Shown here: positions 1 through 64,000 of the stretch, piece after piece
How the letters are laid out: each line of letters begins with the position of its first letter
How positions within the stretch are numbered: the stretch's first letter is position 1
Assembly: GCF_964194025.1 (NCBI RefSeq)
Contig: NC_134476.1
Coordinates: 37,386,001 to 37,450,000, forward strand
DNA length: 64,000 nt
Reading direction: 5' to 3'
Source of the DNA: Convolutriloba macropyga
Lineage: Eukaryota
The notes under the pieces: model-generated
Seen by the model: the letters and a program-made list of their open reading frames with translations, nothing else
Told to the model about the DNA's origin: nothing
Database searches by the model: none
Translations under genes and position numbers: made by a program

Positions 1-1
1 A

Positions 2-706
2 AATTATTACAGGAATATCCGAGAAAACTTCAATAATTTGTCGTACAACACTTTTTTCTGAAAGTTGATCGAGACCGTATCCGGGTTTTGGTAAACTTAT
101 CGAACGTATGTGGTACTTCAAAATGACGAATCGTAGTGTGTGAAGGGCAACTGAGAAGTAGTAATAAGTAGATTTATCATAATAGTTTTCTTTCCTGACC
201 AGGCTGAAGATATATCGATTTAAAGTCGTATCATAAAATGATAAAACTGAAACTATTGGCGGTTTTCGCGCAAATGCTTGACTCTGCGGTATTTCTGTGT
301 AATAGTAGGCAATTTGCCGGGCAAAGCCTTTACGCATCTTCATATCACTTGATACACAATGTACAAAAGAGCTTCTGGAGTTAAGTATATCACCTCTATG
401 ATAGAAGAATTTGGCTCTTGTTTTTCGAATTTCAATTACAATTAGGTTTGAAGTAGTTTGTTTGCTCTTTGACTGGATTCGGGTTACTTGTCTGTTCTCA
501 TCAGTTGAGCCTCGTTTATATCTCTCAATGCTAGATCGTACTTGGTCTAGTTTCGTTTCTCTAGTTGGAGTTTGATCCCTTCTTGATCTGCGCGAAGATT
601 CTGTAATTATTTGGTGTTTTTGTTCTTTTGTTAAGATTGGTGGCTGTGTAGGAGATTCGGGCAATCGTGGCGTTTGTGAACGTGAACCGTAGCGTGCTAC
701 AGGTTT
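2..706 (-). CDS. Pol C-terminal tail with TARG1/OARD1 (Poa1p-like) macrodomain; open frame runs off the window
   Basis: Hand translation: ~95 aa R/S/T/P-rich spacer, then FYHRGDILNSRSSFVHCVSSDMKMRKGFA...RYIFSLVRKENYYDKSTY...ISLPKPGYGLDQLSEKSVVRQIIEVFSDIPVII (418 to 2). This is collinear with human TARG1 motifs as recalled: YVKGDLF/LAHCISEDCRMGAGIA/RYIYYLITK/SMPRIGCGLDRL/IEEVF. In-frame TGA at 707-709 upstream. Confidence 0.88.
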
Positions 707-2729
707 TCAGGATTCAAATTTTCTGACTCCGAGCCAATTAATCTTTTGACCTGTTTAGTTGTTCTTGGCATCGTAATCTTCTTTGAAAACTTTTTGATTT
801 TCTCTGCTTGTGGAGATATTCCCTCATTTGTAATTGTGCTGCCCAGAAATTTGATTGACTGTGAGGCAATTTCACATTTTTCTGGTGACAATTTCAGTCC
901 AGATCTTCGGATGCAGTCAAAAATTTTCCTTAGACTAGTAAGTAGCTGACTAAATTCTGTTACTGCACTCCCAATATCGTCCATGAATTGTGTGCATATA
1001 CAGGCTGCTAGACAAGGGTCTAGATAATGGCGAATGAATGAACTAAAACCAGTGACTGATTTGCTAAGTCCTTGAGCTAGACATTTGTACGCGTAAGTTC
1101 TTGATGAGAAATTGAAAGCTAAAAGTTGTACTGAGGTGTCGTCCGCCATCTGTACGCAATGATAAGCTTGTGAGCAGTCAAGTTTTGTGAACAACGTTTT
1201 TCCTGCAAAATGACTAGTTGCATCAGCCATGTTTGAGATTGGGAAATGAGTGCTGTGGTAGTCATTTTTGAGTAGGTGGTTGACTCTTCTCAGGTCAATT
1301 AAAATTCGCAGTTTGCCTGATTCTTTTCTATGTGCAAATAATGGACTACTGTATTTAGACTGTGACAAAGTTGTTATAAGTCCATAGTAGTGCATTAATG
1401 CTAATTCAATATGTAGTTCGTCACGTAGATGAATTGGGGTTGGTGGTCCTTGTACATATACGGGTAGGTCATGCTCTGGGGTTAACTTTATTTTTAGTTC
1501 CGTATTGTATCCAACATCAAATCGGTGTTTGGCAAAAATGTCACAATATTCAATTAATAAATGCTCGCATTCTTCGATTTGCTTCTGGTTTAATAACGAA
1601 TTTTCCCAGTTAAATTTACTGAGAGAAAATTTTTGGTCTTCCTCATTACTTCGTGGATCGACCTTCTCCAACTTTTGGAATTTTAATATTTGGTCATAAA
1701 TTTCTTGTTGTAAGAGCGGCAAATTACTTGGATCCTCGCAAGTTTCTGGTGTTGGAAACCATAGTTTACTATATTCGGGTGGAGGTCTCCTAGTTTGGCC
1801 TGGTTTGTGTTGAGTGAAATCTTGGATAAGTTGGTTCAATTCCGCAAAATAATCATCTTTGTTTCTTGATTTTGCTAACGTTATCAGTTGTGGGTCAATT
1901 TGTATCAATTGGTCGGCTTGCTCGGTTGAGAGGATTGAGAATCTGCCCACCACTGTTCGACTATTAATTGTAATAGGGTGCTCAGTTACGTTCAGAGCAG
2001 AAACGTACAGTGTATTGTTGTTTCCTACAGTACTTAGCGAAGAAGTTAGTGCGATTTCCGTTTCTTTTTCAAGAATTTCATTGGGAGTGATTACTCCACT
2101 TTTGTTCTCAAACTGATCGGTTTTGTCTGATAGATAGCATTCCAGGAAAATTTGCTCGTTGGGCTGTATTGTGTGCTTCTTGTTTGTGTAAATGGGAATT
2201 TTCTTATGTCTTACTGATCGTCGTTTTTCGTTCACAGGCTTGATTTCATTAATTTGAACTGTCAGATCGGGCAATTGAATAAAGGCTTGTTTTGGGCTAA
2301 TTAAAATATCATGCTTGACAAAGAAGGGGTTGCCAAGGATGACCGAGTTTGTTGAGGAAAGGACGAGGAAGTCTTCAGCAAACTCTCTGTGAGCGAGTTT
2401 AAATTTAATTTCAGCTTGTTTCTCTATTCAGACTAGTTGTCCTCCAGCCATTTTAACTGAAGTGCAATCTGGTTGCTTCAATATGACTGCATTCTTGTCA
2501 GTTTCGGTAATTTCTAGGAGTAATCTGTTGCTTATGACATTTGCACAAGCGCCGGTGTCAATTAGTGCTCGACGGCTTATTCCGTTATTAAATTTAATTT
2601 TGACATAGGGAAGAAGGGATGATCTCATATTTGAGTTTATATTGTAAAGATTAAATAGTTTACTAGACTGCTCTGTAGATTTGGAAGACTGTTTGCGACT
2701 TTTGGGCGTTAAGGGTGGCTTTATTAGTT
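697..2729 (-). pseudogene. pol: pol of element A: protease, dUTPase-like domain, RT; truncated after RT
   Basis: One frame from the frameshift site: LIDTGA and ILGNPF protease motifs with a premature TGA at 2428-2430; RT motifs YSSPLF, IDLRRVN, KLDCSQAY, LAQG (1069-1080), FMDD (976-987), KC..IKFLG. Homology ends at KQVKRLIG (~733); RNase H and integrase are absent. Confidence 0.92.
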
Positions 2730-3905
2730 TTTTGATTGGCGATTAAATGGAAATGAGGTTCCTCTATTATTAGTTCTACCTCTCTGAGAACATTGACTTG
2801 ATCGATGATTTGGATAACCACATGTATAACAGAAAGTACCGCTAGATCTAGGCACAGGCATATATGGGCTGGTGGGCATGCGAAATTGTGACTGAGATAT
2901 GAAATTTCGAGGATAAAACACTTGAGCGTTAGTGTTTGGGAATCGGGGTCTCGGATTTCTATTAAGGAAGCTTCGACCTCTAGGATTGTTTCCTCTGTAA
3001 GAGTTCTGATACAGTTGGCTTGCATAGTTATTTCTGGGCGTGTAGGGCACTGCGGGAAATTGCCCCTGCCTACTAAATGATTGCTGGGGAGAGTGAGTTA
3101 CGTCTCTCTGTGTTGTTTCTATCTGTGCCGCCGTGATGCGGTCGTCAATTGTTTGAAGCTTTTTGTCTAGTGAATCTTGCGTCTGGTTCAATTTAGAGAG
3201 CGCATTGATCAAGTTTTCGGACATGGTGTTATTAATTTCATTGAACCCATCTTCCGGATAGTCATCTTTTCTGCACATGTCTCTAATTGTCATCTGTTGT
3301 CGAGCAGTGGTGCAGAGATCGGTAACAAGCGTGGCTGGTGGTTGTTCCATCAATTTTGATCGCAGCCATCCCGGCATGGCTGCGATGAAGATTAGTTTTA
3401 CTTGTTCGTTCTTATTGTCCTCCGCCGCTTGCAATCTAGCAGCTCGTGCGGCTGTTTCTCCATCGAAGCGTGCGTGCTCTGCTCTATCCCCTGCTCCTCC
3501 ATCTCCTGGAAGCGCTAATGCTGCAACTGCTGGCAGATTTGGCGTTGGATACGCACGCTGAGCCTTTGTTTGTAGGTTCACTAGGAAATTTTCGGGGCTG
3601 TCTGTTTTTGGGTCAAATCGCAGTTGTTCTAATTTAAGAACGTGTACTTCTTGCAAATCTTGATTCGCGAAGTGGTCCCTGAGTGCTGTGAGACTTAATT
3701 CAAGATCATTTCTGGTTGCTTCGGGCAACGTTTGAAAATATCTTAACGCGGCGTCTCGGAGTTGGAGTTGCAAAAAATTTGATTGTTGGTTGGCAGGAAT
3801 TGCTGCGACACCAATAAAACCTCGGAAAAGGTGCTCAAATTGGCGGAAACTTTGATTTTTGGCTCCGCTATAGGGCTCTACTGTTATTTGGGCGTTTGCG
3901 GCCAT
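2724..3905 (-). CDS. gag: Gag of element A (393 aa, intact)
   Basis: ATG start, retrotransposon capsid-like N-terminal half, R/N/P-rich linker, zinc knuckle CYTCGYPNHRSSQC (CX2CX4HX4C). Confidence 0.92.
   Translation of the reverse strand: MAANAQITVEPYSGAKNQSFRQFEHLFRGFIGVAAIPANQQSNFLQLQLRDAALRYFQTLPEATRNDLELSLTALRDHFANQDLQEVHVLKLEQLRFDPKTDSPENFLVNLQTKAQRAYPTPNLPAVAALALPGDGGAGDRAEHARFDGETAARAARLQAAEDNKNEQVKLIFIAAMPGWLRSKLMEQPPATLVTDLCTTARQQMTIRDMCRKDDYPEDGFNEINNTMSENLINALSKLNQTQDSLDKKLQTIDDRITAAQIETTQRDVTHSPQQSFSRQGQFPAVPYTPRNNYASQLYQNSYRGNNPRGRSFLNRNPRPRFPNTNAQVFYPRNFISQSQFRMPTSPYMPVPRSSGTFCYTCGYPNHRSSQCSQRGRTNNRGTSFPFNRQSKN
2727..2733 (-). promoter_or_regulatory. -1 ribosomal frameshift slippery heptamer A-AAA-AAC (gag/pol)
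   Basis: Minus strand reads TCA AAA AAC TAA at the gag stop; the -1 frame is open without stops into the protease ORF. Confidence 0.85.
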
Positions 3906-3978
3906 CTTAGTTTCTTATAATTTTAAAACTGCACTGGATGAAATTAAAGGTGATGATCTGGATGGGCTGGGAATGCAA

Positions 3979-4323
3979 TTATTCAGAAATTACGATGAGG
4001 GGAGATTCAAAATCATCTAAATCAATGTCATAGCCATGGGTCATGAGATGTCTAACTTTAGAAAATTCGCGTGCTTTTTGTCGCAAGGTCTTGGGGATAA
4101 ATATTAAGGCGCGTTTGTCAATAGAATTTTGAGTTAAAAGCAACATTTGTTTTGGTTTGTCAGATACAAAGGCACTAACAACTGTTGAGATAATAAGGTT
4201 GTTAGTTTGGGGGCTAATGAATTGTATATAGTTACAGTCTACATATTCCACAAAATGATTTGAGTTGCGGCAGTTATTAATAACAGGGAGTATTTGGGTA
4301 TTATATAAATCGCGGGAAGGCAT
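3979..4323 (-). CDS. Leader accessory ORF3 of element A (114 aa, unknown function)
   Basis: ATG-started intact ORF (MPSRDLY...) between PBS and gag, same strand, ending 73 nt before the gag ATG. Confidence 0.55.
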   Translation of the reverse strand: MPSRDLYNTQILPVINNCRNSNHFVEYVDCNYIQFISPQTNNLIISTVVSAFVSDKPKQMLLLTQNSIDKRALIFIPKTLRQKAREFSKVRHLMTHGYDIDLDDFESPLIVISE

Positions 4324-4465
4324 TTTAATTTAGCACCAAAATTTATATGTTCTAACTCACAGTTTCCAAATTGACTCGATTTGGTTGCCAATAAGGGGTT
4401 TCACTCTCTCATTCTGTGTGTATGTGTCTCAGTGTGACGTCACTGTCATTTGGCGTCACCTTCTT

Positions 4466-4633
4466 TTAGACTCCAATCTCTGTTGCATTGACAATTGATA
4501 ATTGGAACGAAAAGCTAATGGCGCTGTTTGTCATGAAGAGGTAAATGAAGAGTGCTGTGATCAGATAATAAGCAATGATGGAGAAGATAAAGAATGCTGC
4601 AGTAAAATATAAGCAAAATTTGTTGAGAGACAT
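4466..4633 (-). CDS. Leader accessory ORF2 of element A (55 aa, predicted transmembrane micro-protein)
   Basis: Hand translation MSLNKFCLYFTAAFFIFSIIAYYLITALFIYLFMTNSAISFSFQLSIVNATEIGV*; about 29 consecutive uncharged, mostly hydrophobic residues. Too short for the ORF track. Confidence 0.5.
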   Translation of the reverse strand: MSLNKFCLYFTAAFFIFSIIAYYLITALFIYLFMTNSAISFSFQLSIVNATEIGV

Positions 4634-4663
4634 CGGTAATAGGACAACTATAAAGTACTAAGT

Positions 4664-4996
4664 TTAATTTGAATCTCCGCTTTCGCATATTAATTGAGTT
4701 TTCAGGCTTTCTAAGTGGAGATGCATTTCCCTTTTAATGTGCCTAATTGCTGCTTTGAATTCATACTGATTGTCGAATGATACTATTGCAATGAGCCTGT
4801 CTCTATAGTCTTCTGTAAGTCCAACAATAAAAATAATGAAAATTTTATCTTCAAGAAAGATAGAGTACGTTTCTGCGGAGGTATTTTCGATGTTGGGGCT
4901 TCCGTAAGAAAAGAGTGTTAAATCAAATTTGTGCAGTTGTCTAACTTCATCTGAATCGTGCAATTAACTCAATAATGTTTTGAATAGCAATGGCAT
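4664..4996 (-). pseudogene. Leader accessory ORF1 of element A (~110 aa, one premature stop)
   Basis: ATG at 4996 is in frame with the 99-aa track ORF: MPLLFKTLLS*LHDSDEV...; single TAA at 4964-4966. Confidence 0.5.
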
Positions 4997-5067
4997 TAGG
5001 AAAAAGAAACATTTAAAAGATAAACAATTTTGTTTTTTTTGAAGGAACTAATTGGAAAAGCTGTCTA

Positions 5068-5081
5068 CACTCCTGTCACCA
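5068..5081 (-). promoter_or_regulatory. Primer binding site, tRNA-Leu-like
   Basis: TGGTGACAGGAGTG directly after the LTR end; resembles the complement of the eukaryotic tRNA-Leu 3' end (...CACTCCTGACACCA). Confidence 0.75.
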
Positions 5082-5387
5082 TGTAATATACCTTTGTCCG
5101 GCTATATTATTGCGTTGAATTTGTTGAAGTAATGTTTCTCGCTAGTTTAATTAACATCTTAATAACATAACTTTTGTCTCTTAAATTATTCTTTTCACGT
5201 GATTGTTCAGGGCCTGAGCGGGTTTTCAATTTTACTTCGGAGCAGGGCCGACAGCTATTAGTTTTGTCACTAGAGAAAAGGGGGTTCCAATCTAAGACTG
5301 AATTTTTTGTCTGCTGATTTATAACTTGACAATCTTGGTTGTGTCGCTTAAATTATTACTTTTTAAGACCTGAGGGTCGTATTTACA
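5082..5387 (-). repeat. 5' LTR of element A (~306 bp)
   Basis: Bounded by TGTAA...TTACA inverted termini and abutting the PBS; the partner LTR is outside the window, so the outer boundary is inferred. Confidence 0.75.
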
Positions 5388-7854
5388 TTTGAGTAATCAC
5401 TTATACAAATACATCAAGATTAACTCAAGATAAATAGAACTTCTGGCGCGTGCTGACACGTGCCAGGCAAATAAGATGAACATAGTAAAGTGTACATTGT
5501 AAATATAAATACCGGTTAGCACTATCACAAATTCCTCTGTTATGGGTAAATCAAATAACAAAAGATAATTAAATGGTTTTTAGAACAAATATACTTGAGA
5601 AAGTTTACAGGATATTAAATAAAGTAAATATACATTTTCTCATCTTTAGGAACAAAACGTACTTTAGGACGTTACACAGCATAATCAACAAGAGACGCTA
5701 TAGATTGTTTCAGTTGACCCAAATTCTGATTATATTTTCATCTAAGCAAAATAATTATAATTTTCATAGATTTGCAAAACGATGATAACCTTTCAAAGAA
5801 TTAATAAAAATCTTTTATTGCTAGGAATTCCAAAATACATTACCCCCAAATTAAATGACCTATGATGCGCATTATTACTAAGTAAAAAAACGATGGCGGA
5901 ATGTCTAAAAACTACAGCTTTAAATTTTGGTCATAGCAAAAGTGGAAACTCAAGCAAAATGGCTCGCATGATTCTGTACATGGCAAAGAAAGTTCCCATA
6001 CTTTTGGCATCATTCAGAGTATTATGTCACTACATTGGGTGGGCTACAGCAATAACACTTGCATTCGTAACATAATTTTGCTTTCAGTAGGCCACCGATC
6101 AGATTTTTGCTTCAGTAAGTTCCCAAGACAGGGCGCCAAATCAAAAAGATGGATATAATCAAAGATATATCAAAGATATCAAAGATCAAAAGATATCGAA
6201 TTACGTTCATTTTTGATTGAAACTGATATCTACGCCCAATCCTTATCCCAACGTCTACAGCGAGGTGCAGTGAATTTTTACTGAAAAATAATGTCAATGC
6301 TCTACAGTATCGCGTGAATGAACTTCCAAACATTAAAAAGAATCAAGGTTAAGACGATCATGAAAAACACTTGATGGTTGAAGGATGCAAGGAAATGAAA
6401 TTGGAGTCCTAACAAGCCTGCATTATCTTCACAAAGCGAAAGCAACCACAGTTGAGTCATCTTGTAAGAAATAAACAAAATCTCTCAAAACTACTCTTTC
6501 AGAATGACATGAAATTTTTATTCCAAGTCAGAAACCAGTCGGTTCCAAAAAGTGGTCAGACAAATCGTTTCAAAAATACTGATACACTGACGTTCAGAGA
6601 TGACAATAGAATACTCAGCCAAAAACAAAATTAGGCTCCATAGATTTTTTTTGTTGGGATATCACAAGCCCAGCTTTTTGGTCGACAACATTCAAAGAGA
6701 ATGTAAACATTCCACAAAGGGATCTTATCTTTCAAGTAAGTAAAGCACCCCAAGTTACAGAGCATGTGTAGTTAAAAACGAACCGTTTTGTAAAAAAAAT
6801 GACAACCCCTAAAACTGGGGGTACAAAAGTAGAGGATTCAAATAAGCGATGCGTAACTTCAACAACAGGAAAAAAACTCATGCAAAATTTGGAATTCGCT
6901 CATAACAACGCGAAGCTTTATCAGCGCATCAATTGACCTGAAAGTATATCGGCCGCAATAATACATTGGAGCAATGCCTCTGGTATAATTTGTATATATT
7001 ATATAATTAAGCTGAAAAGCGTCAGAATTGGCCAACCAGTCAAAATTGTTGCCAAAAAGAATAAACAAAAAGAACAAGAAAAAGAACAAACAATTTTCAA
7101 AAACTTCAGCTTCAATCCGCTGGTCACCCAAGAAAAAAATCAATAAAGCGAATCTGACCTTTGGAAGCTTCACAAAAACAGCCTTTCAAAGATTGACAAA
7201 ATGACTGCCGCATTGTCAACCTCAAAAACATTGCAAAAAATTAACTGTCACCCCATAAAAAATCTCATTAAAGAAATTTGCCATTTACACCAGGAAGCTT
7301 CGCTAAAACAGCATTGAAATGATTAAAATATGATATAATCTATGCAGCAACATTAAACATCAACAGTGATTTCTGGCATCATGTAGGATACTTTGCCTGC
7401 ATTATCACAATAATATGCAAAAAAACTTAAGCCGCCAATTTTTTTCCACCTTTTAAAATAGTTAGTGAAACTAAAAAATTCGAAAATTCTCCCCACTTCA
7501 TCAGAAATAGTAACTTTTGAAATTGCAATCTGCTCTGAAACTTTATGGTCATTGAAGACACAATTAGTTACATAAATTAAGATAAAAACTCTAAGAACGA
7601 TGCAAGAAGGGTACTCAAGAAGCTTAGATAAAACTTTCAATAAGCTTAGCGAATCGTTTAAACGTGATTGCACAATAAATAAAGAAGGCCAATCTGAAAG
7701 AGTCGCAACGTCATCGAAGTATGGTCTCTTAATATTAGTGAAGTTAAAAAGATAGATAACCAAGTTGACGAAATTTATTTAATGCAAGCTGAGAAAAATA
7801 ACAAGAAGGCACAGTAATGTGAGTTTGCACCTAAGGTATCAAATAAACTTTAAA

Positions 7855-8710
7855 TAGGTTAAAGTTCATTCATATCTCCATATAAAGATATTGAGACCTG
7901 TCATTCAGAATATGTCGTACGTCTACAAAAACAAGTGACAAAGACGAAAAACAAAAAATCAAATAAATTTAACGAGAAAACGGTATCGAAGCTGTTTAAG
8001 CAATAATCTACTCCATTAAGAAAAGATATAATCAATTGCTCCTTTTTTGAACAAAAATAATGTGATATGTGAACTCTGATTGTGGAGACTAGGTAAAAAG
8101 TAGACAAGAGGAACAAAAAGGGTGAAATTTAAAAATACCTTTCTTATTTTTTGAAAACAATATCAATGTCAGAAAACAGCACCTATCAACTGAATCGTAA
8201 AATTGGTTCAACTATCTCTCCAAAGAAAGCCATGGAGATATGTCATTACTCAGAATATATACGTCTACAAAAGAAACAACAAATTTTTGCGCAAAACTGG
8301 TGTCGAAGCCGTAAAAAAAGTAAGCAATGCAGCAAAAATAGATATGTTCAATTATGACTTTCTTAAACACCAATATTCTGATATCCGACCTAAAGTTAAT
8401 GAGACTAGGTAAGAAGTAGAGAACAAAGAACAGCAAAATGTACAGTTAAAAACAAGTCAAAATTTTTTATTACATTTGATTTCAAAGACAAGAGAAATTT
8501 CAACTGAAATCAGTAAAAAGGTTCCTTTTCTCATCAATAGGAAGCCACTAAGACCTGCTAATATTTAGAATTTTCATATGACTACAAAATGACAAATAAA
8601 GACAGCAATAAAACTCCATTAAATTGGGTCGACGCCGTCAAAACCAAAAAAAAATTAGTATGTTCAATTGTGCCTTCTTTCTGAACGCCAATAATTTGGT
8701 ACCTGACTTG
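7855..8710. repeat. Diverged tandem repeat, ~3 copies of ~320-340 bp
   Basis: Recurrent motifs gagacctgtcattcagaatat / acgtctacaaaa / tcgaagc / tcaattg / gagactaggtaa (8085, 8401). Confidence 0.55.
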
Positions 8711-9691
8711 TCAATAATGTGATTATACGACAAAAACAAAAACCTCAAAGATGCGTAAATGTACAATAATCAAAAATTTCTGAAAACTCGAAGTAGCAAA
8801 GCGGACAAAACCATTAACTAAAACGTAAAACCGCTATAAATATTAAAATTTAATCCAAAAAAAGACGATGCGACCTTTCTTTGCTGACCTTAAGCTACCA
8901 GTAGACAAAAATGTCAAAGCTCGATTATTTTTTTTAAATGAAGACGACCATAAGCTTTCGACTAAAACTAGACAGGTTTCCTTGAAATAAGAAGGGAATT
9001 TGATCTGTCAATAGTAAGCCTCGATTTGAATTGTTTGTTCTGTTCTATAATTAACATGAAAAAGGCAAAAATGCTAATATAATTTGAAAAAGACAGCGAC
9101 TGACTACAAACCGAATTATTTTTTGACTGTAAAAAAACCAACGATTAGACCAAAATTAGCCTTGCTATTGCTGTCTATCCATCAGGAACATATGCTTGCT
9201 CTGAATACAATGGATATGAATAATTTGACGAAAAATGTCAATACAGTAAAAAACAAATGATATATTTTGGATAATTATTGAGTTAAATTAGCAAAACTGC
9301 GGCTAATTTTAATTCAAGAACACCCTCAAAGGACGCGCAAGTAAAACTGGACCTCTTTGAAGTTAACAAAAAAATTGATCAAACAGTTCAACAACACTCT
9401 TCTATCATTAGAGGTAAAACCAACAACACTATCGTTAACAATTTTAACATTGTTTAGCAAAATCGGCAAAAAAATTACGTAAAAGTACGAAAAAAGTGAA
9501 CAAAAACTTCGAGAAAGCAGGCAAAATTCAAATTTTTTAAAATAATACATTCTACGCTTGAGGGGCGTTCTAATGATATCACTCACAACCCTCTGTGATG
9601 AATATATCAATCGGGCAAAAAATGTACTGTACAAAAACATCCATTTGAGTATGTCGGTAGGAACAAAGGAGTCGGAACAATAAAATGAATA

Positions 9692-10167
9692 AAACATAGC
9701 CGGCAGATTGCCGGAATAGCTGCGAAATAGACTTGCGTGCCGTAAAATACAGATGGAAAAAGATACAGAAGTGAGTTGATAATAGTTATCGCCGCCGCCT
9801 ATAAAACTTACAAGTTTATTTCAAAGGAGGTTGTTTTTGGGTGCAAAAAAAAGTTTCCCTGTCGCGTCTCGAACCGGCGATCTCCGGATTAACAGCCAGT
9901 TGCCTTAACCACTCGGCTGTCGGACCATACAATCTGTTTTCTTACAATCAACTTTGCTTTACGAACAGATTCTGTTTCTGAATAACCGCAATTTAGGTCA
10001 CGCAGAAAGCGTGAAATCAAGCGCGAAAAAGCCATTTAAGCAGTGACGAGACAGAATGTTCTAGAACAAATGTAAAACGAAAATAAAGCGTCAGACGACG
10101 AAACAAAAAAAAACCAAGAGCACCGCAATATAGCTACGCTCAGCTTACAGCTTCGCAGCTATAAAAA
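9692..10167 (-). mobile_element. Non-autonomous Helentron-type (HINE/DINE-1-like) element
   Basis: Minus strand: T-run, 5' subTIR ATAGCTGCGAA with a nearby partial inverted copy (10129-10138), 3' subTIR TTCGCAGCTAT (9716-9726), GC hairpin CCGGCA-ATC-TGCCGG (9700-9714), then CTATGTTTT. Confidence 0.65.
9855..9926 (-). pseudogene. tRNA-Asn(GTT)-like sequence inside the HINE
   Basis: D-arm/A box AGCCGAGTGGTTAAGGC, anticodon loop CTGTTAA, T-loop/B box GGTTCGAGAC, followed by a T8 run. Acceptor and T stems pair poorly. Confidence 0.7.
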
Positions 10168-11304
10168 CAACACTCAGATCTCTGAACGGATATATACAAA
10201 CATTTACAGGCGTACTTAAATGTTTCCTACCAATTAAAAAAGAAACTCTCGTTTAACTTGTTTTTCTTATCTTTACATATCCATCCCACTGAGGTAAACA
10301 ACATCATAATCAAAGACGACGGATTTAAACCACCAAAAATTAATTTCAGAAAATCTAGGGGAATGCAATCAGGGTAGTCATGAACGTAGTAACGAAATCA
10401 GGAAAAAAAAAGGACCGGCTGCTAAATGTTTCCTACGTTTCGCTCCTATTCTAAGCCACATCAGAGGTTCAATCAAATTTCTTGTTACTGTAGTGATAAC
10501 AAAATCGAACTGTCTTTAAAGTCACTTCACAAAAAGTAAATTGCCGAGACATCAAATAAACACAATAACTCGACAAAATGCACTGAATCTGAAATTTTCA
10601 GGAATCTTGAAGGGAACATGCTAGCCATTTAGAACAAAAAATATTTGCCGGAGATTTGCCTGTTGTCAGCAAAGGTTAAAACAAATAAATCAGTGAAATT
10701 TTGAAGTGAAGGTTAAGCTGAGCTACGTTTGTAGTTTTTTTCTGTTTTTTCCAAAAAAAAAATTACGACTGAAGCAATTCAGAGAGCAGAAAAATTACCA
10801 AAATTGAGCGGAATGAATAAAAATTTGGCTGAAGTCTAGATTTAATTTCTAGATTAAATTTATTAAAAAAGAATATTGCTAAAAACCATTGAAGCGCTTC
10901 AACTGTAGATGCAGACTGCTTCCATTTATATCACATGCGGGATGCCCAATAAAAAGGTCGAAAATTGTTACGACTATTTAGATGCTGTAACCAAGGGCAA
11001 CAGTAATGCTGTGAACAAGTGACGCCAGGAGCAAAAAACAGTGACGAGATCTTGTCACTTGTATGTGCTAGTTCAAAAACAGTTATAGTGGACAAATAAA
11101 AAGAATATTTCCAATTTTGAAGCAAATCTCAACTAGTTTACAACTAGAATCTTAAAACATGGTCACTTAAAAGAGTGACATAATCGAGTAAATTTCCTCG
11201 CTAAAAAGAACTATTGTCAACGCAATGGCAGACTTATAATAAACACGATATATTGGATATGGCATTAAATATCGTTGGCATTAGCGGTAAGTCCTGTCAT
11301 TTAC

Positions 11305-11726
11305 CCCGATTATTCTGACTGTCATCCAAAGTTAATTGGAAACAACTGCACTGTTCGCAATCTTTGCTAAACGACTGCGCACGTTTATATTCACTACTCT
11401 GGTCAAAAGAGGATGGACTGGTCGGGCTGTTAAATATGTTCAAACTGCTTTTCTTTCTCTTCTTTTCCTTTTTGGGAGCTACAACATTACTATTTTTGAA
11501 ATTCTGCTGCTGATGAAGATGGCAAGTTCCAGTGTGTCGTAGGTGATTCTGACAAATATTTGACTCCTCCTCAAAGTGTGATTGGGGAAATGGCTCACTT
11601 AAACGCGGCAGGGTGGTGGGAGGGTGTCTCGGTTGTTGCAGTTGAGGTGATTGCTGATTCTGGGGCTGCTGCTGTTGAGCAAATAGCCATGCAAATGGCA
11701 GCGAGTGGGATCTGTGTCTATTCGAT
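11305..11726 (-). CDS. Candidate internal exon of an unidentified host gene (Q/P/S-rich with basic cluster)
   Basis: TTTCAG acceptor and G|GTAAAT donor bracket an open frame of ~140 codons (QQQQPQNQQSPQLQQP..., PKKEKKRKK). GC content is higher than the flanks. Confidence 0.45.
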
Positions 11727-13128
11727 CTGAAATTCATTCATTCAATATCAAAAAATATTTCTGCAATCAGAACTCGCATAACCGGCGATGTTGTGACAAA
11801 GAAAAGCCCACTTAGGTTCTAGTGGCCACCTTTGGTGATCGACAAAGTTCAAGTTGTTATCGCAGCAGAACATTTGAACGATTACAAAAAAAATTGTGCC
11901 GACAAAAATTCGGAATAATCAATGCCCGGACCCAATACCTCTTTTGATGACATTCCGCAAAAATTATAGCCGGATACAGACCGTGCGGCTGCAAATGTGT
12001 AATGAAATCTTGACGTGTCCTAACCAACCATTCGAAAATTTTCCGAAGAAAATTTAGTTAACAGATGCCGATTATGTTCTCAATGAAAAGTATTTTGATC
12101 ATTGCCAAAACCTCTGGGAATCACTAAAGGAAATTTTTAGCAATTTATCTCAAAAATTTTCTCAAAAAAAAGATTGTGAAACAAGTTTCAAAAATTGCAG
12201 CTCTTAATTTTTTTTTACATGGAACACGGTAGTAACAAATATTTGAACAGTGAGCAAAACAAATTTCATAGTTACGTAGACACGATAAAAAAAATGATTG
12301 AAAAGACAACGAAGAAAATTGTGAGTTCAAGTTAAAATTTCAGCTCCTGCATTTTCTCCAGTGGCAAAAATGAGAATCAATTTTTGTCCAGTAAGTATAT
12401 TAGATCCCATACTTATATAGACACAATCAATCAATCAGAAAAACTGCTTAATTTTATTTATCAATGACAATAATTTTTTTGTAATTCGTTAAAAACAATA
12501 TTGTAAAAAGTGACCACAAAATTATTCCCAGCCCACTTTTAGTGGGGGATGGGGGAGGAACACTATGCTTAAATGGTTTTTTAGTTGTCAATTTTGGCCG
12601 ATCGGTATATTGTTAGTGGCATCACAAATCACTTTTCACACTGAATTTTTTCACATTTAACGGCGATTTTCGGGCAGTTCTTAATTTTTGATTAATTAAA
12701 CTAAATATTACCGTATTGTAGCGACATGACTTGAGAATCCTGGTATTTTTGGTCTCGTGGTTTTTAGAATAAACAGATTTGTATTTGAATATAGATTTTT
12801 CGATTTCACATAAAAGCGCAATTTTAACGTGCGGCCATTTGAGTTTTGCTTGCGCTTTTTCTCGCGGCTCTCCCGCAAATGATACAAAAACGTTGTTCAA
12901 GCTTTAATGGTGCATAGATTTTATTGTCTACATTAGTCTGTGGGATCCCACTGAAGTTCTAACGAGGCCTAAATGAAATTACACAAATTTTTCAGTTAAC
13001 ATATGGAATTGAATAGAAAATGATTATTTTTGTTAAATAAATTCTTTCTGAATGAAAGAGTTGTTAATCTCTCTGTAGTTCGTATCATTTTCCGAGTACT
13101 GATAACCTCATTGATTGCAATAGTCATA

Positions 13129-13513
13129 TTGGTGATTTGTAAATAACCGATGATTTTTGCTGACTTGTCTCCCGGCCTCGAAAAAAAACAAGTCTGATCA
13201 GTCTTCTGATGCAGCATTATTCAAATCAGACAATTTATTTATTGAAGTTTTTGATTTTCTACAGCATGCCTTAAATTTGCTGTTAATAATTGTATTGGTG
13301 TTAGTGTTGTCCAGAAATTGACATCACAAACACCAATGCAATATTAACAGAAAATTTAAGGCATGATTTAGAACAATCAAAAACTATTCAAATACAAAAT
13401 AGCAAAAAAGGGATCACTGTCTAATCTGAATAATGCTGCATCAGAGCTGACTGGTTTTCATTGACGCAAAGAGACAAGTCAGCAAAAAACATCGATTATT
13501 TGCAAATCACCAA
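13129..13513. mobile_element. Palindromic foldback/MITE-like element (~385 bp)
   Basis: Imperfect inverted arms over the whole length (ttggtgatttgtaaata..gctgacttgtctc vs gagacaagtcagc..tatttgcaaatcaccaa), centre ~13315. Confidence 0.8.
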
Positions 13514-13947
13514 AAATTGGCTTTCAATTTAAACGAAAATCAGAAAACCAATAGAAACCTGGGTAGACTTTCACTTTGAACAAAACTCAGAAAACCAATA
13601 AAAACCTGGGTAGACTTCTGAATAGATGCTTTCGGTTTCTGAAATAATTAAGTGTGTAACAATTGAAACATCATTGTTTTTTCAATTTCGACCCCGTAAA
13701 TTTTCAGAATGTGATCAAATTATCTCAAAATTAGGTTTTATTTCGGTTAAGCGTTCCGTTAAAACTTTTGAAACTTGTCACAGTGTCCTAAAACAAACAC
13801 ATAATTTAAATTTTTGCCCATTTGGGATTTGTTTTACAGATTATGCATAATTTTTTTTCGCAAAAACTGGATTTCTCGTTTTTCAGCATTTTTCCTTTTT
13901 TTGCATATGTGGGGGCTTATATGACTTGATAAAGAATGCATTAGATC

Positions 13948-14246
13948 TGTGGTACCCCGTGGTATCCACTAACAACCTAACCTATCATTATTGCAGTAAA
14001 TTCATATTCAGTGAAATGCCGTACATTTGTAGCCTTCTGTTCTATGCGCCTCTCAATCGTACCACGATTGATTACCACAGTGACTGGTAGTTGTAACCTT
14101 CAGCTCAACTATCACGTTGGCAGCGAATTGCCTAATCGCAGTCTGCCTTAACGTTAGTAATCAACAGTTGTCATTGAACATCTTTTGAATCACCTTATTC
14201 AGCATACCAGGCTTATCGAATAGCGCAACACTTTCCGAGCACAACA
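13948..14246 (+). repeat. 5' LTR of element B
   Basis: TGTGG...CAACA; 7 substitutions versus the 3' LTR, counted by eye. Confidence 0.97.
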
Positions 14247-15330
14247 TGGCGCAGTCAGACAAAATAGGACGCACGGCGCTAGGACTTGAACCCTTCTGGA
14301 ACAAACCTAGCAGTAACCCACCAATATCATGGGAGAAATGGAGGAGTCAACTCAAAATGGCCCTCGTCGCTAAGACAAACATCGAACTAGATGAACTACT
14401 CGAAGGAGACCGACGACAGTCATTTACCCCCCCCCCCCGAACCGGTAGAGGAACAACCCGCACAGAATCCAACACAAGCAATGGAAAGAGAACGAATAAC
14501 GAGGTACCACCAGGCAATAGCCAAATGGAAAAACGAATGTAATCAAATCGATGGAATAGGGGTCCAATGCGGCGACAAACCATGGGACATGGCAGATAGA
14601 AAAGCCAAACCTCTGATCTACCTTAGCCTCGGAAGTGAAGGACGAAAGATGCACGCAAGAAAGTTATCCCACACAAACGTGGAATCAAAATCAACAATGG
14701 AACTATGGGACGAATTAGAGCAAACGTTCATCCGCCCAAGAAATGTAACGTTCGATAGATACCTTCTGTTGACACGCAAACAACACCGAGGGGAAACAAT
14801 GGAACAATTCACTGTCAACTTGCCGATTTAGAAGATGAACTCCTAAGGGATATATTCAGCGCAAGCATGATAGATCAAGAGATACAAAAAGAACTGCTAA
14901 AAACAACCCTCACCCCAGAAAAGGCCCTCGAACTAGCAGTGAGTATCGAATTAGGCATCAGAAGCCAATTAGCCATACAGGCAGGGCAACCATTGGATGC
15001 TTCGGCAACACCATTTAATGGACGAGAGGAACCAGTCATGGAAATCTCAAGCTCACGCTTCCGGGGATCACCACCAACAACACCGCGAGGTATGGGTAGA
15101 GGAAACGGCAGAGGCATGAACAATAACAACATAGCATCCACTCACAACTGCAGGAACTGCGGACAACCCTGGCAAGGCGGACAACCCTGGATAGCAACCA
15201 CCGAGCAAGGTGCCAAGCAATCGGCCAAACGTGCCGCCGATGCAACAAACAGAACCACTATGCGAAGGTTTGCAGATCCAACCTTAATAGACCCCAATCC
15301 GGAAGATCTGTGAACGAAATCGACAACCAG
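14246..15330 (+). pseudogene. gag: gag of element B (frameshifted)
   Basis: MAQSDKIG...WEKW..., FDRYLLLTRKQ..GETMEQF, knuckles CRNC..H..C and CRRCNKQNHYAKVC spread over several frames. Confidence 0.9.
14247..14256 (+). promoter_or_regulatory. Primer binding site, tRNA-Ser-like
   Basis: TGGCGCAGTC immediately after the LTR; complement of a ...GACTGCGCCA tRNA-Ser-type 3' end. Confidence 0.75.
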
Positions 15331-15333
15331 TGA

Positions 15334-18300
15334 TTGGACCAACAAACACAGGGCATAAACATGATCTCACTAAACCCGGACACCCACTCGTCATACAAAG
15401 ACTCAGCGGACGAATACTCAGTTAACATGATGGAAACACCGGACGACCTCACAACACCATCAAAACTACAAATCCAATATGGTCAGAGTAAATTCTGGGT
15501 AATGGTTGACTCAGGAAGTTCCACTAGCATCGCCACGGAACAAATGGCGAAAGATATAGAGGCAAGAGACATCAACACGTGGTGGAGCAGAACAACAAAT
15601 CCACTGAAACTAAAGAGCTACACCGACACCCCTATAAAAACCCTGGGAACCCTCTACTGCGACATTGAGTGCAACGGCTGGAAGGCAGGACGCGTGGACA
15701 TCATAGTGGTCCCGGACAAACACCGAGCGATTGTGGGAAGGGACCTGTTCGAACCCCTAGGAATACAACTAAAACAACACGACTCCCCAAAGTCCTCAGG
15801 TAAGAACGTCAACTCAATAGACACCCCTCAAACCCCCTCAATCAAGGAAGAAGTAGCAATTAAATACAATAACCTAACAACCAGAATAGGACGATCCATA
15901 CACCATAAGGTAAAATCACAATTTAAGTCAAACTACACCCCCGTCCATCAAAAAGGAAGACGCGTACCACTACACCTCGAAACACAAGTAGAAGAACTAA
16001 AAAATTTACAGAAAAACAGACATATAACCAAACTAGAAAAATGTAGCGACGAATTTTTCATATCACCTATCATAATAACAGTGAAGAAAGAAATCAATAA
16101 AACGAGCAATGGAGTCGAAAACAATCAACAAATCAATTCACAAAAACAAATATCAGATGCACAACATCGACTGCCTAATGGACAGCATCGCACAAACCAT
16201 CACTCAATCGTCCGACGAAGGAGAAGTCCTATTCTCAACAATAGACCTACGCTACGCATACAGCCAATTACCACTCGATGACGATACAGCAAAAAAAATG
16301 CAATTTCAATATCATAGGCGGTCAAGCCAAAGGAACATATCGATTCAACACTGGATATTACGGACTAACAGATATGCCGGCAGAATTCCAAAAAGCCATA
16401 GACAAAATTTTATACAACCTATCGAATACATTGTTTTCTGGACGATATCATTATTGTTACAGGAGGTGGTTTACAAAACCATAAAGAAAAATTGTTCAAA
16501 TGCCTAGACAGACTAAATGAAGAAAACCTGGCAGTAAACGTTAATAAATGCCACTTCGCAAAAATAAGATAACTTGGCTAGGCTATGAAAAAGACCAAAA
16601 AGGTATTAAACCAATCGTCTCTAAGACACAGGCAATACTTAATCTGAAGCTACCCTCATCCCATAAACAACTCAAATCATTCTTAGGAAGCGTCCACCAC
16701 CTAACGAAATTTATACCAAATCTAGCACCCCTATGTCGCGAATTAAGAAACTTACTACAAAAAGATACGAAATACGTATGGACAAATCACCACCAAACAA
16801 AGTTCGAAAACATAAATAAATGCATACGCAACCTGACAGAAAACACACATTATGACACAAAAAGAAAGACCGGAGTTAAAACAGACGCATCAAGATCGGG
16901 CCTAGGGGCAGTCCTCGAACAAGAAACTTGCAACGGGAGGAAGACAATATCCTACGCCCCAAGATGATTAAATAAAGCAGAAAAAAATACAGTATAAACG
17001 AATTAGAATTATTAGGAGTTGTATGGGCGTTAGCACACTTTAAACACTATTTATTAGGTTACCATTTCACAGTACAAATCGACCAGAGGGCTCTTCTATC
17101 AATGCTTAAAGAACGATCAAGTAAAATCCACCAAAGCCGCCTAACCAGGTGATACGATAGATTAATTCGATCCAATTTTACTATAGAACACATAGCCGGA
17201 ACAAAGATGGGACTAGCAGATTACATGTCCCGAAATCCATCCGAACCTGCAAAACCCCCGAGCACTTATGACGAAAATTTTATAATAGCTCAAATAGACG
17301 TCATAAAAAAACACTAGAAATCATACGTAAAAGAGGCAGACCAAGGAAACTAAACAATAACAAAACACAGCACAACACATTAACGACGCACAACGATTCC
17401 AATGACACAAACAAATACAATGGAATCGTCCAACGATTCCAACCATTCCCTATATTGCCAAACCAAACGACAGAGATGCAGGCCCAGAAAAGCAAACGTG
17501 GAATCGTCGACCGATTCCACACTAACAAAAAACAATACCGACAAACGCGGTATGACTACAAACAACTCACCAAAGAATAGAAAACACAGCCTACGCAGCA
17601 GTCACAAGACATTCCAAATACAACAAAAACAACGGATAATGACGTCACTAACAATACGCAAGACAAACAGCAAACGAATACACACGCGCATTTGCCAATT
17701 AACACAGCTATACTCCAACAGCATAATTCAAACAAACAACACAATTTAACAAATCAAATGGAGCACACAACAAATAACCCAAATAGCGCCACCGCGAAAT
17801 CACCAGTGCAGAAAACATCCTTCTCAATGAGCAACTACCTAAGCCCTACCCCAAAAGCATCGCCTCCTAAATCAGACGACCAACTCTCAAAACAACTGGA
17901 GAGCGTGTTCAATCAACAACTAATTGCAGCAATGATCAATAGAGATACGGTGCAACGGGAGATCAGAGACTGCATAACCAATGAGGACCAAGCTCGATGC
18001 AAAAGCCTGAGCAAGCAGATATACGCAAAATGGGGAAACCTAAGCGTCAACAACGGCTGCATACTGGTGGACAACAAATTAGCAATACCCAACATCCTGA
18101 AGGAATCTGTAATGAACGTCCTCCATGCAACGCATCCAGGAGCGTGGGGCATGACTGAACTAGGGCAGAGATTATGGTGGCCATTCATCAACCGAGATTT
18201 AATCAATAAATCCAAAACGTGTCAACCCTGTACCGAATTTGGTAAGAATCTTAAAAGCTTAATACGAAAGTCCGATTGGACACAAACAACAAATACACAA

Positions 18301-19612
18301 TAGACAAAAGTCCGATAAACAAATACATAACCCAACACGGAGTACCTAGAAACATTAGACTAGATCAAGCCAGATGCTTAAAAGGTAATAAAATACAACA
18401 ACTATGTAAACGATACAACAATGAATTATTATATGCCCCAGCTAACGACCATCGCCCAATAGGACTAGTAGAACGTCTAGTACAAACCGTCAAACGACGA
18501 TTGGGCTGCATAAAACTCGACCCCAATCAGAAACCGTTCAATATTAAGAACGCCCTACAAAACATATCATTTGAACTACGCACATGCAGAAAGAAAAATT
18601 CAAAACTCTCCCTTATCGAAGCCCACTATGGAAGAAAAGCGAACACCGCACTAACAAACATAACATCTAAACCAAATATCAAAAACTTAAATTGGTCAAA
18701 CACTTTAAATACTATTTAGATGACAACATCATAGGAGAAGAGGAACTCATCAGTCAGGAAAAATGGTATGACGAGGATCTAGATAGTGATGCCGAAGTAA
18801 AAGCAACGAAACAACGGAAGCTACAGGAGGCCAAAGATGACGAAGGTGAAGTACCCCGAATCATCAAACTCCCAGCCGCCAACTTCGAAGAACCATTAGC
18901 CAGAAACAGCCCTCGACTCCAATTAGCCCGCAAAACTCTTGCCGCCTCGCGAAACAAGAAGCAACTGCAAGGACTCTATGAGGCCATTCCGGTGGGGGCA
19001 GCACTCGTCAAAACAGCTGACAGCACAGTAACGATCAAAGTACCAGGCCAGCAGGACACCTCAATAAATCTGATGTCGCAAAATTCGGCACGCCAGAGCA
19101 ACGCCACATTCGTCATTAATTTCGCCGCCAGAAAGACCGTGCGCAATCATCATGCAATGCTCATACAGAGCATGGAATCACACGCACAAGACATCAAAAA
19201 CAAGATCGTCGGCCAACGAGCCATCCGCAAAAGAGCACCCCAAGCGTCGGATTTAGACAAAAAGGCAAAAGCCAACCTCGCAAAGGTCAACCGCATCAGA
19301 ATCCCACCTAAAAGAACCTATCAGCCATCACCCAGAAAAGGATCTCCCAAAAAGAGAAAGCTCTCGACGGCATCATCACAAGAGTCAGCAGACGAACAGG
19401 GCGACGAACTCCACGAGTCCGATACTAGCCGAGATTACAAAGCCGCACCCAAACAACCCGAAAGTACATTACTAGTGGAAACAACTGGAGCATCCACCCG
19501 ACGCAGAGCACGAGACAAAAAGAAGCCGAAACGGTACGGTGATCTCACAGAAATGTCATCCTCGGATGAATCGTCGGACAATGACAAGCCCCAAAACATC
19601 GAAGAGGAATAA
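15334..19612 (+). pseudogene. pol: pol of element B (PR, RT, RNase H, integrase, long C-terminal tail)
   Basis: VDSGS protease; ISPII, IDLRYAYSQL, FLDD (16435-16446); TDASRSGLGAVL, ELELLGVVWA; HATHPG..CQPC; HGVPRNIRLDQ, GLVER. Multiple frameshifts; the first catalytic Asp region of the integrase core is missing near 18290. Confidence 0.93.
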
Positions 19613-20139
19613 GCATCGCTTCCTATTTTCCACCCAGAACAACCCTTGCTGAAACCACGTCACTGCCGCCCCACAGCGTAATACCTTTGACCTTATCCAG
19701 CCATATCCACCCGGCCGAAAACATTGGAATCGCTCCAAGACATCAGCGAAGACCGAACCCACGGAGATATGCTTGCGATCTTCAAACAGGACCAACCTGA
19801 ACGCTCCCTTCAACCCCACAAATTATAGTCAACAAAGTTAAAAACTCAAAAACTCTGATCATAGTAAAACTCCTAGCTCAAACTTATTATGTTGCCCTGT
19901 CATATTACTTGAAAGTATCTGTAACCATTAATTGTAGTTACAATAGCAACCACCAAACCTCTAGTGCTCACATTTGCAACCCACCACCAAGACATAACCA
20001 TAGTTGTTACTAGTTCTCATCGCCCTAACGCGCTCAGTACTTTACACTGTTAACAACCTTTCAATTGTTACTAAAAGTTCATCAAATTGTATTCATACTC
20101 AATCATCACTAACCTTTATGTTATTTTGAAATTTTCTCT

Positions 20140-20150
20140 AGAGGGGGAAA
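20140..20150 (+). promoter_or_regulatory. Polypurine tract of element B
   Basis: AGAGGGGGAAA immediately before the 3' LTR. Confidence 0.9.
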
Positions 20151-20449
20151 TGTGGTACCCCGTTGTATCCACTAACCACCTAACCTATCATTAGTGCAGT
20201 AAATTCATATTCAGTGAAATGCCGTACATTTGTAGCCTTCTGTTCTATGCACCTCTCAATCGTACCACGATTGATTACCACAGTGACTGGTAGTTGTAAC
20301 CTTGAGCTCAACTATCACGTTGGCAGCGAATTGCCTAATCGCAGTCTGCCTTAACGTTAGTAATCAACAGTTGTCATTGAACATCTTTTGAATCACCTTA
20401 TTCAGCATACTAGGCTTATCGAATAGCGCAACACTTTCCGAGCACAGCA
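20151..20449 (+). repeat. 3' LTR of element B
   Basis: Direct repeat of 13948-14246, followed by TSD AGATC. Confidence 0.97.
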
Positions 20450-20894
20450 AGATCAATTGATAAGTTCGATATGTTCCAGTGATTACCACAGTGACTGGTA
20501 GTTGTAACCTTGAGCTCAACTATCACGTTGGCAGCGAATTGCCTAATCGCAGTCTGCCTTAACGTTAGTAATTAACAGTTGTCACTGACCATCTTTTGAA
20601 TCACCTTATTCAGCATACTAGGCTTATCGAATAGCGCAACACCTTCCGAGCACAGCAAGATCAATTGATAAGTTCGATATGTTCCAGTGATTACCACAGT
20701 GACTGGTAGTTGTAACCTTGAGCTCAACTATCACGTTGGCAGCGAATTGCCTAATCGCAGTCTGCCTTAACGTTAGTAATTAACAGTTGTCACTGACCAT
20801 CTTTTGAATCACCTTATTCAGCATACTAGGCTTATCGAATAGCGCAACACTTTCCGAGCACAGCAAGATCAATTGATAAGTTCGATATGTTCCA
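20272..20894 (+). repeat. Tandem triplication, 208-bp unit spanning LTR end, TSD and flank
   Basis: Units start at 20272, 20480 and 20688 (tgattaccacag...). Confidence 0.95.
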
Positions 20895-23344
20895 CAGGCA
20901 GAACATGACTTATTCCACTCATGACTTACCTCGAGATTATCTAACTCGGATAAATTCTATTTAATATTGATTCATTTCAGTCCCTTCTGCGCACTCACAA
21001 ATGTAAACTGTACATTTATATTCTGATCAAAATTTAATAGAGGCCACATAAGCTTGATAATAATCAAGTTGCCACTAATAAGTCAGTACTCTTTGTCATG
21101 TATTTTGAAAAGAGGTTGATTTCTCCTTTTTTTGTTGTTTGGTATAACTGTTTACTTGATAATTTTTTTTCTGCAGAAAAAGCTTTTGAGTTGATTTCGT
21201 TTCTGTCGTTTCGTTTGTTATAGTTTTCGTTTTTGTGAAATAAAAAAGATTTATCTGAGTTATTAAACCATTTTTGGCTTACGCTTCGGTCACTTTTTAA
21301 GAATCTATCGAAATTGAATTTAAAAAATTTCAAATACTATTTTGAAGGTAGTCTATCTGTATTTCAATGGGTAGACGATAAATCCAAGATTGAGCCAACT
21401 AAAAAATTTCCAGCCTGAGTGTACGGTTACTGCTTTTTGGAAACATATAATGTTGCTACTATGAACAGCCAGTTTTTCTCTTCAGAAAAAGGATCTTACG
21501 TATCTTTGTGGTGTTAGAATTGCAAAACAAATTCGGGTTTTTTCCTAGACCAGAGCGCTTACCCCCTAACTTTTTGCTCTCGTGACGTTTTTAAATCATC
21601 TACCGTTTGAGAATAAAAGTTGCTTCCTTAAGCGATATTTTTGCGATATGTAAAAAATTGATGGAAAATTTCATCTAGCCACAAAAACTGTCAAATATTC
21701 TCCAAAATAATTCTACAGCCCCTTTTCTATATAAGAAGTTAAATTTTGATTGAACGAGGTCAAATAGAACAAGCTTAAAAGGCAACAATGGCATAAACTT
21801 GAACTTCCTTTACCTTGATGAAGTCATGATAATTTTCATACACAACACAGCGAGACAAATAACAGAAATATGTAAAACAGCATCAAATGAGAACAGTTTG
21901 CAAGTAAATGAAATGGGTAGCTAATAATCGGGACACTTAAGACGCAAATGACAGATTGCATAGAAATGTAACTTATCACTTCAGCTATAAATAACAATAA
22001 TTTAACAGCTACGCAAAGTTACTAAAGAGCGAAAGAGGTGAAGTAAAACGTGGTACGCAAAATTAACAATTTAGCTCTTTCAACCAATTTTGCTGCTGAT
22101 TACCATCTAACTCGACCTCGAAAAGTCAATATATGCAGAATAGTGATGCGTAATTTGATTCAGGCGGTTCAAGTTATCGAAAGGAGCAAAAATAGCCGCA
22201 CTAAAAATAACCACCATTTAATAAGATGATTGCAGCTGAGGCAAGTTGGTATAAAAAGTGGTACAGAACGCAAAGAGAATTGACAGGAATCAATTAAGCG
22301 CTATAGACTGCAGATTGATAAAGAATTGAGCACAGAACGTATAAGGCGCAGACTTCTGTGGCAGCAAACAATTTTATCATTTTAATTATCAAACGTCAAT
22401 CAATAAAAGGGAGGAGGTGGTAATACGAATTATAGTTGAACACTTACTGTGGAAACTGTCGTATACGAAGTGGAAATTAAAAATTAAATCGAAGCTATAA
22501 CCACTCAAAACAAGTCGAAGGGGTAGAGGTTAAAATTATGTTAAAAAGTGTGAAATTTGTTAATTTGACTACAAGTTTTGGTTAATTAGTTCGCATCTGA
22601 AACAATTGTGCGGGGTTGTTATCATTCCAACGGTAATCGACATTAAAAACTGAGAGAAGACGTTTTTATATAATTAGGATTTGGGGAGGAGCTTAGTGTT
22701 AATGGCATATCAGACTGCATTTTGAATGAAAAGTACTTTTTGGAGGAAATAGCAGTTGGTAACGTGATCCGCTCTTAAATGTCACATACGTAGTATGTAA
22801 CATTATGTAACGAGTGTAAATTAAAAACTGACACTAAAATAAAACACCAATGGCACTCGTTACATAAATTATCTCACATTTCTGAACGTTGATGAATCTA
22901 TCTCTTACCTCACTTATTACGTTCCCCGAAGTGAAAAATTTCAAGAGATATCCAAAAAGGAGCAACAATCTGAATCTCTGTTTACTTTGAGCTGATTTAT
23001 TATATGTGGTAAATATCAGCATCTCAATTCAAATAGTTGTTGTCGAAGCACATCAGAAATCGATATATGAGATCCATAGAGTAAAAAAGACAACAAATTT
23101 TTGACAAAAAGAAGCATGTGATCAGAAGAGAGTCCAAAACCGATAGCAGAAACTTTGCATAACTAGCCTCTTTATTTTTTTGATACAAAAAAAACAACGA
23201 GATTTACCCAAAACTCTAATTTATCACACAAAAAAACAAAAGCGATAACTTAACGCTGAAGTGTCTAACATATCTTTGATTTATTTCAAGAGCTCAACAA
23301 CGAGCCACAAATGTAAATCAAAAACATAGCCAGAAGAATGCCGG

Positions 23345-23891
23345 CCCGGACCCTAGTCCGATAGTATATCAGTACTGAAGCATTGTAGTCCAATTGTATA
23401 TCGTCTGCCCAGTACTGTATCAGTGTATCCCAAGAGTATATTGCTATCTCATTAAGTGCAGTCTATTCGCATAGATGCTTTTTTCTGAAAATAGATTGAG
23501 CATTCTTGGTTTTGATTCCCATGATGTTCATAGGAAAATCATAGAAAATTGTGCAAATTTCGAGACAAAAATTAAATTTTGGACGATACACTTTTTGAGC
23601 ATGACGATGACTTACAATCTTAAAACGTTGCAAGAAACATATTAAGATTAACAAAAAAACCACCCAACCAGCAAATACACGCCGAAACCAGTAAAAACGC
23701 GCCTAGAGCCTAGAAACTGACAAATTTGGCCCAAAATTTCAGATTTTTATGGTTTTTATGTCAGATTGTAATAGACCTTTGTATGAACGTCTTAGTTTTA
23801 TCTCAACGAAAACGGAAACAGTTCTGGGCCGACGATACACAACTGGAATACAATGTTTCAGTACTGATATGCTATGGGACTCGCGTCCGGG
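23345..23891. mobile_element. MITE with ~74-bp TIRs and CCCGG termini
   Basis: 23345-23418 is an imperfect reverse complement of 23818-23891; TTAA at the right flank only. Confidence 0.8.
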
Positions 23892-26800
23892 TTAACATTA
23901 AAAGGTTTAACATTTTGGGTGTGCTTTGAGCACTGCCAAGTTGTCGGTACTGGGCATTTCCGGAAGAAATAAAGCCTTTTTTACTCTGATTTTTTGTCTG
24001 AACAGGGTAAAAAGTGACATGATCATAATCTGGTCATAGTAAAAATACAGACTGAGAAATACTATGATTCAGCGCTGATTTACAATGTTACTGTAATCCG
24101 GGGGACAATAACTGCCTAAATAACTGTGGAGAACCTAACACAAAAAATCAAGATTCTGATTTCAAATTCAGCCCACATTTTCAATTGCATCATAAAAATT
24201 AATGTTTTTTAAACCTTTAAAAACAAGAAAACTTAACTTTAAAAACCTGATAATTTGCTCTTCAACTTCCTGGTGCGTAAACAAATGGTCACCAGGACAA
24301 TTAGGGAAGACTAGGGAAAAAACAGTACTAGATTAAAACTTCGAATGGTCGGAACCAAAAACAGGACACGACAAACAAGTGACAAGGCATGGACTCAGAG
24401 AACCATTTGGAAGAAAAAACTCTTAAAAAAACCAGCCAATGACAGAAATAGCCTCGAATCAAAAAATGATCATTATCGAAAATGAATTTTTGACAGAACA
24501 TTTTCTCATTCTACATTAAAAAAGAATTTCAAAATTTCATGAATCATCACTAAAAATTGTCTCCAAAAATTCACCATAACTTGAACGGATATTAATTAAC
24601 AACAATGATATCATGAAAATTAATTGTAGTGATTTCTGCATCTTTCTGTAGTGTTATCAATAACAAAACAATCTATCTCAAAACTCCATACAAAATGATA
24701 AAATTATTAAATATGCTTAAAATCAAAATGTCAAAATTGAAAAACTTCGAAACAATCGCTATAAAGATTTTCCAACTACAAAAAAGATAATTACCAATGA
24801 AAGAAGATATTAGGGATAGGACAAACCAAAATGCGCTCGAAATCGTAATAATTGTAACTATATACCCAGGTTTGTATTCAGGCATTATGTGATAAATTAA
24901 TAGTGACAATCAAAACTCAATTTTTAAAACAAAAAAGTATGAGAAATTGGCAATTGCGCAAACTCACTCAAAATGAACAAAAATCTAATTGACTAATATT
25001 ATCTTCAAAGATGACGAGCAACGTATCAATATATGTACAAAAAGTACTCATCTTTTGCCTTAACAAATAACTAATTTTCAAACAAAGACATGTTGCAACG
25101 ATTATTAGAAGAAAAAGAGTCTAGCTGAGTTTGTATTAGAAGCCAAATTATTAAAGAAACGGTTATATTTATAAGCATTTTTAAAAAAATGCATATAAAT
25201 AAAAGATAGTCTTCAAATTACTTTAGGATAAAGTCAACAGCCAATAGTCGCAAAGGTCATATTAAAATACAGTAATCAAAACCAAAAGGTGAACCAAAAA
25301 ACTTCCAAAAACAACTCAAAAAGAGCAATTTCAAAACAGAAGAAAAAAATCTCACGTGTTTCTCTTGCTGAACACAACATTGTGTCTTGGTTTGATGCCA
25401 GAAAAACATTTATCTGCAAATTGACGAAAAATAACTCAAAAACTATGTTACGATGATGTAAAACACTATTCATATAAAAAACCACTTTCATAAAAAAATT
25501 GCGTCAATAGCAAAAGATTAGAGTGATCAAAGCAGCTTAAAAATTTTAAATTTTTCAAGAAAGTTTTAAGTTTGGAGGCTCAAATTATGCAAAGAATTTT
25601 TCATTTATTAACGCCTAAAATTACCATGTGTGCAGTTTTTTTTTAAAAATTAATTTTGAACGCATCAATTTGTAAAAAATAGTCCTTACTTAATTTAACA
25701 CTTCAAACGATGCGTGCAAAACACCAAACAAGGTTTCCATATTGACATTTTTTGAAGTTAGATATGCTATTATGTGAAGAGCTATCAAGAAAAAAATGCA
25801 ATATTAGTCCTGAAACACTGGAAAATAAATCCATGCCAAAATTAAACAAAGTCGAAATAAGCGGACTATTGCAATCGATTAATTACGGCACCAATGAAAT
25901 TTTCAACCCACATCTCGATATATAACTTGAATCATTTGATTGCTTTACTAAAATTTAGTTAAAATCAAATAAATGAGAAAATAATGAATCTAATATAATA
26001 AATCCACGCAGCCAGTCAAGTCAACTCCATTTTGATTTGATAATTGTTTACGAACGGTAGAGTTCAAAATGCGAGTTGAGCGCAATCAGTTCGACGCTGT
26101 CAAATCAGTTAAGACGACAGACGTTACGTACTACTCGCCATTTGAAGTCATAGCAAACATTGCCTAACGTTTCAGGGTCATAAATACAAGTATCAAACTT
26201 AATTGAGACTACAAATAAACGTAGAACATCTCAGAATTTGATCACTCTGACGTTGCGAAATACAAAAGAATTAGTTCATAATTGTATTAAACAACAAATT
26301 CAATTCAGTCCTAGGTTGGTAAATATTTAAAGACTTAAGTTTGAACTGAAAACGATAGAAATTGAACCACTTCAAGAAGGTAGAAGAGCTATCTAATCTT
26401 GTACGATGCGAGCGATAAAATCGGGGAAATTCAGTAAATCAAATGGAGATAGAAATGCACTCAAGTTTATCCGTAAAGGTCAACGAGGTCATATCAGTGA
26501 AGAAAACCTCTGCGTATGAAGAGGGTGTGATTGGTTTTAAGTACGGGGGTCTAGCAGACTACAATAAGACATGTAACATATTGGATCAGAGGAGAATAGG
26601 GGGATAAATTGAGCGACAACTCTCAGCGAATATAGTAATCCCCCAAAAGCGGCGGCAGACACATATACCATGACCTTACTGGTTGCTAATGTAGTTTGCA
26701 GAACAGGGAATAATAGATACTTCTGCTGAAAACGTGAAAACAAATTTCAGCTACAACAGAAAAAAGCATTTCTGCATTGTTTAGTTTGAAGACCACTTTT

Positions 26801-29800
26801 ATCTATGAAATACAAAACAATGTGCGTTCCAATTTCAAACTAATACATAGTTTATTAGATCAATTCATGTACGGAAAAAAATAATGCGAACGGAAATTTG
26901 TAACCAATAAAGGAAAAACGTAGCCAAACAAATAGCCAATTGCACTAAATAATGAAGGTAGTGTATTCGAACTAATATAATGCACATCACAATTCAACAT
27001 TGCAACAATAAAGGCAACACAATTAAATCAAACGAACCATCCCACAATAGTCAATTCAAACTATATTCCAATAAGTTCACCCCACCTCGACAGGGCTTGT
27101 CTAATTTGTCTATAGTTTGCACTTGGCTGAATTTACCAATGAAATCAGGCTATAAATTAAAAGGGTGAATCAACTTGGAAAACCAATCTGATTTTCCCTA
27201 TCGTCTGTACATGTTATTTTCTCTTCTATTTTCCAACACTGCGTGATCTATTTTTTCCTATTTTCCTATGCACCTCAAACAGTTGAATTCCACACAACAA
27301 ACAGCCAAGTAAATAAATAAATCTGTGCCTGTTTGATCACAGTCATAATATCACAAATTTGTCTCCCAAGTGAATAGATAATTGCAGCTTGGCCACAATC
27401 AGACGTTACAACACACAAAGCGATACAATAAAAGGCAATGAATCCATTACCATCATCAATAAAACAACCCATCAATTCTCCTCTCATCTACCGAGTCATC
27501 AAAACATCCTTCAATTCCGATAGCAAGGTAAATGTAAGAGACAAAGAGTGTGTAAGAGTTCACAAAGAACTTTTCCAACCATACAGAAAACCTTTTGTGA
27601 AAAAAAAGTTGTGCTATAGTTAAGAAGCTATAGTCAAGACGTGGCGTGATTGCCGAGAGATAAGTTGTGAGTCACACGCCAAGGATTGAACGTCCAATAC
27701 CGTGCCTCCGTCAACCTGTCTGTGCGAGGATGCGCTTTCACTTAATCAAAGCTTCAGCTTGACCATAGCCTGACGGATCTTGGATATCACGCAAATGTTT
27801 CAGACGCAAAAAAGTGGCTATAGTAAAAAAAAAAGAGCAAAATAAGCCACATGAAAAGAACAGTCTGAAGAATTTTGATCGATTATTTGTTTCAACATAC
27901 GCAAACGAAGAAAAATAATTACCCGTGCAATTTTCCTCCAAAGCAAAGGGGTGCAATTTCTCTCATCTTACAAAGACAAAAGTGGCATCATATTAAGTCT
28001 TGTTTCCTCGTCAACAACATTCATCCAATTAACCATCAACATTCTGCTGGCGTTGATAATATAACGGGTCGGGCCAATGTACTTTTAGCTGTAGTTAAAT
28101 GCTAAAAGCTTTCTACAAGGGCTAAAAAACGAGAACAAATCGCGAAACATCAGACGCACAAAATATGTACATGTTCATAAAACTATTTCAACACATGGAG
28201 TCACAATCCAAAATCTCTACATCCAGATTTTCAGTTCAGGGACTTGAATGAATTATGGATGGGCATAGCATACTGTTGCGCAGCATCTAAGTCTTTTTCT
28301 GAAAATCGGTATCAACTTTCACTTTCGAAAAAAAATTTATTCAGGCAATGAAATTCCCGAAAGCAAACAATCAATTACAGAACAAAATTACATGCACAGA
28401 ACAAAATTACAAAATTCTGATCTTGTACACCGTCTGTCAATTTTACCCCATAATTTAAAAGGCACTTCATATAAAAAGCACTTCGGCGATCACAAATTGG
28501 CAAAGCAGACAGATCAAAGATAAACCAGCATCTGGACACTCTGCTTTGTACATCAATACTTAGATAACTTTTTTGAACGCATCAAACCAACTGGATCAAA
28601 AAATGATGTTCAATCATCACTGTCTGTCTACTCATTTTTATGAAGTCACACATCTGTCTACTTCCCTCAATTTTAAAATTTAAAATTCCGAGACAGCTCC
28701 TTCAGACAACATTAGACAACATTCTAGCTTCACAAGTATTCCAGAAATACCCTAATCTATCCTTTCGCAGCCTAGATAAATTAATCCGCATTATCCTTTT
28801 TAGCTGAAGTCTTCATTTACGAAACTTATTTGTTACGAATTAATAATGATCAAAAACTGGTATCCCAAATTGATCAAGAAAGATATTTCTTGATAAAACA
28901 CATTTGCAAACTTTTTCTGAACAATTTTCACACTATACATTTTAAGACCATGATGCTGATTCAGTCAGGCCACGTACATGCATTGTTCAGAATTCCATGA
29001 ATCACTGTGGTCAAGAATCAACTCTGTAATTTGTTTTTTTTATGTATATTCAGCTCTATCTGAAAGCTACAAAAACTTTGTTGTCAGACAATGCAATTCC
29101 ATGACGATTTCCTCTAAATCAATTTCGGCTCACCAATAAGTACTAAGGCCTCAGAGTGTATTTTCTGAATGCCTGGGCTGGGCTTTTGGTGCCATCCTGC
29201 TCTTGGTAATTTGAATTTTTGTCACTTTGTTATTTCCGAACACGTATCGAGCATTTGTTACTTATTCAAACTTGAGCCAAGGAACTCCTATCTAGAGATT
29301 TTCAAAAAAATAGTAATATAGAAAAAATAAAACCAATTACAGAAAATTAAACAACCTTCAATACATTTTTCCTGTTTTCACAAAATTGTTTCTTTTGCTA
29401 CTGACAGATAAACAACTGTATTTGGAGATTTATTTATCAGAATTTATCAGTTGTAAATTATCTTGAAAATAGATGATCAATTTCGGTTGAAAGTGAGGAT
29501 AAGTCTTCCAAAAATTTTCAGAAGCCATTTTAATGCAACGTATTCAAACAATAAATACTCTTTTCAGATATCTTATTTCGTACTTGCTATAGTCAATGCT
29601 TCAAGCAACACTGCCCCAATTTTTGAAAAATAAAACTAAGGCTTAATCGTTTCACAGCCAATCTGGGCAACAATAAGCATATAATACGGCGTTTTAATTT
29701 TTTTAAATCTACTTTTTCAATTGTTTTTGAGATATTATCTGTAAACTAGGCATCTAATTTAGGCCTCTGTTAATTGCTCACAAAATGCCGTCTTCAAAAA

Positions 29801-32800
29801 CACAATTAAATTACTTCAATTAGTTTCGATTTTTTTTATCACTCACAAAATTCCGAAAAGCTGACATCTCAGGTGACATTTTCCTGATAAAATCTAATGT
29901 AAGCAACCATTTCTTTTCAAGCGCAACTTCAGTCTTGATGCATAGAAATTTGACTAATTCGTTAACTCATAATCACACTGATTAATCTGAGCACATTTAT
30001 TCAAATTGTCTGTGGCTAACGACGTTCTAGGACGAGAGTTTAAGAAAATATAACGATGACCAGCTCTGAAGAATAAAAAGTACATGAAAACACTAATAAT
30101 TATTTTTCTGGCATTTTGTAGAAAGCAAATTATTTGGCTGTTCAATCAACTTTTAATCAATTTTCTGTCAGTGACTAGACAGCTGTCGGAGTTGATTGCC
30201 AGTGATAAGGCAACTAAAAAATTTATAATTAGCAAAGATAACGGACAGAAAAAATTTAGAAGACATCTCAGCACAATTTTCAGTCTTTGCAAGAATTTGG
30301 CATCTTATTCTATTGCTGAGAGCAAATTTACTGTTGTGTTTATACGATATTTGTAGTTTTTTTAGTCCACTCATTGTGGGCCGGTGCAATTATTCATTGT
30401 CCCAACTCCAACTTTGTTTCTTGCTCAGTCAACTTTCACCAAGCAATATTTTCATTGAAGGAAGTTGTAAGTTCTTTTTATCTTCACATCAAAAATAGTT
30501 GATGGTTTCTTAAACACATTGCAATTATAGGCTTTGCATAGAAAAGTGTACGCTTGTTAAAGAAACAATTTTCTATGAGAACTAAAATAACCCAACAGCA
30601 AAAAAACACATTTATCCACTGCTATTTTCTTCTATAAAGAGGCAACGTTAACAAATATTGAGTGAAACCTAACATTTTAACCAGATACAGTTATGCTTAG
30701 TCAGGAAGCATTTAAGACCTGTTATTTATTAGAATAAGTGGCAGGGCAACAAAAAACAACAAAAATAGAAAATCAACTGACAATCATGAAGAAATCGAAA
30801 TTTCAGAACCAATAGAAGTCAACTCAAAACATTTGATTAGTTTCTCTTACGTCTCCATTGAAAAACATAGCAACCATTCTTTTCTCAAACTACGTGATAA
30901 GAGAATAAAATATCTACAAATACGGACAGACCACAAAAATTCAGAATTGTGTAAAACAAATGTTTTAATGTATAAAACAAATGACTTAAAGTTGAAGAAA
31001 ACTGAACAATCAACTGAAAAAATTATAAGCTTTTAATGCTACATTCAAAAAACCAAAGACACGTGATGCAACTAAATCAAATTACAACTAAAAGAACGAA
31101 AAAGACGGGCAAAAAAATTCACGCGTAAATTTACCCGCTTATTTCTCTTTTAACTATACTCGCAAACGATACAGATTAAAGTCACCAATCTGAATCGACT
31201 TCTCATTGACATGTAAACAATAAAAAAAATGTGAACTGATAAAAAGACAGCGCTCAGTAGTGCTATCCAAAATCTTTTGCAGCTTTAATGGAAATAGTGA
31301 TGTAAAACGGCGGAAAACAGCTTTCTAACTGCTGCAAATGGAAGAAATCCTTCTGAAAATCTGTTTGAGCACTAACTCCACGCCAGAAGCAATTAGAACA
31401 ATTTGCTTTTGACGTGGAGTTACCAAACCTCACGTCATTACCAAACCTCCTTGTCAAATATGCACCTTGAAAACCAGTATCATAAATATATAAGTCCCTG
31501 ATAGCTTTATTTGCCTAACTCTTTGTCTTGATGTTATTTTCTAGTTATCAAGATGTACACCAAATTCGATGTACACAAAAATGAGCTTCCATTAAGAAGA
31601 GCTCTTGAATAGCTGGCAAATTTTGGCTGTCGACAGTAAAAAAAAAACAAAAATCAGATTCAACCTCACCTAATCCTTGTTTTGCTTAAATCGTAAGGGT
31701 TGGAAAATTTCTGCAACCATTTCACAGCCTCCACGTTTATCAAATCTGTAGAGTTTCAAAAAAATGGTCTGACTTCTAAGGACTGTTGAGATACTGCAGA
31801 GTCAGCTGATCGATCTATAATTGCTGTCAGCTGAGAGTGACTTCAAAAGGTTTGGAAGTTTTTTCAAGATAAGATTTCCCAAGTTGTCGGGACCGCATGC
31901 TTTGTTTGTGTGTAGTTTTTCAAAGATGTTTGATTTTTGCTCCATCAATTATCTTATTGTTTTTGCAAAAACACTTGAAAAATTCACAGAAAAACTTCGC
32001 TTTTTGTTCATCATTGTTAGCTGTTCGATCTTTGTAACGCATCGTTTCTGGGAATAAATATCAGTGTGTGTCCACCAATAAATCTTTAGTTGTGTTTACG
32101 ATGTTTTAATCTGAATTTTTTTAAAAATAATTAAAATGATAACAAACTGCTTTGCTTTCATCAACCAAAGCTCAATTACAGCCAATGTATTCTCGCAGAC
32201 CAGCCTTGTCTCTAATCAAACTGAACTGTTCTAATCGAAACGACAGCCTTAGCAGTAAACGTGCATTTCATAATCTAATTCAGCCGCAATAAAGTAAGGA
32301 AAGTAGAGTCCAGAGAGGCGAAGGTAAGAAACAAATATGTGCATAAACCTCAAGACAGCAGCACAATAGAATTGGGAAAATTGGGAACGAAAAAGGTGTG
32401 GCGCCAACTTATTTCAGCCAAACAAACAAAGCCATCGACAGAAACAAACATCACCAAGGCCGCGGGATATCACTAAAAGCGACAGCTAAGCGATTTGACA
32501 CTTTGAGGCAATAAATTTTTTGCATTTGGAAATTTTGGGAAATCAAAACCAGAAAAAAGGATGCTACCAAACTCATTCCTCGCAATGGCAGCAATTGATG
32601 ACGAATCGCATCAAGCAAAAATAGCACTAAAATGTTTACTTGAAATATTAATTCCATCACTACGGCTTCTTTTGATGCTTATTATTACTATGATGAAAAA
32701 ATGATAAGCGTTTGATATAGCAAGTTCAATACCATGCCGAATGCAACAGATAACAACATGCGACACTAAATAAAGCATTGATGAGACAGAGAGAAACTCA

Positions 32801-33367
32801 TCAAAAAACAAAACGCATGTAACTGCACTTTATTTTCCGTAAACTATAGCATACATATATGCTTCCGCACTATTTATATACTCAAAACTAATTATTCCAA
32901 ACATGAAAACCAAAATGCATTTCTTCCTTTTTGAAAAAGTTTCGCTCTACAAGGGTCGTCGGTCAATTCGAGGGCAACATATCAACACACTCCTATATAC
33001 AAACAAAATCTGACAGCCAGCAAGAGCGAAGGACGTCGTATGAAATAAGTACTCAATAAACGCAGTTGGAAGAAATCAAATTGATCAGAAAACATTTAAG
33101 ATTTAACCACAAAAATAGAAAAGAGCGTTCATCGATGATCGTCCGAATTGCTAATTCGACTGGAAGGCGCACGAATAAGAATCTTATTTCGAAGTAACAT
33201 CGAAAAACATTTGTCAGCAACAGAAATTGTGTAACTTCAGGCAGCCAAAAAAACGTTCTCAAATTCTACAACTCGCTTAGATATCATGAATAGCATGAAA
33301 AGGTTTTCGAAAAGAAACGCCTCTCCCCAACACTCCAACACTCGGTGAATATTGGCTGGTAAGGGGC

Positions 33368-34280
33368 CCTCCCCGCTCGACGCCTACTGTTCTCACCTCT
33401 ACTACAAAGAAGCTGTCAAAAATATCAATAGATACCTTAAAGATCTTAATACCTTCTTCCATAGAAAACAGTCGTTTCCCTCGCCCTGGAAGTGCTCTGC
33501 CATTCTACTATCCACCACCCACTCAGACTGGAAAGATTTAGATGTTGTTCTGGGTACGGACCGGACAAAAACAGTCAATGATCATTACTCGTTCCACCTT
33601 CAACTACGCTGCTCCTTGCTGGTCTTTGAATGTTTCCAAAACCAATTGGAATAAGCTTGAAAGTAAACAAGACAAAGAATTGAGAGTTGTAACTGGATGA
33701 ACAAAAATGACCCATATTGACTACCTTCGCCAAGAAACGAGACATCTCACCGTAGAAAATCACTGCAAAGTTTGACAGCCCAGTTTGCAGCCTCAATTCA
33801 TGAACCCAACCACCATTGCAATGATCTATTGACGAAACCCACCTATAAATGGAAGGAAACGCTTTTCAGTTTTGCAAGAAATTGTGAAGAACGTATGAAG
33901 TTGAAATGGAAATTCCAAAGGCGCAGAAGACCCCACACAGCAAAGTCGTTGATTTTACGATGAGAAACAGTGAACCCAACAGATTACTTCACCCCATTCC
34001 CAGCCTAACCCCGAAGAACTTGACAGAGGCGAGCCAGGACTCTTCCGAGAAGAAAGAAAATTCCTCTCTGAAATGAGGTCTTCCTATTGCCCTCTGTTAG
34101 ACTTCAAAAACAAAATCAACAGCGACGAATCAGATACTTGCAGGAAATGCCATAAAGAGCGTGAATCAGCAGCGCACGTTGCTGAACAAGTTGGTGGAAT
34201 CAAGTGCGAAGATCGTTGGTGGTCCTCCGAAGAATCGATCTCGACGCTAGAAGAAATCCTGGTCTAAACAACAACACAAC
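33368..34280 (+). mobile_element. 5'-truncated non-LTR retrotransposon (I-group/Ingi-like), present only in duplication unit 1
   Basis: RT thumb-like ITRSTFNYAAPCWS..KLESKQDKELRVVTG, C-terminal CRKC..ESAAHV..C, stop followed by a (CAA)-like tail; absent at the equivalent site ~36710. Confidence 0.75.
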
Positions 34281-34329
34281 AATACTGCGACGTCTTCTTC
34301 GAAAGAAAGGGAAAATAATCTAAGGCCAC

Positions 34330-35180
34330 ATTAAACCATATCAACATTAGCGAAAAAGTAGAACAAGTCAAAAAGCATCAAAACATTAAAAAAGCCTGCG
34401 GCCTAGACGAAATTGAATCATTGTCTTTAAAAAGGCAGCAATACAAAATCTTGCATTAAAGCACCAATCTGCAAAGTTGGACAAGGCGGAGATCTCAAAC
34501 TACAGTCCAATTGCCCAGCTAGTTAACGCTTCAAAATTATTTGAAAGAGTGTAGGGAAAAGAGATCAAATGTACTGAAGCTGTTAATCTACCTCGAGTAA
34601 GTCTAGGGAAAGCTCGACTTGAGGTACCCAGAAATTGTTGCCATTAATTCGGACTTGCTCAAAATTTTCGATGAAAATGTCGCCTGAAAAATTGATACAT
34701 AAAATCAGTCAAATTGGAGTTTGGGTAAGCTTCTGTAGCAACCTGCTAGTTAGTTAACAGACCGTAAACAAAGGTTTACAGTGAGAAAAAGTCTTATCAA
34801 GTGCATCAGTTATTACTTCGGGCGTACCACAAGGTTTATAATCGGGCCACTCATGTTCATAGTGTTCACCAATGAATTGCCAGAAAACACATGATCGTTA
34901 ATAAAATCGAATAGGCCAACAACATGCTGTAATTCACAAAACAAAACCCAGCCAGATGAAAAATGAAAAAACACAGCAAAATTGAAAAATCTGCTCCAAT
35001 CTCGAGACGAGGCAGAACTGGAATAAAGCAACTATACAGAATTTTTATAGCGGTGACAAAAATATTATCAATATGCACATCGAGCTACAAGACCATCCAA
35101 TTCAAAATTTATGCATCAGAAGACAAAACTCTTAAAACGACCAGAACGATGCTGCAAACGGAGCTATAACGAATTGAAAT
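34330..35180 (+). pseudogene. Decayed CR1/L2-like RT fragment (unit 1, internally deleted)
   Basis: KACGLDEI, NYSPIA, SGVPQGL..GPLMF motifs. Confidence 0.7.
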
Positions 35181-36769
35181 TCCTCTTGACACGTCTCAAA
35201 AAGTCCAAAGAAAACTTCTGAATCCTTGCACATTGAGCTAAAAGACCTTCCAATTCAAAAATTACGCATCAAAAGACATTTTCTATAAGTACCAGAACAA
35301 TGCTGCTAAGGGAGCTATAACGAATTGGATTTCTTCTTGAAACGTCCAAAAAAATTCTGGATCCTTGCATCAAAGCTTTAAAACAACCAGAAAATGCTCG
35401 AAAAGGCAAAAATGAAAACGAACATGATTACAAAATTCTATATCACCTAATTTCGACGGTGCTACAACGATCTCGACACCTGCCCGCGGCAAAAGTTAAG
35501 TTCCCGCAGAATATTTTAATCATGTTGAATTGAAAGATTGACATTAATTTCGAATTTTTTCAACAACGAGGTCTCATGTCTTAGAGGTCCTCAATACAAG
35601 TTTTTTTGCACTATCAGAACCAACAACACTATCTAATAGTCTATAACCACCAACTATTTCAACTTATTTTTAAATGTTAACACAAATCCACTGTGATATT
35701 TCAAAATGATGTTTTTCGGTAATAAAATTGCACTTGGTAAGATGACAAACGAAAGCAGGATCACGCTTTTTCAACGAGTCAAAAAAACTTTTCCAACTAT
35801 CAACAAATCCGACAGCAACATCACAAAGAAAATCTCTGGATCCTTGCACCAACGCTACGAAACAGCCAAAATATCCTCAAAAAAGCAAAAATGAACAAGC
35901 AGATGATGATAAAAATCTATCTCAACTACTTTCGAGGGTGCTGCAACGATCGCAACACTTGCATATGGCGAATCTTAGGTTCCTGCAGAAGCTGTAGCCC
36001 ACAAAAAAACCAAGCCAGATTACAGTTGAAGAATTCATCACCACCCGTGCATTACGCAAAAACCACTACTACTGCTGCTAGTACTAAAAAACTTTGTTTT
36101 CCTAGTGACTCTCAATAAAAAAACAAATACACATAGATATCAGTTTTAAAAAAAAGCAAAACAAAAGATATACAACTATTCAAAACAAAGAAAATATTGG
36201 CAAGCTACACCGGTCAAACTAATAGCTTCCCTTCGTCAACATCAAGGCCCATTGGGGCATCAAAAATCTCAGGGCGCCTAAGTGTCATAGAGCCTCGAAT
36301 GCAGAAGATGGAGCTCCTAAGAAGATCAAGCAGATATTTGATCTGAGGTATAACATGATGTAAGCGTCGCTGTTGTTTTCTTGTGGAGAGAGCGAAGGAG
36401 GTTGTATAAGTACTCAATAATCGCGGTTGGAAGAAAACAAATTCATCAGGAAACATTGAAGATTTAACCGTAAAGTTAGAAAACTTCGTTCATCAATGAT
36501 GGTTCCAATTGCTGATTCCACTGGAAGGCGTACGAATAAGAATCTTATTTCGAAGAAGCAGAGAAAACCATTTTTCAAAAACAGAAAATGTGTAACCTCA
36601 GGCAGCCAAAATGATATTTTTTAGATATCATGAATAGCATGAAAAGATTTTTGAAAAAAAATAAGAAACGCCTCTCTCCAACACTCGGTGAATATTGGCT
36701 GGTAAGGGGCTCACACAGCACAACATCTTCATTGAAAGAAAGAAAAATCAAAAGCCACATTAAGCCATA

Positions 36770-38050
36770 TCAACATTAGCGAAAAGGAAGTAGAACAAGT
36801 CATGAAACATATAAACTTTATCAAAGCCTGCGTCCCAGACGAAATTGAAACATTGTCTTGAACAATGCAGCTATACAAAATCATGCACTAAAGCACCAAT
36901 CTGCAAAAATAAAGACAAGGCGTAGATCTCAAACTACAGGCCAATTGCCCTGCAGGTTGACGCTTCAAAAATATCTGAAAGAGTGCTATTCAACAGGCTG
37001 TATCCTTTGATAGAAGAGGCTCTCCATCCTTCCCAATACTGCTCGAGGGAAAAGAAAATAGTTATACTGCAGCTGGTATCCTACTTCTAGAAAATCTAAG
37101 GAAAAATCGACCCGAAGAAGCCAGAAATCGTCCCCCTTTATGTGGACTTAGGCAAAACTTTTGATAAAAATGTTGCCTGAAAACAGTGCATAACCTCAGG
37201 AAAATTGGAGTTGGTGGTTAGCTTTTGCAGCAACCTGCTAAATGGTTAATTGATTGATGAACAAACGATTAGAGTAGGAAAAGTCACATAAAATGCATCA
37301 GCTATCACTTTGGGCGTATCACAAGGGTTTATAATGGGGCCACTCATGTACATGGTGTTCTTTAATCATTTGCCAGAAAAAAAACCATCGTTAAAAATTT
37401 CGATTATGTTGACAATATGTTGTAATCCACAGAACAAAACGCAGCCAGATGAAAATTGTTGTTCAAAAGCAGAGGAGAAACAAGCGCATCACTCAAAAAA
37501 TTGACTGCTTGAGCATCAAAAATGACAGGTAAAAAAACAAACCAAAAACGAAGAATCTTTTGCTCCAATCTCGAGACGAGGCAGAATTGAAAAGCAACTC
37601 TACAGAACTCGATCGCAGTAACAAAAATAATGGTTACAGTAATTAGTTACAACCTTCAATGTACTGAGAACTTTGCAAGGTGAGCGGCAAACTCGCTTAA
37701 ATGTTTCCAATTTATAAAAAGAAATACTTCTCCAAAAGTATTAATATCTACAAAACTAAACGCATACATCAGTTACGTAGTCCATGTAATCACATATGGA
37801 TTCCAAGTCTGGCATCCTTCCAAACCTGATATGAGAAATATCGATATAATAAAACACAGTACTGCATGGATTCGCAGGACAAGATCAGATTACAAAAATA
37901 CGCTCATTGCTCTAAACATCCTGCATTTGTCCTTGCACATCGAGCTACAAGACCATCCAATTCAAAAATTATGCATCAGAAGTCAAAACTCTTAAAACGA
38001 CCAGAACGATGCTGCTAACGGAGCTATAACGAATTGAAATTCCTCTTGAC
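36770..38050 (+). pseudogene. Decayed CR1/L2-like RT fragment (unit 2)
   Basis: KACVPDEI, NYRPIAL..SKISERVL, YVDLGKTFDK, GVSQGFIMGPLMY..NHLP. Confidence 0.78.
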
Positions 38051-38388
38051 ACTTCTCAAAAAGTCCAAAGAAAACTTCAGAATCATTGCACATCGAGCTA
38101 AAAGACCTTCCAATTCAAAAATTACGCATCAGTAGGCAAAATTGTTATAAGACCAGAACAATGCTGCTAATGGAGCTATAGCGTATTGGATTTCTCCTTG
38201 ACAGGTCCCAGAAGTTCAAAAAAAATCTGAAGCCCTGCACCAAAGCTACAAAACAATCAGAAAATACTCCAGAAGGCAAAAATGAACACGAACATGATTA
38301 AAAAATTCTATATAAACTACTTTCGGCGGTGCTAAAACAATCTCGACACCCGCCCATGGCAAATGTTAGGTTCCCGCATAAAATTTGA

Positions 38389-39060
38389 GCAGTAGTAGTA
38401 GTAGGAATTTGGCCCTTCGATGTCGTCGGGCGCGGGGACCGTGTCCCTTTTCTTTATCCATGGTTGCTGTTAAATTTTCCACGTATCGCTGACTAGTTCA
38501 TTGTAACTCGTTTCAAAATGATGCCACAGGAAATTGAGCAGTCGACTTTTCAAACCCGCTGCATTTCCAAATTGTAAACTGTGGAAGTCTATTCATAAGA
38601 GCACAAGTTCTATAGAAGAAGCATCGCTGGCAAATTTCAAGATGTGGTTTTGAATGGTCGAATTTCAGATCGTTGTCACTCCGATCTGAGTTATCCACAA
38701 AAGAAAACCAAACAAGACGACACCAACCGTTCATAGGAGACTTCAATATTAGGGACTCGAGGAATTAAGAACTTCAATTTATGCCTACATGATGAAGCGA
38801 ATATTTGAAACATGTTAGGTGAAAGAGTGGTATGAATTTCTAGCTTTTCAACAAAGACATCCCCTGTCTCAGAGGTCCTCAATACAAGTTCTTTTTGCAC
38901 TATCAGAACTTATAACACTATCCAATAGAGTATAACCACCAAATATGTCAACGTATTTTTAAATGTCAACAAAAATCCACTGTGATGTTTCAAAATGATG
39001 TTTTTCGGTAATAAATTTGCTTTTGGTAAGATGACAACCGAAAGAAGGATCATGCATTTT
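38389..39060 (-). mobile_element. 3' end of a CR1-like LINE with (TAC)n tail
   Basis: LEICQRCFFYRTCALMNRLP resembles CR1 C-terminal FFxR..N.LP; tail TACTACTACTAC on the minus strand at ~38391-38404. Confidence 0.6.
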
Positions 39061-39886
39061 CAACGAGTCTAAAAGACTTTTCCGGCTATCAATAAAGCCG
39101 ACAGCAGTATTATAACAAAACTTCTGGCTCCTTGCACCTTATCTAGAAAACATCCAGAAAAACCTCAAAAAAGCACAAAAGAGCAAGAAGATGATAACAA
39201 AATTTGGTGTTAACTAATTTCGACGGTGCTACAACGACCTCGACAACTGCACCAGGCAAATGTTAGGTTCCTGTAGAAGCTCTTTTCCGCAAAAGAACCA
39301 AACCAGATAGCAGTTAAAGAATTTATCGTCAACCGTGCATAAAAAAAACTTAAGAACTTTGTCTTCATTAAAATTGTCAAAAAAAACAAATACTCACAGA
39401 TATCAGTTGAGAAAAAAAGCAAAACCAAAGTTATCCAACCATTGAAAACAAAGAAAATAATGGTAATGTACATGAGTCAAACTAATAGCTTCCTTTCATC
39501 AACAGCAATACCCACTGGAACAACAAAAAATATCGCAAAGTCTAAGTGTCTTAGAGCCTCGAATGCAGAAGATGCAGCTCCTTAGGAGAACGAAGCTGGT
39601 ATCTGTTCTGAGTTATAACTTGATGTAGGCGTTGCTGTTGTCTTTATGCGGAGAGAGCTTCAATGCTAGTTGCTTCACCTCTCATATAGCTGTTGGGCCC
39701 ACTCCACCATTTGAAAGAAAGAAATTTGTTTTTTTTAATAGTATTTTCTTCATGCTCGTAACTCCCGCTATGGTTTTCTTGGAAATTTCTGCTAGCAGGA
39801 TGATAATTTTTAATTGAACAAAATGTGGGCAATAGACGAACAGCATTAGAGAACGTGAAAGCCTCATGCCCATCATTGCATGTTGC

Positions 39887-41638
39887 CCTACAGAATTCCT
39901 AGAGCCATCCGTCTCATCTCTACATCGGTAAGTCGACCATTCTGTCTCAGGAAGGTACGACACAAGGTGATCCCCTTGCGATGGCAATGCATGGAATCCG
40001 AATCCTACCCCTAATATCAAGACTTCACAATGACTCCTTGACCTAAAAATGGTATGCTGATGATGGTAGCGTCGTCGGTAATTTGAAAGATATCAGGGCA
40101 CTCTTCGACAAGCTCACTCCGCTTGGTCCCAAGTAGGGATATTTTGTCAATCCTCCGAAGTGTCAGTTGTTAATTAAGCCAGGAGGCAGGCGCCAAGCGT
40201 CAACTGAGTTTGCAGGCACAAAGGTGGAAATTACGCAAGGCGCTGGAGTCCTGGGATCAGTAATCGGTAGCTGTGAAGCCAGTAAAATTTTCCTGAAAGA
40301 TGCAGAAATACACAAAAAGTTTGGACAGACTTGGTCAATTTGCTCTCACCTCTCCCCAGAACGCCTATGCATGTTTGACGAAGGCGTTCAACAGAAGTTG
40401 AGCTTCCTCTCGCGTACTACACCCTGCATGGACGGGGTTCTGGACAAGATAGAGTACCGGTTTGGCCGAGTTATACCGAACGTCGTCGGCAAAGAAATAA
40501 TCCAAGAGGAAAGAAAATTTTTTTCTCTCTTTCTCAGAATGGGTGGGCTTAACATCGCCTTCCCACAAGATCTGCATAAAAAACTTGAGAAATCAGTTGA
40601 ATTCTCAACTCCTTTGGAGTCATTTAATAATGATTCTTTCGATATTCAACAATGTGAATTAGAACAAACCAAGATCAGTCTCAGACAGAAAGCAGACATG
40701 CAACGTGAACTCATCTCAAAAAAATCCAGAATAGGAAACAATCACTAGAAATGAAGATACCATCCAGCTGGCCTCAGAGAAAGGAGAATCTAGCTGGCCT
40801 AACGCGCTTCCGTTATCAAAACATGGTTTCGACCTCACGAAGACTGAGTTCCGTGATGGATTAGCACTCCGCTACACCTGAGAAGCGAAGAACACGCCAG
40901 CTATATGCCCATGCGGGAAAGAATTTAGCCTCACCCATGCCCTTCATTGCGCCAAAGGCGAGGCGGGTATACGCACCTACGTCACAACGAAATCAGAGAA
41001 ATGTTTGCAAACTTGACAGATGACGTTTGCCACGATGTCCACATAGAGCCAAAACTTCAGTCGCGCGATGGAGAAATTTTCTCGAGTAATTCCACCCATA
41101 GTGATGATGACGCTCTACTGGACATCAAGGCAAACGGACTATGGGGCTCCCGCTTTTATAGCACTTTCTTCGATGTGAATATTTTCAACCCTCACGCGAA
41201 GAGCTGCCCTAAGACCATAAAAAAGCATACAAATATCACGAGAGCATCAAGCGAAATAAATACGAAGAGCGAATCCGCGGAACCGAATACAGCAGTTTCA
41301 ACGCACTGGTTTTTGCTTGCTCGGGCGGTGCTGGGCTATCAGCATCGCGCGTTATGAAACAACTCGCAACTATGATTAGCGAAAAACGCGGAGAGCCGTA
41401 CGCCGACACTATAAGCTACATCCGAACGAAAATCAGCTTCGCACTTCTGAGAAGCTGTGTTCTCTGCTTGAGGGGATGTCGCGCCCTCAAGCCTCGTGTT
41501 CTCAGTGAGATTTCGATTAGCGCAGTCTTGGAGGAGGGAAGGCTGCACCGAGTGTATGGCTGCTTAACTTTATTCCTTTGCTCCTTCCTTGATATCCTAT
41601 TTTTATTTTAATCCTTCCTTAACAGTTCCTTATCTGTG

Positions 41639-41643
<5 letters not shown>
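39887..41643 (+). mobile_element. 5'-truncated CRE-like (RLE endonuclease) non-LTR retrotransposon
   Basis: [63 protein letters not shown]; ends at a (TA)n tract. Confidence 0.88.

Positions 41644-41701
<58 letters not shown>
41644..41701. repeat. (TA)n microsatellite
   Basis: About 29 TA units with one CA interruption. Confidence 0.98.
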
Positions 41702-41702
<1 letters not shown>

Positions 41703-41944
41703 TGGTGCTTTCCTCTCCACTTGTTAGTTATTTTTGTGACTGGGCCGTCTTTACACTGTCTGGAGGGGAACAGCTTGGAGTGCAGCATCCGGCTAAGTGC
41801 TACTCATCATCCCTTATGTTCCAACCTACATCAATCGTTGCCGGATGGTGTACACGGTCCTTTTTATAATTTTTTTATTCAATTTATTTTGTTGAATCCC
41901 GATTCCTAAAAAAATTTGTACAAAGAAAAAAATTTGAAGCAAAA

Positions 41945-42880
41945 TGAAGGTTGAGTTTCAACTTCATGACACACATCACTTAATATTTTTGCAAAGCAAT
42001 TGCGAAGTTCTTTTTTTCTCATCTGGTTATATTCTCCTTTCAAACAATGGAGGGCATGCAGTACACTGAAACTTTTTCTAAATACGCATAAGGAAGACAG
42101 ATTTACTGACAACAACTTCTCTCATAGCATCAATTTTTCTTTGTTCGTATTTGTTTTTTGTTCAAGTTTCTCTGAAATTCATTATGTCTTATCTGATTGT
42201 ATTTTGCCCTCAGACACAACATAGTGGTTGGCAAGTTTGATAATTCTCTTATGGGTGTATCCGCCTTTCGGTCATTGGAGCAAAGTGACAATTTCATTAC
42301 ATCCACACAAGGAAGGTGTATTTACTGGGACCCAACCATAGCGAAGGGCAAAGCCATCACAAAACTCAACTTTCATTATGTCAAAAAGATATTGCTTCTA
42401 TAACATATATTTCAACCGGCTTGATGCACCTTTTTCGGTAGCTGTTGGGAAAGCCAATTTTCTGCTCAAGCTGCTTTTATTTTTTGTATTTCTCCATTTG
42501 ATATTCATCTATCTCTCTCTCTCTCTCTCTCTCTCTCCCTTTTCATTACGGTTGGCTTTTAGTTTTTTCTGTTTTGGCAGGGATAGTGTCAATGAAAGCA
42601 AAAGTTGAACAGATCGTTCGTATTCCTTAAAACGGTCTTCAGATTTAAGAGTTTTTAAGCCACCCTCCATTATCGGCCAAAAACAATATTCCATTTTTTT
42701 GCAGATCTGACTCTCAACTAGATTCGGTAATAGCTTATCGTTGATTGATCTTTCTTTTTTTAAATATCTATTTTTCAATATTGGGGCTGTACAGATTAAG
42801 AAAGTCAAAATTTTCTTAACCGAGGCAGTGAACGAATTGTAATTAGGTTGAAGTGAAGCATTGGTGTAAAAAGCCAGCTT
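41945..42880 (-). mobile_element. Older CRE-like fragment, converging on the plus-strand copy; contains (CT)n at ~42509-42537
   Basis: HALHCLKGEYNQMR..DVCHEVETQP, EFCDGFALRYGW, IMEGGL and FLICTAP match the 39887-41643 element. Confidence 0.8.
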
Positions 42881-43414
42881 TTTCGACAGAGGATTCTGCT
42901 TTCTTTTTGAATTACATTTGTTTATAATCAGAATTTTTAATATTACCTAATGCTCTACAAGCAACTGTACTAGAGCTCAGCTTACTACTATTAACGTGGT
43001 GACAAGTGGCGCATGAACAAGACCAAACACCTCCACCCCTAACAGGGCTTAAACAATCTGAACGGTGTCACTGCTCGAACAATAGTGAGCAGCAACTAGA
43101 TTGGTTGCTGTGAAGTGGACATAAGTGCTTCCTTATAATTTTAAAGTTATAGCCGTTAATTCTGAAAAATAAAAACAATTAAGTTACAAAACTAACCGAC
43201 TGCCACCTAATTCATTCAAAGATAAATTAACAGCTCCAGTTTATTGAAAGAATAACAAAAACGATGCTCCGCGATTTTGGACAAATTGGTTGTTCAAATC
43301 TAAATTATATGAAAAATTATGATGATAGAATACAAAAAGCAAGAGCTGGTTTCTTTTCAACCAGGAGAGAAAGAGAAAGACTATATTATTGTATAAGGAT
43401 AGATGGCAATAATT

Positions 43415-44216
43415 CCCGGGCCGAGGAATTTGGCCAAAATTATGTAAGATCAGCGGCAACTAGCGTTGACAAGTCGGAAAATTCACCGCAATTTTCTTAC
43501 ATAATTTTGCGTTGAATGCGTTGAATTTAAAGACAAAAATTCAACGCATTCAACGCAAAATTATGTAAGAACTGGCGGTGAATTTTCCGACTTGTCAACG
43601 CTAGTTGCCGCTGATCTTACATATTTAGCGTTGAATTTAGCGTAGATCTTACATATTTAGCGTTGATATTAGCGTAGATCTTACATATTTTTGCGTTGAA
43701 TTTAGCGTTGATCTTACAAAAAATTTATGTAAGATCTACGCTAAATTCAACGCTAAATATGTAAGATCTACGCTAAAATTAAACGCTAAATATGTAAGAT
43801 CTACGCCAAATTTCAACGCAAAATATGTAAGATTGGCGTTGAATGCGTTGAATTTATGTAAGGTCTACGCTAAATTCAACGCTAAATATGTAAGATCTAC
43901 GCTAAAATTCAACGCTAAATATGTAAGATCTACGCCAAATTTCAACGCAAAATATGTAAGATTGGCGTTGAATGCGTTGAATTTATGTAAGGTCTACGCT
44001 AAATTCAACGCTAAATATGTAAGATCTACGCTAAAATTCAACGCTAAATATGTAAGATCTACGCCAAAATTCAACGCAAAATTATGTAAGATTGGCGTTG
44101 AATGCGTTGAATTTATGTACGATCTACGCTCAAGCGTAGATCTTACATAAATTCAACGCATTCAACGCCAATCTTACATAATTTTGCGTTTTTTAGCGTT
44201 GACACCTCGGCCCGGG
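43415..44216. mobile_element. Foldback element with CCCGGGCCGAGG TIRs and modular ~32-bp internal repeats
   Basis: Perfect 12-bp TIRs; unit AAATTCAACGCTAAATATGTAAGATCTACGCT in both orientations; 129-bp higher-order repeat x3; internal palindromes centred ~43533, ~43720 and ~44130. Confidence 0.88.
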
Positions 44217-45695
44217 TTATACAGTAGGTGAGCGAGGTTAATGAAGGTGCATAAATTGTTTTAATAAAGTTTAAGTTCATTTGAAAGTGTAAGTCACACC
44301 ATGTGCCAGTTCATTGAAAAGTAATTGTCGCGGAATCGGCCCTTGAATTTTTTCAAACTTCTCAGTGCCTGTAAACTTATCTTCGATCTCGGAGGTATAA
44401 TGCTAGTAGGTTTCATTTCAACAAAATGATTAAAAAGATTATATAAAAGAGAATGAAACGTGCTGATTGTGTCCTAAAAATATTTCGGTTATTACATTAA
44501 ATAGATATAAAATAAGTAGACGTTGTTAATTTTAGCTAGTGATGGCTAGCTCTTTTCATATTTCTGTTGTATTGGCAAAGGTACGCTTTCAATTTAATCA
44601 GCTGCTATATGTTGATTACATTTTTAGATTTTTGAAAATCCTTTGACGACGAGGAAATAGAGATTTTAACATAGTGCGGGAATCGTTGCAAGCATGCAAA
44701 TATCATGCTGATGTGCACAATTAAAAATATGATCACCACAAAATTGTGTTATGAAAATGGTTCAAAAAACCGGAGTGAGTTTTATAAAAACCACAGCATA
44801 AATCTCACGCTACAGAAACATTCCTAATTTTTTTCACTATCAAGGATTTGAACTGCAGTGCATCATTGTTCAAGTTTGAACACCATGTTGCTGATTTTGA
44901 AACCTCTGAGTTGACTTTTAATTTAATTTATAGGTTGCCTGGAGAAAATAGATTGAAGTTGTCGTATTGATTTTTGTCGTATTGAAGGTATTTTTTTGCC
45001 GGATAAATTCTCTTGAGGTAAAAAGTTGAGAATGTGTCAATTCTCTAATTCACCCGAATTGCCAGGTTTTAATCCTAAATGGCTCAATGATGTGCAATTT
45101 GAGCGAAAGAAACATTTTTAGACCCCAGTTCATTTGCTTCAAGTTAACGCGACTCATAAATAATTAACGGCGATCAATTGTATTCCCTAAATAATGCAAT
45201 TCATCGAATTTCTTAAACTACTTCCTCATCTAATAATATCTAAAATTGTGTGCAGGGAGCTGTTTCTTATTTTTGCTCGAGCAAACGAATTCTGTTTTTG
45301 ATGAAGTCATATTCAATTTACATAAGTAATGTAAAATCGTCAGGTTAAAACTGTTTTATAAATTGTTAAAAGATAAAATAAATATGTATTTACATTTGTC
45401 TGAGACCACACTTAAAACAATTCTAGGAACTATTCTAAAAAAATCAATCGAAAATTGTTCCATAGGTACAATATTTAGCCTATTTAAAACTCATATTTAC
45501 ATCCGTTATCAATTTATTTAAAAACACTCCTATTCCAGATTTTTGATTCGGCCATGTTCTTGTATTTTTAGGGTTTTTCCGAATTTGCCCTAAACTTAAG
45601 TATCCCTCTTGTGGAGGTTTTGCAAATTTCGTTTTGTCATGCACAAAATGTTTTTTGCCCTATGTATCCTCATCTAGTCAAAATTATAGTTTGAA

Positions 45696-46396
45696 CTAAT
45701 ATTTTAACGTGAGTTCCCTCCCCCTATATTTATCGCTTGTGTTTAGTGCCGGCTTCAGCTTGCTGTATATAGCTTTGATAATCATTGGTCAGTCGTCCGG
45801 AATTTTCCATTCAATGTCATTCGTGGCACCACGACTTTCAACCGGATGTTGACCCACCTTTGAATCCTTTTTTGATATTCTGTTGTCCTTGTGGTAACAT
45901 GCCGGCTTGTTTGCCCAACATAGATGGATCCGCATCCATTACATTTAATCTAATATACCACGTGCGATTTCTGGTCTCTATCGAAAGATGATTTCAGGGT
46001 GGGAGGCATGATCTTAATTTCCGCGTTGTAAAAACCACTTGCAATTCGCATAGTTTCTTCAATTTGCTTGCATAGTTTTGAGTAAGGTTGCGTCTGTATT
46101 GTAGAAAAATAGTTGGCTTATCATAAGATATAGTCTTGCTTTTTTGATGCTATTTTGGTGTTGTTCTCATTTGGTCTTTACCGCAACTTACTATCTTTTC
46201 TAGAGTCTGGTTCACTTTTTTTGAAGACCAATCTTCTGGATCTTGATTTTTGGTCCAGCAAGTTTTGTTCTCATCAAGAGCCTGATCGAAGGCCAACCAA
46301 TTAGAATTTGCATTGAAAACCCTATGAACCGTCCCTTGAATCACATTTGTCTTATGCTGAAGCGGTGCACAGCTGCGAAAATTCAGTATTGTTCCA
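45696..46396 (-). mobile_element. Penelope-like element fragment (RT thumb + GIY-YIG endonuclease)
   Basis: GTILNFRSCAPLQHKTNVIQGTVHRVF..., HVVY*IKCNGCGSIYVGQTSRH, KPALN. Confidence 0.85.
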
Positions 46397-46529
46397 ATAT
46401 TATATAAGTAGGTCGCTCATAAGTAGCTTCTAAATTTTGTAAGTTTGACTCCAGTGCCTTTTCCGCTATTGTCTCATCCTTACTAGATTCAAAGACGAAG
46501 CAATCATAAGCACAACGGATCAGCGTTAA

Positions 46530-48650
46530 ATCAGTATCAATAGCTGTGCAAATGTCGTTTTATTATTCAGTTGAACAAGAGTGATCCCTATACGGTTCCT
46601 TTGGGTAAAACCTCTGACAATTTTTATCCATTTAAAGTAAATTGAATCAAAACTTAAATGTTGAATAATGCCAGAAATGAAAGATTTCATAGGGTTCTTT
46701 GCATTGTTATCAATTCCATTTTTTATTTTGTCATGAGATATAAAATCGAACGCTTTGGAGAGATCCAAAAATGAAGTTTGTACAATATTGTTTGAGTCAA
46801 TAATTTTCAAAGTTGGTTTTATGAAAAATAGGGCATTTGCGGTAGAAAAACCACTTTAAATACATATACTGAATCGGATTCATTACTTCAATTCTTTAAA
46901 AGTGATTGATTATTTCTTGATGCATGATTTTTTCAAAAATAGTTGAAAAAATGCAAAAGAGAAATATTGAGCGTTAGCAGGTTGCAACCATTAGTACAAA
47001 TTTTGTCCAGAGGACTGATGTCTGCTTTCTTAATGCGTCTGTTGTTTAATGCAACTTGCAGAAAAGTTAGTAAGATGAGGCACAAAATATCCATCTTCTT
47101 TTATAGCCTTGACAAGAACTGCAGAAAGAGATACAGGAAAATAAGGAAATTACCCAAACTCAAATTTGTTAGTTAGTATGCTGTTAACAAAATATTTCAC
47201 CGAAGTTACAGCGTTGAAAGCTTTTTTCCCTCTGGTTGAACTACTCAAATTCTAGCTTTCTCGTTGGTGTCAAGAGATTCAAGAGGATGCTTTCAATATG
47301 CTGTTTTTTTACTAAATATTAAGTTTGCTAGAAATGGCCGCTTTTTGTTAAAAAAATCCAAGAAAAGAGACGTTTCATTTTGAATATATTTCCTAAGTAT
47401 GTGTATTTTTCTACGTCCATACATTCCTCCCCAAGTCAATCAGTTTACAACATGTTCTGGTGATTTGCAAACCGTAAGGTAATATGATGCTTTTCAAATT
47501 GTTTTTCTCACTTTCGTTTGAACAATTTAATTAAAAGTCACCCATTAAATGTACGGTGTTGCATTGTCCAAAGGCGTAGTCTAATTTGTATGAGAAGTCA
47601 TCTAATCGTTGTTCCTGCTTTTGTTTTGCGTGATGGTAAGTTCAATTGTGAACCTTTTCTTCCTCAATTCTATCATGGCTTCTATCAATCTTTACATGCA
47701 ACCCAAATTCACTCCAATTTTTTTTGTCAAACATGAGTAAATTCAGCCAATTTTTGGTGCTATTAGTTTTAGAGCAAGTAGGCAACACGTTCATTTTTAT
47801 GTTGTATCTTTTTGAAAAAGAACTTCAGTATTGTTTGAAATGTTCAAAAGATTACAGAAACTTTTTCAAGGTAACCATGTTTCCTTTAGTCTAATAATTC
47901 TGTTTTCCCCAATATTTTGGAAAAGAACTTTGAGGCAATCCGCTTCCTTAAAAAAATTTTGCGAAGCCAAATGGAAAAATTCAAAATTTTGAGAAATTTT
48001 GTATGATCACCAAAGGAGATTTTAAAGAATTTTTGGGTCCTAGATCTGACTTTTCGTCGCCACTTAGCAAAGACTTGTCAGCAACATAATTGCTAAGGTT
48101 CGTCTTGTTTATAACAGTTCAAGAAGTGACACTGTATTCAATAATAATTTTGTTTCTTGCGTTGCAGTGAAGGTAAAACAAAAGAGCATCGAGCATCTTA
48201 CTACAAAATTAAGACCCCTAAGGTGCAATAAAAAACACATAGTTTTAAAGAAAATGAATCGCATCATTTTGACAAAGTCTTGATAGCTCTCAATTTTGTT
48301 TCGGTCAAATAGATTTTCCAAAATCGCTGATTTCAACATTTAGGAGTATCACATTGTTGCAAAGAGACTTCACGAAAGCTTTACCTTAGTATTCAGAGGA
48401 TAAGAGGCCACCTGTGCTTGAATATAATCACGTTCTTTTCGAAATCCTCATTCAAATCAATCAAGTTAAGCATTTTGGGCTAAAGGTCCTTCACGTTTGA
48501 TATTCAAATGGATGGATGGTTGTTGATCTTGTTAGCCCTGACGTTATTCCTTTTCCAAAGCCACCAGTTGGTAAAAAGTAAACATTTAAATTCTTTTCCA
48601 AGTATTTTCCTGGCACAAGTTTAATTAAGCTTCATGCAATCCGTAATTGG
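46530..48650 (-). pseudogene. Highly decayed CR1/L2-like LINE ORF2
   Basis: FLDLSKAFD and a frameshifted GxxQG..G.LLFN near 46560-46790. Upstream APE-like remnants are weak, so the right boundary is uncertain. Confidence 0.6.
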
Positions 48651-49149
48651 TTCTTTAATTTCAAAATTAGCTGATAGACAATCACTGATTCCAATTAAAA
48701 GTGTTTTTTGTTTCACTTTTTCGCTCTGGTGTTTGATGTCTTTCTAGCAGTTCTGAGAACGTAGGCCGAGGGCTCTTTCTAAATCATTTTGTCCATACTG
48801 CCTGCCCTCAGTTGTATTGTTGATGAGTCTCCGATTTCTATTGCTTTGGTAGTGCCGTTCTTTGTGTTAGATATGAGTAGTCTATAGGCATTTCATTTTT
48901 AGTCATCGTTACTTGATGTAGGGACTTTGGTTTGATATCCGTATGTTCTCGCCTCTCGTCGGCTGTCTGTTGGAGTTACTCCGCTTGACGTTGCAGTTCT
49001 AGTCTGAATTCAATCTCCAATGAAAAAGGTTTCTAATATACTTGAATTTATGTCGACTGAAAATTTCGGAGTACTATTAGTTTTTAAAGATTAACTCGGG
49101 AGTGTCAAAATTTTCAAACACTCTGTCAAATTTGTCAATCATCTTCGTA

Positions 49150-50970
49150 GATAATAAAATTTCTGCTGGTTGAGGTTGCAGATGATGGTATTGATTATCA
49201 CCAGACAGCGTAGTAAAGGCGTTCAAACATAAGAACAAGCTCAAAAATTTCAAGTTTAAAGTAACATTTACAAAACAAAATTTGTAAAAGCAACCGACCG
49301 ACCTTCAGACTGTTTTCTGTTTTGTGGAAAACTATAGCGACTGTAAACTTGAACATAAAATTGAAAATAGTCAAAGCAGAATACTATAAGTATTTACTGA
49401 TAAGTGCGTGGAATTTAAATTCAAAACATTTGTGCGTTCTCTGGTTATGCCGTTACTATCATCATGTAGTACTTTTGAGCCAGTTTACCAAAAACAACAT
49501 GAAAAAACATAATCGACTACCGTCTCTCGAAACATCTGAAGTTTGTCTCGCTTTGATTGTTGGAACTATTTTCAGCTTAAGAAAGCTAGCCTCAATTGAA
49601 GAGAACAGTGCTGAGTGAGTAGAAAAAAGACATGTGGACATAAAGACAGTGTGGACATAGAGTCATACGGGTCATCAACATCCTGAAGGTCGTCAAATTT
49701 AACCAGTTTTTGCAACTCCTAAAAACGGGAAATCACAAAACTGGTTTGTCAGAGACAAAAATAGACAAAAATTCCAAAAGGAAGAACATGATGGCTGAAC
49801 TTCGTCTTACGGAAATCAGAAGAAAAAAATTGAAAAACTGCCAACTATATTCTTAATATACATAACAAAAAGTTGAAAAATAAAACATTGAAGCCCTGAG
49901 ATAACTCAGCCAGATCCCAGAAGAAACAGTCAGATTTATTATACAAGATGTATTTATTATTCTAGGAGGAACATAAAGCACATTTAGTTAAATCATAGTG
50001 ATATTCAAAATATGCATGTAAAACTGAAAAGCAAATGAAAAAAAAATTGATCAACAAAAACGCATATGGACTCGAAGTATTCTAAAAATGAATCAAAATA
50101 GATAAACTGTAGTCGTTAACTTATTAAATAATTACCAAATCGTCATCTATGTTCCTAATAATGTTAACTAATAAATACAAATGAAAGCTTTCTTGATTTT
50201 GGATAACAACCCTAAAAAACTTGGCCTAGGCAACTCAGACAACAGTTTGTACCTATTAAAAAAATCTTTGTTATTTTTATATATCCATTAACAATTTTAG
50301 CTGGAAAATTTGCTGCTTTCTGTAAGCCTTTCGCGTCCCATCAATTTAGGAAAACATGGACTGCTTATTCATGCTAAAACGGATGCTAAGGTGGTCCGAG
50401 AGACTTTTTACAGGGTCCTGGAAGAATAAACCTGGATCCCAGAGCTGTGCAGCTGTGAAGTATTTTGTCCATTCGTACGGATAAATTACCCTGAAATTAT
50501 GTTCATTATTCTTTCGGTTTAGTGCTCTCGAAAGCTGAAAAGCGTTGTTAATTTTGCAGGTTTTAACGATCAGAGAAGTTCCACCAATGAAATAAGAAGG
50601 ATTTAATAAACATCAAGTTTAATCCCTCAAATGTTTTAGTGCCCAATAGTAGCATTTTAACCAATCTAAATTAAACAAGAAGCTACGGCCGTCCTGGGTT
50701 CCATCGATCACTTGGCTGAGACTCATAAAAGAACAACCTTATACTCAAAGCTGAGTACGCTTAAAAGTTCTAGATGCAGGTCATATTGAAGATCTCCACG
50801 CTGCACTCGACAGAGTTCTTCAGAACACATAACCGTGCATCAAAATTCCATCCAATGATAACTGGGAATTGGTGCCCGACATAAAAGAATAGATTGAAAA
50901 ACTGAAATAGGAGTTTCTCAATGCAGACTAATTTTTATTGTTCTCAACAAGAACAAAGAGGGGCAAACTT
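49150..50970. repeat. Old segmental duplication, copy 1 (copy 2 at ~55270-57790)
   Basis: Collinear matches 49157/55277, 49441/55620, 49889/56065, 50130/56525, 50600/57090, 50870/57690. Confidence 0.85.
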
Positions 50971-53900
50971 TTTGCCGATTGTTTTGATCAAGTCTTGAAG
51001 CCTTTTGCTGAAAAGCAATGTTTGCAAGCTTATGGTTATGGCCGCAGAAAACTCTCCACACTTAATTCTCCCATATGTGAAAACTGAAAAAATAGTCCTG
51101 TTACAAAAAATTACCGAGGCAGCTTGAACTGTGGTGTAGAGTCAACTCTGAAACAATTTAACAAATTCAAATAAAAGCAAAAATGACAAACCCAACTAAG
51201 TTACCAATAAAAGACCTTCCATCAGAGATCCTCGACTAAGGACACAAGGAGTGGACACTGTTCATGGAGTTTAGACCCCAACGCATAAAGACGAGTTCTG
51301 CCATTCTTTATAGAGAACCCAGCCAACATTTCGACATTTCGAAAACTTTGTCCAACATTTCAATCAGATTGGTCTCCGCAGAAATTCATGACAACCATTT
51401 GGCTGCATACAACACTTCTCGCTTCATACCTTACAGAAAGTATTCTGGCGTTCAACCAAATGGCGTTGAATGGATCTTGTTCGTGGGCGCCGTATAATAG
51501 AGAAAAGTGTCATAAAGCGCACTAAAATTGACTTGCGTTTTCTTGTAGGCAACAGCCAGCTCCATCGGCCAAAAATGTTGGATTGAAAATGCCAATCGTT
51601 CAATGCGGTCAACTTATGATGCTTCCGGCGATGAAGCAGTATTAACGGTCGGTAACAGTTTGCATTCAAGTACCTCAATCGACATTTAGCTCAAAAGTAT
51701 TCAAAAACTTGTCGTGCTCGAAGCTAATTGGCTCCAATTTCATAAACAGCTCCATCCGACTTGTTTGTTGCCGGCCCCAACGCATAAAAGACGAGTTCTG
51801 CCATTCTTTACAAAGAACCCAGCCAACATTTCGACATTTCGAAAACTTTGTCCAGCATTTCAATCAGATTGGTCCTCGGAGAAATTCATGACAACCATTT
51901 GGCTGCATACAACACTTCTCGCTTTATACCTTACAGAAAGTATTCTGGCGTTCAACCAAATGGCGTTGAATGGATCTTGTTCGTGGGCGCCGTATAATAG
52001 AGAAAGGTGTCATAAAGCGCACTAAAATTGACTTGCGTTTTCTTGTAGGCAACAGCCAGCTCCATCGGCCAAAAATGTTGGATTGAAAATGCCAATCGTT
52101 CAATGCGGTCAACTTATGATGCTTCCAGCGATGAAGCAGTATTAACAGTCGGTAAAAGTTTGCATTCAAGTACCTCAATCGACCTTTAGCTCAAAAGTAT
52201 TCGAAAACTTGTCGTGCTCGAAGCTAATTGGCTCCAATTTCATAAACAGCTCCATCCGACTTGTTTGTTGCCGGCCCCAACGCATAAAAGACGAGTTCTG
52301 CCATTCTTTACAGAGAACCCAGCCAACATTTCGACATTTCGAAAACTTTGTCCAACATTTCAATCAGATTGGTCCTCGGAGAAATTCATGACAACCATTT
52401 GGCTGCATACAACACTTCTCGCTTTATACCTTACAGAAAGTATTCTGGCGTTCAACCAAATGGCGTTGAATGGATCTTGTTCGTGGGCGCCGTATAATAG
52501 AGAAAGGTGTCATAAAGCGCACTAAAATTGACTTGCGTTTTCTTGTAGGCAACAGCCAGCTCCATCGGCCAAAAATGTTGGATTGAAAATGCCAATCGTT
52601 CAATGCGGTCAACTTATGATGCTTCCAGCGATGAAGCAGTATTAACAGTCGGTAAAAGTTTGCATTCAAGTACATCAATCGACCTTTAGCTCAAAAGTAT
52701 TCGAAAACTTGTCGTGCTCGAAGCTAATTGGCTCCAATTTCATAAACAGCTCCATCCGACTTGTTTGTTGCCGGCACAAGCCTACAATCATAAGAAGGCT
52801 ACAACCGGGGAGACTCACTTGCCAAAGTAATGTACGGCATAGCCGTACCTCCACTGGTTGAGCTCACGCGCAAACTGAAGGCAACGTAAATACGTTAAGC
52901 AGACGATGGCAGTGCTGTAGGAAAACTGGAGAACCCACAAAATTTTTCAACAGTTTCATCAATCAGGGAAAGATTTTTGGATAAATAATAATTGCTGCAT
53001 TATGGTAATTGATTGCAAAGCATCATGCGATATCCAAAGCATCATGCGATATCCTAAGATGTTTTAAGAAAAATTGAAATCGATAAAGCAAACGGTTGCC
53101 ATACTTTTCAATCGCAGCAAAGAGTCTGGTTAATCCTTCCAAGCAACAGCACAGCAAAACTCTCAACATACTTCAGAATCTTCTACTGGTGTCTCACGAG
53201 AGGTGTTAACAAAATATTTTGGATTCTCGCTCGAACGACCCCTAACGCTCAAAACATTTTGTTCGATGATCAGAACAGCATTCAAAATACTTGCTGTCAC
53301 CGTTCCTTGACCCGCTTGTCAGCAAAAGAGCACGCTTGATGTATTCGCTACCAAATCCATATAAGGCGTTCAACCTCGTGGGTTCATTGGATTACGACAT
53401 GGGCTACACTGCGTCATCTGCCGCTGTTGAGTTTCCTGGGAATAAAGATCAGTAAAAATTGACCTCATACAGGAGAGCATTACTATCAGGTGTTGCCTGA
53501 TTGGAATTGAATTAACAATAACCTATAATTGGCTAACTGCCTTGCCACTGAAACGTAATGTTCGTCAAAACCAAAATGCCGTGACGGTTTTTACATTCGA
53601 TGAAGTGGTAATGCAAAAGTGCTCCTGTCTATAACCCTCGTAGCGACAATTTCAATCCGAAACCTGCTATAAATTGTACAAAGTCGATTATTTCAACATG
53701 AGTTTAATGACGACACATTTGCAAAGTAATGTATAATGTATACAATGGCGTTGAATTTGAATCATCATCTGTTCAGATGCCGGAAAAGCCAAAAAGTGGA
53801 AGTTTTATAAGAAACCTACAACCATTGATGACAACGCTAATACAATGACTTGACAACACCTTTAACAACTGTTATGACAACAAAAAAATCTCTGCATGTC

Positions 53901-54290
53901 TACATTCAGCAAAACTTTCTTCAAGGTACAATTTTTTGCCCGAGTCAGGACCACAAAAAAACAAAGGAGGCCCACAACATAAACATAGGAAGCCAACATA
54001 AACAACGCGTTATGAGAACTGAAGACAAACAATTCTGTTTCAATTCTTGTTCTAGACTCGAACATTCAGGGCCTTCTGCAACACACACTATAAAAAAACT
54101 AGCATCAGAAATCTTCAGAAAGAAACACCAGACATACTCGGCTGCAAAAACATATATTCAAATGAAGAGAAAATTTTCACTCCTGTGCAGCGCCATTTAA
54201 TGTCTTGGAGGTTGCCATGGTATAAACATTTAACTGAGGTTGGTGATACCTGTAGCATTGTATTGTGGGAGGGAAATATAGAAATGTAAA
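50700..54290 (+). mobile_element. Decayed, near full-length CRE-like element
   Basis: AYNTSRFIPYRKYSGVQPNG, RRIIEK, GNSQL, AFKYLNR, GDSLAKVMYGIA, ADDGSAVGKL, KFSLLCSAI*CLGGC; 5' boundary approximate. Confidence 0.75.
51276..52775 (+). repeat. Tandem triplication, 500-bp unit inside the CRE-like RT
   Basis: Units start at 51276, 51775 and 52275; near-identical. Confidence 0.97.
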
Positions 54291-56185
54291 TATTATAAAA
54301 CAAAACTATCCTTCGACGCGGCTCCTGGAGCTTAGCATATAGCTCCAAGTTTGAAATACAACAAACTCTTGCGGTGAATTTAGATACGCTGAAGTGATGT
54401 ATCAAAGTGAAGCCTCACTGGTCTGTCCATTGGATAGATCACTACTACTGCTAGTACTAGAGCAGCGCCAACATTATATGCTATTGCTGTAAAAATTTTT
54501 GCAGTTGAAGAGTGTTTTTCATACATAAATCGATCCGAAAACACTTCAATAAGAATATTGTAATGGCACAGCAAGATGCCTTTGAAGACAAATAATTATT
54601 CCAGATTATCAAATAATCACAAAAAAACCTAACTAAGGATGAAGTTTGAGAAACGTATAACGGCTTTGGGTTTGAAGAAGCTGAGAAAGTAATGAATGTG
54701 GTGTGTGAGCTGTACACTGTAACCTTATTAGGAGGGGGCAGTTTGAGCACCACACGTATATAAAAATAAAAATAGAAAATCGGGGCCTGAGGATAAATAT
54801 ATAGTTCAAATTCTATTTTAATTCCATATATATGGCTTACAAAAGATGGACAGGGGACAAAAACTGAGAAATGAAATTTGATATAACAAAGCTCGCACAT
54901 CGAGCAATATCATCAAAACTGGCATATCAGTGTTGACTAAGGTAAACTACCTGGGGGACAGAACCACTATTGGTATGGATCGAATGTTCGACATTTATTC
55001 AGTCACTAAAAACTTTTAAATCACGCTTTTTTTACAAATTTTTTCTGCTGACACTTTCTGGTAATTCAATTTTGTTCTTGTATTTTCGTCAGATACCAGG
55101 CTCAACCATTTCAATGTTAGCAGGCCAATTTAAGGCACTTTTCGAAGCTCGACAAGACATTTTTCAGTCGCCTTAGCTTTAGCATTTTGATTTCTCAGCA
55201 ATTTTTTTTGCCGATCATTAAGTATCTATGTTTTCATACACTCTGTAAAATCTGTAGTTGTTCGTCGTAGATGAAAAAAATTTCTGCTAGTTGAGGTTCA
55301 AGATGATGGCATTGATTATCATCAGACAAGGTAGTAAAGTCGTCCAAACATAAGAACAAGCTCAAAAGTTTTGAGTTCAAAGTATCCAGAACCAAACTTT
55401 TTTCGCAAATGCAACTGAACAATCTCAAGACTGCCTTCTGTTTTGTGAGACACTTTAACTACTGTAAACTTGAAAATAAAAATGCAAACTTTGAAGCCCA
55501 ATTCATCTGTTTCTCCAAAGAAAGCACTAAACTGATTTGTTGAACTGATTTGAAGTAGTCATAGCAGATTACTCTAATGAAAATACGTCGAATTGTAAAT
55601 CAAAATATTTGTTCTGTCACTGGTTATGCCGTTCCTATCATGAAGTAAATTTTTTGAGCCTGTTTACCAAAATTAACATAGAGAATTCAATTCGACCACT
55701 GTCGGACGAACTGCTCTCGAACATCTGACGTTGTCCTCGCTTTGATTGTTGCAAACATTTTAAGCTCAAGAAAGCTAACCTGACTGAAAAAGAACATTGA
55801 TTAGAAAAAAGTGTGGGACATGGAGGCACTGGAGCATATGGGTGGTCAACAGCAACTGAAGGCCATCAAGCCCATCCAGTTGGTTCAACTCATAAGACGG
55901 GAAGTCACAAAACTTGTTTGTCAGAAAGTAAAATCAGACAATAATTCCAAACGGAAGAACATGGTGGCTGAACTTCATCTGATAGGTACCAGACACTGGA
56001 AAAAATGGAAAATCTACCAATTGCAATCTTAATATACATGACGAAAAACTCAATCCAAAAAAATGAAGCCTTGAGATAACTCAGCCAGATTTCAGAAAAA
56101 AAAGTCAGCAAGACAGAGCAAGGTTAAAATATCCAATAAAACCACTACTGAGAGAAATCTGCGGAAATTGTTTCTACAAACAGAG

Positions 56186-56385
56186 NNNNNNNNNNNNNNN
56201 NNNNNNNNNNNNNNNNNNNNNNNNNNNNNNNNNNNNNNNNNNNNNNNNNNNNNNNNNNNNNNNNNNNNNNNNNNNNNNNNNNNNNNNNNNNNNNNNNNNN
56301 NNNNNNNNNNNNNNNNNNNNNNNNNNNNNNNNNNNNNNNNNNNNNNNNNNNNNNNNNNNNNNNNNNNNNNNNNNNNNNNNNNNNN
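56186..56385. other. Assembly gap (200 N)
   Basis: Run of exactly 200 N. Confidence 1.
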
Positions 56386-56620
56386 AAATAACAGCGCGAT
56401 TCATAATATGCACTTCGGGCATAGAAGACAAATGAAGAAAGTGAAACAACAGGAACAACATAAGTTTGAATTATTCTACAAATAGACCCAAATAGTTTAA
56501 ACGTAGTGATAAACGTATTGTAAAATTACCAAATAGTCAGCAATGATCCTAATAATGTTGACTCACAAATACAATTGAAAGCTTCCTTGATGTTGGCTCA
56601 CAACCCTAGAAAACATTCAC

Positions 56621-56930
56621 AACCCTAAAAATCTTTGTTTTTATTAAATATCCATAAACAAATTTAGCTGGAAAAGTTTCTGCTTTCTGTAAGCCTTTTG
56701 CTTCCCAGCAATTTAGCAGAACATGGACTGATAACATGGTCCGAGAGACTTTTTGCAGGATTCTCACGTAAATAAACCCTAAAAATCTTTGTTTTTATTA
56801 AATATCCATAAACAAATTTAGCTGGGAAAGTTTCCGCTTTCTGTAAGCCTTTTGCTTCCCAGCAATTTAGCAGAACATGGACTGATAACATGGTCCGAGA
56901 GACTTTTTGCAGGATTCTCACGTAAATAAA
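56621..56930 (+). repeat. Tandem duplication 2 x 154 bp
   Basis: aaccctaaaaatctttg at 56621 and 56775. Confidence 0.92.
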
Positions 56931-57798
56931 CCTGGATCCCAGATATGTGAAAAATTCTGTTCATTCATACGGAGGGACAACCCTGAAATGTGTTGTCAGT
57001 ATTCTTTTGTTTTAAAGCTCTTGAAAGCTCAAAACCGTTGTTAACATTGCAAGCTTTAACAAGCATAGAAGTTCCGGCAATGAATTCAAAAGGATTTAAT
57101 AAACATCAAGTTTAATCTTTCAAATGTTATAGTGCTCAATACTAGCCTTGACACCAATCTAAATTAAACAGGAAGCTAAAAACTTTTGATATGGCTTTAA
57201 AAAACATCCTGTTCAATATATTCGCCTCAATATATTAGTTTTAATTTTTATCATTTCTACGCTCCTTTTTCATACTAGGGCAAAAAATTTTCCACAAAAA
57301 AATTGAATTTGTTAATGCCTTTGGTCCACACTAAATCTTTGTTCTTTCCCTCACGCAAAGTTTTTGGAATTTGTGCCTGATATCTTGCATACGAGAAATT
57401 CAAAGATTAGGCAGATGAGTTTCTGAGACGGAAACAGCTTCGCAACGGCAGTAAACATTGCAAGGCTACAGCACGTACGCTGTAGCAGCCTGAAGCTTGC
57501 ACCGACAATCATCATGGGTTACATCGCATCATTTAACTTACACTTATAAAAGAACAGCCACGTGCTCAGTAAACAGTACGCTGGAAGGTCCTAAACGCAG
57601 ATCGTATTGAAAATCTCAGCGCTTTAGACACGGCTCCTTAGAACGCCTCACCGTGCTACCGAATGCTATCCAATGATATCTGGGATTTCGTGCCCGACAT
57701 CAAAAGAGTAGATTGAAAAACTGATATAGAAGTTTCTCAATGAAGATCAAAATTCATTATTCTCAGCAAGAACAAAGCAGGGCAAAAGTTTTGAAGCA

Positions 57799-58222
57799 TG
57801 TGCTATCCCTGACTGTAGAGATACGTATTTGTTCAACAAATCCACTTAAAAACTGTAGAGTGGGATTCGAGGTGCGAATCCAAGCTGTTACTAATTAGTG
57901 GGATCACCACTTTTAGTTTTGTCTAGCAATTGAGCTACGAATGTAGCTGTATTTTATCTGACGTTGAAATCCTCCTCGAATCCAAATGGATTCTTCTTAT
58001 TGGAAAACAGAGTAGATTAAGAGCAACTGAATTAAGTGATGAAATTTAGGAGACTGAAAACTGATAATAATGGGTGATGTGAACAAACTGAAAAGATGAC
58101 TTATTAGTCGGCGGCAAAATTAACGTATGTGAATTATGACTTTTAATCAGACAAGGGCAACTTAAAGGCAAACTAAACTTAGACAACTGAACATGAACTT
58201 AATATCGTACAACCGTACCACA
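57799..58222 (-). repeat. 3' LTR of element C
   Basis: Starts TGTGGTACGG at 58222 after the purine-rich AGAGCCGAGGATA. The distal end is 57799 or 57814; no partner LTR is in the window. Confidence 0.65.
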
Positions 58223-58699
58223 TATCCTCGGCTCTAATTAAATTTTAAACTGCAACAGTGTAAAATTTAGGATAGTAATAACATATGTACTGGTTAGTAT
58301 AATTAGTAAAGTAATGAGAGCAGCAACAATCAACAGACAATTATAGTGGAAAGGAGGGACGAATGCTGGCTAGATTACATCACATGGAAGTCCCTGACAG
58401 TTATTGTTAATCGTAAATACAATGCATAAATTATTGCACAATAGTGGTGCGTATCCCAAACGGATTAAATGATTGTGATTTACTGCGAGGAAACCAATTG
58501 AAATTTAACAATTTGAAAACTAAACACGTTCAAAAATAAATGGCGAACTTTAAGAGAAAATCAGGACAATTGTACTGCAAATCCAGATTTACGTTAAATA
58601 ACTGCTAATGGAATAAATTAAAATTGAAACATTGAAGGAATAAGTTATCAACAATAGTTGACTCAGTTTTTAATTTGGTTTTCTGCGTCGAAGACGCTC

Positions 58700-61600
58700 A
58701 TACTAATCTCCCTTGCATAGTCGTCGTAGTCGTATCTCTCCGGAGGCCAAGTTCCGACAGGGGGAGGTGCAGGAGGACTCACTACTGGGAGCTCAAATTC
58801 TGTTTCAGTTGCAGGAGGCTGTGGCGCCTCTTCTTGGAGAATCGTTTCAATAACCGGATTTGCAGTCTTTTGTCTTTTGGAAGCAGGGACAGAGTCATCG
58901 CTAATATAACAGACAGAATTCTCGAAAACAAAATAGTCCGGATCTCGTCGATTCCTTTTTGTTTTCGATGTGGACGGCGAAGCAGTTGACGAAGTGACCG
59001 ATGACGCAGCAGTAAAGGATGCATTGGACGTATTTAAATTGGTTGACGACTTGCTCGAGCGAGTACTTCCCGGTTGTGTTTCTTCGGTTTACGGGAAGAC
59101 ATGGCCTTCGAAATGTTGCTGTTAGCTGATGATGCATTGGACGTATTTAAATTGGTTGACGACTTGCTCGAGCGAGTACTTCCCGGTTGTGTTTCTTCGG
59201 TTTACGGGAAGACATGGCCTTCGAAATGTTGCTGTTAGCTGATGAGACTCCTGAGGCCGCCTCAGATTGGGTAGATCGATGGCGAATTTTGATCTTCCCA
59301 CGATATTTCTTTTTATGGTCCTTTTATGTGTTGGGCTATTTTTTCTTCCGTGGTTTTCTCATAGGGAAGAGGAGGACGTCTTTGAGCGTATTGCCATAAT
59401 TCTATAATTCTGTATTGCGTTCAGCGCGAGTGCCGAATTTCGCAATATCGCTGTTCCTCACACTTACCTCTTGAACTCCAGGTTCCTTAATAACTGTGGT
59501 CGTGTCAGAAGTGCGAACAACTGTACTGCCCGTGGGCCAATGTCTCCCATAGACCACGAAGATCTCTTTTGGACCTCTTAGACACTTTGCGTGCAAGTTT
59601 GATTTCTAGTGACTTTTCCGACCGTGGAATGGGGTTGTTTAGTTTCGGATGTATAATGAATCTGGACACCGATTTGTTCGTGTTACCATTGTAACGACGT
59701 CCTTCATCCACTTGTGCCTTTTGCATTGCCTCTTCGATGAGTCTGTCACTGCGGTCACCGGTCACCCATCCATTTTCATCGAGATAGTCCTCCATGGGAA
59801 CTGTGTCTGCGTCTAAATAGTGGTGAAGAATGTTTTCATATGATAAATTTGACGACTTTGGTATGGTGCTAATATTACTTAGTGGTGTATTTGGCTTTCT
59901 TCCAACATGTGCTTGGAAAGATGTTACATTTGTTGTCTTTTGTTTGCATATACGCAATTGATATACTATTGACTTTACTGCTTCCTTATTTGTGAATGTT
60001 TTATTTCTCTATCTAATTTCATGCAGCCTAAGCGTCTTTTAATAGTTTGTATCAAACGCTCTACTAATCCAATAGCTCTATGGTCATTAGCAGGAGCTGT
60101 GATTATGTTAATATTATGTTGTTTACAGAAATTCTTAACTTTATATCCTATTAAACAAAGAGCTTGATCTAATCTAATATTTCGGGGAACACCGTGTATT
60201 TGAATGTATTCATCTAAAAATTTAATTACATTAGGTCCGTTAGCTTTATCAAGGTCTTCTACAGTAGGGTATTTTGAAAAACGGTCAAAACATGCAAGAA
60301 AATGAATATCTTGATTCTTTTCATTTGTGATAGGGCCGCCAAAATCAATCTGTATTTCTTCATTTCAGAACAATTTAATGAAGGCTTCCATTTTGACGCC
60401 GGAACAACGGGTTTGAGGTTCTTACCAATATCAGTACAAGGCTTGCACAGAGCTGCCTTGCTTAGAATTTCTCGATGCATATATGGCCAAAATGCATATT
60501 GTCCCAGGGTTATCATACCCCAGCTGCAAGTGTGCGTGAGGTGGAGACTCTCGAGTACGGCGTCTTGGATGGAGTTTGGAATTGCCACACGTTCGTCCGC
60601 ACATACACAACCAGACCGTACGTGCGAGTCCGTCCAGTATGAGAACAAATATGGGTTCACCCCTTAACACCATTGTGGGTCATTTTGCAAGATGCAATCT
60701 TGCACCTCTTTAAGGACCGCGTCCTTACTGGTGAGGACGGCCAGGAATCCCTAAGTAAACAACTGCGTTAAGTTGTTTTCAAATACTTCCTCCTTCGATA
60801 ATTCCAAGTTAGAATTTTGGCCGTCATTTGAAGATTGGGTGGAGTTCACGGCAGAATTGGGGGTTGACTGGAATGTGACCCTGCTGTTTGTAGTAGGGGT
60901 TTGCGGGTCTTGTAGGAGGGGTTTGTCATATTGAATTGGAAGATTGAATGAATTTGAGTTGAATTTGCTTGAGATTTAAACTTTGGCTGGATTCGAGTTG
61001 AGTGTGTGTTTGAATTTGAATTAGGCTGGATTTGAGTTGCGTTTGCAGAGTTCTCAAGAAGCAACTGAGTGGTATTACGGTTGATGGCAGAACACAATTT
61101 AGAATAGTTTGTTCAGTGAGGATGTTTGGTACGTGTGGAATGTGTGTGATTGACGCTTCAAAAGTGCTGTGATTGACAGTTTTGCTGTGTGGTATTTACA
61201 TAAATTGCTGCAATAGCGTCACAAATGCGGGTAAATGTTGCTACCGCAAACTCCTCATCATATTTGTGTGCAACTTTTGCTTTTTGATTTTGTTGGCGGG
61301 AAATATAATCTACCAGCCCCATTTTTGCGCCTGGTATATGTTCAATATGAAAATCAAAAGGTAAAAGACGATCTATCCAACGGGTTAAACGACTATTATA
61401 AGATTTGTTAGACCGGTTTTCCTTCATAATTGAAAGTAGTGCTCGATGATCTGTGATGATTGTGAATGATTTGCCAAAAAAAATATTGTTTAAAATATTC
61501 AACGGACCACACAACTCCTAATAATTCTAATTCGTTAACACTGTAACGTTCCTCGTTTGAGTTGAGGAAACGAGACGCAAATGCAACCGTATGCCAACCT

Positions 61601-63050
61601 GTAGGCGAGCGTTGCTCTAATGCTGCTCGTAACCCCGCTCTAGATGCATCGCTTTTGATCCTCGTTTCCAAGTGTGGTTGCAACTTTATTTTTAATTGAT
61701 TGAAAGTGGGTTTCATGTTCATCATTCCAAACAAATTTTTCATTCTTTTTAAGTGATGGCCGTAGTGGGTGGAACAATTAAGATAGGTTAGGGATGAATT
61801 TTCCTATATAGTGAACAGAGCCTAAGAATGATCGTAGTTGTTTTAAGTTGTTTGGTGCTGGTAGTGATAAGATGGCCGCTGTTTTTGATTCAAGTGGTGC
61901 GATTCTTGACTGAGTAAATTTATGTCCTAATCATTCAATTTTGGTTTTAGCGAAGTGACATTTAGGTAGATTTATTCATAAATTATCCTCATCTAATTTC
62001 TTTAAACAATTATAGACTAACTTTAAGCGTTCTTCTTTAGAACCTCGACTAACTACGATTATCTTGTCCAAAAAGCAATAAGTATTTTGAAGTCCGACTA
62101 ATGTATAATCCATTACTTTTTGGAATGCCGCTGGAATATCAGTTAGTCCGTAGAAACCGGTAATAAAACGGTAGGTACCGGTTCCCTCACCACTAATAAT
62201 ATTAAAGTTACAATGCCGAGCCGTTTTCGGGTCTAGATTAAGTTGACTGTATGCGTACTTCAAATCCAAAGTCGAAAAATATGCTGTCTCTTGTGAAGCG
62301 TTTGTATTTAAATTTTGTTGAATCGTGTCAATTAAATTATCAATATTCGGCATTTGGTATTTATTTTTATGAATAGATTTATTCAAAATTTTGGAGTCTA
62401 AAGCCAGTTTAACTGTTTTATCTCTCTTTACTGTGATAACTATTGGGGAAATGAAGTTTTTATCTGAACAACTGTTTAATTTTATGATAGGTTTTTCGTC
62501 AAGTGGTTTTTTAAGTTCTGAATTAAATAATGGTTTTAAATTAATTGGGACTCGTCGTCCTTTTTGATTTGTAGGTGTACACTGTTATTGAAAAATGGGT
62601 TTTACTGAATGTGTCAATGATTTACCGATTCTTGTGATGAGACCTGGAAAATCAAATGCAATCTGTTTCTTGATTAAACATTGACTTTGATCAAAATTTG
62701 CGACTTGTTTCAATTGTGTGAGAGAAAAACCTAGCTTTGAGAAGAGATCTCGTCCAATGATGGGGAGATGACCATCTTCCACTACTGTTACATCAACGCC
62801 CGCGGCTATCTAGTCATTACTTTTGATTGATGTATTAATCACACCAGAAATCTTGATTATATCATTAGAGAAATTTTCAAGTCATGTATTTCTGGTGACT
62901 GTACCCAGTACCTTCCTTTGCACGCTGACACCACCGCGTTTGCGAGGCTTTTATTAATAATTGTGCACACGCTTCCTGAATCCACCAATGCTTTTGTCGT
63001 CGTATTCTCGATACAAATGTCCAAATTCACTGGTTCCACCTCGCGAGTGT
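58700..63050 (-). pseudogene. pol: pol of element C
   Basis: LVDSGS; FISPIVIT, LDLKYAYSQL, FLDK (mutated FLDD); SDASRAGL, ELELLGVVWS; HLTH..CKPC, HGVPRNIRLDQ, GLVER; many frameshifts. Confidence 0.92.
59018..59243 (+). repeat. Tandem duplication 2 x 113 bp in the pol tail of C
   Basis: gatgcattggacg at 59018 and 59131; apparently identical copies. Confidence 0.95.
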
Positions 63051-63099
63051 CGCTTTTTTAATTGAAATCGTCGCCACACAGTTATCATTATAGTCGTCA

Positions 63100-64000
63100 T
63101 AATCCGAAATATAGTTGGCGTCGTATATGCTCTGCTGTTCGAGTAGTCTGTCTATATTGTTGACTTGTTCGACCGCTGTTGTAGAGGTACGCACTGTGGC
63201 CACCTCAGAAACAGAATCATCAACCTTATTTACTCTGGGTTTTGATTTATAGGGAAGTTTAGGTTTGCGACAAACTTTTGCAAAGTGGTTAACAATACCA
63301 CAATTTTTACAATTCTTTCCACGGGCTGGGCAATTTGGTCTATGTAAAGCTGACTATCCATAGCCACAGTTTGGAGAAATTGTAGGCTTGACGAATTGGT
63401 TAGTCGAAGGGCGTGATCTATTCCATGATCCTTGTACATTATTCACTGTCGAACTGGTAATTCCATTTGTTGACGTCTGAGCTGCAGTCCCAGGTATTTT
63501 GAATTGATTTTGTTTTCCCGTTTCAATGATCATGGCAACTTCTAGTGCCTTCTTCGCTGTTTTTTTCTCCTTTAGCAATTCTCTTTGAATTTCGCCATCT
63601 TGCGTGTTTGCTATGAAGACATCACTAATGATTGATTCCTCGTGGCTTCCTAAATCGCAATTCAAGGATAGTTCCCGAGGACAACCGTAGAACTTTTCCA
63701 CAGGTTCTCCCTTCAGTTGTTTCCTGGTGAGAAAGGTATACCGATCGAAAATGATGTTTCGTTGTTTAGTAAACACCCTATCTAGACTTTCCCAAAGATC
63801 CTTTGTTGTTACCCTGTCAATCTGGATATTTGGTTCTTGAGAATCAAATATTCGTCTACCCTCCATCCCCAGGCTGAGATACGTTAGGGAGACTGCTTTG
63901 TTATCACAATACTTCCAGGGTATTTCACCGCACAATATACCTATGAGTTATGTTTTCTGACAACGATTTAGCCACGAGTTCTTCAATTGCTCGTTTCGGA
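63100..64000 (-). pseudogene. gag: gag of element C (partial)
   Basis: YLSLGMEGRR, FDRYTFLTRKQLKGEPVEKF, knuckle CKNCGIVNHFAKVC. Confidence 0.9.

Follow-up and report, generated by a model that had tools for sequence, protein, structure and literature searches.

The start of the window (by which we mean the whole 64,000-nucleotide stretch of DNA analysed here) raises the question of what kind of retroelement lies there, and whether it is a complex, virus-like element with several accessory modules, as the initial annotation had proposed. We conclude, with a probability of roughly 80%, that positions 1-5676 of the minus strand are the 5′ part of a decayed, non-autonomous, env-carrying Ty3/gypsy endogenous retrovirus ('errantivirus-like') of an animal that is presumably an invertebrate. 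It is a single LTR retroelement, with no second copy within the window; it is cut off by the window start and its parts end at 5676. Read in its own direction, the copy consists of an LTR, a PBS, a long leader, gag, a -1 frameshift site and pol, the last with protease, dUTPase-like domain, RT and macrodomain (Table 1). The LTR had been placed at 5082-5387, but blastn against L001 and L007 moves its outer bound, and with it the end of the element, to 5676. Even so, the LTR of sister copy L001, at 692 bp, exceeds it by ~100 bp. The letters of the PBS-like stretch recur after the 5′ LTR of L001, a copy that has an LTR pair and a 5-bp target duplication. Sister insertions with LTR pairs 98-99% identical were found, and the sisters thus include young insertions.

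Table 1. Features of the retroelement at the start of the window, ordered from its 5′ end
Feature	Position in window	Strand	Description and evidence
5′ LTR	5082..5676	-	595 bp, TG..CA; blastn against both LTRs of L001 and L007; sequence reading
PBS-like stretch	5064..5081	-	TGG start, directly adjoining the LTR
Leader between PBS and gag	3906..5063	-	~1.2 kb, specific to the window's family
Leader ORF, 99 aa	4664..4963	-	counterpart in L007 is 110 aa
Leader ORF, 114 aa	3979..4323	-	115 aa in L001 and L007
gag	2724..3905	-	393 aa, intact ORF, weak CCHC knuckle at the C-terminus
Slippery heptamer A AAA AAC	2727..2733	-	in gag frame; its end coincides with the gag stop, within the gag/pol overlap
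pol, broken	1..2742	-	truncated by the window edge, which leaves the final ~10 codons outside
Retropepsin (protease) domain	2323..2604	-	weak matches to Pfam aspartyl protease families
dUTPase-like beta domain	1930..2202	-	between protease and RT; AlphaFold model and Foldseek
Reverse transcriptase, RVT_1	832..1329	-	Pfam E 5.5e-24; LAQG and FMDD
Macrodomain, TARG1/OARD1 type	17..412	-	PDB OARD1 match; C-terminal domain of Pol in intact copies

The natural Pol of a sister copy, P0262, is one uninterrupted ORF of 1788 aa, and searching the window with it by tblastn revealed two in-frame stops and one internal deletion in the window's pol. The deletion spans ~2.7 kb, or roughly 900 codons, and alters the reading frame; comparison with P0262, L001 and L007 indicated that the end of the RT, RNase H, the integrase and most of the following linker were lost. 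Because of this deletion and the two stops, the window copy is unable to make a working Pol; rather than a whole element with an unusual domain order, it is a defective, internally deleted one. The sisters supply the missing order: protease (PR), dUTPase-like domain, RT, RNase H, integrase (IN), a disordered linker and the macrodomain, with PR at residues 9-102, RVT_1 at 434-599, RNase H at 665-797 and IN at 1005-1171 of P0262. The linker between integrase and macrodomain is proline/serine-rich and roughly 250-350 aa long.

The macrodomain comes almost directly after the RT in the window, in a different frame, and the RT-macrodomain region is only ~86% identical to the sisters, as against ~92% for the rest. 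Both observations would suit a foreign macrodomain, that is, a host macrodomain gene or another repeat brought up against a truncated gypsy pol by a deletion or nested insertion. However, the single internal deletion explains this layout, and seven families, drawn from three assemblies, have the macrodomain downstream of integrase and ahead of the 3′ LTR. A foreign origin is refuted by the sister Pol ORF, which runs without interruption from protease through macrodomain, and by recurrence in a third assembly (L012), where integrase to macrodomain is likewise a single ORF; we regard it as having almost no chance of being correct.

Several lines of evidence bear on the class of the element. The closest solved relative of its RT by sequence is the Ty3 RT (E 3.6e-13), followed by that of foamy virus (3.3e-10) and then by those of HERV-K, CaMV and MLV. 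The LAQG motif resembles the LPQG of a foamy virus alignment, but the Ty3 RT scores better. The initial annotation had called this RT unusual; the LAQG and FMDD letters are indeed present, but they do not define a lineage, since LAQG occurs in 26-30 of 30 relatives, including those that carry no extra modules, and the F of FMDD alternates with Y. The RT evolves more slowly than the macrodomain, with a dN/dS of 0.07 against 0.32-0.44. Pfam calls for RNase H (PF17917 and PF17919) are of the Ty3/gypsy type, and weak matches to aspartyl protease families were obtained for the window piece, for L001 and for the PR segment of P0262. The window itself holds the TG..CA LTR and the PBS-like site, and P0262 the PR-RT-RNase H-IN order. 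Taken together, sequence comparison supports assignment of the element to a complex, retrovirus-like Ty3/gypsy lineage with co-occurring extra modules.

The geometry of the frameshifted gag-pol that had been proposed was confirmed. Aligned with its 400-aa counterpart in L007, the window's gag shows 94% identity, one 7-aa gap and no stops; it has a dN/dS of 0.14 and a third-position bias of p=3e-11. Its pol lies in the -1 frame relative to gag, with an overlap of 16 nt that contains the in-frame A AAA AAC heptamer. L001 and L007 share this heptamer, and the overlap of L005 also holds an in-frame AAAAAAC; no stable structure was found downstream of it. We predict that -1 ribosomal slippage at this site yields Gag-Pol.

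In contrast to gag, the leader offers little sign of coding. Three leader ORFs had been put forward as accessory genes; the window's leader contains two longer ones (99 and 114 aa) besides a few short ones (50-57 aa). The 99-aa ORF has a dN/dS of 0.45 and a codon-position test of p=0.46, and no match was found beyond its own family among related families from three assemblies. For the 114-aa ORF the values are 0.52 and p=0.14, and no Pfam family was matched. Neither dN/dS can be distinguished from those of off-frame controls (0.6-1.6), both position tests are non-significant, and the leader ORFs have neither family nor structure matches. It is true that no stop interrupts the 114/115-aa ORF in the window, L001 or L007, that 11 of the 15 listed cluster members have it at full length, and that its second-position changes are few (9, 3 and 10), as would be expected if these ORFs were genuine accessory genes. 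Nevertheless, the share of intact copies is what the decay of gag predicts for so short a reading frame, and homologues are absent from the leaders of related families (L002 and L005 among them), which are about 30 to 590 nt long. The leader ORFs are therefore most likely non-coding, and it is improbable that they serve the element as genes.

The pseudo-dUTPase of the initial annotation corresponds to a beta domain between protease and RT. The AlphaFold model of this domain has a pLDDT of 80-90 over residues 25-115, and Foldseek matched it to human dUTPase in the PDB (E 2.8e-4, TM 0.49-0.55) and to viral dUTPases in BFVD (E 5e-5 to 3e-4), which supports a dUTPase-like fold. Sequence searches gave less. 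Pfam dUTPase produced sub-threshold matches in 12 of 30 relatives (best E 7.4e-4), whereas the window protein had no match to PF00692, none of the 30 relatives reached the gathering score, and a profile of four sequences found no solved dUTPase. The folded domain is ~90 aa, compared with 125-140 aa for the dUTPase targets. With a dN/dS of 0.12, the domain appears to be under strong purifying selection; its 'pseudo' status is plausible.

Downstream of pol, the sisters carry two further genes, both of which fall outside the window: an antisense JmjC gene and then a baculovirus-F-type env. The env ORF is 806 aa in L007 and 757 aa in L003, and homologues were collected (n=110). Pfam Baculo_F was detected in 3 of 30 env homologues (best E 3.6e-7) and is weak in most env copies. 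Features of the sister env include a signal peptide, an RxKR site, a fusion peptide and a C-terminal membrane anchor, and by sequence it is identified as a class I fusion glycoprotein of the baculovirus-F type. An env ORF of the class I fusion type 3′ of pol, which is what makes an element errantivirus-like, was found in the sister copies only. With regard to cell-to-cell spread, which had been suggested for this element, the intact copies have a means for it in their env, but the window does not.

The antisense gene reaches the Pfam JmjC threshold in the L005 family (PF02373, 25.6 and 25.4 bits; cut-off 24). The match is faint in the window's own family, which hhalign links to the L005 family with 92.6% probability. 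No variation was seen in four families at either the His-x-Asp/Glu...His metal triad or the 2-oxoglutarate Lys. The best solved matches were KDM7, KDM2A and PHF8, with PDB E-values of only 0.02-0.1. The protein resembles the KDM2/KDM7/PHF8 group in its invariant triad and Lys and in the above-threshold Pfam JmjC match of one family; it differs from these demethylases in its size (270-410 aa), in having no PHD, F-box or CXXC, and in being encoded antisense inside an LTR element. Co-occurrence of the modules in other copies had been proposed as a check, and it was found: seven families from three assemblies each combine the dUTPase-like domain with the macrodomain, the antisense JmjC gene and env.

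The macrodomain that had been reported was confirmed by its match to human OARD1/TARG1 (PDB 4j5q, E 2.8e-9); the DarG-type structure 5m3i followed at E 0.0036. In sister P0262 it scores 25.9 bits against Pfam Macro (cut-off 22; residues 1662-1765), and the window piece alone falls below Pfam detection. K84 and D125 are the catalytic residues of TARG1, and both TARG1 and DarG strip proteins and nucleic acids of ADP-ribose (PMC9967889; bioRxiv 10.64898/2026.03.31.715305). The window's macrodomain keeps a Lys and an Asp aligned with these residues, and across families the Lys is present in 15 of 15 copies and the Asp in 13 of 15. Because the two residues persist between families with no more than 32-40% identity, the macrodomain is probably an active ADP-ribosylhydrolase. 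TARG1/OARD1 and DarG (ALC1-like class) are its best solved relatives by sequence and share the catalytic Lys/Asp; identity to them is ~30%, and unlike them it is joined to the integrase of a retroelement.

The macrodomains of corona-, alpha- and hepeviruses are counter-defence modules. By analogy, a counter-defence role for the element's macrodomain is a reasonable inference. The domain would travel with the integrase and the reverse-transcription complex, and it may strip off ADP-ribose that PARP-type enzymes of the host place on the element's proteins or nucleic acids; such removal would be counter-defence, as for the RNA viruses.

A second possibility, compatible with this eraser role, is that the macrodomain acts as a reader that binds ADP-ribosylated chromatin or proteins and guides integration, much as chromoviruses use their chromodomain to direct integration to marked chromatin. 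The macrodomain is placed like a chromodomain, after the conserved C-terminal region of the integrase and a low-complexity linker, and the module is tandemly duplicated in one family (L003). Elements that combine env with a chromodomain also exist (PMC13524379). However, the equivalents of Lys84 and Asp125, which would be needless in a pure binding module, are present in nearly all copies of distant families. We therefore consider the reader role unlikely and favor removal of ADP-ribose as the predicted function.

The initial annotation's 'undescribed lineage' is overstated, since env-carrying Ty3/gypsy elements are known across Metazoa (Chary and Hayashi, eLife 2026, PMC13524379), the bdelloid rotifer elements Juno, Vesta and TelKA carry a dUTPase between protease and RT (Rodriguez, Kenefick and Arkhipova 2017, PMC5408684), and fish epsilon-like endogenous retroviruses bear macro-domain ORFs (Basta et al. 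2009, as cited in PMC4977317). No description was found in the searchable literature for two features, an integrase-fused macrodomain of the TARG1 type and the antisense JmjC gene.

As described in PMC4977317, the fish elements share a macrodomain as an additional coding module in a retrovirus-like element; they are vertebrate Retroviridae in which it is a separate ORF, whereas here it is fused to a Ty3/gypsy Pol. The rotifer elements, likewise compared by description, share the PR-dUTPase-RT order and the presence of extra enzymatic ORFs. Their extra ORFs encode a DEDDy exonuclease and a GDSL esterase, and one lineage has a paramyxovirus-F-like env (PMC5408684); in our element the extras are a macrodomain and JmjC, and the dUTPase-like domain is too diverged for a Pfam call. 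Chromoviruses also have a chromatin- or modification-related extra domain at the integrase C-terminus, but the domain appended here is a macrodomain with catalytic residues and follows a much longer disordered linker. In overall layout the element parallels the errantiviruses of insects and other Metazoa (Drosophila gypsy/ZAM/Idefix type), which share the LTR-PBS-gag-pol-env order, a Pol with PR, RT, RNase H and IN, an F-type env with furin-like site, fusion peptide and membrane anchor, and many young copies per genome. After RNase H, the insect group has a 'pseudo' RNase H and the ancient group a 'mini' domain (PMC13524379); this bridge region is deleted from the window copy. That errantivirus survey makes no mention of a macrodomain, a dUTPase or an antisense gene, and our element differs from errantiviruses in having two extra Pol domains and, between pol and env, a JmjC gene on the opposite strand.

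The 5' part of the window holds one minus-strand retroelement that runs off the window start, as was seen from an ORF listing and translation. Because its LTR reaches position 5676, the element spans 1-5676 and not 1-5387, as first proposed. The initial annotation placed the LTR at 5082-5387; its inner edge was correct, but the LTR continues to 5676, and the whole of 5082-5676 matches both LTRs of each of two sister copies (loci L001 and L007). The LTR starts with TG, finishes with CA and is directly followed by a PBS-like stretch that starts with TGG and is identical to that of L001. No tRNA genes for comparison with the PBS were found in the window or in the sister and related loci, and no further copies of the element were found within the 64 kb. 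Rfam families had no match across the window, and nothing of note emerged when the leader and LTR were scanned for tandem repeats, promoters and terminators.

In the window copy, gag is unbroken: its ORF is intact over 393 aa and includes a weak CCHC knuckle. The pol of this copy lies in the -1 frame relative to gag with an overlap of 16 nt, and an in-frame slippery heptamer, A AAA AAC, ends exactly at the gag stop. This heptamer is kept in both sisters, and the longer gag/pol overlap of L005, a locus of a different family, also contains an in-frame AAAAAAC. The frameshifted gag-pol of the initial annotation was therefore upheld as a -1 geometry with a canonical slippery site, at which -1 slippage would produce Gag-Pol. 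No stable RNA structure was predicted 3' of the site (z +1.07).

The window pol encodes a retropepsin, a beta domain, a helical stretch and an RT (Pfam RVT_1, E 5.5e-24), followed by a macrodomain in another frame. A search with the RT-bearing piece returned 539 relatives from ENA assemblies. The closest pointed to L001, and a cluster look-up (at least 90%) identified a natural Pol of this family without interruptions, P0262, which is encoded at locus L007. Against P0262, the window pol aligned as two blocks in two frames, with two in-frame stops. Between the blocks, about 900 codons are missing, from the end of RT through RNase H and integrase into most of a linker. This gap corresponds to one frame-changing internal deletion of about 2.7 kb; the last 10 or so codons lie beyond the window edge. 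The window copy is thus defective, an ordinary dead insertion. Since the pol between them is deleted, the RT and macrodomain are adjacent here as an artefact of decay, and their juxtaposition does not represent the native layout.

Elsewhere in the window lie many repeats and remnants of other decayed Ty3/gypsy elements. A second Ty3/gypsy element (13948-20865), unrelated and also decayed, has 299-bp LTRs that are 98% identical, traces of PR, RT, RNase H and an integrase zinc domain, and, after the 3' LTR region, two additional copies that are diverged and spaced by 208 bp. A third Ty3/gypsy fragment lies on the minus strand at 59500-64000 (RT 61979-62386, integrase zinc-finger trace 60262-60660). 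Two pairs of diverged segmental repeats (33045-39589 and 49153-57793; 74-95% identical) have spacings of about 2.4-3.4 kb and 6.1-6.8 kb. Three-copy tandem repeats of 500 bp (51287-52586) and 129 bp (43722-44108) and a 200-base N run (56186-56385) were also noted.

The macrodomain itself was confirmed. Its frame in the window matched human OARD1/TARG1 structures (E 2.8e-9) and a DarG-type macrodomain (E 0.0036), and Pfam Macro scored above threshold in P0262, to which the window piece is 79% identical. The Pfam domain order of P0262 is PR (9-102), RT (434-599), RNase H (665-797), integrase (1005-1171) and Macro (1662-1765). Other natural ORFs likewise join the C-terminus of integrase to the macrodomain by way of a low-complexity linker rich in proline and serine, and in a third assembly (L012) a single called ORF again spans integrase and macrodomain. 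Because natural ORFs read unbroken from integrase into macrodomain, the latter is the C-terminal domain of Pol. An origin of the macrodomain by chimera or nested insertion was ruled out by the single natural Pol ORF and by recurrence in loci of several families. Amplification of this region was observed in two related loci. In L003 (3639-12790), tandem copies of the linker-macrodomain module (unit about 2.4 kb, 94-97% identical) place three macrodomains within a single element. In L004 (12636-22421), an array of six or seven units of about 1.2 kb, each with the integrase region and about 97% identical, is followed by repeated integrase-macrodomain units.

TARG1 and DarG are known to strip ADP-ribose from proteins and nucleic acids, and Lys84 and Asp125 of TARG1 have catalytic roles (PMC9967889; bioRxiv 10.64898/2026.03.31.715305). 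In the tool alignment, the window residues facing these two positions are Lys and Asp. At only 32-40% identity across copies and families, the Lys is kept in 15 of 15 copies and the Asp in 13 of 15. Between copies, the macrodomain has a dN/dS of 0.32-0.44 with third-position bias and is less constrained than RT (0.07). Coding-sequence comparisons show that gag, pol and the macrodomain have evolved under purifying selection. At the DNA level, the macrodomain end of the window copy (1-730) is about 86% identical to the sisters (dS 0.40), and gag and RT are about 92% identical (dS 0.20-0.32). We predict that the macrodomain is an ADP-ribosylhydrolase carried along with integrase, which would strip the ADP-ribose that host PARP-type enzymes add to the element's proteins or nucleic acids. 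The main rival, drawn by analogy with chromodomains, is that it serves as a reader or targeting module.

The domain that had been called a pseudo-dUTPase was examined with an AlphaFold model of the 525-residue open stretch (30-sequence alignment), in which a beta domain at 25-115 has a pLDDT of 80-90. In Foldseek searches with the model, RTs came top (foamy virus PR-RT, Ty3, CaMV, MLV), followed by human dUTPase (E 2.8e-4, TM about 0.5 on target); in the viral library (BFVD), several dUTPases of viruses were matched (E 5e-5 to 3e-4). The Pfam dUTPase model gave sub-threshold matches in 12 of 30 relatives and no match to the window protein; a four-sequence profile of the domain found no dUTPase among solved structures. 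The domain has a dN/dS of 0.12. Structural modelling thus supports a dUTPase-derived fold between PR and RT, but membership of the enzyme family, with Pfam below threshold, is not supported. In L001, part of the protease/dUTPase-like region is duplicated in tandem (8943-10154; 609 bp, 98.5% identical); neither the window copy nor L007 has this duplication.

The RT motif LAQG/FMDD had been considered unusual. The letters are present, but the motif is a trait of a broad group, because relatives without the extra modules share it. Among 30 relatives, the first motif has L in 30, A in 29, Q in 26, G in 30 and a further L in 30, and the second has F in 13 versus Y in 14, M in 17 versus V in 13, and DD in 30. 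In RT alignments, the tetrapeptide of foamy virus is similar, and that of Ty3 differs.

The leader contains one ORF of 99 aa, one of 114 aa and a few shorter ones (50-57 aa), and the initial annotation counted three leader ORFs among the element's parts. As genes, these were not supported. Between the window and L001, they have a dN/dS of 0.45-0.52 on 15-22 changes, with off-frame controls at 0.6-3.4. Variable sites among the window, L001 and L007 are not biased towards any codon position in the leader ORFs (p=0.46 and 0.14), as compared with p=3e-11 in gag and 9e-22 in pol. The 114-aa ORF, which has 115 aa in L001 and L007, is full length in 11 of the 15 variants listed and gag in 6 of 15, and the former count is what the length of the ORF predicts given the latter. 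No Pfam family matched, and no homologues were found in the leaders of related families (about 30-590 nt). Based on these sequence comparisons, the leader, which is long and specific to this family, most likely contains these ORFs by chance, and the same may be true of the 114-aa ORF.

The 3' part of the family is seen in L007, an apparently intact copy with LTRs that are 99.4% identical, two leader ORFs, a 400-aa gag and a 1788-aa Pol. Downstream lie an antisense ORF of 381 aa and then an 806-aa ORF before the 3' LTR. The latter, with 110 homologues, is an env. Pfam Baculo_F was found in 3 of 30 homologues (best E 3.6e-7), and the protein has a signal peptide, an RxKR site with a hydrophobic fusion peptide immediately after it, and a membrane anchor at the C-terminus, along with 14 cysteines and 6 sequons. 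Single env proteins gave nothing useful against solved structures; an env profile gave weak class I fusion matches (HA2 and pneumovirus F, E 0.04-0.5). This env could mediate cell-to-cell transfer, as in insect errantiviruses.

Lying between env and the macrodomain end of pol, the antisense ORF codes for a protein with a JmjC domain. In the L005 family it scores above the Pfam JmjC threshold, and hhalign aligned the protein of that family with the antisense ORF of the window's family at a probability of 92.6%. The metal-binding triad (a His, an acidic residue two positions on and a distal His) and a Lys are invariant across four families. The closest solved JmjC matches, all weak, are KDM7, KDM2A and PHF8; single JmjC proteins gave nothing useful against solved structures, and the AlphaFold model (10-sequence alignment; mean pLDDT 27.8) was left out of the fold search. 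The protein may be a demethylase or hydroxylase, and could oppose silencing marks. The JmjC cassettes of L001 (15453-17826) and L007 (15991-18530) show 40-54% protein identity and no DNA-level alignment between flanks of 93% DNA identity, so that either families have exchanged the module or it has evolved very rapidly.

Positions of the element in the window and of JmjC genes in sister copies (L001, L007) and in loci of other related families
Feature	Sequence	Positions	Strand	Remark
Element under study	window	1-5676	minus	LTR outer end at 5676
Antisense JmjC gene	L007	16706-17851	minus	
Antisense JmjC gene	L001	16178-17344	minus	
Antisense JmjC gene	L002	12436-13563	minus	
Antisense JmjC gene	L005	16054-16872	minus	
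Antisense JmjC gene	L011	15789-16805	minus	
Antisense JmjC gene	L012	16086-16893	minus	
JmjC-like gene after env	L009	18739-18963	minus	
JmjC-like gene after env	L010	18793-19539	minus	

Co-occurrence of the modules in other copies, which the initial annotation had proposed checking, was found. The dUTPase-like domain, macrodomain, antisense JmjC gene and env are present together and in the same order in L001/L007, L002, L005, L011 and L012; L003 and L004 are partial, yet carry the macrodomain, bringing the macrodomain-bearing set to seven families in three assemblies. A macrodomain is lacking in L009 and L010, which combine the dUTPase-like domain and env with a JmjC gene located after env. 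A dUTPase-like match was weak in L008 and not found in L006, and no macrodomain, JmjC or env was found in either; minus-strand ORFs of these two more distant loci and of L003 showed no JmjC similarity and no Pfam family. Because L009 and L010 have the other modules without it, the macrodomain looks like the latest addition. In this group, the JmjC gene predates the macrodomain and has changed its place. L005 also contains a 5.5-kb direct repeat (2274-13288; 99.9% identical), arranged LTR-gag-partial pol-LTR-gag-pol-macro-JmjC-env-LTR, which is either a tandem or a recombinant with a shared middle LTR.

Retrotransposons are usually viewed as minimal gag-pol machines silenced by their host. Our analysis suggests a lineage that retains up to four extra modules under purifying selection: a dUTPase-like domain, a fusion envelope, a putative integrase-fused ADP-ribosylhydrolase and a candidate antisense JmjC oxygenase. 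The last two suggest that the element may use enzymes to counter two forms of host control, ADP-ribosylation and histone methylation. The boldest reading, with a probability of about 0.3, is an undescribed env-bearing Ty3/gypsy clade with two host-derived enzymes directed against host control. The integrase-fused TARG1-type ADP-ribosylhydrolase would take PARP-type marks off the element's proteins or nucleic acids, and the antisense KDM2/7-like JmjC demethylase would take repressive histone methylation, such as that deposited by the piRNA pathway, off the provirus. If the element does answer these controls with enzymes, ADP-ribosylation-based restriction of invertebrate retroelements becomes a testable idea, and the lineage would be a natural example of a transposon with its own anti-silencing enzyme. 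When such genomes are annotated, apparent macrodomain and JmjC genes may turn out to belong to retroelements.

The lineage had been called undescribed, which is overstated. The PR-dUTPase-RT arrangement is published for the rotifer elements Juno, Vesta and TelKA (PMC5408684), macro-domain ORFs are reported for fish epsilon-like endogenous retroviruses (PMC4977317), and env-bearing Ty3/gypsy elements are likewise published; the integrase-fused macrodomain and the antisense JmjC gene are the parts that appear new. Our literature search, with Repbase and subscription journals outside its scope, found no description of a macrodomain in a Ty3/gypsy Pol or of a retrotransposon-carried JmjC gene. Env-carrying Ty3/gypsy elements are widespread in Metazoa (PMC13524379). 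A macrodomain, a dUTPase and an antisense gene are not mentioned in that survey; the lineage described here has a macrodomain, a dUTPase-like domain and an antisense JmjC gene.

What the first reader, a model, noticed from the sequence alone, without database searches (positions are those of the whole stretch)
2..418. LTR retrotransposon encodes a TARG1/OARD1-type ADP-ribose glycohydrolase macrodomain
Seen: an open minus-strand frame missing from the ORF track encodes GD..FVHCVSSDMKMRKGFA..RYIFSLVRK..PKPGYGLDQL..IIEVF. Known: this is collinear with TARG1/OARD1, which is related to bacterial DarG and removes Glu/Asp- and thymidine-linked ADP-ribose; equivalents of catalytic Lys84 (codon 193-191) and Asp125 (codon 70-68) are retained. 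Coronaviruses and alphaviruses use MacroD-type domains against host PARPs. Inference: this Gypsy lineage carries an anti-ADP-ribosylation module at the Pol C-terminus, where chromoviruses carry a chromodomain. It could counter PARP restriction or target the intasome to ADP-ribosylated chromatin. Macrodomains have some precedent in retroelements, so novelty needs checking. Several residues (LVRK for LxTK, PGYG for IGCG) may reflect decay of this copy.
Basis: partly seen in the sequence, partly recalled or inferred. Interest (0 to 1): 0.9.

Follow-up and report, generated by a model that had tools for sequence, protein, structure and literature searches.

The report
Retroelement Pol carries TARG1-like macrodomain
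The left end of the window is a broken copy of a young, envelope-bearing Gypsy-type retroelement whose intact relatives end their polymerase protein with an ADP-ribose-removing (TARG1/DarG-type) macrodomain kept by selection, which suggests the element undoes an ADP-ribose mark placed by its host.

Summary
Window 706..2 (minus strand) is an open frame that runs off the window. Its last 139 codons match human TARG1/OARD1 over the whole domain (E 1.2e-9) and bacterial DarG. An AlphaFold model (pLDDT 92) has TARG1 and DarG as its best structural matches. The codons given for the catalytic Lys and Asp are correct.

An identical public contig extends the window. The segment lies inside a 595-bp LTR pair (99.2% identical, 5-bp target duplication), in the order gag, protease, RT, macro, spacer, env.

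Intact members of the same family in the same assembly (P0443, 1788 aa; P0438) read PR-RT-RNaseH-integrase-linker-macro in one frame, and the frame stops just after the macrodomain. More distant families with 31-37% macro identity have the same layout. Macro dN/dS is 0.20-0.29 (p <= 7e-5), while the linker sits near 1.

The window copy is defective. A 2.7-kb deletion removes part of RT, RNase H and integrase. The macro frame is shifted and preceded by a stop. Three near-invariant residues are changed only in this copy.

Hydrolase activity, substrate and host are untested. The only precedent found is macro-domain ORFs in fish endogenous retroviruses. I rate it a new variant of a known kind.

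The parts
2..427 (-). TARG1/DarG-class macrodomain, 142 of its 153 codons. The last 10 codons and the stop lie just left of the window, at L001 13906-13940. The catalytic Lys codon is 193-191 and the Asp codon is 70-68.
428..706 (-). Conserved basic, Ser/Thr-rich segment (93 codons) that precedes the macrodomain. It is homologous to roughly residues 1545-1637 of the intact sibling Pol P0443. dN/dS against the sibling copy is 0.29.
707..709 (-). In-frame stop codon in the tail/macro reading frame. Sibling copies read through at this point.
730..732 (-). Junction of the internal deletion. RT-side homology ends at 732 and tail-side homology begins at 730, with one unmatched base between them. Relative to the intact sibling L009, 2708 nt are missing (about Pol residues 634-1535: the end of RT, RNase H, integrase and most of the proline-rich linker). 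Identity to siblings falls from about 92% to about 80% exactly here.
697..2274 (-). ORF holding the C-terminal part of the protease and the reverse transcriptase (Pfam RVT_1, E 5.5e-24). It is cut at the RT thumb by the deletion and then runs 11 codons out of register to a stop at 699-697. It is 95% identical to residues 1-632 of the intact Pol P0443.
2428..2628 (-). N-terminal part of the protease (weak aspartyl-protease hits). It ends in an in-frame stop at 2430-2428 that interrupts Pol in this copy.
2724..3905 (-). gag (393 aa, CCHC zinc knuckle). It belongs to a 35-member cluster at 90% identity.
5063..5081 (-). Putative primer-binding site. TGG follows the 5' LTR directly. The tRNA was not identified.
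   Evidence: sequence read directly
5082..5676 (-). 5' LTR (595 bp, TG...CA). Its partner lies outside the window at L001 19935-20529, with 5 mismatches in 598 aligned bases.
5677..5681 (-). 5-bp target-site duplication (TGCTG on the element strand). It is repeated after the 3' LTR at L001 20530-20534.

Best explanation
Shown: window 2-427 (minus strand) is the C-terminal macrodomain of the Pol polyprotein of a young, abundant, env-bearing Ty3/Gypsy-type LTR retroelement family. The domain belongs to the TARG1/OARD1-DarG class. Intact family members translate PR-RT-RNaseH-integrase, then a roughly 300-residue proline-rich linker, a conserved basic segment and the macrodomain, all as one protein. 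The domain has evolved under purifying selection.

Also shown: the window copy is a defective derivative. It lacks RNase H and integrase through a 2.7-kb deletion. That deletion coincides with a switch to a more divergent subfamily, which fits template switching between co-packaged RNAs. The copy has two premature stops and private changes at three near-invariant macro positions.

Inferred mechanism: in intact elements the domain is an active ADP-ribosyl hydrolase using the Lys/Asp pair as TARG1 does. It travels with Pol into the particle and pre-integration complex. There it removes mono-ADP-ribose that host ADP-ribosyltransferases attach to the element's proteins or its nucleic-acid intermediates. 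It would be a counter-defence, parallel to the macrodomains of RNA viruses.

Confidence in identity and architecture is about 0.95. Confidence in the hydrolase counter-defence mechanism is about 0.45. The single figure given (0.55) is for the statement as a whole.
For: - Fold and class: TARG1 at E 1.2e-9 over the full domain and DarG at 1.7e-3. The AF2 model has pLDDT 92.1 and pTM 0.87. Foldseek top hits are TARG1 (TM 0.80-0.88) and DarG (TM 0.82-0.86), ahead of MacroD-type viral domains.
- Inside the element: the extension contig is identical to the window over 13,905 nt. The LTR pair and target duplication enclose the segment.
- Fusion in intact members: P0443 and P0438 cluster at >=90% with the window's PR-RT ORF and end in the macrodomain. 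P0443 hits Pfam RVT_1, RT_RNaseH, Integrase_H2C2, rve and Macro.
- Same layout in distant families: P0153, the P0155 cluster (25 members), and P0005, of which only the integrase C-terminus, linker and macrodomain are held.
- Selection: macro dN/dS is 0.29 for the window copy against L002 and 0.20-0.27 among L006, L007 and L008, each with binomial p <= 7e-5. The adjacent linker is about 1 and RT is 0.04-0.10.
- Catalytic residues: the Lys is present in 28 of 28 retro-linked and 126 of 126 other sequences. The Asp is present in all seven full-length Pols compared.
- Activity of the family: clusters of 87 (RT), 35 (gag) and 41 (env) members. LTR pairs are 99.2-100% identical.
- Viral parallel: the closest predicted viral structures are macrodomains inside polyproteins of invertebrate RNA viruses.
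Against: No activity, substrate or host enzyme was tested. The window copy cannot make the protein and has lost three near-invariant residues. Conservation of Lys and Asp is also expected to some degree for a tight ADP-ribose binder. The position after integrase on a long flexible linker is what a chromatin-tethering module would have. The AF2 model was built with an alignment of mostly intact homologues, so it shows the family fold, not that this copy still folds.
Confidence: 0.55

Rival explanations
1. Reader or tether. The domain mainly binds ADP-ribosylated chromatin or PARP-marked DNA lesions and steers the intasome there. It would be the functional analogue of the chromodomain at the same position in chromoviruses, and catalysis would be dispensable.
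For: The domain sits at the extreme C-terminus after the integrase C-terminal domain, on a roughly 300-residue proline-rich linker that evolves near neutrally. No chromodomain is detected in the intact Pol.
Against: The catalytic Lys is retained in every sequence and the Asp in all seven full-length Pols compared. The Thr before the Lys and the Gly-x-Gly-Leu-Asp loop are also conserved in those Pols. Known reader-only macrodomains usually lose such residues (general knowledge, not tested here). TARG1-like macrodomains also occur in other retroelement positions, after RNase H and before the protease, where tethering an intasome is less natural.
Confidence: 0.2
2. Metabolite or silencing-linked role. 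The domain deacetylates O-acetyl-ADP-ribose, or strips sirtuin-type mono-ADP-ribose from host silencing factors. This would relieve transcriptional repression of the element rather than protect its replication intermediates.
For: TARG1/OARD1 structures are deposited under the name O-acetyl-ADP-ribose deacetylase 1. A review reports that SIRT6 silences L1 retrotransposons by mono-ADP-ribosylating KAP1 (PMC4695847).
Against: A Pol-fused domain is made late and in low amounts compared with Gag. It is expected to be in particles rather than at the promoter. There is no evidence on localisation.
Confidence: 0.1
3. Neutral passenger. A host OARD1-like gene was captured once and is merely carried along, with no benefit to the element.
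For: The window copy and several others (P0001, P0003, P0004, L002) carry broken or altered macro regions. Two copies in the sister assembly have a frame change in a homopolymer run inside the domain.
Against: dN/dS is 0.20-0.29 with p <= 7e-5, while the neighbouring linker is about 1. The domain is retained in frame in lineages whose macrodomains are only 31-37% identical. Broken copies are what any TE family accumulates, and the homopolymer change may be a sequencing error.
Confidence: 0.04
4. Not part of the element. The macro segment is a host exon or an unrelated insertion that happens to lie next to a truncated retroelement.
For: In the window it follows a truncated RT in another frame, with no RNase H or integrase between them.
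Against: It lies between two 99.2% identical LTRs flanked by a target duplication. Sibling copies L002 and L009 are colinear across it. Intact Pols run from integrase into it in one ORF.
Confidence: 0.01

Closest known systems
Human TARG1/OARD1 (C6orf130), PDB 4J5Q/4J5R/4J5S
   Same: Best sequence and structure match: E 1.2e-9, 26-27% identity, TM 0.80-0.88. The whole ~145-residue fold is colinear. The catalytic Lys (Lys84 equivalent) and Asp (Asp125 equivalent) are in place. The H-C-x-S-x-D, L-x-T-K, K-P-T and G-C-G-L-D motifs are shared in intact family members.
   Different: TARG1 is a free-standing cellular protein. Here the domain is the last module of a 1,500-1,800-residue retroelement polyprotein, preceded by a conserved basic segment. 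Activity is untested. The window copy has private changes in two of the motifs.
Bacterial DarG antitoxin macrodomain (PDB 5M31, 5M3E, 5M3I)
   Same: Same macrodomain class, TM 0.82-0.86, catalytic Lys shared. DarG reverses thymidine-linked ADP-ribosylation of ssDNA (established knowledge). Such a substrate would be relevant to reverse-transcription intermediates.
   Different: DarG is paired with the DarT toxin in a prokaryotic toxin-antitoxin system. No DarT-like gene is seen in the element.
Macrodomains of RNA viruses (coronavirus Mac1, alphavirus nsP3, rubella, hepatitis E) and of invertebrate RNA viruses
   Same: A macrodomain embedded in a replicase polyprotein of a mobile genetic parasite. 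The known role is countering host PARP-dependent ADP-ribosylation (PMC7232374, listed). The closest predicted viral structures are Kadipiro virus VP8 and virga-, negev- and flavi-like viruses of arthropods (TM 0.81-0.89, 24-29% identity).
   Different: The well-studied vertebrate-virus domains are MacroD-type. They match the model less well than TARG1 and DarG do (TM 0.67-0.74, 11-14% identity). Those viruses have no DNA stage.
Macro-domain ORFs in epsilon-like endogenous retroviruses of ray-finned fish (Basta et al. 2009, as cited in PMC4977317)
   Same: A reverse-transcribing, LTR-bearing element that carries a macrodomain.
   Different: They are described as occasional additional ORFs in vertebrate Retroviridae. 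They are not a Pol-fused C-terminal domain of a Ty3/Gypsy-type lineage. Their macrodomain class could not be checked because the paper is not held.
Chromoviruses (Ty3/Gypsy elements with a chromodomain at the integrase C-terminus)
   Same: Same position for an accessory module: after the integrase C-terminal domain at the end of Pol.
   Different: The module is a different fold with a different ligand. No chromodomain was detected in the intact Pol. Chromoviruses lack env.

Membership tests
Macrodomain fold | Three-layer alpha/beta/alpha fold of about 150 residues with a central mixed beta-sheet | tested here: met
   AF2 model with pLDDT 92.1 and pTM 0.87. Foldseek gives 245 PDB matches at E <= 1e-3, and all named top matches are macrodomains or scaffolds derived from them. 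Pfam Macro is above its cut-off in the intact sibling P0443. It does not reach threshold on the window fragment.
TARG1/OARD1-DarG class of macrodomains | Closer in sequence and structure to TARG1 and DarG than to the MacroD, PARG or macroH2A classes | tested here: met
   Only TARG1 and DarG chains pass E <= 10 in phmmer against PDB. Foldseek ranks 1-11 are TARG1 and DarG.
TARG1/OARD1-DarG class of macrodomains | Catalytic lysine (TARG1 Lys84, DarG Lys80) after a conserved Thr | tested here: met
   The Lys is present in the window copy (codon 193-191) and in all 154 aligned sequences. The preceding Thr is present in intact siblings but replaced in the window copy.
TARG1/OARD1-DarG class of macrodomains | Aspartate of the Gly-Cys-Gly-Leu-Asp loop (TARG1 Asp125) | tested here: met
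   The Asp is present (codon 70-68) and is kept in all seven full-length Pols compared. The middle residue of Gly-x-Gly is atypical in the window copy only.
TARG1/OARD1-DarG class of macrodomains | Hydrolysis of Glu/Asp-linked or thymidine-linked mono-ADP-ribose | not testable with these tools
   This needs enzyme assays.
Ty3/Gypsy (Metaviridae) LTR retroelements | LTR pair with TG...CA ends and a target-site duplication | tested here: met
   595-bp LTRs with 5 mismatches in 598 aligned bases and a 5-bp duplication.
Ty3/Gypsy (Metaviridae) LTR retroelements | Pol domain order PR-RT-RNaseH-IN with Gypsy-type RNase H and an H2C2 integrase | tested here: met
   Met in the intact siblings P0443, P0153 and P0411. 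In the window copy only PR and part of RT remain. No tree against reference clades was made, so the clade within Ty3/Gypsy is not assigned.
Errantivirus-like (env-bearing) Gypsy elements | A third ORF encoding a class-I-like fusion glycoprotein related to baculovirus F | tested here: inconclusive
   A 742-aa ORF before the 3' LTR has a basic cleavage motif followed by a hydrophobic Ala/Gly-rich stretch and a C-terminal hydrophobic segment. There were 136 homologues, two of them with a precomputed Baculo_F (PF12259) hit. Pfam did not hit this copy or L009.
Chromoviruses | Chromodomain at the integrase C-terminus | tested here: not met
   No chromodomain family appears among the Pfam hits of the intact Pol P0443 at E <= 1. 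The macrodomain occupies that position.

The most novel reading that the evidence does not exclude
The Pol-tethered TARG1/DarG-like enzyme removes ADP-ribose from the element's own nucleic-acid intermediates, either thymidine-linked ADP-ribose on minus-strand cDNA or ADP-ribosylated RNA ends. That would imply that the host uses ADP-ribosylation of nucleic acids as a restriction mechanism against reverse-transcribing elements. Such a defence is known from bacterial DarT but has not been described against eukaryotic retroelements.
Probability: 0.15. Interest if true: 0.85.

Novelty: new variant of a known kind. Interest (0 to 1): 0.62.

Why it matters
Macrodomains in RNA viruses are the clearest sign that ADP-ribosylation is an antiviral weapon. 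Here the enzyme class is the one that also reverses DNA ADP-ribosylation. It is fused to the polymerase of an abundant, recently active retroelement family and is kept under selection. That argues the same conflict extends to reverse-transcribing elements.

It gives a concrete protein to assay, because natural intact copies exist. It also points to a host activity worth looking for. Finally, it adds an enzymatic module to the short list of accessory domains known at the integrase C-terminus of Gypsy-type elements.

Tried and rejected
- Pfam on the window fragments gave no Macro hit. Classification rests on PDB sequence matches, the fold search and intact siblings.
- A word-indexed search restricted to the macro part of a long Pol found only one relative, so it says nothing about prevalence in annotated genomes.
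- The host could not be named. All close relatives come from unnamed ENA assemblies. One env homologue lies in NCBI assembly GCA_013332895.1, but neither that accession nor its WGS prefix occurs in the paper library. The window has no tRNA or Rfam match. Neighbouring genes in the sister assembly show only that its host is a eukaryote: an SLC28-type nucleoside transporter, and BTB and BACK-Kelch ORFs.
- I considered independent capture of the macrodomain in other retroelement positions (after RNase H, before the protease). The quick tree separates them. The AU test does not reject a single clade (p 0.88; the constrained tree was even better). The question is unresolved.
- The pol-env spacer is not alignable between copies.
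- Its antisense ORF gave no Pfam or PDB hit, and the AF2 model was unusable at pLDDT 29.
- Literature searches for Gypsy or Ty3 with macrodomain found nothing specific. Basta et al. 2009 could not be read.

Full report
**1. The observation.** The frame stays open upstream to 706, after a stop at 709-707. That makes 235 codons that run off the left edge of the window, which is why the ORF lister omits it.

phmmer against all PDB sequences returns only TARG1/OARD1 chains (E 1.2e-9 to 1.7e-9, query 4-134 against chain 8-136) and DarG macrodomains (E 1.7e-3 and 2e-2). Pfam's Macro model does not reach threshold on the fragment. A full HMMER scan of 1.84 billion representative proteins gives 874 hits at E <= 1e-3, nearly all small macrodomain proteins or macrodomain-containing proteins.

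An AlphaFold2 model was built on a 64-row alignment of these natural homologues. It has pLDDT 92.1 and pTM 0.87. Its eleven best PDB matches are TARG1 (TM 0.80-0.88) and DarG (0.82-0.86). Vertebrate-virus MacroD-type domains follow at TM 0.67-0.74. The model reflects the family fold, not proof that this copy still folds.

**2. Context.** An exact look-up of the gag ORF found a 429-kb contig of ENA assembly ERZ25071359 (L001). Its reverse complement is identical to window 1-13,905, and it extends 7.3 kb beyond the window's left edge. A window position x corresponds to L001 position 13,906 - x.

- The macro frame ends 10 codons past the window edge, so the macrodomain is the C-terminus of its ORF.
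- Two 595-bp LTRs (TG...CA) lie at window 5082-5676 and at L001 19,935-20,529. They differ at 5 of 598 aligned bases and are flanked by the same 5 bases.
- Between them lie a 1.2-kb leader, gag (window 2724-3905), protease, RT (RVT_1), the macro ORF and a 3.7-kb spacer.
- After the spacer comes a 742-residue env-like ORF. It has a basic cleavage motif, a hydrophobic Ala/Gly-rich stretch and a C-terminal hydrophobic segment.

The segment is therefore inside the element, not beside it.

**3. Intact relatives.** The window's PR-RT ORF belongs to an 87-member cluster at 90% identity. The cluster includes P0443 (1788 aa) and P0438 (1469 aa). Both end in a complete macrodomain that is 72-75% identical to the window's.

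- P0443 hits Pfam RVT_1, RT_RNaseH, Integrase_H2C2, rve and Macro (25.9 bits, cut-off 22), in that order.
- Its locus L009 is in the same assembly and has gag, this Pol and an 806-residue env. Its LTR regions are 99.4% identical over the 470 bp that align.
- A second assembly (ERZ25074608) holds more distant families with the same layout. These are P0153 (1338 aa) and the P0155 cluster of 25 members, with Pols up to 1732 aa. Their LTRs are 98.7-100% identical, and their macrodomains are 31-37% identical to the window's.
- A third sample gives P0005, which has an integrase C-terminus, a linker and a macrodomain.

**4. State of the window copy.** Against L009 and L002, homology is continuous from the LTR to window 732 (92-93% nt). 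It resumes at window 730 with the tail that precedes the macrodomain.

- 2708 nt are absent, equal to about Pol residues 634-1535. That removes the end of RT, RNase H, the whole integrase and most of the proline-rich linker.
- The loss shifts the frame. A stop (709-707) lies eight codons into the tail frame, and another stop interrupts the protease at 2430-2428.
- Identity to both siblings drops from about 92% to about 80% exactly at the junction. It returns to 92% near the env start. L002 and L009 are 93% identical to each other straight through this region.
- The simplest reading is that the copy is a recombinant of two subfamilies. The deletion would have arisen by template switching during reverse transcription. 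This is inference.
- At 15 positions that are near-invariant across 154 macrodomains, the window copy departs at three. They are the residue before the catalytic Lys, the Pro of the K-P-T motif, and the middle residue of Gly-x-Gly.

**5. Selection.** I used pairwise Nei-Gojobori estimates on natural copies, with broken copies compared only over their aligned pieces.

| Comparison | Region | dN/dS | p (binomial) |
|---|---|---|---|
| Window copy vs L002 | macro | 0.29 (dN 0.149, dS 0.518) | 1.4e-5 |
| Window copy vs L002 | gag | 0.19 | |
| Window copy vs L002 | PR-RT | 0.10 | |
| Window copy vs L002 | env | 0.16 | |
| L006, L007, L008 pairs | macro | 0.20-0.27 | <= 7e-5 |
| L007 vs L008 | proline-rich linker | about 1 | |
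| L007 vs L008 | RT | 0.04-0.06 | |

The macrodomain is constrained, less tightly than RT, and its linker is not. Pairwise comparisons of genomic copies mix selection in the active lineage with neutral decay after insertion, so the true constraint is probably stronger.

**6. Relations among macrodomains.** In a quick maximum-likelihood tree of 148 domains, the integrase-linked macrodomains fall in one 19-row group (SH-aLRT 88). That group also holds nine short unlabelled ORFs that are probably fragments of similar elements.

TARG1-like macrodomains also occur after RNase H (P0020, P0130) and before a retroviral protease (P0074). Whether these are separate captures is open, because an AU test does not reject one clade for all of them (p 0.88). 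Against predicted viral structures, the nearest matches are macrodomains in Kadipiro virus VP8 and in arthropod virga-, negev- and flavi-like viruses.

**7. Mechanism.**

- Shown: class, position, fusion, selection and retention of the Lys/Asp pair.
- Inferred: an active hydrolase that is made as part of Gag-Pol, enters particles, and removes ADP-ribose placed by host transferases on element proteins or on RNA or cDNA.
- Main rival: an ADP-ribose reader that tethers the intasome. The position and the flexible linker favour it. The full catalytic motif set, and the occurrence of the domain at other Pol positions, weigh against it.
- Other rivals: a role in relieving ADP-ribose-dependent silencing (SIRT6 acting on KAP1 at L1 elements, PMC4695847) is possible. 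A neutral passenger is unlikely given the dN/dS values.

**8. Novelty.** In the searchable library, the only retroelement precedent found is macro-domain ORFs in fish epsilon-like endogenous retroviruses (Basta et al. 2009, cited in PMC4977317). Six other keyword searches found nothing on Gypsy-type Pol-macro fusions. That is not proof of absence, since domain-architecture databases may list such proteins. I file it as a new variant of a known kind, namely virus- and retroelement-encoded macrodomains.

**9. Limits and conduct.** The host is an unnamed eukaryote, and I treated the element as a provirus-like element of an animal. The consensus lines that the alignment tool printed for A1 (a broad set of mostly free-standing macrodomain proteins) and A2 were not used. 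The run of N at 56,186-56,385 was left alone.

Noticed in passing
L001 15253-16356 (minus strand; just outside the window, left of position 1); L009 14709-15851; L002 about 12290-13349: An antisense ORF (368 and 381 aa, broken in L002) sits in the pol-env spacer of this family. It is only 26-42% identical between copies whose gag, RT and env are 91-93% identical in DNA, and the spacer DNA itself does not align. The copies share a pattern (H-I-E ... G-x-K ... G-D-x-I-x-Q-P ... H-A-V) that reminds me of a cupin/JmjC metal site, but that is only my reading. There was no Pfam or PDB hit and the AF2 model failed (pLDDT 29).
   Followed up: partly
L001 17627-19855 (outside the window); relatives P0276-P0395: An env-like ORF of 742 aa has a basic cleavage motif followed by a hydrophobic Ala/Gly-rich stretch and a C-terminal hydrophobic segment. 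It has 136 homologues, some in clusters of up to 128 members, and two carry a precomputed baculovirus-F Pfam hit. The family is therefore retrovirus-like.
   Followed up: partly
window 730-732, and L001 13176-14403 and 17196: Identity to sibling copies jumps from about 92% to about 80% at the deletion junction and back to 92% near env. Synonymous divergence of the macro part (0.52) is about twice that of the rest. The copy looks like a recombinant of two subfamilies.
   Followed up: yes
window 13948-20449 (+): A second, unrelated LTR element. Its 299-bp LTRs are 98% identical, with further partial copies of that repeat at 20359 and 20567. Its gag-like, RNase H and integrase ORFs are fragmented by stops. 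It has no macrodomain.
   Followed up: partly
window 59505-63935 (-) and 40167-41357 (+): More retroelement debris. RT (RVT_1) and integrase-like ORFs lie at 59.5-64 kb. ORFs of unknown family lie at 40-41 kb. The window is transposon-rich, and no host gene was recognised in it.
   Followed up: partly
window 51287-52586; 43722-44108; 56621-56928; 59018-59243: Tandem repeats: 3 copies at 500-bp spacing (97-98%), 3 x 129 bp, 2 x 154 bp and 2 x 113 bp. In addition, dispersed repeat pairs in 33-39.5 kb and 49-58 kb suggest two diverged segmental duplications.
   Followed up: no
window 56186-56385: A run of 200 N, either an assembly gap or masked sequence.
   Followed up: no
L002 1-5952; L004 12543-19606: Internal tandem duplications occur in sibling elements. 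L002 has three tandem copies of the leader-gag segment (96.6-98.3% identical). L004 has a 3.5-kb tandem duplication (99.7%) that doubles the integrase C-terminus, the macrodomain and downstream sequence.
   Followed up: partly
L006 about 15177-15190: This copy has 100% identical LTRs. Its Pol frame changes in a run of A directly at the catalytic-Lys codons, and the rest of the macrodomain continues in another frame. A second protein (P0409) ends differently at the same run. This is either a real polymorphism or a homopolymer sequencing error.
   Followed up: partly
proteins P0020, P0130, P0074, P0050, P0102 (one search hits): TARG1-like macrodomains appear in other fusions: RT-RNaseH-Macro, RNaseH-Macro, Macro followed by a retroviral protease, XPG-type nuclease plus Macro, and TBP plus Macro.
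   Followed up: partly

Follow-up and report, generated by a model that had tools for sequence, protein, structure and literature searches.

Whether three small open reading frames (ORFs) that lie closely packed between the primer-binding site and gag of a retrotransposon of Convolutriloba macropyga are genes, and what their products might do, is the question raised by the locus described here. Ty3/gypsy elements are usually seen as consisting of gag and pol, with or without env, alone, the main exception being 412/mdg1. Complex retroviruses of vertebrates are typified by their accessory genes, and such genes usually point to an ongoing fight with a host defence. The window, i.e., the whole stretch of 64,000 nucleotides that was analyzed, contains the following parts of the element:

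5082..5676, minus strand: 5' LTR of 595 bp, with TG...CA ends and a 5-bp target-site duplication
5068..5081, minus strand: primer-binding site, a 14-nt match to tRNA-Leu
4664..4996, minus strand: ORF1 (type A), 110 codons, an acidic protein with a predicted alpha/beta fold and a premature stop at codon 11
4466..4633, minus strand: ORF2 (type B), 55 aa, with a single long hydrophobic stretch and a short patterned tail
3979..4323, minus strand: ORF3 (type C), 114 aa, neutral to basic
2724..3905, minus strand: gag, 393 aa, already capsid domain at its N-terminus, with one CCHC knuckle
2..2742, minus strand: pol, broken, with protease, reverse transcriptase (RT), an internal deletion and a C-terminal macro-like region

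The window contains, on the minus strand, the 5' half of a Ty3/gypsy element which bears env, and the three frames sit between its gag and its tRNA-Leu primer site. The 3' LTR of the element lies ~6 kb beyond the window (in L048) and is 99.2% identical to the 5' LTR; elements of this clade are ~15 kb long. The assignment to Ty3/gypsy (Metaviridae) follows from the LTR pair, the target-site duplication, the primer-binding site, the order of the pol domains (PR-RT-RH-IN-Macro in the sister copy L041) and the RT, whose best PDB sequence matches are the Ty3 RT structures 4ol8 and 7q5b. The tRNA 3' ends complementary to the primer-binding site are present in the host genome, where ARAGORN calls tRNA-Leu. 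The end of gag overlaps pol and holds an A-AAA-AAC run, at which pol is presumably reached by a -1 frameshift. The window copy itself is defective, as its protease region is interrupted by a stop and its RNase H and integrase are lost through an internal deletion. Genome-wide, the tRNA-Leu 3'-end motif has 175 matches, with long tandem arrays at C11:45.17-45.22 Mb and C1:80.69-80.73 Mb.

The coordinates, strand and lengths of the three sense frames agree with the initial annotation, and the gaps of 30 nt (ORF1-ORF2), 142 nt (ORF2-ORF3) and 73 nt (ORF3-gag) were reproduced. Its claim that such tiling exceeds chance also holds: ATG-initiated ORFs of at least 50 aa cover 48% of the window leader, which is matched by 3 of 2000 base shuffles, and 72% of the leader of copy L003, where all three frames are open and none of 2000 shuffles reaches this coverage. 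Searching the host genome (1.18 Gb) at the DNA level returned at least 42 matches (40 of 84 candidates scored), and 36 near-full-length copies minus the rearranged L026 form a family set of 35 copies. The single stop that had been noted in ORF1, TAA at codon 11, is found in the window copy alone (1/35). The common MP start of ORF1 and ORF3 is present in the window and is not conserved, since ORF1 begins with MP, MS, ML or MQ depending on the copy. ORF1, ORF2 and ORF3 are open in 20, 22 and 14 of the 35 copies, respectively, and gag stretches of equal length in 15 (codons 1-110) and 18 (codons 111-210), so that the small ORFs stay open as often as gag rather than being broken neutrally while gag is kept.

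Selection was assessed by separating codon changes shared by at least three of the 35 copies, which mostly represent change during replication, from those seen in a single copy. For shared variants, dN/dS is 0.21 in ORF1, 0.24 in ORF2, 0.19 in ORF3 and 0.02 in gag, whereas single-copy variants are near neutral (0.94, 0.81, 0.92, and 0.81, respectively). Counts of synonymous, non-synonymous and stop changes differ accordingly, with 28/23/0 shared vs 42/149/6 singleton changes in ORF1 (Fisher p 7e-6), 13/11/0 vs 27/75/3 in ORF2 (p 0.013), and 27/19/0 vs 44/144/7 in ORF3 (p 4e-6). A synonymous excess among shared variants was also looked for in the shifted frames of ORF1-3 and none was seen. Between families, 11 of 16 pairs have a dN/dS of 0.10-0.42 and dS is saturated in three, with protein-guided pairing pushing the values of distant pairs downward; two of the 16 lack purifying selection (4.4, from very few changes, and 0.77). 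Because the frames are open, shared variants combine a low dN/dS with an absence of stops, and the shifted frames give no signal, ORF1-3 are genes under protein-level selection, ~10x looser than that on gag. This in-frame purifying selection on all three ORFs supports the initial proposal of accessory genes. Selection, the one line of evidence bearing on translation, makes it very probable that they act as translated accessory proteins.

Homologues of the three frames are located directly upstream of gag in many sister families, at 26-60% identity in protein searches, and leader homologues reach down to ~20% identity. Profiles of the three types (A, B, and C) have at least one match in 30 of 35 gag-bearing leaders, a scan which is partly circular, as many loci were picked by the profiles or used to build them. 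The arrangements found are A, AB, AAB, AC, ABC, AABC, C, and B, with the order A-B-C kept throughout, and five of the 35 leaders contain none of these genes, so that the cassette comprises zero to four genes. Type B is accompanied by type A in 11 of the 12 leaders that have it. The cassette is dispensable, because L063 bears env and is recently inserted (LTRs 99.7% identical) and yet lacks it. In a high-copy sister family (L067, L090, L100, L102), an ORF3-type gene occurs alone, with ~37-38% identity to ORF3, many tens of open matches among 150 scored, and a dN/dS of 0.10 between L067 and L090. Distant ORF1-type proteins are also found in databases, where the homologues are unnamed (P0138, P0140, P0141, P0145, P0146, P0148, P0152). 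Two of them were searched against the host genome and gave nothing above 31% identity there, which is why the ORF1-type family probably occurs in other hosts as well. A gag tree built by a quick method for 30 of the 35 rows leaves 11 of 27 inner branches open and does not allow gains and losses to be ordered.

The AlphaFold2 model of ORF1, built from the natural open copy L037, is confident (pLDDT 89, pTM 0.82) and that of ORF3 moderate (pLDDT 75, pTM 0.64). In both, an N-terminal helix leads into two short strands and a meander of three strands, after which come a helix, a short turn and a last strand. The kinship at which the initial annotation hinted is borne out by these like predicted structures; support from sequence is weak, with an hhalign probability of 2% (E 0.022) for an alignment that is in register and A/C cross-profile scores of 12.9 vs 1.9 bits for reversed controls in one direction and 7.5 vs 6.6 in the other. 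By the order of their predicted elements, compared without superposition, ORF1 and ORF3 are likely paralogues. Of 21 type-A sequences, 20 are acidic, with a net charge of -1 to -10, and type C is neutral to basic. No column is invariant among the 21 type-A sequences, and an invariant catalytic set was found in neither type A nor type C.

Foldseek searches of both models against PDB and viral structures, the follow-up proposed for the two frames, gave no match at E<=0.001. With VIA-align, the KTSC domain 7x8c ranks first for ORF1 (Z 5.5, rmsd 2.3, 62 of 69 residues aligned) as well as ORF3 (Z 5.2, rmsd 2.6, 66 of 69), both scores lying below Z 8 and hence in the background range of the tool. 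KTSC domains bind single-stranded nucleic acid. Most of the 69-residue chain is covered, but identity is 8-10% and the N-terminal helix is extra in ORF1 and ORF3. Two phage KTSC proteins surface weakly for ORF3, and no match to KTSC is found in Pfam for the 21 type-A members, nor one among PDB profiles. Pfam, PDB sequence profiles and the ESM Atlas (best 0.86) gave no assignment for either protein. A PDB profile match to YPD1 (E 0.008) was rejected, as the part aligned is a helical stretch, and rows for cystatin, Vif, SAS-6 and levivirus coat (Z 3.8-5.2) were taken as background. The predicted fold of ORF1 and ORF3 has no clear solved match.

An env-like frame is present in 10 of 11 elements followed to their 3' end. 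Five aligned Env proteins share a signal peptide, an R-x-K/R-R furin site, a hydrophobic (fusion) peptide downstream of this site and a membrane span at the C-terminus, a sequence pattern which corresponds to F-type Env; Pfam and PDB sequence searches with Env gave no match. The cassette is found in six of seven env-bearing families examined and is absent from the sole env-less element examined (L054). At the end of pol, L041 contains a Macro domain (Pfam Macro, E 4.6e-5); the macro-like piece in the window (2-421) has no Pfam match. Two further frames, both antisense, lie in the region of env:

L048:7550-8653 (plus strand), L091:6511-7575, L097:6052-7233 and L098:5576-6811: antisense JmjC-like frame, also in L094, L095 and L092
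L048:6849-7148 (plus strand): antisense Cys-containing membrane ORF, with equivalents in L094, L095, L097, L098 and L099

The former, of 217-412 aa with an HxE...H pattern, is located between pol and env, and its JmjC matches are weak (Pfam JmjC_2 at E 7e-4 in one of six scanned; profile match to PHF8 at E 0.17). The latter, of 73-116 aa, is oriented head-to-head with env at a distance of 118-382 nt, which suggests a bidirectional internal promoter, by analogy with the env promoter of Tor3b/4b.

Signals in the leader that may bear on how gag is reached behind these frames are the following:

4355..4360, minus strand: splice-donor-like GTGAGT in the ORF2-ORF3 spacer, putatively used
4332..4337, minus strand: GGTGCT, with the repeated leader motif GTGCW, 13 nt before the ORF3 ATG
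3928..3934, minus strand: GTGCAGT, acceptor-like or a GTGCW motif, ~25 nt before the gag ATG

The donor-like site of the window is intact in 23 of 35 family copies (median of spacer 6-mers 18) and GTGCAGT in 29, near the top of the spacer 6-mers (maximum 30). The equivalent spacer, defined as the sequence between types A/B on one side and type C or gag on the other, amounts to 7.1 kb in 23 leaders. It contains 15 GTRAGT in 12 of these leaders, as opposed to a mean of 3.4 (maximum 10) in shuffles and 5 on the antisense strand, and the remaining 12.8 kb of leaders contain one. For GTGCW, the count is 38, spread over 19 of the 23 spacers, vs a shuffle mean of 7.3 and 10 in the antisense control, and in 13 of the 23 leaders the motif is located 18-62 nt upstream of gag. 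Since the spacer was defined after the pattern had been seen and the families are related, this enrichment is at most suggestive of a retrovirus-like layout, in which a donor lies downstream of ORF1-ORF2 and repeated motifs come after it; the GTGCW repeats could be packaging, branch-point or initiation signals. The ORF2-ORF3 spacer shows no unusual RNA structure (z -0.31).

In a sister copy, 15 ATGs precede gag, and plain scanning therefore cannot reach it. Simple leaky scanning was rejected as well: all 13 leaders have a lower number of ATGs than their shuffles, yet 3-20 remain. Among related elements, Tor3a has a splice donor near gag and Tor3b/Tor4b an internal env promoter, in the text covered (PMC4402516), Cer1 is described, in the part consulted, as using both cis- and trans-splicing (PMC3315495), and for 412, the text covered gives no evidence that splicing is involved in making sORF1, sORF2 and Gag (10.1101/2025.03.14.642691). 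By analogy with 412 sORF1 and sORF2, respectively, ORF1 could be read by scanning from the LTR transcript and ORF2 by reinitiation or leaky scanning. Splicing from the donor immediately downstream of ORF2 would join ORF1-ORF2 to exons further downstream, and ORF3 and gag might be translated from differently processed RNAs or through internal entry at the sites marked by GTGCW. In the contigs of four runs, which cannot show absence, no DNA copy lacking the donor-to-acceptor stretch is found among the 15 of 56 joints listed, nor one lacking a narrower such stretch among five joints listed.

The eight aligned ORF2 homologues (45-65 aa) each contain a single hydrophobic span, with a 19-residue hydropathy peak of 2.0-2.8, and ORF2 is accordingly predicted from hydropathy to be a single-pass membrane peptide (8/8). 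Being small, with one such span, and located upstream of gag after a ~110-aa ORF, it resembles 412 sORF2, and it might be a cell-cell fusogen like FAST proteins and sORF2. The N-myristoylation motif MGxxxS/T is found in none of the eight homologues, as is also the case in two known sORF2, and a polybasic patch (at least three K/R among the 15 residues that follow the span) in one, ORF2 of the window having no K/R there. It is for want of this motif and patch that ORF2 departs from the sORF2/FAST criteria, as given in the part of the source covered (10.1101/2025.03.14.642691). The part N-terminal to the span is moreover short (~5-20 residues vs ~30 expected), and the family already has an F-type-like env, so that a fusogen is a very unlikely identity for ORF2.

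We tentatively favor, at a little short of an even chance, a cassette of accessory proteins which counter or co-opt host factors rather than serve core replication. Two small soluble proteins of one predicted fold and a predicted membrane peptide would act together on host factors, by binding host proteins in an anti-silencing or anti-restriction role. This reading is based on the small size of the proteins, the negative charge of type A, evolution ~10x faster than that of gag, and gain, loss and duplication between families, and on a cassette that is dispensable and accompanied by a macro domain and a JmjC-like antisense frame. Against it, ORF1-3 show no target, motif or catalytic site that would point to a role in host defence. 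A broader scenario is doubtful as a whole: the clade would have evolved its own alpha/beta effector family without solved relatives, duplicated, swapped and lost as a modular pre-gag cassette, and this family, joined by a membrane partner, the macro domain fused to pol and a JmjC-like antisense enzyme, would form a counter-defence kit in the style of complex retroviruses, of independent origin in invertebrate Metaviridae and with gag made from processed RNA alone.

Alternatively, ORF1 and ORF3 could be Rev-like or chaperone-like RNA-binding regulators of their own leader, balancing spliced and unspliced RNA. The first rank of KTSC obtained independently for both models, the weak phage KTSC matches of ORF3, the neutral to basic type C, the donor and GTGCW enrichment and the subnuclear location of 412 sORF1, as given in the preprint text covered (10.1101/2025.03.14.642691), are in line with such a function; however, the KTSC scores are those of background, Foldseek remains without a match, type A is acidic, and donor and motif are also present in leaders without the cassette (L054, L063-L065), which leaves RNA regulation unlikely. 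An assembly or egress module that replaces a missing matrix domain, with ORF2 as membrane anchor and ORF1 and ORF3 bridging capsid and Env, would suit a Gag that begins directly with a capsid-like domain, the company that type B keeps with type A, the co-occurrence of cassette and env, and 412 sORF2, which co-localizes with capsids at the membrane according to the same partly covered source (10.1101/2025.03.14.642691). It is quite unlikely given L063, with its open env, recent LTRs and no cassette, the many families without type B, and a comparison in which one env-less element was examined. Peptide-independent regulatory uORFs, or chance frames carried by recent descent, have in their favor the position of the frames ahead of gag, whose translation they must influence. 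Such an origin is extremely improbable and is already largely refuted by the selection and between-family tests, given the in-frame synonymous bias, conservation at 20-40% identity with saturated dS, the confident globular model of ORF1 and the distant homologues without a close match in the host genome.

Leader ORFs as such are already known. The MDG1 group (412, mdg1, Stalker, Blood, Tabor) carries sORF1/sORF2, which are likewise sense ORFs of low dN/dS between LTR and gag of Ty3/gypsy elements, with a ~110-aa soluble ORF followed by a short membrane ORF, in the text covered (10.1101/2025.03.14.642691). As far as that text goes, MDG1 elements differ in lacking env, in a predicted helix-turn-helix, mostly helical sORF1 as opposed to the alpha/beta models of ORF1 and ORF3, and in an sORF2 with the myristoylation motif and polybasic patch that ORF2 lacks, and the cassette described here comprises zero to four genes including probable paralogues. 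Env-carrying errantiviruses share gag-pol-env, a tRNA-Leu primer-binding site, near-identical LTRs and the F-type Env pattern (Chary and Hayashi, PMC13524379), a likeness in features, whereas the elements studied here are ~15 kb long and have a leader cassette, pol-Macro and antisense genes. The main text of that study makes no mention of accessory or small ORFs, macro or upstream of gag, and its supplementary table of 1512 elements may list the clade. Oikopleura Tor elements are also env-bearing Ty3/gypsy, and their donor near gag or internal env promoter are candidate routes here; unlike the present clade, they have no leader ORF cassette in the text covered (PMC4402516). Small ORFs before gag are also known from nackednaviruses, another virus family, and a literature search for a pre-gag cassette yielded these and the MDG1 precedents and nothing else; it turned up no description of the alpha/beta fold family or of its modularity.

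A whole clade thus keeps a variable set of accessory genes under selection, and two of the three ORFs belong to a small protein family which, by its predicted structure, has no clear known relative. Through the binding partners of ORF1-3, defences against transposons or viruses might come to light in an animal lineage that has been little studied, and the natural series of leaders with zero to four genes makes gag translation behind long upstream ORFs testable by reporters.

The window also contains other LTR-element remnants at 14759-19612 (plus strand) and 59505-63947 (minus strand), in which gag-, protease-, RT- and integrase-like frames were recognized by eye. Further repeats are a degenerate duplication of ~3 kb at 33000-39600, a palindromic AT-rich satellite at 43400-44200 and a 500-nt tandem triplet at 51287-52586.
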